The notes under the pieces were generated by a model. That model had not been told where the DNA came from. It did not search any database and worked only from the letters and a program-made list of their open reading frames with translations. Shown here one piece after another: positions 1 to 64,000 of a DNA stretch of 64,000 nt. Numbering within the stretch: position 1 is the stretch's first letter; every line of letters begins with the position of its first letter. The position numbers were made by a program, and so were the translations under genes. Source of the DNA: Lepidodermella squamata (Eukaryota; Animalia; Gastrotricha). The stretch is taken from contig JBLDXI010000013.1 of NCBI GenBank assembly GCA_047495785.1, positions 434,001 to 498,000 on the forward strand, in the 5' to 3' direction.

Positions 1-741
1 CTGGTAATCAAAAGCAAACAGATTGGAAGATTTCGAAGATTACCTGGGGTCGGGCTTCGAACAGGCCCAACTTTTATGAACATCACATCGGTAGTTCGCA
101 ACTTGATGATTAATCGCAATGATCAATGATGATTAAACAGTTCTTCGGAACCACTGATAACGCGCGACGATTTAATTTTATTGTTGATTTTTCGCCTATC
201 TATGGAAATAAGTATGACGAAGTAGTTGCAAAATGCAGGTTAAGATGCCTTTTCAATATTCACCAAGTATTGCACGAAGAATGTAGATGGCATTCTAAAT
301 ACCTCCTTTCATGCCGAGACCTTCATTTTCTTCATGATTTTGCTGAAGCTATCTCTGCCAGCATGAAGCTGCTGGATAATAAATTCATAAATTCAGAATC
401 ACCTGTTACCAGTGAAAATTATTACGTTCCATTTTCCAGTTGTTCTCAGCGTTTTCATCATTCATGAAAGCGATATTACTATATTGACTAACTATACAGG
501 TGTACGAGAGCGGCATTGTACAATAGCAAGACGACTAAATTTTGTCGATTTCAACCTAGCAACGCCCTTTGAGTGTGAAATAGCGGTCGCCCTTTTTGAT
601 ATAGGCATGCATACATTCACATAGGCACACACTCATACTCACATGTTTTGTTTTACTATTAATAAATCCTCGCAAAAATATTCTCCATTATAGCTGGTCA
701 CTGGTCACCTCGGCAAGGAATTTTTATTTTGAATTTAAACA

Positions 742-3375
742 ATGGCGCTGATGTTGGCGAATAAATCTTCGCCGAAAGCGTTGCAGCCGATGTCGGTGAT
801 CAACTACGAAAAATTAGCAGCCCTGATTGGCGATCCCAAGATAAAATTTTCCTATAATAAAAACTCTGCTGGCAGCGATCACAGTCATTCGACAGCCCTG
901 GTCCCTGTCGACCACAAAACGTTCATGCGGGAATACAAGAGCATTTTTCTGACTGAAAGCGAGCAGCGGGAAGAACACCGCCAGCGTAAACTGAATAAAT
1001 TTCACCGAGTCACGAAGCGACAAATCGAGGAGATGCCGGCAATAAGGAAGCGTGGCTCGAGAGCTGCTTTGCTACCATCGACAGCGACGACGAGTGGGAA
1101 TGCGATCGAGGGCGATATCGAGTCGACTGTTGGAGCTACGGCGCCGAAAGATAAGAGCCAAGACGACGAACAGTGCTTCGTGCAGGACGTGTTGCGCCGC
1201 GAGAAGGAACAGCGCTACAACGAGGAACATCGCATCGAAAAACACGTGAAACTTCTGCGACCGGTTCGGCTTCACAAGCAGGGCCGGCTATTTCCTATGC
1301 TGAACAGGAAGCAGTGTTCGAGACTTGAAAAGCTCCTCTCTAGAATGTAAGAATCCAACCGTCCCAAATTTGAAGAAATCCTGATCAATTTTTGTGTTTC
1401 GAAATCCCAATTTAATGTGATTTTTTTACAGGCCATATGACAGATCGTTTGAAGAAAACATCCACGTTATGAACATTTTGCAAAACTACGAGCCATTAGC
1501 GCGTCAAATGCCAATTTTCCAACTAAAGGAACTACTCATAACGGCAACTCTGGAGCGCTACGACGACAGCGGAGTTGTTGTGTTCGCCGGCTCTGGTTTC
1601 CACATAGTACTAAGCGGGTCTGTAAAACCCCTCGCTGCACCTTATGTTGAATTTCTCGACGAAGAACCGCCTATCACGCCAGGAAGTACTATTCGCCGAT
1701 CGTCGACTGACCTTCCAATCGATCCGTCCGCAACATCGATGTCGATCCACCTTAACGCGTCATCAGCGCCGGTCAATAAGCCAACTAGCAAGGGCAATAT
1801 GAACTTCTCGCCTAGACAGGATGAGGACAAGACGAATTTGTTTGCCGAATTGTTGCATGAGCCGAGTTCGTTGAGTCTTGCTAGTAGCCACGGCTTGCTG
1901 CCTCCGATAGCCGAAACTGGCGGGGATTCGCGTGGGCTCGACAACTCAAGCCAACAGTCCCTCCGGCGCCACGTTTCATTCGCCCACGAAGGCGATGAAG
2001 GTCATCCTCAGCCTGAAGCAGCTGCGCCAGCTGTGGAGGAGCCGGAGAAAGAGCAACATCAACCAGTGATGAATAGTCGGGAGAATCAAAACACGGCTGA
2101 TACTACGGATACGTTCGAACAGATTGAAATGGTTCGAAAAGCTACATTTGAAGCCTCGAGTGCAGGTCATCGGCGTAGCATGCTGTCATCTTCAATTACA
2201 GTTCGTCTCTTCTTTTCAATTACTTGAAAACCTCATAAGTTATTTTTAATCTGTAGCTTGGCCGAGGCGAATGTTTCGGAACCTTACGGACGAGATCAGC
2301 TGGAGACGGCGATGAAGGGTTAGAGACTGAAATTTCGAAAGGATTACTGATCAAAAATAATTGCTTACAGAATCATGCTTTGCCGGGTTAGCGAGCCGAA
2401 GACTGTTCTATTGAAGCTGAGCGCAACTTCGTACGATCGCATTAGCAAGGTATGAAACAGCTCAATTTCGGCCTATATTGCACTCGTTTTTGTGATATGC
2501 ACAAATAAAACCGCACAAATTTTTAACTTTGATACAGGGCGGAATCTCGGTATGATCGATCGCATAACGCTGTTATATGTAGTCATTAGATTTTAGATTA
2601 TACCATTACCCCATACCTGGCTTTGTAGCTTATACCGACTCTCCTATATTTTCATTAAATAGTTAGCTGAAAATTTGTTCAAATTGTAATTGTTTGTTAC
2701 TTTTGTAATGCAGGCTTTGACCCAGCGCCAGTTGGATAAAAAAGTCAACTTGATATCAACATGCGAAGCTTATCGATATTGGTCTCGCCTGTCGCTGGAG
2801 CATTTGGCTCGTTGTGCCATTTGGGTCCAGTTTCCAGCCGGTACCGTCCTAGCAGCTGAGGGGGAAGTATGTCCTTATGCTGGCTACCTATTGGCAGGCG
2901 AGTGTCGCATCGCCAGGCGAATCCATGTGAAGGAGTTTATCAAAAACAACCAAGAAGTCAGGCGCAGGAAAGAAGTTATTATGGGCACATTCACGCCTGG
3001 CAATTCGTTCGGCGAGAAGTGCCTGATGGAATATCAGCCGATGAAGTTTACCCTGATCACAGTTACCCCGTGCGAATTAGCCGTGATCAGTGAAGAATCG
3101 ATCCAAGGTATGGGACCTCTCCTGAATTAAACTATTTGTCTAATAATTTTGTTTGATTTCAAGATCTGGATGCCGGAGTGAGGCAGTTGTTAGGCCAGGT
3201 TGATGCGACTGGTCCTGGGTTGACAGCTGCGAATTTCGAGGAAGACGACATCTATCAGGAATATATCAAACAAGAATCCGACAGGCGGTGGTCTGATTTC
3301 AGGCGGCGGGTCGTGTCAGATGTAATCAATTATACAGGAATAACTCCTGGCTACGGCAAGTGGTCGAAAAGCTAG
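742..3375 (+). CDS. CNBD1: Cyclic nucleotide-binding domain protein, CNBD1-like (6 exons, approx. 742-1346, 1432-2200, 2258-2318, 2371-2449, 2714-3107, 3164-3375)
   Basis: Spliced frame is open. It has two CNB-type domains: GFHIVLSGSVK...LGRGECFG and FPAGTVLAAEGEVCPYAGYLLAGEC...GNSFGEKCL...FTLITVTPCELAVI. The second lacks the phosphate-binding-cassette Arg. C-terminus is GITPGYGKW. Orthology is from recalled motif pattern. Confidence 0.7.
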
Positions 3376-3606
3376 ATAACACTACTGCTGAGCAACGTTT
3401 TCCTATAAAATGACGAAATTTCGTAATAAATAAAACGTCGATGAAACATTTGAGACTCAAATATCAAACCATGGTTTTCATTTTTTATTTTTATTTTCCG
3501 CAAATTCTAACTAATTAACTAATTAACAATCACCCCTGAACGCTGGAGTATATTTTCAAATTGAATCAATAATTTAAGGCTAAAGTTCGACAGTAAGTCA
3601 TCATTC

Positions 3607-6326
3607 CTAATTCACAAGCATCGGCTTGCCATCGCCCTTCTCCGGATCAGCTGCTACGTATAACTTCTTGCCGGCGTTAACGTCATGTTCAGGTTCAGGA
3701 CGAATTGTTCGCAAACGGCCGATTCGTAGCAATAAGCACAGGTAGCCGAGGAGACGGAAACTCACCAAGAGAACGCCGAGTGCTATAAAGTCTCGGCACA
3801 TGTTATTCTAATAGAAAATCCAAAATTTACTGCATGTTACGGTATCTCTAGACCTAAACGTACCACGTCGTAGCTCAAGCTGATTAGAACTTGTTCACCG
3901 TCCTTGAAACACCGAGATGACTGGAGCGCCGTGGAGTTGGCCAAGGTAAAGTTTCCAGTAGGAAGAGAAGTCGAATTTGATGCGTTGCCCAGCAATGACT
4001 GGAAAGTTTCCTCATACTCACATCTGCGTAGGGAAATATTCAAGTCTATGGCAAGATTGTAAGGATCTCAAGTCATTCTTACCCGATGGGGCCGAAATTG
4101 TGCCATTGATTGATAGCCAGGATTTCGTTAGCGTACTTGTACCATGAAATGTGGGCTAGCCATGTGAAATACACGGGGATTGAGCCGTCGTTAAGCATTA
4201 AACCCGAAAAAAGCATCAAAGGCACTGTAACCGGGCTGGCGATCGTTATCGCGAGATAAGTATCACCAGTAGCGCATGACAAAAAGTAGCCGAAAGACAC
4301 GACAACGTGGGTCAAGAAGACAATTGTTGCAACAAATATGAGGTAAGCTTCCACGTCATTCTTGAACCCTATCATCCAATATAAAATCTGGAAAATAAAT
4401 TAGAACTCATCTGTTAATTGTTTCAAGTATGTATCGGCCTACCGAGGCAAATATTATCGGACCAATGGTGAAGTAAATGAAGTCCGGTATCATTTTACTC
4501 ATGTAATAGATTGCCGTACTATACATTCCAGCATGGTACTCCCGCTTCACGATAGGAATGTTTTGAGGAAACGTCTAAAAAGCCATAGTTAGCAAATTTT
4601 CAACTTCCTTATAATAGGTTATTTACGTTGAGGACAGAGTACATATTGCCAAAGACGGATGTGACAACCACGAGAAAAATTGCTCCGTTAATGTTTTGCA
4701 CACCGGTTTGATTATTTGGTTGCATTATGTACAGAAGCCCTGTGGCAGGCAATTCGAAAATCGGCAATGACACGAATAAATCATCAGTACTAACCTGTGA
4801 CTAAAGCGATGATGAGGTTTTGACACGTTCTCGCTACCATGATCTGGCGATTTCTAAACGTGCTCACGCAAGCGCTAGATATTTCAAGCAAAGTTGATGA
4901 AAAGAGACGTCCTGATCAAGTTCAAGATGAACCTACCGCCAAGCGCAATGCCGAAACTGGTTCAAATACCCAGTTTTGTATCGTGCCATGTCGTCAGCAG
5001 AAAAGTTGCTTTCCACAATTGGAACCTGCCGATTTCAATGTTTAACAATCGATGAATATTCAACCGTAGGTTGTAGGTGAGTTACCTCTGAAGTCGCGAC
5101 AACCTTTGAATTTGCAGCATCTAACTTTTTAGACATTTCATTCTCGACGAAAAGCTTATTTAGGTGCTAGATTAATAACAGAATTGTTAGCATAATTACA
5201 AGCTGATTGTTCTCGCTTCCTACCTTGATTTTTTCTTGACTTTCCTGCTCTTGCCCAGGTGTCGTAGCAATTGTGTTCATGTAATGATCAGCCTATTTCA
5301 TAAATTTAGAAATTAGTTGTAATTTTATGAACGAATTGAAGCGTATAACTAACCGGGTTGAAATCAGGAGGGCAGAGGTACCCAGCGCGATTAAAGAACT
5401 CTTTGGCTTCAACAGTTGGGCCCATGAACACCAACTGGCCTTGAGACATCAACAACAGACTAACAAATCATAAAGGTAAGTTTAAAATTATTTGAATTTT
5501 CTCGTTTAATACTTGTCAAATAGCGCGAAGATTTGCGAAGAGGGTTGATGGATGGTGCAAATGACAATTCTTCCTTTACCAGCAATTGTCTTCAAGGTTT
5601 GCACGGCATTTATCGCTGTAAAGGAATCCAAGCCCGTTGTAGGCTCATCAGCAAACAGCATGATCGGATTGGTCAATATCTATTGAATCCAATAATTAAT
5701 CTTAATCATATCGAGCAATTAAGTTTCAAACCTCTGAAGCAAACGAAAGGCGCTTCCTCTCCCCACCGGAAATGCACCGCCCTTTAGCCGGGTCTCCAAT
5801 CGCCGAACCCGCGCACTTGTTGAGGCCAAGTTCGAGAATCACCTCTTCGACTCTTTTCCGCCTATCGCTTAGAGATGTGCTCGACTCCATACGTAGCATC
5901 GCTTGAAAAGTTAGATGCTCTCGAACGGTCAGGAATGGGAAGAAAAGGTCGTCTTGTTGGACGTAAGCAGAACACTTGGAAATTTCGCCGCTGATTTTCC
6001 GGCCGTTGGCTTTCACCACGCCAGACACGCTCAAATCACTCGTGAAACGATGCGTGAAAACGTTCAACAGAGTCGTTTTACCACAGCCGGATGGGCCCAT
6101 GACAGCCATGAGTTTCCCCGACTCAGTGATGCCGGATACTAAAGAGAGAAATTAGCGTGGATGGACGAGAAATTAGCAGTTTTTTACTGTTGCTAATTAA
6201 GTTGACCGGTTCCCCTTTTACTTTTCCGAAAATCGACTTCTTCGGAGGAACAGTAACAGTTAAGTTTTCCCAGCTCAGCGTGACGCTGGGCGGGCTCGCA
6301 GATGCTGTACCAATAGAATCCATCAT
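3607..6326 (-). CDS. white: ABCG half transporter, white/scarlet family (multi-exon)
   Basis: N-terminal [10 protein letters not shown], Walker [23 protein letters not shown], signature [24 protein letters not shown] and CTIHQPSS. The C-terminal ABC2 membrane region has REYHAGMYS and [10 protein letters not shown]...[16 protein letters not shown]. Short GT-AG introns join the pieces. Confidence 0.92.
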
Positions 6327-8572
6327 ATTTAAATCACAATTTTCTGAATTCTATTGAAATAAACATGAAACTAGAGCTGCTTATGAGTAATGTTAACCTA
6401 CCGGCAACTCTGGGGCTGAACATTGAACTAGGTGCACTACGCTATTGCGATAAGAAAAAGCGCAGGCTTATCTTGTTTTGTCGCGCGATATTTGTCCAAG
6501 AGTTTTTGACACTTTGGACATGCGGCATAGACAAAGACGAAGGGGGAAAAGTTTAATGATTATTCCTATGTGAAAATATCGTTGATGTCCGAGGGAAATT
6601 TAACCTAAAAAGGAACATGAGATTTTTGAATACCACAACACATAAGAACGACGGGAGATGTAGTACGGATAGGTAAAATGCTCAAAGGTAAAACAATGTG
6701 TCATTTGAGCAAAGTCCAAGATAAAAGTGAAATTGTCTCTCTCGCTGACTGTCCTGACGCGAGCTTTTTTCGCAATCAAACCTGTCAAGGAGCGCGTTCA
6801 AGTTTTAAATAACTACAAGAAAAAAATTAAATTCACATCGCAGGAGGTTTTTTTATCTTATCGTATCGATCGATGATAGCAGCTAAATTTTGGCCAATAA
6901 AAAATGGCCAGCTTCTGTCGCTAAATGGGAAATAGGTCGAAAAAAATGATAAGAGTCTATGCCAGTGCACCCAATATTTTGCACCTTAATTCAATCAACC
7001 AAGCCCCTCCGCTCAGGTGCTGCGCCTATACTCGTCTTCCTACCAGTAATTACTGGCTTGTTGGAAGTTCGAAACGTATGACTTGCGACATGAAACCATC
7101 GATGTAGCGACAGACATGGTGCGAATTATTCAGAAAGTGCGATTTCGAAGTTGCATTCTGGTGAGTCTAAAAATTACTGCGCCATCACACGCCGTCAAAA
7201 GCAATCAAAGGTGACACATAGTTTGACAGGCCTAACAGGTTTTGAAAGTTCGTTTGTTTCAATTTTTATTGTTTGCCTTTTAAACCACCTGCTTCGATCT
7301 GCGGACGTACGGCTGTTTGCGTTATATGAGATCGAAAATGTTGACATCATAGACATTTTCGATCCACAAATAGACCACTCATGTAAAAAGGCCCCAGAAT
7401 CCATCAGCTTTCACAGTCAGCTTTTCACAAGCATTTTTGAGGTTTGAAAATTATTACGTTTCATTTTTGGGATTTGCTTGATTAAATCTAATATTTTATT
7501 CAAATTCACCTTCACTTTCTCATCTGAGTATTTTGTCAGTCAACTTCCATGTCGGTTTTCTGAAAACGTTCCAACAAAGCTTCTCAGCAGGATCAAACCT
7601 CGAGCTACCTGCTGATAGTGTGGAATTTTTGGCTGGAATCGAATGGTTTTCCATGTCTTTCACTCTGATGCATTTTAGGTACCTATAAATTTTCAAGACC
7701 TGGTTAAGGCGCTGAAATGCAGGTAATGCATTGGCAGTTAGCAACATGGAGCCGTATCGGTTTCACACGCGAACGGCCATCGATTCGAGCACTCATCAGC
7801 CATCAGCGATCGCGCATAGGCTATGTACCTATATAAGCGCGAACACGTGCGCGCGCGCCCGATATGTTGCATCACCGAGCGCGCGCGGTAATCACCGGCG
7901 TTCGAAAGTGGAGCCTAAATGTGCTCATCACTGTCAGTGGGCGCTGATGCCTGGCTAATACCCCGGTAATGAACATATTATATCGCATTAGGTCACGGCT
8001 CACGGCTGCTAGAACGCGATGGCATGTTCAGATTTCGTTCGCTCGTCAAATTCCAGCCAAAAGTGATTAGTGCTTGTTGTAATAATAATAACGATTATTT
8101 CGTTATAATAACACCCTAATGCCGGTAGGCGAAGGTCAGCCGGGCGCCGTATCGAAAGATCAGCCGCAGCCGTTCGTTACCTGGTACCATTAGCGAGCAA
8201 CATCACAGGTTTACCTGACTGATGATCATGAGGCAGTGCACTTTGCTCAAAGCGTTATTTCGCTGTTTTACTTATCAAAACGGAGCTAATACTTTTGAAA
8301 TGCCAGTGATAGGTATTTTTTGTTGCGAAAAAGAACGTAACAACGACGTGAGTCAAGTGCGAGAAAAGAGCGAGAGTTAAAAAGGCACTAAAATTGCGTC
8401 TACAAGTGTCAAACTGATGTTATTTTTTTGCGAGTATCACACAACACAACGGAAATTTTGCGTGTGCATCCATTCAATCGCTTTTTTCAGGTCGAAAGAG
8501 TGCCTCTCGGATCTAACATCTGGGTCTAAGTATATTGCGACTGGGTGGTTTTTCATCAGCATTAATACTTTT

Positions 8573-11500
8573 TCACAAATAAAAAATTGGATTCAGCGTG
8601 TTGTTGCTGTTGTTGTTGGTGGTGTTGGCGCTGGTGTTGTTAGCGCCATTACTCGACGGCACGGAGTAAGACGAAGGCGAAGATTTACTGTTGTCTGTAC
8701 TTGCTTTATTCGCTGGCGATGCACTATTCGCCGCCGAAGAGTCACGTTTGCCGTTCGACCTTGCTACTTGTTGTTGCGAGCTACTCCGGGACTGGCTGTT
8801 ATTATTGTTATTGTTGTTGCCATTGCTACTGTTAGGAATAGGTGAGGGCTGAGCGAAATTGAATCGAAGTGAAGCTGCAAGAAATATCAAACAACATGTG
8901 ATTCAATTTTCAATCAAGTTAATCGAAATAGTTTTTAAGATGGCTATCAGCGTTGGCACTCTTATTTATTATCTTTCGCGAGGTGAGATGATGAAATCTC
9001 GCTCGTTTCATTACAAGGTGCAATCACGGCCGTGTTTTTCAATGATGTGCGATGAGTTCATCAAGCCCGCCGCGCCAAATCATCATCACCATCATCATGT
9101 AGTAGGGATAATAATGATAATAGTAATAATAATAATAAAGACTTATTAACTAATATACCACCGCACGCGTCGGGTGGGTTATTATCGCGCGCTTAACAAC
9201 ACGTGAACGCGATGGGCTGCGGCGGAAGGCTTCGGAAGCGCAGCCGTGTGTGTGTGCGCGCGCGCGAAATCGGAGCATGCCATCGCGTGCATTCTAACCC
9301 TGCGCGTATCGCCGATCGAAGGCAAGCCAGCGAACGAACGGGAGAGCGGCTTTGTTTACACGCCAGCACCGTCACAGCCTGCACCCATCTGCTGCTCGGC
9401 TGTTGGCTGCTGCTGCTGCTGTGGCTCGAAGCGCGCATAGCAGCTCCGAAGGTACTAATACCCGGCATTTAGCTGGCATATTACGCGCGCCTATATACCG
9501 GTTCGCCAGCGATTGCCAGTTTCGATAATATTGAAGCCGCTTCAAATGATGTGCGCTAAATAGGCGAATCGCGCCGCGTCTCGGCAGCCATGCCTAAAGC
9601 GGGCGGCGCGATAAAAAGTTACCACGCCAATTTTTGGCGGCCGACGACTAATGCCAAACAGCATCGTCTTTTAAATCGCGATTATCGGTGAACGCATTGT
9701 AAAAAAATTGCTGCCGTAGAATGACTCATTGCGCTTATAGAACACTCACCTGTCTGGTCGAACATGGGCGCTTGTTGAGGTTGCCTCGCGTGTTGCTGTC
9801 CTAACATGTTCCAGTCCATCGAAGTTACACCACTGAAACCATTGACTCGTTGCGAATCGTACAGACCCGGCGTTGCGAAAAAACTGCAAGACAAAAACAT
9901 AATTACAATAAAATTGATGCGTAACGTTTTGCCCCAACATATTTATAACTTAAACTGCTGATCATCATCATGTTCATTTCCTGGAACCTGGAATACCAAC
10001 TTAGTATCCTGAACAAAACTGATTGGAAAAATGCCAAGATGCTACAGAGTTTTCTAAATAAGTTCTACGTTGGAGCTTCAGGTCACGGTTTAGAAGGTTC
10101 GACTGATATACCACGAGAAGGAGGTCATTTTTTTCTAACCATTTTTTTCTAACTTGGATGTAAGAAAATGATAAAGATGATAAGAAATTTACTTGTTGGC
10201 TGCGTTTGACGTAGGGAAAGGCGAGGATGCGGCGACCGGCGCCATGAAAGGATTCGCCCGAAAACAGTTGCCACTCGCATCCACCGAGTAGAGATCATGC
10301 GCTGAGCCGGAGCTTCCATACAACGAAGATGCAGCCGGAAACTGGCTGTACGAAGGTGTCGACACGGATGGCAGCGTCACTTGTTGTTGTTGCTGCTGTT
10401 GTTGCTGCTGCTGTTTCCCACGCCCGCCAACGGCGTTGTTTCTGTTGTTGTTGGTCCTCGAACCCGTGCCGTTGTTCGCTCCATTGCTCGTTGGTGTTCC
10501 ACTCGTTGGCACCGGCATAGTCGCATAGGCAGCTGGAAATTGCTGCCCAATCAACCCGGCATTGCCGTAGCCGTTATGGTACAGCAATTGATGCTGTTCG
10601 ATAACATGCTGATCAGCATCGCTTTGTCGCATGAACTGCCCTCCATTGCCTCCTCCATTGAAAAAGTTGTGATGAGGGCTTTGCTGCGACGGGGCAGTCA
10701 ATAAGTTCGCCACCGCCGGCATACGCTGTTGCTGCTGTTGTCCACCATTGAACAACCCTTGTTGCTGGCCGTTCGACTGAAGCTGCGCGTTCATCATGGC
10801 GCCATGGTGCAGCTGACTACTGGTGTTGTTGGCGCCAAAGTTGCCGCCGGCGTTAGGCGGTGAAGCGACAATACCGGTCGCTGGTGTGACGGAGGTCGAC
10901 GATGACGAGGCGCAACCCCCGCTCGACGCGCCCACACTGCCACCGGCGCTAATTGCCTTCCGACGAAAGCCACGAGGCCGGCGCCGGAACGAGCCCTCCT
11001 CGAACATCAACTCCGCATTCGGGTCAATCGTCCAATAATGACCCTTACCCGAACGACCGATACCCTTTGGCAGTTTGATAAAGCACTAGAGAACGAAATA
11101 AATTTAATACATGCAACTTCAAGCTAACGATGTAGACTAACCTCATTTAGCGATAAATTGTGGCGAACGCTATTTTTCCAGCCCTGATAATTGCCGCGGA
11201 AAAATGGAAATTTATGCTGTAGGAAGTTGTAGATTTCGCTTAATGTGCATCGCTTTGAAGGGGTAGATTGAATGGCCATAACGATTAGAGCTATGTAGCT
11301 GAAAGGTGGTTTTTCCTGGCGCCGCGAGGTGCCATTGCATGTCGCAGCGGCACCGCCGCCCAAAGCCATAGCTGCTTTTAGCTCAAACTCGCGCTTGCTA
11401 TTCGAACCTTTCGTCGAAGCTTTAGTTGCACTCGGTTTCACGTGAAAATTTCCCCCATTTTGCTTGCCAGGGGTTTCCATCTGCAATATGACCGTAATGA

Positions 11501-11869
11501 ATATTTTGATTATTGGGAAAAAACAATACAAACCTGGCCGAAGTCCGTTCGAGGTATCATGTCGTCGAATTGGAACGACATGTTATTTTCGGACTTATTA
11601 TTTTGCATGAAGGGGGCCATTATTTCTGTCTTCAGCGAAGCATGACATTCCGGTGTCTGCTGTTGGTGCTGTTGTTGCTGCTGCTGCAGCCGGTGACCGT
11701 CATCGTCGGTCGTGCTAGTGGCTGGCAGGATTTCATGATGCGGGGTCGTCGAGTTCGAAACCGACGATTGCGAACTGGTGGCGACGATTGAGCTCGGTGT
11801 TGTTGTAGGAACTACTGCAGCCGATTTATTGCAATCGATAGCGAGCATGCACTCGCCAACAGTCACCAT
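8573..11869 (-). CDS. FoxF: Forkhead transcription factor FoxF (exons 11869-11534, 11480-11142, 11085-10193, 9883-9750, 8874-8573)
   Basis: Forkhead domain [20 protein letters not shown]...[19 protein letters not shown]|[22 protein letters not shown]...[17 protein letters not shown] is diagnostic of FoxF. All junctions are GT-AG and keep frame. The last two exons are Q/N/S-rich and less certain. Confidence 0.93.
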
Positions 11870-11985
11870 TGCAGGGGGCCAACAACGGCGATAATTGTAT
11901 TACTTGGCGGTAATGTAAACGAATCAGTGCCGCAAGTGTCTGGTCACACGCGATTGGCGATGCGGATGCGCGCGTGAGAGTGAAA

Positions 11986-12039
11986 TATTTACAAGTTGTA
12001 TTTACGGAATATCGGTAAACGGTTTAAACGTTGTAAACA
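11986..12039. promoter_or_regulatory. Cluster of forkhead-binding motifs (RTAAAYA) just upstream of FoxF
   Basis: TATTTAC at 11986 and 11999 (GTAAATA on the minus strand), GTAAACA at 12033, plus near-match GTAAACG at 12015. Confidence 0.4.
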
Positions 12040-12429
12040 AGCGCTTGTATGGTCGCTAATTGAAGTCTCCGAAGCGGTAACACAAGCCAGAGGCACGCGT
12101 TTCTCAGAGCTTGATTCAGCAGTATGATGCACGTGCAGTTTGATGTACGCTCTACTGAGCAGCGCCGATGTTCGCTTACGTTCTTACCATCTCGTACGGA
12201 AGCAGGCGATTCGCCCAAATCCCCTGCGGAATAACGCCAGCCAATCAGATTCGCCCGCCAGGAAGATGCGCAACCATCATGATCGTTCACTTGGCTTCAC
12301 ACGCTATTTGGTTTATTATTATTATTAGCGCAGTAATAAGCATTTATACATGCGCTGATGTGGTGCGAGCACGCGTACCGTGTACGCACCCAGTTCTTGG
12401 CGCAGTATTGGCAGCGCGAGAGCGGTAAT

Positions 12430-14075
12430 GATCGATGGTATTGTAAAGTCATCTCTCAATTGCTGGCAGTGGATGCTGAGGATAAGGCCCCGAAAAAGAG
12501 ATCACCCGTGCCTTGAATAAGGTTAAATCAGGTATGCTTGATGTAGGATGGTGCGACTGAAACATAGTAGATGATAATATTACTATTACTATAATAATTA
12601 TTATTATTATTGTGTATCTATGGACTGAAAGCTTACTCCTGAATTATGACGCGACAAGACAGACGAGTGGAAACTAAACTGCAAACCGATTCTGAGGAAG
12701 ATGTTGTCTTGATCCGTTCGTCAGGGTTCGCAGGCTTCGGTTTGTCATTGTGGGTACCAGTTAATAAAGTGAATAAAATGAACTTTTTCACCAAAAATCA
12801 AAAGAAGCATTTTCGTCACCAATTTCTCAAATTTTATCTCAATATAACGAGGATTTCAAGAAAGTTTACAACAGACTAGATCTATCTACTGGTGAAACCC
12901 GCTCCAAAAAATTCCTCATGGTTACGGGTTACGGAGTTATTGAAAAATTCGAGGCAAAAAAATTATCATCCGTACTTTAGGATGAATGAAGCATTTGTTT
13001 GCTCATGCGGCAACAGATCATTTTCACGGCAAATGCGGCAAATGGAGGTACCGCAGATTCTCTTGCGCTGGCTACTACGGATGAAAGTTTGGCGGACGGA
13101 AATGTCCCTAACCGGCTGCAATAATCTCCGCACCTCTATCTGGTCGCATTGTCGTTGATTGATCCGCCTCATCTATAGGTCAATTCACAGTAAAAGGTCT
13201 ATCAATTCGTTCTATCAAAATAAATAAGACACGAGCAAAGGTAACTTGGCCGCGTGAATATTTCACTCGAAAATGAACAACGCGCCAAAAACTAGCACGA
13301 TAAGCATTTTACTCCTGAAATCGGCCAAATTACCTCATACCAGGTGACCAAAGCTTTCTACTTTCTAGATTACTCAAATATGTTTCAATTTCGGCTGTCT
13401 TTTCCATCTAATGCAAGTCAAATTGTTGGCTGCACAAACTTCGACCGACCGCATGTGACTGAAAAACCGAGTTTGTGAGTTTGTGTAACAGTAAGGATGT
13501 TTTCTTTCATTCTCCCCGGAATTTCGGGGAGCTCAAGCTCAAACTTCGGATGAAAGAATTTTCCATGTAAACGCCAGAGGTTTTCAGGCAATCGAGTCTA
13601 CTTAGCTCTTAATTTTTCCTTTCAAGATGAGCTTCAGAAGTGGGCGACCCGACACCGGCGGGGTGAATAGAAACACACCCTAACAGTGCGAAAACTGAGG
13701 TTTCTGAAGTCGTAAGTTCTTAAGTAATCTTGGCAAACCAATAAAATTTTCTAGTTATCGCGTTCCAAAGAAATTCCTCCAGATTCACATCTCGCGAATG
13801 GTTCACATCTTGCGAAAAAATGAGCACCATTAAGAAAACCGCCTGAACGGTTAAGCCACGGATTCCGTGCAACATTTTCGAACGAATCGTTAGGACTATC
13901 AGCGCCAATAACCCGTGGTGTCTTCAATTTAGTCGTTCCTGGACTAAGATTACAGCAGGAGCGTAAGACGCTCGCATTTCTTCCTACCATTCCATTTTTC
14001 TTCAATCTTCCACTCTCTTCTTCTACGCTTCTGGCGCGCTTTAAATAAAATGAACAATAAAATGCCGTTTCAAAT
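12430..14075 (+). ncRNA. Candidate spliced noncoding transcript divergent from FoxF (boundaries approximate)
   Basis: Ordered plus-strand splice signals: donors at 12532, 13241, 13475/13491 and 13712; acceptors ending 13368, 13626 and 13754. Two AATAAA at 14044 and 14056. No long open frame survives splicing. Confidence 0.3.
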
Positions 14076-14192
14076 GTCAATTTTTGTGATTTCAGTTTAT
14101 TTTCTCTTCGACCTCCAATAATAGCACGCTTTATTCACGCTTTATCCCAGCACAGACGTCGGAAATCATAATTTTGCGAGCGAAGTATTTAT

Positions 14193-14659
14193 TTAGGCCA
14201 CGACGTTGGCGTTGGGGCCTCGCCGGCGGCCGACACCGACCACAACATTGACGAAGCGACGGTTGTATTGCTGGCGACGCTTAGCACGGCCGGTCTTCTT
14301 TTTGCGCTTCTCAGCCTTCGCAACCTTGGGGGTTTGCGCCTTGACCTTACCGGCACGGGCAAGGGAGCCGTGGACTTTACCACCGGGCAGGCGAGCGGCG
14401 ACATCGATGGTGGAACCGGCGTGAAGGCCTTCCAGGTCAGTGATGGCGCCGGTGGCTGGCAGGGGGCGACCACCGAAGGTGACGGCGATATCAGAAACGC
14501 CAAGGACAGACGAGACAACATTCTGAAGTGAAATAAACATGAAAAACCGCCAAATAGTCATTTTCTACGAGAACGTACCAACAGGTCATCGTACTTCGCG
14601 CTGGGGTCGACCTCAATGGAGGTTGTTTGCGAACCGTCGAAGCGGACGAAAAGCTGCAT
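14193..14659 (-). CDS. FAU: Ubiquitin-like FUBI-ribosomal protein eS30 fusion (exons 14659-14579, 14522-14193)
   Basis: [11 protein letters not shown]... ubiquitin-like domain ends RLPGG and is followed by eS30 [21 protein letters not shown]...[17 protein letters not shown]...GPNAN. Confidence 0.97.
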
Positions 14660-14847
14660 GATTATTACTCAAATGTAACTCCTAAAATCAAATTCAAATA
14701 TTGTTAAATTCATTTTCAATGTTGGTGCAGAAAAATCGCAAAAATGAGATCATCATCATCACAAGAGAATGAGCAATAAAGCGGAGATCAGTGATAACAC
14801 TTGGTGCTTTTCAAAACAAGTACAAATAAATAGAAATGGAATGATGT

Positions 14848-17800
14848 TCATCGCTGAGTATTATACGTGACTGTAGGTGTTGAGGTTTGGACTCCGATGT
14901 ACACCCATACGGCTAGAATGCTCATCGGATACGGTTCAACATGAACAGCTAGAACGTAGGTGACTTCTGGGTCGTTAATTTGCCACACACGAGTCGCCCG
15001 AACTGCGTCGATTATAGCCCCGATACTTGTGAATGGTTGTTGAAGCGTGAACCCAGTAACGCCATAGCGCTCCAACTCGTCACTGATGTCCTTCACGTCG
15101 ACTGGAGTACCGTCGCGCCGATTGCCCTCCAAATGCTGCAAGTGTTCCTGCACTCGGTGGCTCAGCAGACGATTCATCGCGTTTCGCCCAGGTTCGCGCC
15201 ATTTGTTGAGTTTTCTATGTATAGCGTCGCGGATGATCAAGCGAAGACGTAGAGCTGCTTCCTTGGCCTTGATCACTTGGTCAGCCGTTGCAGCCGGATC
15301 TTCTCGTGTGGCCGATGAAGGCGTAGTCGAACTTGAGAATTCGCCTGGTTTGAAAAACGCCTCCCACATTTTCTTGTCAGCAAACGTCATTTTCGTATCA
15401 CAGCAGCGATTTGACGGTTGAATATTCGCATAGACGTTATTTTCGGTGATTATGCAGTCGATTGTTTGAAGGGGGCAGAATGGATCACTCAAATCGAAAG
15501 GAAGCCCGGTTTTAGGGTCCCAGACCATATAGCGCTTGTCTTGCGACTCGGAAATCACGTAGGTAGACCGACCGTCGGGTACAGCCTCGCCTATAGCAAT
15601 ATAGGCAGTCCTGCCCAGGTAGAGAAAATACGAAACGAGAAGACATGAATGCTCTTCGTCATCGCCGCTCAGCATTTTCAGGAACTGGTCAGTCGTCGCC
15701 CAAACGTCGATTTGAATCGGAAACACGTCCATATCTGATACAAACGGGAACAGCGAGACGAATCTCGCGATTCGACGGTCGATCAAATCCGGCGTAGACA
15801 TACTACCACTCAGCAGCTCTTGGGGTGGGGCGATGTGCCTCAGGTAGCGCGAGACGAATACACGTTTACCCGTAACATCGATGACTGCGAGCAGAACCTC
15901 GCGAGACGGAAATTTAGTCGAAAACTTGTTACTGAATGCGTCAGCTCGCTCGATCAACGACGCCTCCTCGTTGGTCGGTAAGTTGGTTGGCGGGCCGTCA
16001 GGGAGCAAGAGAGCCGGAGTCAATGTGGCATAGACACTAATCAGAAGCTGATTGGGACCAACCAAACTCGGCTCAACCTGGGGAACGTAGAACGTCCCTT
16101 CGACTGACGTATTGAGATATACAGCAGACCAACGCAGTTTCAGAGTGCCAAGCCACAGACGTTCAACGCGCTGAGTTACAACAGAGCCGTCGCCTCTTGC
16201 ATCAAGACTCAAAACCTTGTTGCGACGAGCGAAAACGGAGATATAGATGAAATCGTTTGCTGACTGAAGACTGGGCGGCGAGAAATCGTCGTTAGGCGCT
16301 CGGAAGGTGAAAGTCATCTTCTCGTTCCAAGTTGGCTCAAACCCCATTGCCACGGAAGTTTCTTGAGTTTTCTCCTGGAAAGAAACCTCAGCGTAAACGC
16401 GAAGACCGTCTTTCATGTCCAATGGCGAGCCTTGAGGTACGCGAATATGGGCCCGTAGGATGGAAACGATCAGACTGACATCTCCAGGCTGCAAATTCTG
16501 ACCAGGAATCTTCTTGCGAGGAACACGCTTCGGCTGCAACGGACGTCGAGGCTCAAATACTCGAGCGAGTGCCTCGAGGCCAGTTCGGATGCTGGGAACA
16601 TCGTCTTCAAAAACTACGTCGACCAAGTTCAACTTGTGCGCGGCGATGTTGAGTTGCTGAATCACGGCCTCGCGAGCCTTTTGAAGTTGCCTAGCACCTT
16701 GCAGTCGCTGAACTTCGAACTCATGTAGGCCACCGACTGATTGAGCTGCGACGTCAAAGTCAGCGGCAACTTCATCTTTGCTGGGCGGGTGATCATCGCT
16801 TTGGGCGGTTAACTTGCCAGCAACACTGCCGAATATGGGATTTTCAACTTGTTGAGCTTGCCAGCGACGCAGCATTTTCACATCGACGTCCGCTTCGTCG
16901 GCAGGTATCATTTTCAGTTTGCGGAAATCGCCGATTTCTTTGTCGCGTAACTCTAGAATTCGATAACGGGAAGATTTGGCAAAAGCTTCGTCTGGTACGA
17001 AGTTGAACTCGTCTTGCAAATGTTCTAGACGGAAGTACGAGGCGACCGAGGTCGAATTGGCCGTTGAAGCAGCTATAATACAATCGATATCAAAAAATAC
17101 TCGATTATGCAATTGAACTTACATGATGATCGAAGCAAATACACGAGCTCGGCGTTGTTTGGGTGATTAGGATCTAGGGCACCAGATAGAATCATCTCTC
17201 TGACACGATTAGCATCCATGATATGATTGGAGCCCCTCGAATTCTGAAATATAAAGAATTACAGTTTCATGCTTTCCAACGGCGACGAATCAACATACCA
17301 TAGCATTTATAGCTTGAGCAACACTCGGAGGCGGTGGGGCATCTAACGACCACGCGGCTCCAGCTTTCAACGTGCCGCCAACCAGGTACTGTCCATACGG
17401 TAAACCGCTACCGACAGCAGTTGAAGAGCCTGTTGGTGGATGCTCAGTAGGGCAAGTGAACTCGAATGATTGAATGAAAGGGCGATTAGCAACGCAAGTG
17501 ACATCAGGAATGGGTATGTAGACTGTAGCCAATTTTGACATAACAGACTCATGCACCTCGACTGCGATGTTCTCTGGGAGATCGCTGAGCAAAACTGGGA
17601 AAGTATGATCGAATTCAACGGAAAAATCACTGCCGAGTGGCCGCCTGCTAGTTTCAGACAGCATTGAGGTGCCAACCACCAGGCGCAACCAAACGTTTCT
17701 AGATATCGCATAGGTCGTAAGTGAAATATAAAGCAAGTTAGAAGCTCAAGCTTACGTTCGAGTGACATCGTTTCGGCGATTTTGTTCAGCGCGGGGTAAT

Positions 17801-19605
17801 TGCTCAAGCGGAGTAACTGAGACGCCACTGGGTTGCAGATCAAAACTCAGATGGGGTGATCCGGGTTGTCGACGCTGTTCAGTTGCTCGTTGCACAACAT
17901 TCGCGCGTATAGCATCTCGATCGGGAAGTTTGGGCTCGTCTTGATTGCCGACTTCTTGGTCATGAGTCCGAGCAGCTTTTTTAGCTCTCTCGTATTCGCG
18001 CATTGCTTGAAGATAAATTTCTTCCGTTTCATCATCAATATCACGGCGAAATTCGGAGGTTTCAAATTCAATTTCTTCAGCGCTCAGCATCCTGCGATTG
18101 ATGACAAGTTTCCATCCAGTTACGGCATACCCTACGGCTTTACGATGGTCTTTCAAATTACGCCAAGCATTGATAATCCCTCGCGTCAATGCCAGTTCTG
18201 CGGCCATTTCTGCCAGGAGTTGCCTTCGAATGAAAATCACTTGATCTGCATATGCATCGTGACGGGATTGAAGATCAGGTAAGACGGCATTGGAGGTATG
18301 AGACTGGTCTGAAATATCTTTACTAGCCAATTCATGACCAACAGCAGCTACTGCTAGACGAACTGCATCAAGCTGCTGACGCCAGTAAGTGATCAGCTCA
18401 CGACTCTGCCAGTCAATAAACGAAGAGAATAGATTTTGCAGCTTGCTGGCAAGGACGTGTTCCCCACTGCACAAATAGTGATGCGAAAATTGGAGTTTCC
18501 CGATGGCAATTTCCATGCGAAACAGTTGATCGTTCTCATCAGCAAATTTTTTTGTGCCTTCGACAAACGCTTTTCGATAGTGAAAAGGCTTATCTCCGCG
18601 AGCCCCCATGGCTGATGAAGGAGGTAAAATTCGCATGGGTTTATGCCGCAACGGATCCGGCAATGCTAACGGTTGGCCACTCTCGTCAAGCCACTCCACA
18701 GCTTTGTCCGGGGCAGTTTGATTCAGCAGTCTCTCGCGTATTCTCTCCACGTTGCGTTGAGCCATCGCAGGGCGCTCGCCGACGTAGAAGCCTTCGTCTT
18801 CTAGCAATCTGATTTCATCAGGCTTCGTAGAAAATTCATCCGGCACACCCGACGGAACATATGTATAAATTTTCTCCTCAGCTTGAGTCTGTTCGCCACG
18901 AACGGTGATGACAACGCCCCCTTTACGCCTCAGTGCATCTTTCCGAAGCCGTAACTCTGAAACGAGGAGAGGAGCATCGTCGGTCGGCTTTTCTTCATCT
19001 ACTGAAGCGATTTCCGCTTCTACGCTCGCGGGCTGGTGTTTTGGTTCATCGGTCCAAAGTGATGCTCTTGGGAGTCCATCCCAATTACCGGTGAAAAAAT
19101 TGACCTGCTCATCAGCGGTGAGCAATAGCCCCCGTTTTATCTTTGCTTCAACAGATAACTGAAAATCAACAAATTTCATGATTATTCGGCCTAGATAATA
19201 CCAGCGACTCACCTTCGCGCGGGAAGCTACAACATCCCGAAAACGTCCACGACTTGAAGATGGAACAGCAACAGACGCTTGCTATTGCAAAGATAACTCG
19301 GGTGAACACATTACTCTGTAAAACAAGTTTCACATACTTCTGATTGAACCTCGCGAATGTCTGAGTCTTCCGACTGCTGTATTCGATCTAATCGCTTTCT
19401 GGAAGATGTAGGGCGCACGGAAGCTGAATCCGGCGTAGCTACTTCGCGTTCATCTGACACATCAGGCTGCGCTTGGGGAATGGAGGCGGTGCTTATCTAT
19501 GACAATTAATGTATCGCAACCTGTGCACCTAGCATTTTTAGAATTCCGGATACTCACCTTGAGTCTCCGTCTACGAGACGTATCTCCGCCGATCTCTGCT
19601 GACAT
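14848..19605 (-). CDS. CC2D2A: Coiled-coil and C2 domain protein 2A (MKS6), ciliary transition-zone protein (multi-exon)
   Basis: EDEGFYVGERP, LALPDPL, LQFSHHYLCSGEHVLASKL, C2 domain (YAEVSFQ...PTWNE...FSPPSLQ), transglutaminase-like GDDEEHSCLL, CPLQTIDCI and C-terminal LAVHVEPYP..ILAVWVY. The 5' small exons (ATG 19605) are inferred from splice sites. Confidence 0.93.
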
Positions 19606-19785
19606 TTGCGGTAAAAACCTGTTAATAAGGAAAAATTACAGTCAAAAGATGAATCGGAGTTGATACAATCATCTCGGCCCCAGAGAAGGAAGATTGACGA
19701 TAAAGCGGTTATTAATCTTAGATCTAAGACCTAGTAGAATTAGGACATAACACCCCAAAAAAGCCGATCGAAAGATGCGTTTGAA

Positions 19786-19798
19786 GTTTTTAGGCAAC
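19786..19798. promoter_or_regulatory. Candidate RFX X-box upstream of CC2D2A
   Basis: GTTTTTAGGCAAC lies about 180 bp upstream of the ATG and has a strong GGCAAC half-site. RFX control of transition-zone genes is established. Confidence 0.4.
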
Positions 19799-21235
19799 AC
19801 ACACCCAAAACGCGGTACGTTTTATCTGATTAATAATATCAAAATAAAAATTGGAAATCTTTGAAATTAAAAAATAGCTACTTGGAATAAATGTAAAGCT
19901 ATAATAAAAAATTATTCAAGGCTGCGCCGCATTGCTTTTGCGAAATTTTTCAGGTTCCACGCTTTAGTTTTGATACCTGGCCCTACCCGGTACCCGGTAC
20001 CGTTGAACCTGAGAATATAACCAGAGTATTAGCATGTATAGTAAATGGCTGCGATTGCGATGTTTGTGATGCGTGTAGATTCATGTCGTTGTTTCTGCAG
20101 TTGCATAGGCAATAAAGTTTGGGCCACTGACATGCATGGAATGATCAAAAGATGTTTATTTATTTATTTGTAAGCTCATACGCCCAATAGAGGGCAGCTT
20201 GACAATGTCAGGGAAAACAACATATAATTGCAGGGCAAGTTCAGATTTAGGACAGGAAAGGTGTAAGGTGTAATGTGTAAGAAAGGTGTAAGATTTTAGC
20301 ATCTTCATGCCTTTTGAGGCGCACTGTGTGGCCTTGCATGGGATGCCCTGAAATATCAGGTAGGGCTGATATACTTCATTTTTTTTATGCGCATTTGATT
20401 CCGAAACTGTTCAGGATTAAAACTGATTAGCAATAATTATCTTAATAAACTAACACTGTCATCTTCATCTCCAAAGCTTGGAAACTCTTGCATCTTCAGC
20501 GCCATCTTCGGGCAAGAGCAGCATCAGCACTACCCATATCAGGTAATATTAGCCCTAAGGTACTTGCAATATGTAACAACGAAGTTGACTGGTACCAACT
20601 GTACATACATGCGAGGTCACTCTGCTTTTACCTCACTCAGGGTTGATCAGTTGGCCAGAAATGGAACTGCCAATAACAATTGTCGGTTTTAAAGGCAGTC
20701 TGGATAAACCATTATGTTGCAAATATTAACCCAGGGTTATGCTACGTTCTACGTTGCAGGGCCGAACATCGTCGAGAACGGGGCTTCTAATTGAACCTAT
20801 TATTCGTGCACTATTATTTGCGTGGAGAAAAACCTATTTGCTTACTATTCCTACAAGATTATCCTACAAGATTTACCAGCTCATAAATGAAGATCAAATG
20901 AATGGGCTTCAATTCGCATCTGCGCAGACTTAACTTTTATACCCTCAATTTTTATTGGGCGCAAATGTATAACTGCGAAAGTAAACTTTGCGCCAGTGGT
21001 GACAGGAATCCTGAGGTAAAATGGATGTTTCGGCAACGGGGTACCAGCCTAAAACAATGCCGCTAAAACAGATGATAAAACAGATTATCGCGCATAGTCC
21101 AGCGACGGTTCGTTCCACCTTTTATTATCTGTCTCTCTGCGGGTAATAAGGAATATGGATCGAGTCTACTTTCATAATTCACCAAACCAAAACGTCTAAA
21201 AATTCGGCCCCAAAATATTTCCCAATTTCCCCAAG

Positions 21236-21400
21236 GCGGACGTTGTACCTCACGCTGATCCGGTCAATTTGGTCGTTCGGCAACATCTGCGTCTCCGCCA
21301 CATCGAAGCAGCAGCTGCGGTGGCTCTCTGTCCTGCAGAACGACTGCCTTCAGGCGATCCTCTGCTTCCCCAATGACGGCCGCGTTAGGAGAGCCGCTGC
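21236..21400 (+). mobile_element. Non-LTR retrotransposon (LINE) remnant, C-terminal part of reverse transcriptase
   Basis: Translates RTLYLTLIRSIWSFGNICVSATSKQQLRWLSVLQNDCLQAILCFP. This matches the LINE RT thumb-region pattern LYxxLIRSxxxYG...SKxxLxxLxxxQNxxLRxILGxP. It is a GC-rich island in AT-rich flanks. Confidence 0.65.
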
Positions 21401-22146
21401 CGTGTTCGCTGGCGTTGCGTTTCATTTTACCTGACTGATTGCATGCTCATGAAATGGGCAAAATAACATATTTCTTTATATGTTCATGAGTTCTCTCGTT
21501 CTCGGTATTATCTCTCTCGATATTGAATGATGACACCGCATAAAGCATATGTGGAAAACACCGTTTGAATTGAATAACTTTTGCGAGATGGGGCCGTATT
21601 AGTTTTCCTGTCATTCGTGGAACCATATCGACCTAGGATTAAATTTATTTATTTCTAAAATTTTAAATTTATTATCTAAATTAAAAATTTTTAATATCGG
21701 TCTAAAGAATAATGGGTCCAATGCAAATCAAATCTATGGGTTACGTAATAGATATGGTCAAATCGATAGCGCTTGTCGACTTTACGAATCGAATACTATA
21801 AGTATCCCTAAACTCCAATGCAAATCTCCATGAAAACCTTGAAAACACATTTTTCCCATACCAAATTGCGTACTAGGTCTGGGTCCAAGAAATTTTTTTC
21901 TTCGGGACGTTATGTAAGAAAGGGAGTGGCTGCCCGGTACTAGTTGTTATGCTTTTATCACTCAACTTGATGAGAGCTACATTTTTACACTAACATCAAC
22001 TCGATAGGAGTTGGGTTTTGGCTTGCTGTTCACGGTCGCCCTACTTCAGCGCTCGATCCTCTCTTTGCCCATTTATAAATCCATTCCTAAATACTGTTAT
22101 TCTTTTATACAATTAAAAATGGTGCAATCAGAAGGTAAACAATAAA

Positions 22147-22177
<31 letters not shown>
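22147..22177. repeat. (ATG)n microsatellite
   Basis: About 10 tandem ATG units. Confidence 0.9.
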
Positions 22178-23130
22178 GGAGGAGAAAGAAATAAAGTTAT
22201 CCCCACTAGCGAACGACCGAATTACTTAATATGGGTGCATCCAAAAAATCCTGGAAATATTGGCCGTTGATCTTAGAATTCGGCCCTCTTTTGGAAAATA
22301 CTTTTGGAAAGTAATCTGGGCATCGGCATAGTGTAGAAACCGCAAGACCGAAAGCCTCGTCGCCTTCCCTCGTGCGCCAAGCGCAGAAAAATAAGAAACT
22401 TCAAAAAACGCGCCAATTAAAAATAATGTGAAGAACAAAACGTTATTAATAATAACAAATATAATTGTTAATGATAATTATAAACACATTCACAATCTTT
22501 TCTATTTTTAATTTTGAAATTTTCGCGGGTTTCGGAGTTGCCGGCGGTTCAAACCACGTGGATCTTTCGTGAAAAGTAGGAGAGTTGGGTTTTGGCTGAG
22601 ACGCAGCCCCAGTTCACTGCCGGTTTAAATTGGGTCAAGCTATATAGCGCTTATATATAGTTATATAGTTCGTTGTAAACTGCCAGCTTACCAGCAGTTG
22701 ATTTTTGGCCGCATCAAACATGATGAAGAAATAGGAAATGGCTTGCCTCAATCAGAAGTCAGTGAAACGTATCACCCTATCATCCCCTATCATTCGCACG
22801 GCGAAGTTCTGAAAACTGTTATCGCCTGTCATGATGGCGATGTCGATGAAGTATATGTAGTATCTGTTTGGAGAATCATTAGGTTTAGTCACCCGCTGGG
22901 ACAACTTGGATTATTTTTAGGTGTAAATTGCTCAGCATTTGCGCGGCCTCGAAGTCGAACGATGATCATCCCCCTTGTTACTGAATAGATTGTTGCCCCG
23001 AATATGATGGTACCTTTCCTTTGTTTTTGATAGTCGCTTTTCTTGATTTTATTATTTTCTCGGTAAATTGTTTTAACCTTTTTCTTTAATCGTTGAACTA
23101 TCGTAGACGTATAAAAGATATTTGTATACT

Positions 23131-23429
23131 TATGTCGTAGAAAGAAGAGCAATTTAGATTTTTAGCCCAAAAACCTAGATTTTAGAGCAATCCGAAGGGT
23201 CATTTTTACTATAACAGTGAACACAAGGTCTAATAATTGATGCCCCGTGAACATGTTCGCTGTGCTCACATGTAAATGATTTTTCAATAAACATATTGCT
23301 AAGCTAGCAGAGTTAGCTAGAAAGCCAGAAAAAGCATGTCAAAAATGACTTTTAGGCAATAATCGAGTAAACAACTGAAAATCTAGATTTTTGGGCAAAA
23401 ACTCGGATTGCTCTTCTTTCTATTACATA
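23131..23429. mobile_element. Degenerate MITE with ~53-bp imperfect terminal inverted repeats
   Basis: Left end tatgtcgtagaaagaagagcaatttagatttttagcccaaaaacctagatttt pairs with the reverse complement of 23378-23429 (tatgtaatagaaagaagagcaatccgagtttttgcccaaaaatctagatttt). Inner gtcattttt/aaaaatgac extends the symmetry. Confidence 0.7.
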
Positions 23430-24115
23430 TATCATATATCACTGATAAATCGCCAGCCGTAGTAGCCGGTTAGAAAACTCCTTCCTATACGGGCCTACTA
23501 AATAGCTAAGCGGATTCAATTAACCATGGACTAATCTAAACTTTCCAGTGTCGTTAGCGGCAATTGTTCTCGAATGACTGCATCGGGTTTTTTGTTGTTT
23601 TGACACACACAAAATATAAGCCTTAATCCGATTCGTTGCGCACGTGACTAATGTTGAACTCGTGTTACGGCGGTGTTTCATGTGTTATGTTAATTTTCGC
23701 ATCTTGAGGTGCGACTTCGATAAAGTGCAAATTTAAAGCATTGTGTTGTTTTCTGCTTCTACCACGTGACTTTATGACCGTAATCTGTAAACATTTTTTC
23801 GCCAGACGTTAGTATCCTTAATTGGAAGTCCTAACAGCCTCGCTCATACAAACTGAACTTGCTCGTCAAAGGGAGCAACGGTGTAGCAGTAATAACTTGA
23901 AACCGTATTTAATAGTATGTGATATGCTATCATAAACTGTTATATTGCTTGTTGTTAGCGAGTAGACGGATATATAATTTAATTACGGCTGTTTGAGAGA
24001 ATGTGTTTCTGACGGATTTTTTATTGACAAGGTGGCGCCTTAAGTTGCGAAGTGCCCATTTTACATTTTGTTAACTATTGCTATCTTATATTCATATAGG
24101 TTGCTTTTACATGCA

Positions 24116-27100
24116 ATGGCTAGCTCTTTTCGAAATTCGAAACCTACAATACATATCGAACCGAACTCATCATCGGACAGTTCGATGGAGGTACTAGACA
24201 ATACCGCTCCGTCGCTGCAAAAGGCTGGACGACCAGGCCAAGGCCGGCGCTTTTCCGTTGCGGTATTTGGTCGCCAAGGTGAGTGTATTTTTCTTTATAA
24301 ATCATTCAGGTCAGCAAATTTTGTGAGAGGTGCTGTATCATGGGATTCACAGATTGATCAAGCTAATCGATTTATGTGTTTAAACCTCTTTCCTTTGTCA
24401 TAATTTTTCTTAATGGCTGCTTTCATCACAACATAATGATACGCTATTTGTTATCGTTAGCCGGTGTGAGGTAAAGCAAAGATCAATGCAAGTGAATGAT
24501 ACTTAAATTGGTGCAGAATAACTGCACGTGTATATTCATTTTCAAGCAAATGCTGATCTAAAAATGCATTGCCGCCGGCTCCATACATATTTCGACATCG
24601 CGCAGTTCGTTATTTTAGCGATCGTGAGCTGTGCCGCTGGCGAAAATTGATACTCGTTGCTGTTTTTGCCGTTAATTACGCGCCCCGGGAACTTGAGTTT
24701 TGGCCAAGTATCTCAAAATTATTCACGCAATAGTATTGCTTTTCATACGGAAGCCATTATGCGGAAATTGGTGGCCTTGGCGTTTTCATTTGAATAATTT
24801 TTCAAATAAGCCCGTGCGATGTGCTGTATTTGTCCCAGTTTTTTCACTATATTGCGCCTTTTTTGCCAAGTGACAGTCGTGATGCAATGCATTTGAATTT
24901 CTTGATGCGAGGAATTGTATACTCCTGAGCGTTTCTATATATACGTACAGTACCATATACTATATATACATTTGCGACAGCATAATTGTCAAAAAAGTCC
25001 CCGATATTAAAATGATGGCAACGCTGACTCAGCTATCGCCTATGTATGCAGCCGAACCAAACCTTGCGAATGTCACACTTACCGTCAAAATTTATTGCGA
25101 TCGCCTCGTGGCCTCGTTTTTTTCGTCGCACGTATTTGCAGCCACCCCATCTCCTTACCGGTGTCTCGTTTCTTGATTCGCCGCGATTGCACGCAGAGCT
25201 TTAAATCTGTCAATAATTCTCTGCACATTATCGGAATATGTGACGAGCACACCGACGCCCCTTATTAAGCAATGTAATCCTAGCAATGGGCTCTCTTATC
25301 CTGTGCGCCATGCTACAACAGGCCTGATTACTATTATTTTTATTTATTGAGCATTTGTTTGCTTGCGAGCTGCTTCGTGAACCAGAAGTGCAGCGCGATC
25401 GATCGACACTGCTGCTGCTGCTGCTGCAGCACGAAATTTTTTATTTATTTCGCCACACTGCGTGGAAGCTATATAATACACTAGCGTAATATAATACCTC
25501 GTCGTCGCTACTGCTGCTTGCTTTTTACTTTTTTTTTACTTCCCGCCTGTCCATGCATGCAGGTGCTTTCGCACGAGCGGGACCGCAGGGATTAAAATCA
25601 ATCACCTTGCTCGCGCCTAATTCCCATGACTGAATACTAGCGAGATTTGAATCCTTTTCAATGATATAAAATGTCGATAGCAAGGATTGGTACGCATTAC
25701 TGAGCTGCATTCCCTTTGCTTTTACGCATAGGAGGTGTGTCATTTGGCTAGTTGCGGCATTTCTCTTGAACTATTTTTTTCAATTCGGCGATAATTTTCC
25801 CATTTTTATCTCGCTTAGTTTTATGACACCTTATTTCACCGCCAGCCATATCTGCTGGCCACCACGTCGTTCTCGCCTTCTCTCCGTAAGTACCGCCTCG
25901 CATTTCGAACCGGGCTATCTTATTATTGTGTTATTACTATTATTTTATTTTCTTACTGTAATGCCTACGCGCCTTCATTATATCTGCTCTTGTTTACGCG
26001 AATATTTTTTTACGAGAGCGGAATATACACTACGCCTCTGTGCCTTATCAGCCGACTTGATCATTGTTTCCTCGTCGGCAAATTGCTTTTGATTACCCTT
26101 GAAGAAATAGGTAATCGAAGGTATAACTAACTAACAATTTACTTGGATCGTTCACCGTTATTACCGCTCCTCAGCAGCCACTCTGATTTCAGCTGCATTT
26201 CTCTCACTAGGCAAAGGCTCCTCCCCACTTTATTAGTGAAAGCGCCGCAATCGACATATTTAAGGCTTCTACATTTTATTTGCGAAATCGCTCGTACATC
26301 CCTTAAGCGGCTTATTACGACGATAGCTTTGTCTTTTACGAGCTGCGCAGATTTAATTACGTGAATCGGTTTGACAAGCACCCTTGGGGCTGGCCGTGAG
26401 GGGCATTCGTGTCACAGTGAGACGCTCTGCAATTTGACTCTCTTCTATCTAATTCTGTTTGAAAAAATCGTTCTCATAAGCGGCGTCGTCGCCGCTCATC
26501 GCAATCGAGTTTTTTCTTTCGTGATTTTGCTACGTTTAAAGTGGCTACATGCTGGCTGTTTAGTTCTAGACCGCTTCTTCCTAGATCGTTAGCTACTGCT
26601 CTTGCTATTAATAATATGCATCTGATGATAGCAATTTCGCGAAAGTGAATTTGAACGCGGTTGTGCGGAATTCGATTTTCGTGTCTGCAATCGACTACGT
26701 CTTCGTGATGAGCCATTGATCTTATTAATTCTCATGACGCCGTAGTGGGCCTGCTCTCGCTTGCTTTTTCGTCAAGTACTGCCTGCATAGCTGCATGCAT
26801 GCATCTCCCGCCGGCCGGCTGGTATATCCTCCGATGTCGCCGCTGTGGCACCAAGTTGTCAGTTGCGGTTGATCGATTACTATTTCTTAACTTGCACAGC
26901 AATATTTAAGTTCGGCCATTTTTATCATATTTCACACACTTGCGGATCTGCGGCGCGCGCGCGCGGGCGCGTCCCATCAGCATCCGAATCTCGGAGTAGC
27001 AAACAAGCGGCCGCGAACATCGGCCCGTCTTCGCCGATGCTTCATTTGTCGCCGCGTGCCTTACTGCCGCTGTGGCTTTGTCAATTCTCTCGATGTCTGT

Positions 27101-30100
27101 CTCTGGCGTAGTAATACACGCCTAATATGACCGGAAATCTATAATCGAGACGCGGCGGCGCAGTGTCTTGCCGGCTACTTTGCGCAATAAAGGAATCCTC
27201 CTCAAAATGCTGCATGTAATGGATTACTTTTTACGAACCGCGCTGCTAGTCCAGCAACGGAAGCCGGCGCGTCATCGTTTTCAGCTCGTTGTTTGCAGTG
27301 CGCGCTGTGTTACTAACTTCGCGAAAAAACGCGCGCCTCCTACTTAATTTTAGTATCGACTCGTTGTTTTCGACACGACTGACTTTCCTGTCTGCATTAA
27401 ACTCCCGCGGCGCCGACGTAGTATCGCCCCTGTTTCAACCAGGCCTGTTATTTTGTTGCGAATCTACTACGCCTAGTCTCTTATACTTGAATCTGACTCC
27501 GAATTCTTATTCGATCTAGTTATCTCGTCGCTTGCATACCGGAACATGCTGCTTATTCCCGGCACGAGTTTCAGATAAATTCTGGACTTGGTCGCCTAGT
27601 TTTTTACGGGCTGCTCTGCAAACCTTGTGCGCGTGCGTGCCTAGTCCTGCATTATCGTAATTATAGTTGTCACCTGTGCCAAGCATAAAACCAGCGTGTT
27701 TGCACAGTCAATAATTGATATGTTTTTAACCCCTCTCTTGCTCGTAGTAGTATAATTGGCTAGTGGTTAAGAAGCCATTATATTCAGTTATCTTGAACTG
27801 AAAAACACCTTGACATTTTTCTTTTCTCTAGCTCCTTCTGCCATAGCTTTTTTTACAAGTGCAGAGTTGTTTTATAGCGATCGATTCATGTTTCAGGGGC
27901 TGTTAATCTAAACTCGACCAGTCCAGCAGATCTCGACCACCGTGTTGGCACTGAACGTCGGTTTAGTGTCTTCAATTACGGCTCCGGGCCTCCTCCACCT
28001 GCTCTCAACGCAAAACGATACAAGAAAATGGCCGAAGCAGCGATGGAAAATAACGGCGGCGATATTGAAGCCGCAGAGCTGCTGAGCGCGACAAACGGGC
28101 GCATGGGCAGACGGCCCACCGATGGCAGTATCAGAAGCATTCCGTTTGAGGTTAATATCGACTGCGGTTTTTATATTGATCTTCATATTGATTTTTTTCA
28201 GGATTTTCATACTCAAATTTCGAAAGCACCTCTACCTGTTTTCTCGCAACTGGCCCAGTACATGGGCGGCATTCACCCGGCGGCGAAGGAGGGCGATGCA
28301 GGTGCCGAAAAGGCGTCGTCCAACGCCGGCCTCGGCACCCTCCTCGGCGTATTCTTGCCATGTATCCAAAATATTTTCGGCATCATGATGTTCGCTCGAC
28401 TGCCTTGGCTGACCGGCAATTCGGGCCTCATTGAAATGCTTATCATTGGTGTTATGTGTTGTGCGACGGTAATTTTGCGAAGCAATTTTTTATTTTATTG
28501 CTAAAATTTTTTGTTTACCCTCAGACTTTTCTGACCTCAATATCAATCAGTGCGTTGGCCACTAATGGCCGCGTTCCCGGTGGTGGCGCCTACTATATAA
28601 TTTCGCGAACCCTCGGCCCGGAAATAGGCGGTGCCGTTGGGTTCTTATTTTTTATCGGAAACGTGGCTGGTTGCGCCATGTACATAACTGGCGGCATCGA
28701 AATTCTGTTGATGTACCTGGCACCGCAGATAGCAATACCGGCTTTCGGACCCATCACCGAGCCGTCCAGTCTGTACAACCACTCCCGGCTTTACGGCACT
28801 ATCGCGCTCATATTCGTGTTCGCTGTAGTTTCTATCGGCATCAAATTCGTAGCCATTGCTGGTTTCGTCACCCTGGCTGCCGTCATTGGAACCATCCTGC
28901 TGGTTTTTGTCGGCATGTTCACGACGAACGAGTCCAACTCAAAGCTGTTAGTTTTAGTTTAAAATTTTGGTCTTGAACCTAATTTTTTTATTAATTTTTC
29001 CCAGGGTTTGTTTTGTTGGAAATCGACTGTGGCGCATGGACCGGGTTTACTTCAACGATGCCTGGTGTTGCACGAAGGCGCCGAAATGCCCGCAACCCAA
29101 CAACGGCACTGACAGTCCGTTATTTTCGTACTACTGCGGAAAGGATATTCGCAATACGAGCAGTCTTTGCTTGTTTTTCCTCAACACAAATACCTCAGTT
29201 GGCCCACAACCTGCCATTCCCGGCCTATTCAGCGGCGTCATTGTGGAAAATCTGTGGCCAGCTTATTCGACTGATGAAGGCGAAATTGCCGGCGCCCAGA
29301 CACTCGATAAAGAAATGCTTAGAAAAGACCCGAGTCTGTTGTACGGCAACCGCCAAGCCGGCGAAATTGTGACAGACATGGCGACGAGTTTTCTAGTCAT
29401 CATCGGCATTTTCTTCCCATCGGCCACCGGTATTTTAGCTGGTTCGAACCGGTCAGGCGATTTGGCCGACCCTGGCAAATCGATTCCGATGGGTACGATT
29501 GGCGCGAATGTCATCACGACAATAGTCTACGTTATCTGGATCGTAATTTTCGCCGGTTCCATGAAAGGTCAAGTTCTGAGAGATAAAATGGGCGAATCGA
29601 TGACTACAGCTGCTGGCGGGTCGCTAATGGCTGGCAACATCGCCTGGCCTCACCCGCTTGTTGCTCAAATCGGGTCGTTTCTCGCCACTATGGGCGCCGC
29701 GCTTCAGAGCTTGACAAGCGCGCCCCGTTTGCTGAATGCCCTGGCGAAGGATGACGTTATTCCGTTTTTGAAACCATTCGCGTATGTCACGAAGCGTGGC
29801 GAGCCGATCTACGCGCAACTCCTAGCGGCTGGAATTGCGGAGCTTGGCATCCTGCTTGGCACCATTGACTTGATTGGCCCGGTCGTGACGATGTTCTTCT
29901 TGATTTGCTACGCCGCGGTCAACTCGGCGTGTGCCATCAACTCGCTGCTTGAAACGCCGAACTGGCGGCCCCGTTTCCGTTTCTACCACTGGTCGTTGTC
30001 TGGGGCCGGTGTCGTCCTAGCCGTTATTATCATGTTCATGTCGAACTGGTGGCAGGCGCTCATTGCCATCGCTCTCGGCATCGGTATCTACAAATACATC

Positions 30101-31363
30101 GAGTACAAAGGCGCCGAAAAGGACTGGGGCGATGGCGTTCGCGGTGTCCAGATGTCGGCTGCCCTCGCCGCCATCCACCGCCTGCCCATCGATGATTCGA
30201 ACGTGAAGAGCTACCGACCTCAATTGCTGTTGTTCGTCAAGTCCGAGTTCGACGCAGAAACACAGAAATACGCACCCCAACCGATTGCTGATAATTTACT
30301 GGCGCTGACCCGCCAGTTGAAGGCTGGGAAGGGCTTGGTCGTACTTGGTAGTGTGATCGAAGGCTCTTTCCTAGACAAATCGGCTGCAGCCTCTGAGTTG
30401 CGTTCCGTATTTTTGAAACGAGCTGATATCAATAAATTGAAGGCAACACCTGTTGTCGTAGTCGCTCCGACCTCCGAAATCGGCTTGGCCACCCTGGTCC
30501 AGTCGACCGGGATCGGGGCACTTCGGCCTAACACCGTGCTAGCCGGCTGGCCTCGGTCGTGGAATGCCCAAATCACGGACGATTTGTCGGAAGGCTCGTT
30601 CCATCTGCTGCCGAACTTGCTGCGAGTGACAGCGGCCGCGGACATGTCGGCGGTTATCGTGCGAAACGCAGAAAAGTTCCCAACCGGCCGGAAAGACCGT
30701 ATGATGGGCACGACTGACATTTGGTGGATCGTCGACGATTGCGGCATGTTGCTGATGATACCGTACCTGCTGCAGCAGCACCGCATCTGGGCGCGGTCGA
30801 AGGTGCGCATTTTCGCCGTGACAATGCCTGGCCGGGGCGTCGACCCGAATAAAGTCCGCGATGCGTTGAAAGAGTTCGTCTACGACCTTCGCATCGTCTG
30901 CAGCGTCGACGTCGTTGAAACAAATGAAAGCGACGTTTCGGCCTACGTCTGCCAGCGTACGCTTACAATCGAGGAGAGGGCGAAGGTGCTGGCGGATTTG
31001 AAGGCGAAACGGGCGTCATCGCCTGAACCTGGCGCCGAAAGTCCGACCAAGGCCGGCAATTCGTTATCACCCCCTGCGACGTACAGCGGCGAGGAAGCGC
31101 GTGAGCTGGTGTCGAAGAGCTTGGCATCTCGAAACCTGGCCGAGAAGCTGCAGTCCGCGCACACGCTCAACCAGCTGATGCTTTCGCGGTCGTCGGAGGC
31201 CGATCTCGTCGTGGTGAATCTGCCGAAGCCGCCGAGCCGCGCCGAGGGCGATCTCAAGTACATGGAGTACGTGGACCTGTTGAGCGAGGGATTCGCGCGC
31301 GTCTTGCTCATCCGCGGCAGCCAGAAGCGGCCCGTAGTCACGACCAAGTTCGCCGATGACTGA
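24116..31363 (+). CDS. kcc: K-Cl cotransporter-type SLC12 cation-chloride cotransporter (exons approx. 24116-24278, 27897-28151, 28202-28468, 28524-28946, 29006-31363)
   Basis: LGTLLGVFLPCIQNIFG, SISALATNGRVPGGGAYYIISRTLGPEIGGAVG, FFPSATGILAGSNRSGDLADP, LQSLTSAPRLL, PNWRPRFRFYHW and YKGAEKDWGDG. The large Cys-containing loop after TM5 is typical of KCCs. Exon 1 joins exon 2 in phase 1 across a 3.6-kb intron. Confidence 0.93.
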
Positions 31364-34300
31364 AACGCGACGAGTCATGCAAATAATAATTTAGTCATGA
31401 ATTGTTACCGTTACTATACTACACTACATATTCTATAATGTGTTTTAACCCGAATCGTTTTACGCGTACCTATAGTGTCAAATATATTGCGATGAAAATT
31501 GTAGCAGTTGAGCTGTTGCGAGCCGTTCGATTTCTCATGTCCTGACGGCACGAGACGATTTTGAAGCGGTGCTGTTTGTCTCATACGCGACTTGAGAAAT
31601 GCTGACTACTGCCATTCGCATGTGTTCAAAGCTTTTTGTTACACGTTAGTTTATTACCTTCTTGTGAATTCCTGCCATGCGAGATGCTGAGAAGAAAGTA
31701 TAGAATCCATATTATACATTCGTACCCTGGTTGACTGATCTTTTTGGTGCTCGACGCCCGTTCCCGTTACATTGTCTTCGTTACCATCATTTTCGTTGTC
31801 GATCGTTGCAACCCTATTATTTGTCGTAATTACGTGCTCTACGTCATGCTGCTGCCGTCATAGTTTCTTTCCTGAATCCATCCTCGACAATCCGTCCTAT
31901 AAAATGTGCGCATCGCTTCGCAGCTTGGTATTGGTATCAGCCGTAGAAGAGTAGCATACGCCAGCAAAACCTTTTCTCTTCTTATCAAGTTCCACGCCCG
32001 GTTATTTGCCTCTAAATTTGTTTGGGCATAGCTATTTCTTCTCTGTATCAGTTCAAATCTGGTCCGAGTAGCTTTCTCTCCTTTCGATTATATAAGTAGA
32101 TTGGCGACACATTATTTCTGATGTGATATTTATCAGTGGCGTGAAAATGTCTCTTGTTGCTTTTCACTCTCTCAATCGGCGTTGTCGACTTTTTTGCGTG
32201 TCGCGGTTCATGTTTTTATGCAGGAGCATAATTCGAAAAATATCCATTTATTTCTTCCGCTCCTAACTGCGAAATTTTTTCAGTGTATTTTGGTTTCAAT
32301 TATTTTTTTCCGAAAATTACGCATTCTTCTCTTGTCTTGCCAATGAGTGATGCGTTGAATTGATAACATATCAAATTATAATGAAATTTTTTTCGTTTCC
32401 TTGGCTTGGATTATACATGAAAGAGATTTGAACCTCTAGTTAACTTCGTTTTCTTTGGAAACGGCAGCATTCCTTTAAATGACATTATCGTTTCTTCTCA
32501 TGCATCTTGTCTTCATTCAATATGGAAGATTGGAATACTATATTTTCTACAAAAAAATGGGCAGTTTTGACATGACGACTTCTGTTTTCTGTTGCAAGTG
32601 TTTCTGAGGGTTGAATGCGATGATTTTTGCCATGTAGTTCGAACATGGTTTGAATTTCTCGGTTGAATGATGCTCCGTTAGCATGTTGTATTCCTGTTAC
32701 AGATCCTTCTTATTTATAACCCAACACGAGATATATATTTTCTTCTAAAATTGCCCGCCGCGCTAAAACCATCTTGGTTTCGTTGAACTGATTGCGGTTG
32801 GAGCAGACATTCTTGGGAGATGTTTATATTCGTGTATCTTATATTTTGTTGTAATTATTGGAAAAGCGGATACTTATGGAAATAGGTCTATTGACGATAT
32901 TTAAAGCAATTTTGAAAACTCAAAATAAAGGTTGGAATGGCGTTATTTTAATTTGTTGCTTGTTTTTTACTGCCGAGTTTTCCAAGTTGACAATCAATCC
33001 AGCCAAGCTGCTCAATCGACAATATAACGTTAGTGAAGGAAATTGATTGGCGAGACTCACATCGTCGGATTTTTCTCATCGATTCGGTTGAAATCTATTA
33101 AGAGGAAGGTGAAGAAATTAAATTCTACGATATAAGAGGTGTCTTATAATCGGCGCGGTTTCACAGGGTATTCAAGCCGAATTATTCAGAAGTCGATTTC
33201 CGGTGCTTTCAATTGAGCGGGCTTCTCAATTACGCCGCGCCGATGAGAGCAAAGCCGGTTTTATTTGCTCAATACCTGGTGTCAAAAAATCGTGCGCGAT
33301 TGTTTGTCGCGCAATGTCGCTATGGCTTCCCTGCTATAATAAGGCGGCAATTTTACAAGTACAATGTCTCTTGAGCAAACAGTTTAACATTTTTGTAGAT
33401 ATTTTAGTCGATCCTCGACCTCATACTAAGTATTACCAACTCGTATTGTGAATTTCGATAATGATGGTCAGAACCCAGCTAAAAAAATATCTAAAAAAGA
33501 TTGGAATTTTTCCAAATTGCCCAAAATTCCCAACCTGTAGCTTTCGCATGCAAAAAGTAAAAATGGCATCCCAAAGTGTGGCTATATCTAGTTGAAGGTT
33601 GGTATAAGAGGGCTCTTGAGTATGGCGAAAAACTTGGCTTGGAAAGGTCAGAATTATACATAATGATATGTAATGTAGCGCATTATGCGTTTTTTATGTC
33701 GCCAACTCGCCGATGAATTCTGAAGTATTGGGAACAGACATTATGTTATAAGCGGCAGAGCGTTGTAGCGGTCTCACGACCGACGACGAGAGTGTTGTCA
33801 AATTATAGCGAGAGGAGCGGGAGAAACCTGTTATTTTTTTACACGCATGCCCTTGTTATATTCAAATAACTGCGTAAATATTATCCTTTTTATATACAAG
33901 TTCTTACTGCTCGCCTATTAAACTCATCATCTACCCGTGCACTGTGTTGCTTCTATGTCGTACAAATAAGCTCTTTATCTTTCATGATCCTATTCACTAT
34001 TCATGCTTGCATTTCATCTAGCAACTGCCTTTGATCGAGTCTCGAATCCTCTTCATTCATAGGTATCCACCAAAATTCTTTTTCATGAGCGGGAATATAC
34101 CATGTGAAGTTCATTATGAGCAGCTATGTCAGCGCCTGCAGCTATTCACCGATTTTTTTTCGTAATAGTCGCCCTGCGTTGCATCTTTCTACAAAGACAT
34201 TTTCACGGGCAAAAAGATTTCGGCCAGGAATCATTTGCACGAGAAAATTGTCAGTTTGAAATGTTAGTAGTTGCAGATTCATCATCGCGACTCAAATGAA

Positions 34301-34885
34301 ATTTCTCCCCAAAGGCCTGGTGGGACCTAGTTGACGAAAAATACAGTTTTCGAGTCTCTAATATTCAGAAGCTATCTTTCATATCATTTTAATAATCATT
34401 TTTCCATCGAAAATTTTCGCGATCCCGAATTCAATTTCGCTTTTCGAAGCGATATTTAAAAGCTCACTTCACCGACAATCCTTGACTAAGGAATTTAATA
34501 TTTTCTCCCATTCCTCATGCGAAATAATGCCTAGTATTTTCTTGCCACCTTTGAGAATCGTCTACCTAGCTAATTAAGTATGTATAGTAAGCCAAGCGTT
34601 GAATTGTGTCTTGAATCAGTTTATTTTTGTTATGTTTTTAACTGCGCTGGTTGCGGTTAAAAAAAAACGACCTCTGCGTGCGACAGTTTTAGTTGGCGCT
34701 TGTTGCGCGTCGTTTAAAAAATTATACTTGTAGAATAATCTCGAGTCAGTTTTTGCACACCTTCTTTTATTGTTTACAATAACTCAAAAGTTTAAAACGT
34801 GACCAAAATAATAGCGGTATAATTGCTGCTCATGTTGATATAACGCTTCATTTTTTTATGTTTAGGTTCCATTTTAGAGCCGAAA

Positions 34886-35911
34886 ATGGGTAGTTTGACG
34901 GGTCACATGATTTCCGGCGGCTTGCTGGTCTTCTTCGGCCTATGGCACGTCTTCAACGTATTTTTAGCGTACTTCCGGGCGATGAAGAGTGGCCGCCAAT
35001 TTATGTCGAGAGCGGTGTGGCCAGCGCCTTGTTACCCCAACTCGCAATTCCCATTTGAGGCTATATTTAAGCTTGGCCTCGTCTTGCTATGGGGCACAAT
35101 CGAGTTTCTCGTCATCACATTGTAACTTGCGCGTCGAATCCATCTTAAATTCGCTGTTATACCAATTATTTTTCAGAGACAAAGGCCTGTATGGTCAACA
35201 GGGCCAGCATGGTTCGATGGAGTACCTCATCGCATCTACTGGAATCGTAGATTTCTTGGTCTACTTCAATCGCAACAACCGTTGGCCGTGGCTACCTAAA
35301 AAGGCCAACTACGGCTACACAGCGTTCATCTTTTTGCTCGAAAAATACATCCTAGCTAATCACCACCCAGACAAAATGGGCATGCATATGAACATCGAAG
35401 GAATGATGCACATGTTTTTAGTCGACATTGCTTATGCCACGGCTATTATGGTGGCTGTTGAAACTGTCTTCACTCACGTTTTTGGCGTTGCCATTCTTCG
35501 CGCCTTCACCTTGGTACTGCAAGGCAGTTGGCTTTGGACGGTTAGTCAGCATTTTTTAATAATTTAGAAAAATTTCGACTTTTCCTTATAGATCGGGATC
35601 GTTATTTACACCGACTGCTGTCACCTGAGCAGCGAGAGTACGGCCGATTATCAGCTTTTGGCTCTTTACTTCAGCTACAACGCTGTCATAACCTTGGTTT
35701 TCTGCTTCATAGTTGGTTTCTTGACACAGTAAGTCCTAATGCTACATTCAAGTTTCGATATAACTCATGATTGTCCTATTATAGCTTGGCGATGGGCTGT
35801 CCGCAACCTGCTTATACAATGATCGATGAGGAGAGCGGGCGGCAACTTAAAATGCGAAATGGCGATATTGCGTCATACACCAAGTTAACCTCTGAACCGT
35901 CGGACGATTAA
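34886..35911 (+). CDS. TMEM45: TMEM45 (DUF716) family membrane protein, 4 exons
   Basis: MGSLTGHMISGGLLVFFGLW start, QHGSME, His-rich NHH...EGMMHMFL and LVLQGSWLWT|IG. GT-AG introns keep frame to TAA at 35909. Confidence 0.88.
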
Positions 35912-36560
35912 AAGAAGACAATTTCTCAATTCCCCTTTGTCGGAGTCTTGCAGTCGGTCAGCGGAAATCTTGAAGAGACATTTTCTGTTTTTTATTATCT
36001 CCGTAACAGGATTAAAGCCGTATTTGTTTTGTCATTTATAACCGCTTCAAAATGCCATGATATCAAAGAGAGTGGAGCGATGTTCGTCCCAATGCTTTTT
36101 ATATCGATATTTCAAAAAATTTCATGCGAATCTTGTGATCACACCGCCATTTTTTTGATGGATGGTTGCGAGACATCGCATACCTATTTTTTCAGATTTG
36201 TGTGTTTTATTTGTACTGGCGTTTTTCGACGTCTGATATGATGAGTGATAAACCCAACATTCTAATTATTTGTGTTTTACGGAAAATTGTATTTCGCTCC
36301 TTGAGAACAGGCATTTTACAAAATTGTCAGTTGTAAGCATTTTATCACACGCTCCTCCTGAAATTGTGTCCATGAATTTTATGGCATAATTTAAAAAATA
36401 AAACGATAAAAAATGATATCATTCAGCTTTTTATTGAAGACGGTGATTCCTGACAGCGAAACATTTATAGGTACTCTGGAAACAAAAAACTTATCACCAA
36501 TAATAATCACAAAGTCAAAGTTTGGAATTTTAATTTATTTAAGGAGGCCTTCCCTGCGAT

Positions 36561-37157
36561 TCACCCAAGCTTGGCTGCTAACACTTTCGCAAAATCTTCA
36601 TAATTAATGCGACCGCTCGGATCTGCGCTGGATTCCTTGATCAACTCATCAATCTGAAAATCATATTTCCTAAAGATAGTCTGTTTATTTTACGGGTAAA
36701 AAGACTTACCTCGTCCTCAGTCATTGTATCGCCAAGATTCGCTAGCATTTGCCTCAGTTCATTTTGCATGACGAAACCTAGGCCTTCGTGATCGAAGGTT
36801 TTAAACGCTTCAGCCAGTTCCTCCTCATTGCTTGGATTGTCGCGGATTTTCCTCGCGTAAATTTCGAGAAACTGATCAAAATCGATGTACAGCATTTCTA
36901 ATATTGAAACATGCGTTGAATTTCAAAAGGTAAAAAAGGATCAGTTTTAACTGACTTTCTTCTAGAACGTCGGCCATCAGTGCTTTTAGCTCAGCCTCGG
37001 TCGGGTTTTGCCCCGCAGCCCTGATAACGGTGGGAATGTCCGGCACAGGAATGCGGCCATCTTGGCGCTTGTCGAACATTTTGAAAAATACTCGAACTTC
37101 TTCGATTTGCTGCGGCGACAGCTCAGCCGCATAGCGAGTTGTTCCGGGATCAACCAT
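36561..37157 (-). CDS. Calmodulin-like / myosin essential light chain-like EF-hand protein, 3 exons
   Basis: LSPQQIEEVRVFFKMFDKRQDGRI...RAAGQNPTEAELK...IDFDQFL...EEELAEAFKTFDHEGLGFV..ELRQMLANLGDTMTEDE|IDELIKE..ADPSGRINYEDF. The EF loops are degenerate. Confidence 0.88.
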
Positions 37158-37910
37158 TTTATTCGAATAAATGTCCTACTGAGAAAATTCCAGTAAGAAA
37201 ATGATATTCATTCCTATTGCTAGCGATAAGTATATATATAATAGGACGCCCCTTACTATATAAAATATCTTACAGAACTCCCCATAAAAACACAACTCAA
37301 AATAATGTCCACTTTGCGTGTTCATGCCAGCTAAATTGAAAGAATTAATGTTATTCCTACTTCTTTACCGTCTACGTGCCAGCTGCATAGATAAGTAGGT
37401 GATTCGTAGCAACACCTATCGAACGCAAAGTGGTCGATACGAAGGAATATTAAAGGTAAAAGATGTTATAGAAAAGCTTCTTCTCGAGATAGATGATGTT
37501 GCACTGATCGGCATTTATCAAAAGCAGATCGATCCAAGGTGGAATTTCGAATTTCTTTTCCTGAGATTTGTCAAAAGCCTATATAGCTGATGATGAATTG
37601 AATAGGCATCAGCACTCGCTCGTTTTTCTATTCACAAATATTAATATCGCCCAAATTATACCTTGTGTACTTTACTGCGAGAGCGCTCTGCGTGATTTTA
37701 GCGTCATGGCAACGGTTTTGGACCGCAGTCATCAAAACATACATAGATCAGCTAATACACGCGCTGGGTGGTCAACAACACACACGCAGAGGGCACGTTT
37801 ACTCAGGCGAATTGCGATGCTGTGAAAAGCGTGCCATTTTTCGCCCAGATTGTACAAAATGCTGAGTAAATCATTTAAAAAATACTTAACTGATTCTGAG
37901 ATCAAATAAT

Positions 37911-38316
37911 GGTTGTGTGCGAAAAGAGCAAGCGAAATAAGAGCAATGATATGAGAGCAATGACATAAGAGCAAAACGAAATAAGAGCAACGAGATAAGA
38001 GCAGAACGACGAAAGAGCAATTATTAATGATAAATCAAGAAAAAAATAGTGGCACGCGACTTGTTTTTTTTCTTTGAACAGACAAGTGAATCTCGACCCT
38101 TCAAGTAGCTCGAATTGCTGTTTAACCGCTCCGCTAATCACTTGATAATGATGCGGAAAAATATATGATCGCGTGCCACTATTTTTTCGTGATTTATCAT
38201 TAATAATTGCTCTTTCGTCGTTCTGCTCTTATCTCGTTGCTCTTATTTCGTTTTGCTCTTTTGTCATTGCTCTCATATCATTGCTCTTATTTCGCTTGCT
38301 CTTTTCGCACACAACC
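37911..38316. mobile_element. Intact 406-bp foldback-type MITE with ~149-bp TIRs, internal AGAGCA subrepeats and 8-bp TSD
   Basis: 37911-38059 is a near-perfect inverted copy of 38169-38316 (termini GGTTGTGTGCG...CGCACACAACC). Direct repeat CAAATAAT flanks it at 37903-37910 and 38317-38324. Confidence 0.95.
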
Positions 38317-38974
38317 CAAATAATCTCATAAAAAATAAAAAATAAAAGAGTCGAGGGATAAATTATTATTTTCCGCATTTATTTTTTGCTTCAATTTCGT
38401 TCGGTCTTTTCTGGTTTCACCGAGCGCGAATAATGCTGAGGAAATTGCGTGTTCCGTTCGCCATTCTGTCGCCATGATTGTCGCAGAAAATTCATTGACT
38501 CGTTGAAAGAATGAACTGCTAATGCACTAATTATCCGAGCAAATGAGGTTTTGTAACTGTTACACAAGGTTGGCGAAACTCATCCGTGAGTTGAAAGGGT
38601 CACCTGCCGCTGCTGTTACGAGTTTTGCCCTATTTATACAGATGTCAATGCTATGACTCCAAACTTGTTCCAAGTTAGCTTTATTTCGGCGCTAATTCTC
38701 GCACCCGGCATACCATTTTATCAGCTATTAGAAGTCGAAGCATGCGCTTTCAAGCCGAGCGTTCATATGCCAATCAGCGCCCCCAATAAAACCAGTGTTT
38801 ATCGATGCGTAGCCGTCACGCTGGGATTTAGAAGGTTGGCGAAAAATTGTCTTTCAACATATTATTTATAAGATCGATTAAAGGTGTCGCTGGCAGGCTA
38901 CTTTCGATCAAGGCAATCTTCGTGAGATCAAGTCGAACTACAGCAAGAGCTATTGGTACAACTCTGCTCTAGGG

Positions 38975-39125
38975 AGAAAGTTCAGGTTCCGAATACCACT
39001 GCCCGGGTCATCAGACCGATCGTCTCCGGCAACCTCTCCCCCATCGCTTTCTAACATTATCTTGGAGCATGGAAGTGGCCATATTGAATTGGATAATTAC
39101 ACCGATTTACATGATGCAAATTGGG
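38975..39125 (+). mobile_element. Possible decayed LINE reverse-transcriptase fragment
   Basis: Reads ...VSGNLSPIAF(+1 frameshift)NIILEH..., resembling the RT motif QG..LSP.LFNI.LE. Heavily decayed. Confidence 0.3.
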
Positions 39126-40582
39126 TAGAAATAGACTCAGCAGATCCTGAAATAAAATTTCTGCCCTGATATGCACTTTTACTTAATCCCTTTCCTCTTG
39201 CCGAGCGTGTGATTAGAGAATGCTATTATTGCTTTTTCCATTACGTGGAAAGATGTTTGAAGATGCAGAATGGAAGAAAAAACCGCTCCACTGCGTGTCC
39301 AGGATCCACGTGAGCGAAGAGCTCTTTAATTATACAGCAGTTGTGCATCATATAAGGTTTGTTTACTTTCCTGAATCGTACACCTGAATCGCACGCGCCC
39401 TCGTGCGACAAGCGTGTCGCGTGTTTTTCAATAATATTTTTATATACATACAGTTCAGGACTGCTATTCATACGGCTACTAATTTCACGTCTTGTAGTGT
39501 AACACTCGAGAGACATGTACCAGGCGCCAAAACCTACTAATCGCGGAGTAATTGCGGCTTGCGGTGACAATGCTAAACAAGAGTAAACATTCCTCTCTTC
39601 TGAAATGGTTTTTTTCCTACTCCCGTGCCGCGCCAAAACCATTAGCGGACATTCATACACTGGCCAGATACACTAATACTTTCATATCAGATCTTATGAG
39701 GATCTAAAAACCTCCTGTTTTAGATACCTTGTTGCATCCCTTCATTTATATAAACGTCGATTTTTCGATTCAGGAAATCGATTAATCGGATGTGGGAAAG
39801 ATGATAAGCGACTTTTAGAAAATTAATGCCCTTCGAATGCAACAGGGAAGTCTTGTATGTAATAGGGAAGCATTCGAATATTCAGGTAGTACAGGTAGTA
39901 ATTTGGAATTTCTCCAAACTTTCCGGGTCGTTCACAATTCTCAGAGGACAATATTATGAAATTTTCCAAACACGAAATTAGTGCAGTTGTATCATAAAAA
40001 TTTTACTATATTTTGAAATTACTTCTCGACCTCTGCATTTTGTTTAATTGACCTTTTAGCGGGTAATAAAAAATGATGTGCGCCTTAATTGTTAAGTTAT
40101 GATACTTGAACCTTTTTAACAGGTTATCAATTAAACCTTGTATGCTTGAAACACGCATGTTTTTTCGCGGTTTACTGCCATTTGCACGCCGGTGTAATCC
40201 TCGCTTATCCATCATTAACAATCGTTATCTCATCGTGGTTAAATATCTACCTCCGCAGATCTCTGCATAGTGCCGCTCTAAAATCTTTAATACCCTGCAG
40301 TAGACATTTGGCGTGGTAACACTGCCGCTGTTTCGCTACATTTCGACGATGCCCCAGAAGACCATGGTCAACAGCCTTGGCAGCTAATACTCGAGCCAGG
40401 ATTAACAACCGACTTATTTTTTGTCGAACAACTAACCCGTAGTTATGCATGTGGCCACTATCGAGTGGGTGCAAAGCCTTCACAGGAACCTCTTATATGA
40501 CAGCCAGACAGCTTGTAAATTGCACTGCAATTACTATTAGAGAGCAGTGAAATCACGTTTTTTATATTCCACTTTTTATTAC

Positions 40583-40775
40583 AACCGGTGTTGAGTTTTA
40601 TTCCAGATGAACTAGTTGATTTTCTGCGACATTTAACCGGTTGAATAGCCGGTGGTCAAAGCGTTGCGAAGGCCGCGCTACCATTTTGACGATTATAAAT
40701 CGTTTTTCAACACCTGGATGCTCACAACCCGCTATTAAGCTTTTATCACGCAGAAATTATCTATTCTAACCGGTC
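40583..40775. promoter_or_regulatory. Cluster of Grainyhead-like sites upstream of cluster gene A
   Basis: AACCGGTG 40583, AACTAGTT 40610, AACCGGTT 40635, AGCCGGTG 40647 and AACCGGTC 40768. Confidence 0.4.
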
Positions 40776-40885
40776 GCACTTAAAAGTTCACGTCGTGAAA
40801 TTCCTTTCTCCCGATGCGGTTTTAGGTCGTTCCTCTTTTTAGTGGACATAATTTTCGGTAGCTTAACGAGGAATCCACCGCAATC

Positions 40886-42647
40886 ATGTTGCGACGAATA
40901 GCACTGGCTTTTGTGATTGGCATATCGGTGTCGCTGCAACCCGGCTATGCGCAAGACGGTAATGGACAATACTTTATAACATTTCAATTATCGTAGCATA
41001 TTTTAGTTGGACAATATTTTTAATTCAATTTGCCTTGTATCTTTTGACAGGTGACGCGTGCACGGTGCCAGCGAGTAATAAACAACCGTTGCCGAGCGAA
41101 TTTACCGGCCGCTCGAGCATGGTACAGGTCATGACCGGATCGCCAGTGCGTTGTGCCGGCAAGCTGACCCATTTCACCTTCGTGTCAACGAACAGCTACG
41201 TCGCTGGCGTCACTTTTTTCGTATGGCGCCCGTTCGGCCAGAAACCGCGCAGTCCGTTCTTCACGCCGGTTGGCACGGTTGAGTTGGCAGGGGAAACGTA
41301 TTACCGGCCCAATACATGGGTAAACGTACCCGTCAGCCCGCCGCTCGATGTGCTCGAGGGTGATGTTATCGGCCTGTATTACGACGATTGGCGACTCGAC
41401 GACTATTTCGCCTTCATCCCAACGTCGCCACCGCAGAATTATTACCGGCGCAATTCGAACTTGACCTACGCCGAGGTACTAGTGGCGGCCAAGTCGCGCT
41501 CAGAACTTGCGTTCGAGCTGGCTTCCAAGGGCATGCTAGACTTCAGCGAAGCTTCCAAAGACCAGCGGCATATTGCTCTTCAGGCACAAATAGAAGCCCC
41601 GACACGACTTACGTTGGCTAAATTTCGCCTCGGAATCTGTCAACTACCATCCGAGGCTGGCAATTGCCTGGCATTGATACCTAGCTTCTACTACGACGCC
41701 AACATGGGCGACTGTCGGCCGTTCATTTGGTCCGGTTGTGGCGGAAACATGAACCGGTTTTACTCGGCCGAAGAGTGCGCCAGTGTTTGCCAATCGCCGA
41801 TGATCCCACCAGCGTCCGATGGCAACACGTTCCGAGGCCAGCTTAGGCAACTGATGATCCTACAGCCGACTACAACTCGACCTACAAGGCTTCAGACGCC
41901 GATACCAGTGGCAACAACAACACGGGGGCCGACTACAACGACCAGTCGAACGACAATTCCTGCGCGGACCACGCCCTGGTTCCAGATTTTCTCCAAAGGT
42001 TCGACCCCCTATCGTAGCTTGGTCGTGATAGGCTTGCAGCCTGCTGGATCTAACGAGCCGAGCAAATTGCCGACGCCAACAAGTATTTCTTCATTTTCTG
42101 TGCTTCATCCTATTTAAAATGTGTTTCGATGAAATGACAGAATGCGTCGACTTGTTCCGGACCAAGCAACGCTGTGATCGAACTATCGTCCAGACCAAGT
42201 ACTTCTTCAATGCAGGCAAAAATGAGTGCGAGCCTTTCTTTCACTACGCTGATTGTATATCGTCTGGTAACATTTTCTCTTCCAAGTAAATGCCTTGCTT
42301 CAATTACCATCGCGTCCTCTTAAATTTTGATATGCTTTTCCCAACAGTGAAGAATGTGCGTTTCATTGCGGTGTGCTCGAGCGTGATCCTTTGTTACTAA
42401 CAAGGTAAGTCAACACTTTTGTTTTCTATTGTGTTTCATCTATAGAACCGGTAAATATTTGCCTTGGCCGAAAATCTCTGCCAAAAGTTGAAATTAATTG
42501 AATAACTTATTTGCTCATAAAAACTCCAAGGGATTGGCCTTTTGTGTAAACATTTGACCGTACATCACTTTTTTTATTTTCAGAATCCGAGATCCTTACC
42601 AATCTATCGTCGGTGTCCCTCAGATGATGTTCGCAGACGCGCCGTAA
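40886..42647 (+). CDS. Secreted cluster paralog A: signal peptide - unassigned domain X - canonical Kunitz - Thr/Pro linker - atypical Kunitz (exons 40886-40958, 41051-42082, 42141-42285, 42348-42404, 42584-42647)
   Basis: MLRRIALAFVIGISVSLQPGYA signal peptide; Kunitz CQLPSEAGNCLALIPSFYYD...CRPFIWSGCGGNMNRFYSAEECASVC. All junctions are GT-AG and in frame. An alternative stop at 42406-42408 is used if the last intron is retained. Confidence 0.88.
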
Positions 42648-43774
42648 AAAATGAGGCCACTGACAATTCTTTCGCACCTGGCGTTCTCAATTCTTTTAAT
42701 CATAATATCATGAGTGAATTGCATGCTATCCTTGCTTTTCTACGATCAAATTATTTAATTGAGGCTTTTCAAAAAGCTACTGGTATTTAGAGCCTTTCAG
42801 CGGCTAAATTAATTATATTTTTTTATATCATTATTTTCTCATTCTCATATTGACCGTATTCACGAGACATGAAACTGCCAACCGATGATTTTTCCGACCT
42901 TATCAGTGTAAAATATTTTCGAGTGCTCGAACACTCTAATTTTCCTTAAAATAGTCCGCCGTCGGAAAAGGTTGAACTTGAATAAAAAAGCAGTTCGTTC
43001 ATTCATTTAAGTCGGTTTATATATAAATATCTCAGCTTTTGCCAACACAGAGGGGACAAAAAATACCGGTAACTGCGGCTTCAAGTATATATAAGTAAGT
43101 GTATAAATTTGTTCACGCTCGTTCTACGCCGTAGCAGTGAAAACAACGGCGAGGTGCGAACACCGCAGGTATAAATAGATAAAACTGCAGCGCAAAGCCG
43201 CTTTGAGAATAACAAAAAAACAGGTTTCATGTTGGCGCATGATTTACATATCTAGGAGAAATCAGAAAGACGCGTTGAACGAAAAAACACTTATTTGACG
43301 TCTACGACCTGACTTATACTCGGCAAAAAACGTGACGGCGGCTGTTTGCGGGACATGGGGTGTTACATAGTGCAATGTATGAGAAATTGAAAAACATGAA
43401 AATTTCAAATAAATTGATCATATTCGCTGTGTGTTCAGGCGGCAAAAAGTGTCGCTAGAGTTTGATGAGCAAAAATAGACAACAGACGTGCCGCCGCCGC
43501 CACAAAGGTAGATATAGCTACGAGACGTCGTATAGCAATGATTAAAACAAGCAGCAAATACTTATTGCCATTAGACATACCAAGCGTGAATAATCGTCAA
43601 CAAAAATGTGGCAGCAGAATATAAAAAACGTTTGCTTCTTCGTGACGGGGCTCACGGGTGCAAAATCTTCAGCTGCTTTTTCCTATAAGACAGACAGCTA
43701 ATGCCTTATTAGCTACTTTAACATGCCTCTTTTCTTTAGCAGGTTTCTAGTTAATGATATCACATGGTTGTAAC

Positions 43775-45566
43775 ATGATTGCACTGTTGCGCCTCTCCAT
43801 CGCGATCGGCGCGCTCGTACCCATCAGCTATCAGCAGGCTCAAGGCTCATACCCTGACTGTAATGAATAATGTGAATTCTAGTATAATGATTTCATTTCC
43901 TTCATTTTCAGCCTGCATCGCGCCGTCGATTCGAGCACTTTCCAAGGAGTTCGAATTTCGCTCATCGATCTTTCAATTATTTCCGAAAATTCCCATTTTG
44001 TGCAACGGCTATGTTACAAAATGGGCATTCTTATCAAAAAATCAAAATGGCACTGGCATGTATCTATCGGTTTGGAGAGCGACAGACAATCCTAATGTAT
44101 TTCGGTACGGTTTGTTCGGTTTTTTTCCTATTAGCTCCTATCCATCAAATTGAGCATCCTTCAACTTGAACTTGGAGCTGCGAGTTGCGACTGAAAGCTG
44201 ATTGCTGAATATTGAAGTCGCACTCAAGCTGTTGGAAAAATGAATTTCCTAGATAGAATTATCTGCTGTAGCAAGGGTTGCCAGGGTTGGTATAGGTGAA
44301 TTGGTACGTAGCTACTATATCAACTTCTAAATGAGCACACTTTTAGTTATCATTATTCTCAAATAAAATCACATTTATAATTTTCACGAAAATTTCTCCA
44401 CTAAATCCGTGGAATTATTTAGCATCGATCTCAAAAATAATCAATTATTACGAATATATAACGAAGTGTAATACCTATGCATCCATTTTTATAGACAAGT
44501 TGGAGTTACTCGAATCGACAACTTTACCGTTGCGACAGACGCATGGTCCGAGTACATCGTTCCGAATCCTTTCCCAGTTCTGGCCGGCGACATTCTCGGC
44601 CTGTACTACCAGATGTGGCAGGTTTTGTGGCCTTACTCTGGCCATGTGCCGGTGACAACGCCCTACTCGAAAGCGCCGAAAGGTCTCGAGCAAAACTACG
44701 GCGACGCACTCGTGCTCAATTATGACGCCTCTGATTTAGCAAGAATGGTCGGCAGTGACGGCGTGCCGCAAGTAGACATGTCCTCAGCTGCTAGTGTTGC
44801 GAGATTCCCGGCAATTCAAGCCGTTGTAGACCCGGCTTGGACACTATCATCTTCCACAACTTCCACTACGACGACTACGACAACGACAACGACTCCAATG
44901 ACGACGATGAGAATAATTACGACTCGACCGACGACTACGACGACTACGACTTTCAGGCCTCTGCCCCCAATCACGACTTCGACTACGTCAACTACCACAA
45001 GATTGACGCCGACCACCACGGTGACTACAACGCCAACGACTCAACTGCTGACTACAAGCACGACTACAATGCCTCCAACAACGGTTACAACGCCTTCAAC
45101 CACGACTACCTGGATGCCAACTTTCGAACTGACAACTCCGGAGCCGCCAACAACTCGCGTTACAACGTTGCTAACAACTACAATCCTTCTTCCGGTGACG
45201 CCGCAGCCATCGGCTGTGCGGAATCCACGCCGCTGCCTGAGTCCATTCAAGACACAGGGTCGCTGCAACTACAACAAAGTGACGCTGCGTTGGTTCTTCG
45301 ACACGTCGACGCAGTTGTGCGAAATGTTTTGGCACTACGACTGCGTTGTCTCGTCGAACATTTTCATCGGGCGCGAGTCGTGCGAATTCCACTGCTGCGA
45401 TCTCATTTCTGGCCGTCTGTCAGCCAACGATCTCGACAAACTGCCGCCGTTGCCGTCTGGTGCCGATGTTAGCAACAACGAAGTCATCGCTAATTACGAC
45501 GAGCAGACCGGCTTCGTGCGCGCCGAACTTAAAACAACACCACCGCCTTCCAATGCGATGGCGTGA
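43775..45566 (+). CDS. Secreted cluster paralog B: signal peptide - domain X - long Thr-rich mucin stalk - atypical Kunitz (exons 43775-43859, 43912-44104, 44495-45566)
   Basis: MIALLRLSIAIGALVPISYQ signal peptide; SCIAPS...ILCNGYVTKWAF...GMYLSVWRA...FR|QVGVT...FPVLAGDILGLYYQMW. C-terminal CLSPFKTQGRC...RWFFD...CEMFWHYDCVVSSNIF...CEFHC. Confidence 0.88.
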
Positions 45567-46956
45567 AGATGCACATTTCATGCTTTTTAGTTTCACTCCT
45601 AATAGAATTTTTTACTGTCTTATACAACGTCGCATTATTACACGCTTTTTGTCACCACCAGATGTTAAGGCAATAATAATTTTTCGAGCTGCCGAATTTT
45701 TTGAGAAAAATAAAGTTTTTCGGTTGAAACTTGTCCTCATCCGAAGCGCATCCTTTTAACATGTTTTTTTTAGCATAATACAACGTAATAGAAAAAATAG
45801 TCTTAACTGAAGACGAGCAAGTGCAATGGCCGGAATGTAGAATTTCTATCATAATGTCCGTTGTTTGGTGCAACTACTTCTGCGGAGATACAGGTCGGCG
45901 GAAAAAACAATTTCCACCAACGAGCAATTATTTTTTGGCGTAAATAGCGCCGGTTAAATCTGAATTTTTTACAACACCAGGGTAGAGTTTTCCGATGGTC
46001 GAATTCGAGTTTGGTGGTCAAAGCTTGGGCAAATACGGCGGTTATTTACTTGACCGCTGGCGATGCGGAGGCACGCTGCCGCCTGCTAATTGCACGTGAA
46101 GATGGGCCGATATACTACATCCTGCAGTATTGGCAAAAAAGGCGCACAATTTGGTGCAGCGGACGCAGTGACCACATCGCGTGGTGATCGGGGCAGCGCG
46201 GCGATTCGGCGACACGCTGCCACTTGTTATTTGCGGACGATCCAGCGCAACAGCGATATAGAGACTCGAGGCGTCACACAAGTCGGCGTCATGTACAAAG
46301 CAAATAACATCGTCGACGACGACGACGGCGCCGCGCTCGCCTGCTGAAATTTCGCCGCAACAGGTAGCGCGCCGATTTTTTAATGACTGCGCGCGATGCG
46401 CCGGCGCGTATTTACGCACGTGTACGCCTGTACCAGCGTCTCTCAAATTGTCGCCGCGCATGGCGATGGTGGAGGTGGTGTGCGAGCCTGAAGACGCGCG
46501 CGCCGACGTCAAGTGCATTACCATTTAGCCGCGATTTGTGTTCAACATATCATATACACAAGATAGGTGTAATAAAATATCGAAAGAGCAAACATCGAGC
46601 GCGCACTTTCAGCACTGCCCACAGCCTGCATGCAATACAGGTAACAACGTTATTAGGTCTGCAAAATTAGTGCTTTTCCACGCGCGTTTACTCTCCAGAT
46701 GCACCCACTCGTCAAATAGCTCCTCTGCCTGCTACTGATATTGATACTTTGCGAACTGTTCCTTCTCCGCCTGCGTTCCTTCGCATATCCGCGCGTGAAG
46801 TAGGTCACAATAACATTAGCGACGGCTCGGTACAGCGTTACACGCCGTTGCCACTACTAGCAGGTATCTGTCTGCCCACTCATCCGAGCTCGGCTTTTTT
46901 CTACCCTACCGCAGTGAGTTCGTCGTCGCTGGTTCCTTAATTTATCACTCGGCGAC

Positions 46957-49210
46957 ATGCTTATCAGCCCATCCTCATCGCCAACTGCTAGCAATAGGCA
47001 GTGGCGCCAGTTCAGTGCCACCTTAATCGCTGCAACCCTACTCATCGACCACGCAACCCTCGCCCAACGGCAAGCGGGTAAGAGTGTTCAATTATTTTCC
47101 AATTATTTTTGTTGATAAAATATACTGCTGATTAGGAGATTAATTAACTCAACAGCATTTTCTAAAGATTTTCCAAACTCAAGAAATTGTATAGCCAAGC
47201 TGAAGCAGTTAATGGCTGTTATTAGCAAGATGCTACAACTAGACCTTAGTTTCAACTTAAGGAATTTTAGAAATATATCTTTCGACTGCATAATTCTTTC
47301 GAAAAAATCAGCATGATTCATGATGAAAATTGCGTTATCAATGCCAGGGCTGGGATATCAGACTAAACGCGATGATTATTGGTCTTTTCCTATATTAGTA
47401 GATTAGGAATGCTCAAGTTCAGTACATAGTGAGTTCTCTCGTTAATACGGCTGGTTAATCAGCCATAAAACCCTTCTGTTCAGGGTCGATTGCCACAAAA
47501 AAGTTCCCATGGCTCACTGAATAGGAGATTTTCACTGGTTTCTTTTTCATATTCAGGCAACAACAATAGAGGAAATAACGGCCGTGTTCAGGCGTGTTAT
47601 CAGCCGGTCGATTTCGGCAACTGTCAGATGACAGCGTTGCGGTACTTCTACGACGCGAATCTTAATTCATGTCGAGTTTTTATCTACGGCGGTTGCGATG
47701 GCAACGACAACCGCTTCGACAACCGAGAGCAGTGTACGCGTATCTGCAACGCCGGGCCCGAGTTGCCCGCGGAGTCGAATCTGCCGCAAAACTTCCCAAC
47801 CTACAACGACGCCGGCTCAGCAGTATGCTCGCTGCCGGCCGACCCAGGAACTTGTACAGATACTAATCTCATCCAATATTACTACGACTCGGTCACCGAT
47901 TCTTGCCGGCTATTCGTTTACGGTGGATGTGGTGGAAACGCAAATCGCTTCAGGACAAAGGTTTGAATCCCATTTTTCTTTTATTTGTCAAGAGAAGATC
48001 TAAAATTATATAATTTTCGATATTTAGCTTACTTGCCAAGTCGCGTGTGGTGGCTCATCGGATGAAGAAACGACACCAGCTATGACTCAACGGCCGCAAC
48101 CTCAAACATCGCCTGGTCGAATCACCCCACCGCGGCCGCCGACGCCTCCGAGACCGACGCTTGTGCCTCAAGTCTCCACGAATCCTCCCCTTCAAACCAC
48201 CAGGAACCCCTGTTAGTTTGTTTATTTTACCTCAAGTTCCAAGTTTACGGGTTTTGTTTTAGATTGCCAAGTTCCGGCTCGCCAGCTTACGCTTAAGACG
48301 TTCAATTACCGCACATCATTCTTGCACATTTTCCCGCAAATCAACATCACGTGCTCGGGTATCATACGTTCGTGGTCCTTTATCCCACGCGTGGCCGTCG
48401 CCGACGGGCTCTATCTGGCAGCATTCCGCGCCAAAACACCTCAAGTAAACGCGACGACGTACCTACTTGTTGGCATGACGCCAATTTTCAACTACAAAGT
48501 GAATCGCAACGTTTGGAACGACTACGCCGTACCTGAGAACAAACAATTCTCAGTGCAGGCCGGCGACGTGTTAGGGCTGTTCTACGAGAATTGGGACATC
48601 ACCGATGACATGTCAGTCGTCGCGATGGCGGACAAGTACTCCCCAGACTACGATATGCTCAAAACATCGTCCGAGTTGTTGGCACACGTGCAGCAACGCG
48701 GCCGCGAGGGTGTCGTCTACGACATGAACTATCAAGGCTACTTGGACATGTCGCTGAGCGTGCGAACGTTCAGATACCCGGCGATGCGCGCGAACATCGA
48801 ACCTGGCGCTCGAGCGTTGCCGCCGACTTCAACGCTGCCTCCGCCTGATCCGAATGCCGGCCGTCTGCCAGTCGTTAACACCAGGCAAACAACAACACCA
48901 CTGGGTGGAAATTCACCTGGTTTGTCATGAACTCTACGTTTCACTGTTTCGAAATGTATTTGAATTTTTTTTACCAGCTTGCTTGGACGAATTTCAAACA
49001 TCGCAAACTTGTCTGGATAACGCGCTACGCCGTGGCGTTGACTCGCGAGTGTTCAAGGCGCGCTGGTTCTTCGACATCACTGTCAAAATGTGCGCCATGT
49101 TTTGGTACGTGCCCGACTGTTACCGGTCGGCGAATCTCTTCGAAACGGAATACGACTGCCGAGCGACGTGCTACGGCTACATGGCAACAACAACGCCAGG
49201 CGATCTCTAG
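46957..49210 (+). CDS. Secreted cluster paralog C: leader - 2 canonical Kunitz - Pro/Thr linker - domain X - atypical Kunitz (exons 46957-47077, 47557-47960, 48028-48211, 48263-48919, 48978-49210)
   Basis: Two FxYGGCxGNxNRF Kunitz domains; YCQVPA...ITCSGIIRSWSF...GLYLAAFRA...LVGMT...FSVQAGDVLGLFYENW. Phases are consistent at every junction. The exon 1 leader is a weaker signal peptide. Confidence 0.86.
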
Positions 49211-49925
49211 TGCAGCTGCTCTACCGAAGAAACTTTCGCATTTTTTCGACAAATCAATCGTAGATCTTCTTTTGTCACATCATCATCTACATTTGTTTCG
49301 ATTGGCTTGTAATATAGTTTTATTCGCTCCGTTTTCGCTGCAATGCTGGCGCAGAGTGAAGGCAACGAGATAGTCACATAGAGCCCATATTTCTATTAAG
49401 CTACTATCAAATTGTCTGCGGACAAGTTCCTCTTTTTTACTCAAAGTAATTATATCGTGCAAAAAATAAAGTGTTTTTTATGAGAAGAATTTAAAATGCG
49501 AAAGATGATGCAAATTATTATATAAACGAATGAATTTTTTATTCAGTCCGAATCGAAAAATCAAATAAAAATTATTGAACAATTGTTGTAAAAATAGCCA
49601 TAAATACGGTTGTAACGCTTTTTTATTCACCTAATGGCTTACAAAACTAAAATTTGTCTCTACACGGAATAATTGTTTTTACGTTATCATGAATATATTA
49701 TAATGCAATTACTTTCGCCTTTACTCACATCAATATCATTCGAAATTTTCGTCTCTTTCTTTGAAGAACAATCTGTGTTTCAGTGTTTAAAAGTTGAAAA
49801 ATAAAAGCTAAAGAGATGTCTCGCGCTGCGCTATTTATAACTATTAAAAAAAGCTTTCAGTATGCATACATCGGTATCGATAAAAATTCGCTGATGCGGA
49901 GGTGATGGAAAAATCTCGAGACCGA

Positions 49926-50535
49926 CTACTTCTCACCAACTGGCATGCCGTGCTGCAGCACGTCCTTGATAACTGATTCGATTTGATCGTGTAGCTGTTG
50001 CCGCATTTCCTGCTTTTTCACCTGTTTCAACCACAAAAAGAAAGTCGTTGGCTCGCGGCCGCAAAGACCGGCCGAGTGATAGAACTTGGGGCAGTCCATA
50101 GTTGATTTCAAACGTGTTTGCAACATTTTGGCAATGTTCCTCAGCATCTTCGTCCGGCCAGCTTTACCCTTACCTGTTGTCAATAATATGTATATAGGAT
50201 GGATTGTTATTGGACTAATTAGTATTACCGTAAAGAAGGCGGGATAGATCCTTTCGAGACACTACGTCTTCGTGGCCATCAGCTTGTTCGTGGTTGTCGG
50301 ATGATTTTTCAGAGTGCTCCTGGTCTGCTAATACTTTATTCTCGGATTTCTGCAATAGTTCAGCCGACTGTTTTTTCTGCGAAAATTTAATGCCTCCAGA
50401 ACGTACGAGAAATTCGAGTTTTTTTGATAGCATGCCATTGTCGTTGGAATTGGCTGCTTTGTCGGCGCGAACCAGCACAGCCGAGAGACAAGCCACGACA
50501 CATGCAATGTATAAATATAGCGAGAATGATTGCAT
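49926..50535 (-). CDS. Small secreted protein (184 aa), possible peptide precursor (exons 50535-50229, 50173-49926)
   Basis: Signal peptide MQSFSLYLYIACVVACLSAVLVRA. A 55-nt GT-AG phase-1 intron joins the two ORFs. Contains RK-DLSRLLY-GK and MDCPKFYHSAGLC-GR. Confidence 0.75.
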
Positions 50536-52365
50536 CTTTCTGCGCCCACTTCAAAAGAGGCTACTAAAAATCGGTGGTATAAGCTCACAGTTTTGCTATA
50601 GGCTGACACCTAGGGAAAAATGAGAATATTTTATTTCTAAAACCTGTAGATTGCCATCGTGTTGTTGTGATAATTATAATTTTGCGGAGTTGTGAACTCG
50701 TAGTAGATGGCAAAAATAAGATTCACACATGCGATGATCGGAAGAGGAAGTTTAACGCGCTTAAATTGCGCTGATAAGTCATTCTTAGCGGCACAGACAA
50801 GAGCCTCTGTCCGAAGAAAAAAGTATAAAAGCTGTTAGATCTCATAACCAAGCGCACGCTTCATTTGAGCTCGTATCTTCTCCATCCATCGCCTCGCTAC
50901 TTCCTGACGCGCCTTCGCCCACTCGAATAGAGTAGGTAATAACTGCTAACAGCTTTTTATGGCGAAGTGTGTATGGCAAATTGAATTTCAAACTCTTGAA
51001 CATACAAATTGATTACTGATTTTAACTTCGTCAAGTTGCGCATAAGGTAATAACGCGATAAAAAAAATATACCTGCCGAAGAAAAGAAAAAACAATTATC
51101 GTTGAAAGCTGTTAGTTTCGCAGCATTGATATTTAATGGGCCGTCGAGTCACCGAGCTATCACGTCAGCATAGAAACGCCTACTCAAAATGGCATTCCCG
51201 TTCTTATTAGCTATAAGGGCTTCTTCCGGGTGGAATTTTTCAATATAATTTTGTATGACCACTCAAAGCCCTAGCTGTAATTGAGAATTACGCGCTGGAT
51301 AAGCCGCCTTTGTGCCGATAAATCGCTTCCGGTAACCTGGCTGGTTTTAGCCTTGATTGGCCAATGAGTTGATCTTGCTTGTAATGAGTTTATCCTGCGA
51401 TTTAAAATCGACTTGTAAATCCTGATGGGATCAAGTTCCTGATTCAAAGACAAAAAAGAATACATAGCTACGCCCGATCGTACGGGTTCCAGAGGCCTCG
51501 AAAAATAAGGATATACGTATCGGCGTTTTGCAAGTATAATTTTCCTGATCAGCAATTTTTTGGCTTTTGGAAGGGCAAACGACTACAAACGTTGTTTTAA
51601 ACCGTATAAGATGCTCACTGATTTGCATATCAGCGATTTTGAACACGCTCAAGTTCACGGCACTTCAGTGCAATTATTCATCACTCCGAAACGTTCCACT
51701 AAAAACTCGTCCTCCGGCAGAAAAGCATATTGATCTGAATGAAAATCTACTGTATACACTCAAAGTTTCCGTCATAGTATCTGGCGACCCTATCGAAAAC
51801 GATTCAATTAATCGCTGTGAGTATCCTGTTCATAATACGTTTGATAGGACGATATGCATACGCTGCATTGCATATAATTTTAAGCATAGGTATATTGAAA
51901 ACATCTGTCATCAACTTGACCTAAAGCGCCATTTTGCACAGCCACGATGGCACCGCCCGCCCACGTTGTGTGCCTTTCGTTGAAATTCAACACACTATAC
52001 GCTGAAGTATCATCATCATCATCACCGCCTGCGCAAGATGAGTAAGTGTACGGCGCGTGGTTGCTGCCAAGAAGAACGCATGGGTGTGGAACTCGATGAC
52101 GTCTAGGTACACGTGTATCGCTGGAGGCAAACGCGTTGCGCATACCTACCTATCTGCGCGCTCTGTATGCGCAACGTGTGGTGTACAAAGAAGACACGTG
52201 TTTGAAAACATTTGCAATGTTATTGAAATTTTTCTGAAGCCTACGCCGCTCACGTTCACTCGTTGTTATCACTCGTTTGAAGCGACGCCTTGTCGATAAA
52301 GACAACAACTCATCGTTTTAGTAAACACATTACTGCTAGAATAACCGGAATCGAGCTAAAAAATC

Positions 52366-53962
52366 ATGACTACAGCCGGTGTTCGATTTCTACTCGTATC
52401 ATTTATTGCAATTATCCAAGTTTCAGCTCAAACAAAGAAAAGTAAATTTCAATCAACATGTTTCAATTCGTTTTAAAAATATCCAAATTCACCTCCCAGA
52501 TCTCTGCTCGCTGAAGCCAGACCCAGGACCATGTTCTGGCGTTTCGATGCAGTATTACTACAGCTCTTCAAAGCGCCAGTGCATACAATTCTTCTACGGT
52601 GGATGTTTAGGCAATGGCAATCGATTCGACTCAAAGGCCCGATGCGAAGCCGTTTGCATGCCGCCGAAGATCGATGTAGAAGAACCTGAGTTTTATGAAA
52701 AATCGGCTTTCGCTGACGTTGTAGCAAACGTGGATGCTTATCAATCGTTGTCAAGTAAGTACATTTCGATTGTCAATTCTATATTGGGGGAAATTTGTTA
52801 CTCAATCAACAGGTTGTACTGCGCCAAGTAACTACTTGTCGACAACATCTTCCCAATATTGGATGCGAAGTTCGTTCTTCCACGTTTTTCGACAGCTGAA
52901 GGTCCCGTGCAATGGCGTTGTGGTCAAATGGCAGGCGATCTCACGCGTTAACCAACTAGACGGCCTTTACTTGACCATCTGGCGGCCGTTGCCAACTAAC
53001 AAACTGATGTTTAAAATGGTCGGCATGACAAAGGTGACGAAGCTAGCCGTTACTCCTAACGTCTGGACTGATATTCCGGTCAAAGATCGCTTCCCAGTTT
53101 CGGCGGGTGATGTTGTCGGATTTTTCTACGACAGTTGGCTGACAACCGATGCGTCAACTTCTATTCCGTTGATGCCGGGCAGCAACAATTACGATCCATC
53201 GACCGGATTCGTTTCAGATGAAGCTTACGTTACTCAGCTCCAAGCTTCGGACATAGTCAATTCGACTAGTGGTAAATTAGCCTATTATCCCTTTTTGCTG
53301 ACTATAAAATGTCATCCTTTTTAAGGAACTGTCGACCTAAGTGGAGCTGTCAAGGTATCACGAAAGCCAGCTCTGGCCGTTTTCGTCGATCCGACATCAT
53401 CAGACTCGCCAGCTCCGACCCAGAGTCCCAATACCGTCACAAATAACACGCCGAGAAATACCAACCCTAATACCTTGCCGACCATCTTTAGTCGTGGCAC
53501 TACCAGCCCAATCAACAACAACAATAACAATAACAACGGGAAGAATGAAAGTAAGATACGGCGATAAAATCAAATTCTCATCCAGTTTGACCTACACTGA
53601 ACTGTTTTAAAATAGATTGTCTCGATTCGTTCCGAATGGCTGGGGCGTGCAACTACGACATCAATGCCTTTAAAACTAGATGTGAGATTTGAAATTCGTT
53701 GTTTCTCCTTACAATTTGTTGCCTCTGCTTTTAGGGTACTTTGATCAACCAGACGGCCGTTGTGAAATGTTCTGGTATTACCCGGATTGTGTTAGCTCTT
53801 CAAATATTTTCCAAACAAAGTGAGTTTACAAACAACCAATGCAAATGTCGAATTTATTTGTTCAAATTATACTCGCGCAGGGAAATCTGCGAAATGAACT
53901 GTCGGGCATATTTCAATGTTTCCTACCACCTGGATGAAAGCAAATGGAAACAGCAATATTAG
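52366..53962 (+). CDS. Secreted cluster paralog D: signal peptide - canonical Kunitz - domain X - Thr/Asn/Pro linker - atypical Kunitz (exons 52366-52441, 52500-52754, 52813-53271, 53326-53550, 53616-53681, 53735-53819, 53881-53962)
   Basis: MTTAGVRFLLVSFIAIIQVSA signal peptide; Kunitz CSLKPDPGPCSG...FFYGGCLGNGNRF; VPCNGVVVKWQA...GLYLTIWRP...MVGMT...FPVSAGDVVGFFYDSW. All six introns are GT-AG and in frame. Confidence 0.88.
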
Positions 53963-55184
53963 GCTTGTTTTAAATGTGGCGAGAGTTTGGCAATCTGCAG
54001 AAATCAATCATATTAATCCAGTCTCATTGTTGAAAGTTGAATCCTGTGTGTATAATATTGTGTCAATGATGATATTGAATTCATACCGAGAATTTGTCAG
54101 TTTGAATAATAAAAAAGGAACAAGTCGCCAGGAGAAGTCCATTTTCAAGTTCACTTCAGCATGCGATGTGGTTTGCGTTTTCGACTTATTTCAGGTTTAT
54201 GACAAGAGATCGTATTTGCTTTTACTGGCCGCGCAGAAAAATGTCTTTTAAACAAACAGAACAGGAAAAAATAACTTGAATTCGCGCAACTTGTTAGCTC
54301 ATTGTTTATTTAAAATTTAAAACTTCCTGAGCGGCCGAGTGAGCGCCGACTATGTGCGTGAGCCAACAATCGCTATTTGTTGTTTGTTATTTTAGAGCCA
54401 ACAGCACGATAATCGGCTGCCGCACCATTGCGAAAAACGTAATTTAAATGTTTTGGGACTGTGAAAAATCTTGGTTCAACACTGGCCGATTCCAGGCCGT
54501 GTTTTTGAAGTGTCTCCTAGGCGCGCGCTTGTTATTTTGATTATTTTCATTTCACACTGGCGTTACTGTAGAAAGGTTATTAAAAATTGAGCGCAGCGCC
54601 AAAAATGAGAGAAAACCACCATGTTAACAACAGACAACAGCTTTTCCGCTGCTCGCACGTCCCTTGAAAAATCGGCGGTAGCATTTTTAATACAATTTTT
54701 GTAATATAATTACCACCGCCGCTCGCCGTCAAAGTACAAACGGCGGGCCGACAATAATTGCGCGAATGTTATACTTAACACGTGGCTTTTCATTTGCCAT
54801 TGAAGCCCGATACTGGTATTATACTGCCACCGAGTTCCTGCCTTGCGTGTGCTTCGCGACACTAGCTCAACGTATTGTTGTTTTTTATTTGAACAACTGT
54901 CTCATTACGCAGGTGCGTAACAACAATTGACGTAACTGAGTTACATGTTTTTAACGAGCGCCTATACGTTTCAAGTTAATTACCTACTCGCTTCGAAATT
55001 GAAGTTTGTTTACTTTGCGCGACGTGCATAGAGCTATTGCACAGCAATTCTTGGTGAGAGAATCGTCGCAGTCTTACCGAAAACAATGAATACCCGCGCA
55101 TTTTTTTCGCACTATGAACTTCTTTAGAAATTTTTAACATCTGATTTGTCTCAGGAATTTTATCGAAATATCTTAACAACAATC

Positions 55185-56534
55185 ATGTCATTACTCGCCG
55201 CCCTAAGAATATTACTCTTCGTCTGTGCCACTGTTAACATCATCAATGGCCAGAGTAAGCTAGTTAGCTTTTCAATATCAACATGAAGATTACATTTAAT
55301 TCTTTAAAGATTCCTGCGTTGTACCATCGCCGCTTGAAGATCAATCTCTGTTTACCCTGCGAAGGTAACTACTTGAAGTTGGGATATATAAATTATTCAG
55401 ATTTATCAACATTTTATAGCTCTTTGCTGCAAGTTTACACATCGCTAACGATACCATGTAACGGGTCAGTGGTATCGTGGCAATTCGTTCCACGGGTTGC
55501 ACAGATATCCGACTTGTATCTAGCGGTGTTTCGCCAAATGAAGCAGAGCTTGCCCTACTTCACAATGGTGGGCTACACGAAGGTGCAAAGCTTTACAGCT
55601 CCTTACGTCAACAAATGGGTCAGATTTCCGGTAGCAAACCCGTTCGACGTCGCGAAAGGCGATGTTCTAGCGATTTTTTACGACAACTGGCAAGTTCTCG
55701 ACGCTGGCGCTTCTATTCCAGTAACCATGCCGCCACTTGGTGGGTTGACTTACGTTGCTAGACATGACTTCAACTCCATCAATCGCGAGATCACTTCGAA
55801 CAGCCAAGGGATACTGGATTTGACCTTAGCCGAAAAAACGATACGGCTAGCTGCTGTTCAAGCCGAAGTTTACAACGGAGCAACTACAACTTCAACTTCA
55901 ACGACAACTACAACAGCTTCAACAACGACAACGACAACGGCCTCTACAGCGACTACGACGACACCACGTTCGACGGCTTCAACGACAACTACGAGAACAT
56001 CCTCGTCGACTACGACGAGGCCCACGACAAGCCGGACGACGGCAACCCAGTCAACTACGACGTTCATTACGCCATCGCCTCCTGACTACAACGGCAACTG
56101 GGACTACAACGAATTCACGGAACCTTCGACCACCCCGACGACGCGACGAACATCGACCAGGACAACAACGGAGCCTGCAGCGTACACTACCACGCCAGCT
56201 TACATGCGTATTTCTGAACAGATTTCATGATTCTATGCGTTATTTCCTGCGTTAAATATTAGGCTGCCGACAGAGTGTTCAGTCGATGAATGCCTGTAAA
56301 ATTATGTACTACGAAGAGAAATGGTTCTTCCGACCCGAAATCGGCGGCTGTCAACTCATATGGTGGTTTCCTTACTGCATGCAGGATAATGGCAACCTCT
56401 TCCAATCACGGTAAGTTTCTTTGAAATATTATTCAACTTCGCTATTTTTGCAACATGATTTTAGCGAGGAGTGTGAACTAATTTGCGCTCGTTACTTGAC
56501 TTACAAGCCGATGGCAAGATTGCGATTTCACTGA
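55185..56534 (+). CDS. Secreted cluster paralog E: signal peptide - domain X - Thr-rich mucin stalk - atypical Kunitz (exons 55185-55254, 55310-55364, 55420-56207, 56263-56410, 56465-56534)
   Basis: MSLLAALRILLFVCATVNIING signal peptide; SCVVPS...IPCNGSVVSWQF...LYLAVFRQ...MVGYT...FDVAKGDVLAIFYDNW. C-terminal CRQSVQSMNAC...KWFF...CQLIWWFPYC...NLFQSREECELIC. Confidence 0.88.
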
Positions 56535-56834
56535 TCAACATAACATGAGTGATTTTCGAAACAATCTGTATCATATGAGATCAAGATTTTTCTAATTTTA
56601 ACAAATTTATTTCACTAAAAAATCAGTTGAAACCAATATTGGTGTAACTGAGATGTTACGCGCATAAATATTTACGGACTTTGATATTGTTCAAACCTTC
56701 TTGTAGTCAGCTCGATCATTGCAGATGACATTTTAATTTCGAAAAATTCTTAAAATTCGCACTTTTATTTTGTTTGCCTTTGCCGTTGTGAGAAAGTGTG
56801 AAAAATAATAAAAATAACGAGAAAGAGTCAGCAT

Positions 56835-59080
56835 TCACCATTTTTCTTCATCCGCCGCCTTTCGTCTCACATTTTTCGCCGCGACCTTTGAAGATTGGGA
56901 TGAAGTTGTCGAAATTGTGCTGCTACGGCGACTAGCTGATGATTTTCCGCTACTAACCGAAAACCCTCTGCCGTATGCATCCAGTTCGTCGTTCAAGGCT
57001 TTTATTGCAGGTGAAGTAATGGCTTTCGGCTTCTTTTCCGACTTCTTTTCGTACAAAGCTACGACGTCCAAAATGCGAACTTGGGCATGGCGGATGAACA
57101 TTTTTCTTTCAACGGAATCCTGTTATAAAATGCCGGTTTTTTTGCTCAGTCAAATTCGGCGGCATCACAACTTACATGAAAAATTTCAATCGTTACTTCA
57201 CACTCTTCGTTGGCAGCAGAAAGACGTAACATCTCACCGTCGCTGTAGTCGTATGTTTTATTTGAAATCGGATTCAAGCTGCCGATTGAGCTGTTTTATG
57301 TAAAACTGTTAAAACCTGCGGCTCATAATTAAAATTGCTAACCTGAAAATCTGAATCGGCGCATTAGTGGTATCCAAAAGCACAAAGTCAATAAAGCAGG
57401 TATTCTATCACGAGTTTAGTTGTCTATAAGTTGAAGTTTCAAACTCTGGAATGAATACCTTGAGCCTTCCTTTAAATAGCTCGGTTTTCCATAGAAAATC
57501 AAGCGATTCTTTGTGAATTGTCCATGACGAGTTTGGCAAATCGCGATCGATAACAATCAAAGTAGCAGACGATCCTGGTAACAGCCAAAGTTTCAGAATG
57601 ACAAACCTAACTTAATCAACTCGCCTTCTTGAAATACTCTAGGATTCGTTCTTTCCGTCCAAAACGATTCGCGAGAGTTTCGGAGCTCGAAAAAGCAGAA
57701 AAATCTGGATATTTCTGAGTAAAAAATTGAGTAGACGCAACAGGTCGAAAGTCACGTCAAGAACTCACCGCACGCCAGAGAATCAATTGAAGTATCGATG
57801 GGTTTTAGCGGCTTGGGCAAAGAAAATTTCCTGTAATTTTAGAAGAAGTAACGATTACTCGGCTGTCAACAGCAAAAGTATCATTTGCAACTTTTTCCCT
57901 TCGCCAGAAAGACACCGCTCGACCAAATGGTGGGTGGGAATGGTAACAACAACAAAAGCTATGTTGCCGGATTCCAGTTTTGGCATCTGAAATAAGGTGG
58001 ATAATAGGTTAATTTAAAACGTATACCGAGAAACGCTTCTTACCTCAGCTGAAATCCCTTTTGACGTGGTAGCATTATTCCAGAACGCCACCGCAAAACT
58101 GTCGGTTATTTTGAACATTGTTATCAGCTCATCCCTGCCAATAATTGCGGTCGGCAAAATATTTCGCTTGGAAAATGGAATTTCAAGTATATTTGCTTCG
58201 GTGCATGGCCTGTGATCACTCAACTTTAAAAAGTAATCCGCAAGGCGGTATCTTATACAAACCAAGAACTAGTTGAAAAAACTGGTGTATTGACTTTGAT
58301 TGCGACAGAGACTATTTCCTCCAATGACAAGGTCGGTTCGACGTTTGAACTGTAACAAAAAAACGTAATCCGGCGCCTACAAAATTCTCTTCTTGATTAC
58401 AATCGGAGTATTAAAGCTGCTCTGAACGGGAAAATATCGTCACTGTTGCATATGCTGCATTTTCCGTCCTTTCGAAACCAAGAGAGCTGAAATTTAGGAT
58501 TAGATTTCCTATTTTGAAATGATGGTTAAACAGCTCAATTATCTTGGGAGAAGAGCTCACTCAATGAATTCTTTGATCGTACCCACCGTTCCGCTAAGCC
58601 CGTCAATTTTTCGACGAATCTTGCTGAATAAAGTATTCCGCTTAGAAGTTGCGCTGAAAAAGTACAGTGTAACTGTCAGCTTAAGCTGCAAAAAAAACGA
58701 GTTAACTTACGCGATTCTTGTCAAGGTTTTTAGAGTTTCCAAGTCATTCACGTTGTCGGAAATTTTGCCGCAATATTGGCGCAGCGATATCAACAACCGC
58801 CTGCGGCGCAAAAAAATATTATGGAAAATAAGTTGATGTGTGAAGCGTCTTGCTTGTCACGAGCTGCATTCCTCCAACTCCTGCATACCTCGGACACCGC
58901 AAGCAGAGCAGGAGCGTCAAGAAAGCTGAAAATTTCAAACAGTACATCTCTCGGCAGCCTATAGAATTCAGTGTAAAAGAAACGGAAACCTCAATTATCT
59001 CTGGTAACTTACTCTTCGCAGCTGATACTTGCGTTCACAATTTTACGACCATTTGCTCTTCTCATTATCAAATCAACCAT
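56835..59080 (-). CDS. FBXO15: F-box protein, FBXO15-like (many short exons; start codon uncertain)
   Basis: F-box ELPRDVLFEIFSFLDAPALLAVSEVCRSWRNAA (58958-58854). Downstream exons give IIGRDELITMFKITDSFAVAFW and NIAFVVVTIPTHHLVERCLSG, which I recognise as FBXO15-type (IGCDRLIRIF...LAFVMANLHFHHLVERSTLG). Mostly missed by the ORF track because the exons are short. Confidence 0.78.
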
Positions 59081-62000
59081 GCATCACTTCAATTAAACCA
59101 ACCAAGAATTAACAAATCGAGTTCCTATTGTTGTCATGAGGTAAATCACATGTTTTCAAATGGACATCAGAGAGAAATCAACGTTAACTAAAAATGTTTA
59201 CATGTCACATGAAATAAGCACCACATGTTCTACTGCTGTGCTCACCATAGAAACCCTAAGAATGGCAAGTTACATAGTAGAAGTCACTATAAGCCACAAA
59301 GTAGAGCCAGGTTTAGAGAACAGTTTTCAATTTATCCAACTGGGTTTAAATTGACATGAAGACAAAGACTTTGAGGTCGCTAGGCTCAATATATAAGTTA
59401 TATGCTTAACTAATTACCTATGATTCCTGCCTCGCCTCCACGCTATTTTCCTAATTTTGAAAGTACCCTGCATGCTACATGATATATCTAGACCTATTAC
59501 TGGAAGCTTCTGATTCGCTGACAGTAGAATTAAAAGTTAACAGAAGCGCATACCGAAGATTTTTCTGTTTGTTGAAGATTTTTCGAAGACAGCATTGGTG
59601 AAAAAGCATTTCCAAACTAAGGTCACTTTGAATGAGTCGCATTCAGCCTTATTCCGTGCGACTGATTGCAACGAGCAACGACGCCTCTATTATCTATTAT
59701 TCAGATGTCAGATGACATTCTTCAACGATAACAATTCGAACGAATCAATTTCCCGACGGCTCAAGCTATCACGAACAGGTGAAACTAGTGATAAATCGCG
59801 AGCTGAAGCAATTAAAAATTTGTGTCTGGTTTACCAACTACGCACTCCGTAGTCCTACTCCGGTATTCCAGTTACTACAAGCGCAACGTTCACTTGTCAA
59901 CTCTAGTTTGGCGATGCTTAAAAGGTGATGCTCCGGAATATGCGACATCTTTTCGAGTAAAATCTTCGATCCCAGCCAACTGATGACTCGCAACGTTTTC
60001 CCTCAAACTCTAGCTATTCCTCTCTGCGATCGCAGCATGGCCAGGAAACCTAACCCCCACGGCCCAGGCAGTTGTACAACCGAGGAAGCTTTTCCACTCA
60101 CTTGGCGAAGTCTATAAACGAGCAAGACAGCTAACGAAAGACTGATTTTGAAAATAAATTATAAGAATACATCGAGTTGATACAAAAATGCAAGATGAAA
60201 AGATGGAAAACTAATTTAGCTTGACACAGAGCACGTAGTAATCGATTGTTTATGTTACGCGCCCAATGGCTGAGCTGAGCTTCTTTTTCTTGCCCTCGCT
60301 ATTCGCCTCAGTTATGGTGCTGAGTCGCAAATAGTTTCTCTGCCCTCAGATTTAGGTAGTAGATCGCTCGAAGAAACTTAGAGGAGCTGCAGTCAGTGGT
60401 TTTGGGTCGCAGCTGAAAGCATGGGTCACCACCGGGAAAAGCGCGCGGTTGCAAGGGACGCCATAAAAAATATTTATGAAAATATGTTTAAATATTTAAA
60501 AAAACGATATCTCGAAAATGTTGATATATATCTGTCATAAACATGAAGCGATTGCTATTTTTCCGTTTTTTGGTTTTTTTCGATTTGCGATTAAATCCGC
60601 TGTTTGATGATCGCTGATCGCTGATAGCAGTTTCGTTGAGTGATCTTCTTCCGAAAAGCTGAGAATAGAGAAAGTATTTACTATGTCCCATACTTTTTTT
60701 TTGCTTTTCAAGCCATGTACGTCAGCTCTACAATTTACTGTTCGACGTGCTATTCATCGTCGCACGCTGGAATTTCAAATGATAACGCTGACTTCTCAGG
60801 ATTTTAAGCAAAGCAGCGAGCAGTCTATTTTGTTAGCTTTATTATGGTACTGCAACACATTTTATTGAAGTTCCTGAAGCCTGATTTTTACCACCAGCTT
60901 CCAGCTTTGCGCTTTAACTGCGAACTGCAGACTTGCTCTTCGTTATGTGCAGAGGAACGTCCGTGGGCATTTCTGAATGATTCTTGAGAACGTCTCAATA
61001 TTCGGAATTCTTTGAACAAGGCTAAGAGCTATCATGCTCCATCTTGCTATTATGTTTCAAATGCTGGAAGTATAGATCAGCCTCGGATTTTCGTGAAACG
61101 TTCCGACCTAGTGGAATGTACCGACTGTCGACCGGCATTTGAGCCGGCATTCGTGTTTCCACTGATTTCATTGACGTATTGTGCTAATTAACATGATCTG
61201 TGAAGTATCGACGTGGTATTAGCAATATTGCTGTTACAAGCTGATTACCGGACCTTTAGACCTGAGCGATTTTTGCTCATGATACGGGAATTTACGTTTG
61301 ACATCCTTTATTTACCCTGCCGGTCATCATGCAGAGTTGTCGTCGATTTTACGTAAAAAGAAGCCCATATTGGGGAGAATACTTTTCCTGGCTTACTTGA
61401 GATATTTTTGGAGAATGTTTTCTCGCTATCGTCACCGTTAAGCGCATTAATTAAACATACACCCCTGGCCTTGAATTCTCTCTCTTTTAAAATTTTAGTT
61501 TTATACGCAACGCTTAACTGATGTGTACACTAGGACTACTTCATATGAAATGCGTCACTGATCACTGATATATGACGACAAAATCAGTCAACTGTCTTAG
61601 ATTGTGTCCACTGACTGATCATGACTGTCGCAATATGACAAGGTTTTTATTTGTGGTCCTCAAAATGCCTTAGCTGGCTCATGGAATGTCGGCGACGGGT
61701 GATCGGCGACGGGGCTAGTCTGATTTCTCCGTTCCGAAGAGGCTGATATTGTCGAAAAATTCGTAATTCTCACTAGTATAGCAAAGAATCTGTCTTTACC
61801 CCGTTGCATAGCATAAAGTCGACCGATTCCCAGCTTGTAATTTTGAAAATTTCCTTTCGATGTTTGTTAAGAGTGGCCCACCTTCATTATAAAATAAATG
61901 CCTTCTCCTGCATTATTCCTAATTTACGTAGAGCCCTCTCCTAACACAATCGTTCCAAATCATGACTTACGATTTTCGCATTTATTTGTCAGTGTTGCTA

Positions 62001-63048
62001 GATTTTGTTCCGAAATTTCTGGTAATGATTGCATTGATCCCATCGTATCTAACGATTTTTATTGGCATTGGTTGCATATCATGCGTTGAGCCTCGCTCCT
62101 CCCTATTCCGTCGTTCGTCTCCCACTTCTCCTCGCAATTTTCCTGTTTAACGCTATTTCGCACCGATGATGCAGCTTTAAAATTCAAGTGCGTGTGTACC
62201 ATTCTTTCCGTTCCTTATTTGTTCAAATTTTAGTAATAATTTTCTGTTGCGAAGGAATTTGTAAGACAATAATTACCATGCGAGAAAATCTTAGCTTGCA
62301 TTTTTGTTTTGTTCGGGTTTTGAAGACTCAAGATTTCGATAATGATTGGCAGCTGCTAAGCACAGCAACGCCTTTACCACGATTGAAGTTAGTAATCTGA
62401 AGCCTGTTTGATATCCAATGAATTCGCTTTGCGGATGCAACAACTCAGCGAACGCTTATTCTTGGCGAACTTTACAATCCAATTCCCTTTAGTACCCAGC
62501 CATTTGATTTAGGCCTCTTGTGAGCTGGAAACTTGAGTTACGCCATCTGACTCACCGTTGGTCACATGTAACCCGCTTAAGGCAACATGTAAAATTGCGG
62601 TCAAAAGATGGACTGTTCGAAATATCCATTTAACGCTTTTAATTGATCAGTCTTACTTTCTCCTTTTTATGCTAATTTATTTTTTTATTTTAGGGTATAA
62701 TTTTATTACATTGATAATAATTGTTTAGTATATTACATGTTTGTTAAATCGATCTATGCACAGCCTTTCTATAAATTCGCTGATTATTGGTTGCCTACGG
62801 GCTGAATGCACATTTTTACTGCGTTCATCAGTAATACGGCGCCACATCGTGAACTTGTTCAACTACCGCCCATCTCGTCATCTTCCTGTGTTCCCAGTTG
62901 CCTGTTTAGCTTCGCATTCGAGCAGCCCACTCAAGCGGCTCCAATTGTTGAACATTCGTTGTTGAGGCATCTATCCAGTTGCTCTGGTCCCCGTGAATTG
63001 GCTTTCAAACCATTTTCAGCTAACAAGACCAGCAGCTTCAAAATCAAG

Positions 63049-63731
63049 ATGAAACTATTCGGCTGCGTCAGTGATCGCAGCGACTCCGATACTCAAAGTA
63101 AAAAGATCGAAAAGCAGCTGAAAGAAGACAAGCAGAAATATAAATCCACCCATCGACTTCTTCTTCTGGGTTTGTTGTGCTTTGTATCAGAGTTTTCAAA
63201 TATTCTTTTGTGTTTCATGTTAGGTGCTGGAGAGTCTGGAAAATCCACCATCGTAAAACAGATGAAAATTTTACATATCAATGGATTTTCTAAAGAGTAA
63301 GTTATCGCTTCTAACTCATAACTGCATCATAATGAATTTTCCAACAGCGAAAAAGTCGAAAAAGTCATGGATATCAAACGCAATATTCGTGATGCTATTC
63401 TTGTAAGTTACTTGATCTAGGTCAAGTGGGTCAAACTAAGCTATGTATTTCTTTCAGAGCGTTGCCGGTGCGATGGGAACTATAAGCCCACCTATAGAGC
63501 TTGCTGATCCTTCTAAGAAGCCCAGTTTTGACTACGTGCTCAATGAAGTCAGCAAAAATACGTATGACTACCCCTCTGTAAGTTATACAATTAATTCAGG
63601 TGTTGGAATTTAGAATTATGTTTCTTCAATTAGGAATTTTTCGACCATGTTGCTAATCTATGGGCTGACAAAGGCATTCAACAGTGCTTTGATCGTGCAA
63701 ACGAATACCAGCTAATAGATTGCGCCAAATA
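63049..63731 (+). CDS. GNAS: Heterotrimeric G protein alpha-s subunit, 5' part (exons 63049-63169, 63224-63296, 63348-63402, 63458-63577, 63633-63731; continues beyond window)
   Basis: [43 protein letters not shown]...[10 protein letters not shown]...[39 protein letters not shown] and NEYQLIDCA are Gs-class signatures. Confidence 0.93.
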
Positions 63732-64000
63732 GTAAGTTTATTTACCTTGAGTTACCAACCGGACATTTTCCACCATGTCATTTGCTTTTAATTTCAAAAT
63801 CATTAAAAGCTATGAGCCTCCTAAATTACTGAGTTCTTTCCGTCATCAGTTGTCATCGTCAGGTAGCTTATAAGATTTTTAGGGCTGTATTCCGTATATC
63901 CGTAAGAAGTGATCAAGAGGCATATTGAGACAATTTTTGATCTCATCAGCACAACTTGAATTATGTCACGCTGCTACTGTTTTTTCTTGCAAGCTGCGTC

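Follow-up and report, generated by a model that had tools for sequence, protein, structure and literature searches.

The question raised by this locus of the gastrotrich Lepidodermella squamata is what kind of protein is made by five neighboring genes, each joining the same unassigned domain (X) through a Thr/Pro-rich linker to a Kunitz-like domain at the C-terminus, and whether that terminal domain still works as a protease inhibitor. The window analysed, i.e., the whole stretch of DNA of 64,000 nt, also encodes canonical Kunitz domains in three of the five genes; these are designated K below, and the atypical terminal domain is designated Kat.

Gene models and conservation of the array

Five co-oriented genes with GT-AG introns were recovered on the + strand, their starts and stops coinciding with those of the initial annotation and their ORFs of 456, 449, 532, 415, and 376 aa (A to E) being uninterrupted. 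Gene A (40886-42647, 456 aa; exons 40886-40958, 41051-42082, 42141-42285, 42348-42404, and 42584-42647), assembled by splice enumeration and translation, encodes a leader, X, a canonical Kunitz domain, a Pro/Thr linker, Kat, and a tail. Gene B (43775-45566, 449 aa; exons 43775-43859, 43912-44104, and 44495-45566) encodes a leader, X, a Thr-rich mucin linker of 129 aa, Kat, and a tail of 56 aa. Gene C (46957-49210, 532 aa; exons 46957-47077, 47557-47960, 48028-48211, 48263-48919, and 48978-49210) starts with an atypical leader, followed by two canonical Kunitz domains, a Pro-rich linker, X, a further linker, and Kat. Gene D (52366-53962, 415 aa), for which splice enumeration gave seven exons (52366-52441, 52500-52754, 52813-53271, 53326-53550, 53616-53681, 53735-53819, and 53881-53962), carries a leader, a canonical Kunitz domain, X, an Asn/Thr/Pro linker, and Kat. 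Gene E (55185-56534, 376 aa; exons 55185-55254, 55310-55364, 55420-56207, 56263-56410, and 56465-56534) consists of a leader, X, a Thr-rich mucin linker of 121 aa, and Kat, with the junctions picked under the guidance of its ortholog P0001. The spliced translations thus reproduced the proposed architectures X-K-Kat (A), X-Kat (B and E), K-K-X-Kat (C), and K-X-Kat (D), and scanning the window with X, K, and Kat profiles returned no copies beyond these five loci.

Comparison of the exon models with RNA-like contigs verified five junctions, establishing that genes B and C are transcribed and spliced. Introns 43860-43911 and 44105-44494 were confirmed for B, and for C those at 47961-48027, 48212-48262, and 48920-48977. 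Transcripts of the two genes occur together in one RNA-like run, and of the proposed co-expression this much was seen. Exon 1 of gene C received no coverage from these contigs, and is homologous to the signal-peptide exon of its ortholog. In A, D, and E, splice consensus and gap-free co-linearity with orthologs support the junctions, with alternative splice choices at 42082/42141 of gene A. The mRNA of gene B carries a leader-like 24-nt 5' addition joined at acceptor 43738, a 24-mer that a literature search found in no publication; a polyA signal lies at 45709, and the last RNA contig stops just past it at 45725. Because the gap between B and C shows zero RNA depth from 45839 to 47430, and because gene B has this 5' addition and an RNA end beyond its polyA signal, the array was concluded to comprise five separate genes, as had been proposed.

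In metagenomes, a related organism was found to possess one ortholog per paralog in the kept order B-C-D-E, and its loci carry separate ORFs rather than one fused gene. The ortholog of gene A on L010 contains X, K, and Kat, the spliced product of gene D aligns gap-free to its ortholog on L008 and L009, and residues 1-374 of gene E match P0001 end to end at 54%. For the ortholog pairs, pN was 0.20-0.42 vs a saturated pS of 0.72-0.82. The cluster is therefore real, old, and under purifying selection, since 1:1 orthology, shared gene order, and a pN far below saturated pS all point the same way. The paralogs are very divergent and yet intact, with X identities of 22-33% among A, C, D, and E (the intron-split X of B being omitted from the alignment) and all five ORFs uninterrupted, in line with the first description.

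These data bear on the alternative that the locus is mis-modelled, its exons belonging to a single long gene or to an array of decaying pseudogenes. The uncovered exon 1 of gene C and the ambiguous junction in gene A would fit such a view, whereas a leader and a stop are present in every unit, the uncovered B-C gap, the 5' addition of B, and the end of its last RNA contig separate neighbors, another organism keeps the orthologs as separate ORFs, and nonsynonymous change is far under saturated synonymous change; this alternative is largely refuted and is considered extremely improbable.

The products are predicted to be secreted. Hydrophobic stretches occur at the N-termini and nowhere else, so no membrane span is expected, which agrees with the original assignment. 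The leader of gene C is atypical, with a long N-region and weak hydrophobicity, and aligns with the canonical signal peptide of its ortholog. The linkers of B (63 Thr in 129 aa) and E (51 Thr in 121 aa) are mucin-like, and short spacers (31-49 aa) rich in Pro, Thr, and Asn take their place in A, C, and D. Long Ser/Thr/Pro-rich stretches of low complexity, which define mucin-type linkers, were thus recognized by sequence, and O-glycosylation of the secreted products would be expected.

Fold and distribution of domain X

Domain X has no named family, as the initial annotation surmised: the copy of gene A (41053-41601, + strand) scored 279 with the X profile and gave no Pfam match, and no Pfam family recurred among 140 diverse X domains, even at E <= 1. 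Searching PDB sequences with the X profile returned nothing below E 0.25, and by sequence X is not a member of CBM32, F5/8C, F-lectin, PHR, or Lectin_like. Its own signature is clear, C-x-G-x4-W-x-F ... R ... LVG ... G-D-x-x-G-x-x-Y. In a language-model search, the nearest named families were the Lectin_like and PHR clusters.

The X domain of gene C (48265-48807, + strand) was modelled with AF2 from the 140-sequence alignment (pLDDT 91.3, pTM 0.88). The closest structural matches were phage tail-tip and decoration domains, at Z 9.0-9.7. Below them came the Cwp84 lectin-like domain (8.4), carbohydrate-esterase modules (7.4-7.7), PHR (6.7), F-lectin (6.3), and CBM32 (about 5.8), all to be read with the knowledge that Z values up to 9.7 are only at or slightly above what is usual for unmatched models and that about 8 is near background. 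The phage matches included jelly rolls of tail, baseplate, and capsid decoration, which span Z 8.4-9.7 when taken together with the Cwp84 domain. Foldseek with the same model returned nothing at E <= 0.001 against PDB. The model confidently predicts a jelly-roll beta-sandwich of the lectin or carbohydrate-binding type, and since the Z-scores are near background and the Foldseek search was empty, this lectin-like reading does not go beyond the level of the fold. Domains of the same jelly-roll class, such as PHR and TNF-like ones, also serve protein-protein contacts.

X is not confined to this locus: it occurs in at least 191 cluster representatives, among them proteins of nemerteans, molluscs, sea stars, and hemichordates, and look-alike clusters are labelled Porifera and Annelida. 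The domain is found alone or in tandem, with up to 21 matched stretches, and is fused to Sushi, to astacin-ApeC-CUB-Kringle-C-lectin, or to PAN in clearly extracellular mosaics of many phyla. X is consequently an extracellular domain family outside Pfam coverage with a confident fold, and its representatives are numerous enough to start a family entry of its own, with which many animal proteins now listed as "uncharacterized" could be annotated.

X and Kat had been described as an obligate pair. This stands within the five-gene family and fails as a general rule, because most X proteins elsewhere lack a Kunitz partner: a Kunitz-like domain was present in 7 of the 150 best X proteins. Two distant X proteins, P0015 and P0038, likewise end in atypical Kunitz-like domains. 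Word-indexed protein searches with the X of gene E, the X profile, and the Kat of gene B returned almost only orthologs and therefore say nothing on distant Kat partners.

Remodelling of the terminal Kunitz domain

The Kat of gene A (42143-42369, + strand) is split by intron 42286-42347 and shows the Cys spacing 9/17/8/12/3 with P1 Asp, and that of gene B (45234-45395, + strand) lies in a single exon with P1 Asn. Against PF00014 (cut-off 21 bits), whole domains were scanned for B (27.9 bits) and C (31.2 bits), the first part of A scored a marginal 21.2 bits, and the domains of D and E are intron-split; the orthologs P0004 and P0010 reached 32.6 and 32.8 bits. All five Kat domains have six cysteines, spaced 9 / 17-19 / 7-8 / 12-13 / 3 in A, B, D, and E and with a Cys2-Cys3 loop of 26 residues in C, which is compatible with 1-6, 2-4, and 3-5 pairing (canonical spacing 8/15/7/12/3). 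The AF2 model of the gene B domain (pLDDT 91.6) contains strands 18-25 and 30-37 and helix 49-56, and the top 50 PDB matches listed were all Kunitz (TM 0.63-0.77). The P1 position is occupied by Asp in A, Asn in B and D, Leu in C, and Lys in E, and none of the five keeps the Gly-Gly before Cys4, which has given way to Tyr-Asp, Ala-Asp, Pro-Asp, or Pro-Tyr. The combination that marks a canonical inhibitory loop, P1 Lys, Arg, or a large hydrophobic residue with Gly-Gly before Cys4, is absent from Kat. These results bear out its description as an atypical Kunitz domain, with the Kunitz fold and a Pfam match where scanned and with remodelled protease-binding loops. Two JGI metagenome loci with a degenerate WFFD...C.MFW DNA pattern were dismissed as chance matches without a Kat reading frame.

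The remodelled domain is strongly conserved. In four of the five ortholog pairs, Kat is 75-89% identical and exceeds X, which stands at 61-71%; the Kat of B is 89% identical to its ortholog, and that of D finds an 83% match. The canonical domains, in turn, score 66 bits (gene A) and 110 bits (the gene C pair) and retain GGC or SGC. Their P1 residues are Leu in A, Gln and Thr in the first and second K of C, and Ser in D, and the orthologs have Met in the K of A and Phe in the first K of C.

We favor, with modest confidence, the view that the tandem genes form a conserved family of mosaics that are secreted and probably carry many O-glycans. Each combines X, a Thr/Pro-rich spacer, and a remodelled C-terminal Kat, canonical Kunitz domains being added in A, C, and D. 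X, of a sugar-binding-type fold, would anchor the protein by binding a glycan or another protein in mucus, a secretion, or the extracellular matrix, and the Kunitz modules on the mucin-like stalk would then act locally. The canonical domains may inhibit proteases with a specificity other than for trypsin, and Kat is more likely a conserved binding module than a standard inhibitor, a role that it has probably lost.

A competing view is that the secreted proteins are dedicated to inhibiting serine proteases, be it in defence, in the control of digestion, or in the manipulation of prey or host. Every Kunitz domain, Kat too, would then be active with an unusual specificity, and X would be no more than an exosite or targeting add-on. 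It draws on the Pfam scores of the canonical domains, their intact GGC-GN-N-F core, and the P1 Leu, Met, and Phe of the gene A domain and the two orthologous domains; P1 Leu in the K of A and in the Kat of C would be compatible with real inhibition of the chymotrypsin or elastase type. However, B and E lack any canonical Kunitz domain, the secondary-loop Gly-Gly is missing from every Kat, and the canonical domains of C and D have Gln, Thr, and Ser at P1, where the Kat of A, B, and D has Asp or Asn. According to work on BPTI P1 variants, Asp and Asn are reportedly very poor P1 residues. Dedicated inhibition is hence considered unlikely.

The strict layout of the family bears on another proposal, self-assembling matrix polymers in which X binds the Kat of a second molecule, so that molecules join head to tail into chains with mucin stalks as spacers. 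All five paralogs, and the orthologs of A, B, C, and E that were read to the end, have a single X and a single C-terminal Kat with a spacer between them; the high conservation of Kat despite the loss of inhibitor hallmarks and the termini of P0015 and P0038 would also suit such chains. The rarity of Kunitz partners among X proteins elsewhere speaks against them, and the proposal appears quite improbable. The same low weight is given to its broader form, in which X would be a new ancient metazoan lectin-type family locked here to a non-inhibitory Kunitz domain, the polymers building a specialised extracellular gel or matrix. The five old paralogs lend themselves to the study of how Kunitz domains are repurposed, and the overall architecture is another invertebrate secreted mosaic, a useful finding rather than a surprising one.

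Comparison with known secreted mosaics

Oikosins, the house proteins of larvaceans, are secreted matrix proteins of mosaic build that carry glycans; known domains are lacking in many of them, and the animal that makes them employs a spliced leader. The leader-like tag of gene B matches the Oikopleura dioica leader weakly (score 31, shuffles 21 +/- 3, with 5 of 2000 reaching it), a resemblance that prompted an oikosin reading of the family. This reading, at most a lead, was set aside as unsupported, given the weak leader similarity and a house-proteome paper in which Kunitz domains are unmentioned (PMC3390340). No publication naming both oikosin and Kunitz was found in a literature search, and a broader search found nothing relevant.

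Among galactose-binding-domain-like jelly rolls, X has 3-11% identity to its structural matches and its own signature. With CBM32, F-type lectin, the Cwp84 lectin-like domain, and PHR, it shares the beta-sandwich over 102-145 aligned residues at Z 5.7-8.4, i.e., near background at best.

AMBP, HAI-1/SPINT1, papilin, and WFIKKN are secreted or membrane mosaics that likewise place a ligand-binding or matrix module and Kunitz domains behind one signal peptide, whereas none of them is known to have X, a mucin spacer with a terminal remodelled Kunitz domain, or such a gene cluster. Relative to Kunitz/BPTI domains (PF00014), six cysteines, the N-x-F core, and the Kunitz fold are common to K and Kat, and Kat differs by one additional residue between Cys1 and Cys2 (9 vs 8), a longer Cys2-Cys3 loop (17-26 vs 15 residues), the lack of Gly-Gly before Cys4, and the prevalence of Asp or Asn at P1. 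The best structural match of the Kat model was the C5 domain of collagen VI alpha3 (1knt, TM 0.72), a reported non-inhibitor, with no sequence relationship past the domain family. In both cases a secreted protein of matrix type ends in one Kunitz domain; the partners of that domain are VWA, collagen, and FN3 domains in collagen VI alpha3, whereas they are X and a mucin spacer in the family described here.

Gene models and transcription of the cluster

Searching a six-frame translation against Pfam revealed canonical Kunitz matches and weaker Kunitz matches at the places where the initial annotation had put canonical and atypical Kunitz domains, and the ~170-aa stretch called domain X was without any match. 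Gene models were built by enumerating GT-AG junctions that kept the frame open, with P0001, a 351-aa ortholog in a public assembly, guiding gene E. Uninterrupted open reading frames of 456, 449, 532, 415, and 376 aa were obtained for the five plus-strand genes A (40886-42647), B (43775-45566), C (46957-49210), D (52366-53962), and E (55185-56534), whose starts and stops coincided with those first proposed. Most introns measure 51-92 nt; three are longer, at 179, 390, and 479 nt. The proposed architectures were also recovered exactly: every product ends in an atypical Kunitz domain, preceded by X and a canonical Kunitz domain in A, by X alone in B and E, by two canonical Kunitz domains and X in C, and by one canonical Kunitz domain and X in D. 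Hydrophobic segments of A-E were only N-terminal, in agreement with the claimed lack of a transmembrane segment; the leader of C is weak, yet alignable with a canonical signal peptide directly upstream of the first Kunitz domain of its ortholog. The spliced products of A, D, and E could be aligned gap-free with their orthologs from another organism, and profiles of X and of both Kunitz types matched only these five loci in the 64-kb window.

One public run was RNA-like, with contigs skipping introns at GT..AG and leaving introns and intergenic DNA uncovered. Its contigs bore out the exon models in part, skipping the two introns of B and three introns of C where the models put them. The depth of this run was zero from 45839 to 47430, and therefore B and C do not form one transcript. 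The last RNA contig of B ended at 45725, just past a polyA signal at 45709. One contig of the run, within 43714-43775, carried 24 non-genomic letters directly before 43738, where the genome displays a pyrimidine tract with an AG acceptor, and the ATG of B follows 35 nt downstream; this tag looks like a trans-spliced leader. Of the words sampled from 47500-56600, 47% were present in the run; about 42% of this interval is modelled exon sequence of C (from 47557), D, and E, so the share is inferred to be about what these exons would give with untranslated regions counted.

Lengthened by the acceptor AG and by 7 letters, which come from a second, reverse-complemented loose end at 43831, the tag showed a weak alignment to the Oikopleura dioica leader given in PMC6883708, scoring 31 versus 21 +/- 3 for shuffles, of which 5/2000 reached the score. 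For A, D, and E, too, acceptor-like sites precede the ATG by 30-60 nt.

Orthologs, selection and neighbouring loci

Metagenome scaffolds from one sample series, representing a related organism, contained one ortholog for each of the paralogs A-E, with B then C on L003, C then D and E on L008, and D then E on L009. The A ortholog lies on a separate scaffold, and unrelated genes were found upstream of the B ortholog. In a maximum-likelihood tree, every X domain of the window grouped with its own ortholog with 94-100% support, and the branches between paralogs were much longer than those of ortholog pairs. Synonymous sites were saturated (pS 0.72-0.82), versus pN of only 0.20-0.42. The earlier view of an old cluster under selection is upheld by this one-to-one pairing and the low pN: the duplications are older than the divergence of the two organisms, and purifying selection has acted on all copies since.

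In the window, D is split by six introns (52442-53880) and E by four (55255-56464), all of 53-65 nt, and their orthologs on L008 align as single unbroken stretches (3538-4662 for D residues 28-391; 6863-7900 for E residues 1-374), indicating that introns were gained or lost to a strong degree between the two organisms. The 390-nt intron of B and the 58-nt intron of C are likewise missing in the orthologs.

A DNA-like sequencing run, X2, differed from the window by about 2%. In the Thr-rich repeat of B (44845-44918), it lacks 6 nt at 44871 and carries clustered substitutions, so the linker varies in sequence and length between individuals or strains. Contigs of this run matched up to 46322 and 47557 and then continued into 255 unlike letters, which may reflect an insertion or structural variant involving the upstream region and first intron of C; 47557 is the first base of C exon 2, beside the acceptor. 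Between C and D, the minus strand has a 106-aa ORF (50215-50535) whose N-terminus resembles a signal peptide and which matches no Pfam family. The neighbours across 742-35567 are ordinary animal genes, including a cNMP-binding protein (2690-3130), a forkhead gene (11124-11531, minus strand), a CC2D2A-like gene with a CEP76 peptidase-like domain (14848-19212, minus strand), an SLC12 cotransporter (28028-31363), and a DUF716/TMEM45-like gene (34989-35567).

Distribution and fold of domain X

A profile built from four X domains and scored against 1.84 billion representatives matched 191 proteins at E <= 0.001, 58 of them at E <= 1e-10. The domain features the signature C-x-G-x4-W-x-F, followed by Arg, LVG, and G-D-x-x-G-x-x-Y, and 140 diverse copies matched no Pfam family at E <= 1. 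It occurs singly in some proteins and in tandem in others, with 21 matched stretches in a scallop protein of 4303 aa, and its partners include Sushi, astacin-ApeC-CUB-Kringle-C-lectin, PAN, and HRM domains. Named examples come from Lineus, Haliotis, Babylonia, Ylistrum, Patiria, and Glandiceps, each annotated as "uncharacterized" or under a loose name, and look-alikes in the ESM Atlas belong to unnamed clusters labelled Porifera and Annelida. In other phyla, X sits in uncharacterized proteins of very large size (P0032, P0081, P0109, P0026, and P0047): this scallop protein, a sea-star protein of 3207 aa, a hemichordate 'polycystin-1-like' protein, and gastropod astacin-ApeC-CUB-Kringle-C-lectin mosaics.

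AlphaFold modelling with a 140-sequence alignment predicted an all-beta sandwich with two short helices (pLDDT 91.3, pTM 0.88), for which Foldseek gave no significant match in the PDB. With an exhaustive structural aligner, the model resembled jelly-roll domains of phage tail, baseplate, and capsid-decoration proteins (Z 8.4-9.7), the Cwp84 lectin-like domain (Z 8.4), N-terminal parts of polymer- or carbohydrate-esterase chains (Z 7.4-7.7), a PHR domain (Z 6.7), an F-type lectin (Z 6.3), and CBM32 (Z about 5.8). Considering that these values are only modestly above background, the predicted structure is called a lectin-like jelly roll at the fold level and is placed in no named family.

The terminal Kunitz domain and the candidate role of the family

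The terminal domains of B and C scored above the Pfam Kunitz cut-off, which that of A reached marginally and with its first part only. An AlphaFold model of the B domain from six sequences (pLDDT 91.6) showed Kunitz secondary structure; the top 50 PDB matches listed were all Kunitz domains, the closest among them being the collagen VI alpha3 C5 domain. Unlike canonical Kunitz domains, the terminal ones have one extra residue between Cys1 and Cys2, a longer Cys2-Cys3 loop, and a replacement of the Gly-Gly before Cys4. Their identity between orthologs is 75-89% in B, C, D, and E, above that of X in the same pairs; the domain is functional rather than decaying.

A rival reading takes A-E as a family of true protease inhibitors. 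The terminal domains also depart from canonical Kunitz domains at P1, which is Asp, Asn, Leu, Asn, and Lys from A to E. Asp and Asn at P1 are reportedly very poor for trypsin- and chymotrypsin-type enzymes in work on BPTI variants, and we therefore infer from the sequences that most of these domains would not be standard inhibitors.

X and the terminal domain had been proposed to form an obligate pair. Inside the family this holds, with one X and one terminal atypical Kunitz domain in 5/5 paralogs and in the four orthologs with a readable C-terminal end, those of A, B, C, and E, and with an 83% match to the terminal domain seen for the D ortholog; beyond it the pairing fails, since among the 150 best X proteins only 7 have any Kunitz-like domain. 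A Pro/Thr spacer followed by an atypical Kunitz-like domain also closes two X proteins of more distant relationship, and the gene for one of these (P0015 type) lies ~9 kb from a CC2D2A-like gene in the related organism (scaffold L011). This sixth, more distant type has no counterpart in the window. The pairing bears on another rival, that the products would assemble into head-to-tail polymers through putative contacts between X and the terminal domain.

Collectively, the results point to secreted glycoproteins with a putative ligand-binding jelly roll and Kunitz modules. In the preferred reading, they are candidate matrix- or mucus-associated proteins, in which an extended and probably O-glycosylated stalk would hold the jelly roll and Kunitz modules apart and X would anchor the protein to a glycan or protein ligand. 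No described family containing X, nor any paper on the architecture of X, linker, and terminal Kunitz domain, was found in a literature search of incomplete coverage. Secreted mosaics of Kunitz and other modules are well known, as in AMBP, HAI-1, papilin, and the C-termini of collagens VI and VII; what is new here are the X domain family and the conserved terminal Kunitz subtype.

What the first reader, a model, noticed from the sequence alone, without database searches (positions are those of the whole stretch)
41059..55870. Domain X: a conserved ~170-aa beta-rich extracellular module with no family name I can assign
Seen in all five genes (approx. 41059-41595, 43914-44835, 48265-48800, 52815-53390, 55315-55870). 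Consensus: C-x-x-P-[SA]...R-[ST]-S-h-h-[QH]-h...h-x-C-x-G-x-h-x-x-[WF]...[GD]-h-Y-L-x-h-[WF]-R...VG-x-T...[ND]-x-W...[FL]-x-V-x-x-GD-[VI]-h-[GA]-h-[YF]-Y-x-x-W...h-D-h-[ST]...R-x-x-A-h-x-A-x-h. The two invariant Cys suggest one disulfide, and the alternating hydrophobic pattern suggests a beta-sandwich. Conserved surface-type Trp/Tyr would fit glycan or polymer binding (inference). From memory only, the 'L-x-V-[YW]-R ... GD-h-h-G' pattern resembles an unannotated segment of polycystin-1-type ectodomains.
Basis: partly seen in the sequence, partly recalled or inferred. Interest (0 to 1): 0.75.

Follow-up and report, generated by a model that had tools for sequence, protein, structure and literature searches.

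The report
Unnamed lectin-like domain, also in polycystin-1
Five neighbouring genes of a small animal each start with the same 175-residue sandwich-shaped outer module that no family library names, and the same module turns out to be widespread in animals, including the outer part of invertebrate relatives of the kidney-disease protein polycystin-1.

Summary
Five in-frame copies of a ~175-aa domain lie at the stated coordinates. They are 22-34% identical. Copies 2 and 4 are each split by one intron. Each copy follows a signal peptide or a Kunitz module, and Thr-rich linkers and Kunitz modules follow it.

Pfam (2025 copy) and PDB sequences give no match. AlphaFold models of copies 1 and 5 (pLDDT 94 and 90) show one jelly-roll beta-sandwich. 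Its nearest neighbours (Z 8.7-10.8) are lectin-like or polymer-binding modules and phage tail-tip domains.

The family is large:
- at least 150 matches in this genome;
- 1,684 representative proteins elsewhere, all named ones "uncharacterized", from echinoderms, hemichordates, molluscs and nemerteans;
- a few bacterial proteins that lack the two cysteines.

Both cysteines are 98-99% conserved in animal copies.

Ambulacrarian polycystin-1-like proteins carry two canonical copies. Fifty polycystin-1-family proteins carry a diverged copy with a Cys-rich loop insertion (hhalign 97.7%, E 1.6e-12). Vertebrate PKD1 could not be tested.

Function is untested; ligand (glycan or polymer) binding is the best inference.

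The scan noted this domain before on other DNA of this genome (s1-430933).

The parts
40886..40954 (+). Gene 1 signal-peptide exon (ATG at 40886, hydrophobic N-terminus); the 3' end is approximate
   Evidence: Orthologue P0040 has a signal peptide directly before the domain.
41059..41601 (+). Domain X copy 1, single exon, 181 aa
   Evidence: AlphaFold model pLDDT 93.6, pTM 0.89.
41635..41793 (+). Gene 1 Kunitz/BPTI domain directly after copy 1 (context)
   Evidence: Pfam PF00014, E 3e-18.
43775..43846 (+). Gene 2 signal-peptide exon; the 3' end is approximate
43914..44109 (+). Domain X copy 2, first exon (first Cys to N-V-F-R-Y plus one base)
   Evidence: GT donor at 44110.
44500..44834 (+). 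Domain X copy 2, second exon (G-V-T-R-I-D to A-V-V-D-P); intron 44110-44499
   Evidence: Orthologue P0038 is colinear across the junction.
45234..45395 (+). Gene 2 atypical Kunitz domain after a Thr-rich linker (context)
   Evidence: Pfam PF00014, E 2.7e-6.
47592..47963 (+). Two canonical Kunitz domains upstream of copy 3 (context; probably the same gene)
   Evidence: Pfam PF00014, E 5.5e-32, two stretches.
48265..48807 (+). Domain X copy 3, single exon, 181 aa
   Evidence: Orthologue P0035, 62% identity.
52366..52431 (+). Gene 4 signal-peptide exon; the 3' end is approximate
   Evidence: Orthologue P0024 reads signal peptide, Kunitz, then domain X.
52505..52660 (+). Gene 4 Kunitz domain upstream of copy 4 (context)
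   Evidence: Pfam PF00014, E 6e-19.
52815..53271 (+). Domain X copy 4, first exon
   Evidence: GTAAAT donor at 53272.
53326..53393 (+). Domain X copy 4, second exon (T-V-D-L-S-G to V-F-V-D-P), after a 54-nt intron 53272-53325
   Evidence: Orthologue P0024 is colinear.
55185..55253 (+). Gene 5 signal-peptide exon; the 3' end is approximate
   Evidence: Orthologue P0021 has a signal peptide and then the first Cys of the domain.
55349..55873 (+). Domain X copy 5, single exon, 175 aa
   Evidence: AlphaFold model pLDDT 89.7, pTM 0.86.
56265..56507 (+). Gene 5 C-terminal atypical Kunitz-like exon after a Thr-rich linker (context)
   Evidence: tblastn with orthologue P0021, 56% identity.

Best explanation
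Domain X is a genuine, ancient extracellular domain family that Pfam does not name.

Shown:
- It folds as a ~150-residue jelly-roll beta-sandwich of the galactose-binding-domain-like class, with one short helix.
- In animals it carries two almost invariant cysteines, one at the very start and one in the C-x-G motif.
- In the five window genes it sits directly behind the signal peptide or behind N-terminal Kunitz modules, and ahead of a Thr/Pro-rich linker and Kunitz modules.
- The family is hugely expanded in this genome.
- Elsewhere it is shuffled with adhesion and recognition modules: Sushi, PAN, MAM, discoidin, SUEL and C-type lectins, ApeC, SRCR, VWD.
- Canonical and insertion-bearing copies are built into invertebrate polycystin-1-family ectodomains.

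Inferred:
- The two cysteines form a disulfide that pins the N-terminal segment to the sandwich.
- The domain is a non-enzymatic binding head that recognises a glycan or other polymer, or possibly a protein, on a surface or in a secreted matrix.
- It thereby positions the glycosylated stalk and the protease-inhibitor modules in mucus, glue, cuticle or on microbes.
For: - Reality and homology of the five copies.
- No named family: Pfam scans; PDB sequence profile.
- Fold: models. Both models independently return the same neighbours: Bxb1 tail tip Z 10.1/10.8 over 153-156 residues, Cwp84 lectin-like domain Z 9.9/7.0, acetylxylan-esterase N-domain Z 8.7/8.7, polyvinyl-alcohol-esterase N-domain Z 9.1/7.4, PHR Z 7.9/5.7, and F-lectin/CBM32/discoidin about 5-6.6.
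- The language-model Atlas puts it among unnamed animal clusters (Porifera, Annelida). The nearest named families are Lectin_like, PHR and DUF4082.
- Secretion: signal peptides.
- Family size: at least 150 matches in this genome; 96 matches in 200 kb sampled from other arrays; 1,684 representatives at E<=1e-3 and 259 at E<=1e-10.
- Cys conservation of 99% and 98%; no conserved His, Ser or Glu that would suggest catalysis.
- Partner domains.
- Polycystin link.
- One-to-one orthologues of all five genes at 47-62% identity, two of them adjacent in another species, so the array is old and kept.
Against: - No ligand, binding site or expression was shown.
- Structural Z of 9-11 is only modestly above the background of 7-8 that the tool reports for models without a clear match, so it gives the fold class, not the function.
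- Several neighbours (PHR, phage tail-tip and capsid-decoration proteins) bind proteins, not sugars.
- Loop variability is spread over both ends of the sandwich and does not mark one binding face.
- The disulfide was not measured.
- InterPro member databases other than Pfam, and ECOD/CATH profiles, were not available, so a name may exist there.
Confidence: 0.6

Rival explanations
1. The domain is a protein-protein interaction or self-assembly module rather than a lectin. It would cross-link or oligomerise secreted matrix proteins, as PHR domains and phage tail-tip or capsid-decoration jelly-rolls bind proteins.
For: - PHR domains (Z 5.5-7.9) and phage tail, baseplate and capsid proteins (Z 8.6-10.8) are among the best structural neighbours.
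- Many proteins carry 2-5 tandem copies, and this genome has arrays of copies every 0.7-0.9 kb.
- Five copies alternate with discoidin domains in a sea-star protein with the architecture of the cohesive glue protein Sfp1 (Sfp1 domains as listed in PMC7037938).
Against: - Lectin-like and polymer-binding modules score equally well.
- The partner domains are mostly glycan-recognition types.
- No oligomer prediction was possible.
Confidence: 0.25
2. The domain is only a diverged member of an existing named family (for example DUF4082, PHR, CBM-type or discoidin) that single-sequence Pfam scans miss, so nothing new needs naming.
For: - One of 24 paralogues hits DUF4082 at E 0.0011.
- The Atlas lists DUF4082, PHR and Lectin_like as the nearest named clusters, at 0.85-0.87.
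- The fold class is shared.
Against: - Twenty-three of 24 paralogues and all 116 foreign proteins give no hit over the domain.
- The DUF4082 model finds nothing in this genome despite at least 150 copies.
- Identity to structural neighbours is 5-16%.
- Atlas scores under 0.9 are leads only.
- All named database entries are 'uncharacterized'.
Confidence: 0.12
3. The similarity is a compositional or chance motif in non-coding or pseudogenic ORFs.
For: - ORF lists are mechanical.
- Copies 2 and 4 are interrupted.
Against: - Full-length alignments with E down to 4e-27.
- Correct GT..AG introns confirmed by colinear orthologues.
- Orthologues at 47-62% identity in another species.
- Confident folds.
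Confidence: 0.01

Closest known systems
Unannotated ectodomain region of polycystin-1-family proteins (between the WSC/lectin modules and the PKD repeats)
   Same: It is homologous by profile-profile comparison: hhalign 97.7%, E 1.6e-12, 139 columns, with reversed controls at 0-0.2%. It shares the motifs G-x4-W-E, Y-L-Q-V-Y-R-P, G-D-V-x-x-W-Y and L-R-A-H-V. Ambulacrarian proteins also have two canonical copies before the WSC domain (99.0% and 99.2%).
   Different: The polycystin copy lacks the N-terminal Cys partner pattern. It carries a ~55-65-residue, six-Cys insertion in the beta3-beta4 loop. It is part of a giant 11-TM receptor, not a small secreted protein. It was seen in 50 invertebrate proteins and not detected in the lancelet proteins sampled. 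Vertebrate PKD1 was not tested.
Lectin-like domain of Clostridioides difficile Cwp84, and the N-terminal CBM-like domains of acetylxylan esterases and polyvinyl-alcohol esterase (PDB 4d59/4ci7, 7tog, 9kqz)
   Same: Same jelly-roll sandwich over 143-152 residues, Z 7.0-9.9, rmsd 3.1-3.7. These are surface or polymer-associated accessory modules.
   Different: They are bacterial, with 8-16% identity and no sequence-profile match. They lack the conserved Cys pair and the C-x-G-x4-W and G-D-x-x-G-x-x-Y signature.
PHR domain (MYCBP2, BTBD2; Pfam PF08005)
   Same: Beta-sandwich of similar size, Z 5.5-7.9. It is the nearest named animal cluster in the Atlas, at 0.87.
   Different: It is cytoplasmic and binds proteins. 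There is no Pfam hit.
Discoidin / F5-8 type C, F-type lectin and CBM32 modules
   Same: They belong to the galactose-binding-domain-like fold class. They are extracellular glycan binders and occur in the same proteins as domain X.
   Different: They match only at Z 4-6.7 over about 105-115 residues, with no sequence relation. Domain X is about 30 residues larger and has a helix before the last two strands.
'PCDG-WRF' domain of a ten-gene lectin-like/mucin/Kunitz array elsewhere in this genome (earlier scan note s1-430933)
   Same: The motif P-C-D-G...W-x-F is the C-x-G-x4-W-x-F core of domain X. The Kunitz-bearing arrays on contigs C7 and C32 match the X profile.
   Different: These are different paralogues. 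Identity to that note's exact coordinates was not checked.

Membership tests
Any Pfam-A family (2025 copy) | A profile-HMM match over the domain at or near the gathering score | tested here: not met
   There was no hit at E<=1 on the window copies. At E<=10 on 24 paralogues, only one isolated DUF4082 hit appeared, at E 0.0011. None of 116 foreign proteins has a family over the domain.
Galactose-binding-domain-like jelly-roll fold class | A two-sheet jelly-roll beta-sandwich that superposes on members over most of the domain | tested here: met
   Two models, pLDDT 93.6 and 89.7. Z 8.7-10.8 over 143-158 residues to lectin-like, CBM-like and tail-tip jelly-rolls; Z 4-6.7 to CBM32, F-lectin and discoidin. 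Foldseek alone gave no match at E<=1e-3.
DUF4082 (PF13313) | A Pfam profile match | tested here: not met
   One of 24 paralogues matched, at E 0.0011 and below the cut-off. The model finds nothing in the whole genome.
Polycystin-1-family ectodomain X-like domain (unnamed) | Profile-profile homology over the full domain | tested here: met
   hhalign 95.8% against 24 paralogues and 97.7% (E 1.6e-12, 139 columns) against 81 domains; reversed controls <=0.2%. The reciprocal HMM hits X proteins in two halves that flank the insertion.
Polycystin-1-family ectodomain X-like domain (unnamed) | Presence in vertebrate PKD1 around the LDL-A motif | not testable with these tools
   No vertebrate PKD1 sequence was returned. 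No PDB entry covers that region. It was not detected in lancelet polycystin-1-like proteins.
LDL-receptor class A module (for the Cys-rich insertion in the polycystin copy) | A Pfam PF00057 match | tested here: not met
   There was no Ldl_recept_a hit at E<=1 in P0058 or P0186, nor at E<=0.01 in P0211 or P0193.
Disulfide-stabilised extracellular domain | Two conserved Cys close enough to bond | tested here: inconclusive
   Conservation is 99% and 98% in 81 domains, and bacterial copies lack both Cys. The distance could not be measured because model coordinates are not returned.
Lectin / carbohydrate-binding module | A demonstrated or conserved ligand-binding site | not testable with these tools
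   Only fold neighbours and partner domains point this way. Loop variability gives no single face.

The most novel reading that the evidence does not exclude
Domain X defines an undescribed, ancient extracellular domain superfamily. One diverged member would be a core, so far unannotated, ligand-binding domain of polycystin-1 in animals generally, including human PC1. There the motif annotated as an LDL-A module would really be a Cys-rich insertion in a loop of this sandwich.
Probability: 0.3. Interest if true: 0.8.

Novelty: new member of a known kind. Interest (0 to 1): 0.62.

Why it matters
A domain family with more than 1,600 representative proteins, hundreds of copies in one small genome, and no name in Pfam is a real gap in annotation.

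Naming it would annotate long "uncharacterized" stretches in three kinds of protein:
- invertebrate adhesive-type proteins, such as a sea-star protein with the architecture of the glue protein Sfp1;
- molluscan astacin/ApeC proteins;
- polycystin-1-family receptors.

If the insertion-bearing copy is also present in vertebrate PKD1, it would:
- define a folded domain in a part of the ADPKD protein now drawn as linker plus an LDL-A motif;
- give missense variants there a structural context;
- point to a candidate ligand-binding module for a receptor whose ligand is still unknown.

For this animal, the five genes are a conserved set of secreted head-stalk-inhibitor proteins, plausibly from mucus, glue or surface defence.

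Tried and rejected
- The word-index search with copy 1 found nothing. With a 116-protein alignment it returned only two of its own members. So the phyletic range rests on the full HMMER search.
- The PDB sequence profile gave only chance hits at E>=0.5.
- The DUF4082 lead was not supported.
- PF23317, listed for the polycystins, is YVC1_C (a channel part) and is irrelevant.
- I tested whether variable loops cluster at one end of the sandwich, as in CBM32 and F-lectins. They do not: loops at both ends vary, so I make no binding-face claim.
- I tried to place the organism by its polycystins. Best identities of 30-33% are spread over several phyla, so this was uninformative.
- A search for the polycystin insertion-bearing copy in this genome with P0204 matched only the C-terminal parts.
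- The search for related loci could not use the alignment because no stretch was conserved enough.
- Spliced products of copies 2 and 4 were not joined.
Full report
**Setting.** The window is G000:C13:434001-498000 of a 121-Mb animal genome with long exons and very short introns. The region 40.9-56.5 kb holds five same-strand genes.

**Observation.**
- Six-frame reading and motif location place five in-frame copies of a ~175-aa segment:
  - copy 1: 41059-41601
  - copy 2: 43914-44109 and 44500-44834
  - copy 3: 48265-48807
  - copy 4: 52815-53271 and 53326-53393
  - copy 5: 55349-55873
- Copy 2 has a 390-nt intron, with GT at 44110 and AG ending at 44499. Copy 4 has a 54-nt intron (GTAAAT...TTTTTAAG).
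- Both splice positions are confirmed by intron-free orthologous ORFs from another species that keep the same residue count across the junction (P0038, P0024).
They were aligned and searched separately by reference, and the joined step was left out.
- The copies align end to end at 22-34% identity. Pairwise BLASTP gives 38-89 bits, E 1e-8 to 4e-27.
Only its start for copy 5 (34 nt early) and the missed intron in copy 4 need correction.

**Gene context.**
- Signal-peptide-like first exons start at 40886, 43775, 52366 and 55185.
- The orthologues read as follows:
  - P0021: signal peptide, domain X, Thr-rich stretch, atypical Kunitz
  - P0040: signal peptide, X, Kunitz, Pro/Thr-rich tail
  - P0024: signal peptide, Kunitz, X
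- Pfam finds Kunitz_BPTI next to every copy and nothing over X itself.
- Each of the five genes has its own orthologue at 47-62% identity in metagenome-derived contigs. The orthologues of genes 3 and 4 are adjacent there. The array therefore predates that species split and is maintained.

**No name.**
- hmmscan against Pfam-A (24,736 models) gives no hit at E<=1 on the window copies.
- At E<=10 on 24 paralogues, one isolated DUF4082 hit appears (E 0.0011).
- No family lies over the domain in 116 foreign X-containing proteins. Their other domains are Sushi (17), Kunitz (8), PAN (3), MAM, EB, LDL-A and cEGF.
- The DUF4082 model finds nothing in this genome.
- A 24-sequence profile finds no PDB sequence at E<0.5.
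- Every database name recovered for a member is "uncharacterized protein", apart from names that come from other domains.
- Four literature searches found no description.

**Fold.**
- AlphaFold2 with a 24-paralogue alignment gives pLDDT 93.6 / pTM 0.89 for copy 1 and 89.7 / 0.86 for copy 5. Both have the same order of about ten strands and one helix before the last hairpin.
- Foldseek finds no PDB match at E<=1e-3.
- Exhaustive structural alignment of the two models gives the same neighbours independently:

| Neighbour | Copy 1 model Z | Copy 5 model Z |
|---|---|---|
| Mycobacteriophage Bxb1 tail tip | 10.1 | 10.8 |
| Phage phi812 baseplate | up to 10.6 | 7.7 |
| Cwp84 lectin-like domain | 9.9 | 7.0 |
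| Polyvinyl-alcohol esterase N-domain | 9.1 | 7.4 |
| Acetylxylan esterase N-domain | 8.7 | 8.7 |
| PHR domains | up to 7.9 | 5.5-5.7 |

- F-lectin, CBM32 and discoidin follow at Z 4-6.7. Sequence identity to the neighbours in the table is 5-16%.
- The tool's stated background for unmatched models is Z 7-8. This therefore fixes the fold class (galactose-binding-domain-like jelly-roll) and not a specific family.
- The language-model Atlas agrees. All 30 nearest clusters are unnamed animal proteins (Porifera, Annelida). The nearest named ones (0.85-0.87) are Lectin_like, PHR, Glft2_N and DUF4082.

**Size and range of the family.**
- The five-copy profile finds at least 150 exon-level matches in this genome, with 207 candidates and the scoring cap reached.
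- In 200 kb sampled from other arrays I count 96 matches of two kinds. On C7 and C32, X is interspersed with Kunitz. On C19, C15 and C55, X recurs every 0.7-0.9 kb on one strand without Kunitz, which indicates multi-X proteins.
- A full HMMER search of 1.84 billion representatives finds 1,684 proteins at E<=1e-3, 259 at E<=1e-10 and 35 at E<=1e-30.
- Named members come from a sea star, a scallop, gastropods, nemerteans and hemichordates. Two bacterial members are Candidatus Entotheonella and a deltaproteobacterial MAG.
- The bacterial copies keep the G-x4-W ... R ... V-G ... G-D-x-x-G core but lack both cysteines.
- In 81 aligned domains the first Cys is 99% conserved and the C-x-G Cys 98%. 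Trp is 98%, the V-W-R Arg 93%, G-D 85/91%, the following Gly 91% and Tyr 96%. An extra Cys pair occurs in 34 of 81.
- No conserved catalytic-type residues are seen.
- In 98 of 149 top proteins the first copy begins within 45 residues of the N-terminus.

**Partner domains.**
- Astacin-ApeC-CUB-Kringle-C-lectin-Sushi in gastropods.
- Collagen plus EGF, and PAN, in nemerteans.
- LamG, SRCR and TIG; Sushi and HRM.
- A 3,207-3,686-aa sea-star protein has five copies of X alternating with five discoidin domains, followed by VWD, C8, TIL, SUEL lectin and EGF. That is the domain set reported for the cohesive glue protein Sfp1 (PMC7037938). I did not compare it with the Sfp1 sequence.

**Polycystin-1.**
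- Two top hits are annotated polycystin-1-like (Ptychodera, Glandiceps) and have REJ, GPS, PLAT, PKD_channel, WSC and PKD domains.
- I fetched 120 proteins with the conserved C-terminal part of one of them and scanned them locally.
- Two canonical X copies (about residues 45-335, before WSC) occur in hemichordate, sea-urchin and crinoid proteins and, more weakly, in Lingula. hhalign gives 99.0% and 99.2%.
- A third region (about 590-830) shows the X motifs in order, with a ~55-65-residue, six-Cys insertion exactly in the beta3-beta4 loop.
- A model of this region finds it in 48-50 polycystin-1-family proteins of echinoderms, brachiopods, molluscs, annelids, nemerteans, cnidarians, crustaceans and rotifers. 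It does not find it in the lancelet proteins sampled.
- A 33-sequence alignment of the region matches the 81-domain X alignment at 97.7% probability, E 1.6e-12, over 139 columns. Reversed-sequence controls give 0-0.2%.
- The reciprocal HMM hits X proteins as two halves around the insertion.
- No Pfam family and no PDB entry covers the region, and Pfam does not call the insertion LDL-A.
- The standard description of human PC1 lists LRR, PKD, C-type lectin, an LDL-A motif, PKD repeats and REJ (PMC10487028).
No vertebrate sequence was available to test it.

**Mechanism.**
- Shown: a secreted, disulfide-type, non-catalytic jelly-roll placed at the N-terminal end of stalk-and-inhibitor proteins. 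It is massively diversified and recurrently combined with recognition and adhesion modules.
- Inferred: it is a binding head for a glycan or polymer (about 45%) or a protein partner/self-association (about 25%).
- The loop-variability test gave no preferred face, so no site is proposed.

**Novelty.** This is a new, unnamed family within a well-known fold class. An earlier follow-up in this scan reached a similar reading for a ten-gene array elsewhere in this genome (s1-430933). The polycystin-1 link and the insertion-bearing copy were not in the notes I could see.

Noticed in passing
G000:C24:4.16-4.64 Mb and other contigs (outside the window): The genome has at least 53 matches to the polycystin cation-channel family (PF08016). 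About 25 of them lie in one cluster on contig C24, which is a large expansion.
   Followed up: no
L039, L040 (G000:C19:850001-880000); L041 (C15:4980001-4990000); L044-L046 (C55): Domain X recurs every 0.7-0.9 kb on one strand with no Kunitz between copies. This suggests genes that encode many tandem X domains, unlike the X-mucin-Kunitz genes of the window.
   Followed up: partly
P0049 (Candidatus Entotheonella, 913 aa) and P0085 (deltaproteobacterial MAG, 920 aa): Bacterial proteins carry two or three X-like repeats that lack both conserved cysteines, next to LamG-like or thrombospondin type 3 repeats. One host is a sponge symbiont. The direction of any transfer is unknown.
   Followed up: partly
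P0026/P0156 (Patiria miniata, 3,207-3,686 aa): A sea-star protein with the domain set of the glue protein Sfp1 has five X-like segments alternating with five discoidin domains. These would fill its unannotated gaps.
   Followed up: partly
window 42170 and 53737 (+ strand): My small Kunitz model finds further Kunitz-like matches downstream of copies 1 and 4. Genes 1 and 4 may therefore carry an extra Kunitz module.
   Followed up: no
window 28028-31363 (+), 14848-19212 (-), 62806-63300 (+): The neighbouring genes look ordinary: a long-exon cation-chloride cotransporter-like ORF of 798 aa, a large two-ORF gene on the minus strand, and the start of a G-protein alpha subunit. None of these was scanned.
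   Followed up: no
alignment of 81 X domains: A second pair of cysteines, at positions matching residues 25 and 140 of copy 1, is present in 34 of 81 domains. This suggests a subfamily with two disulfides.
   Followed up: no
G000:C25:2052295-2052795 and C26:318006-318506; C30:1448187 and C50:90896: Pairs of X matches on different contigs have identical scores. These are probably uncollapsed haplotypes or very recent duplications in the assembly.
   Followed up: no
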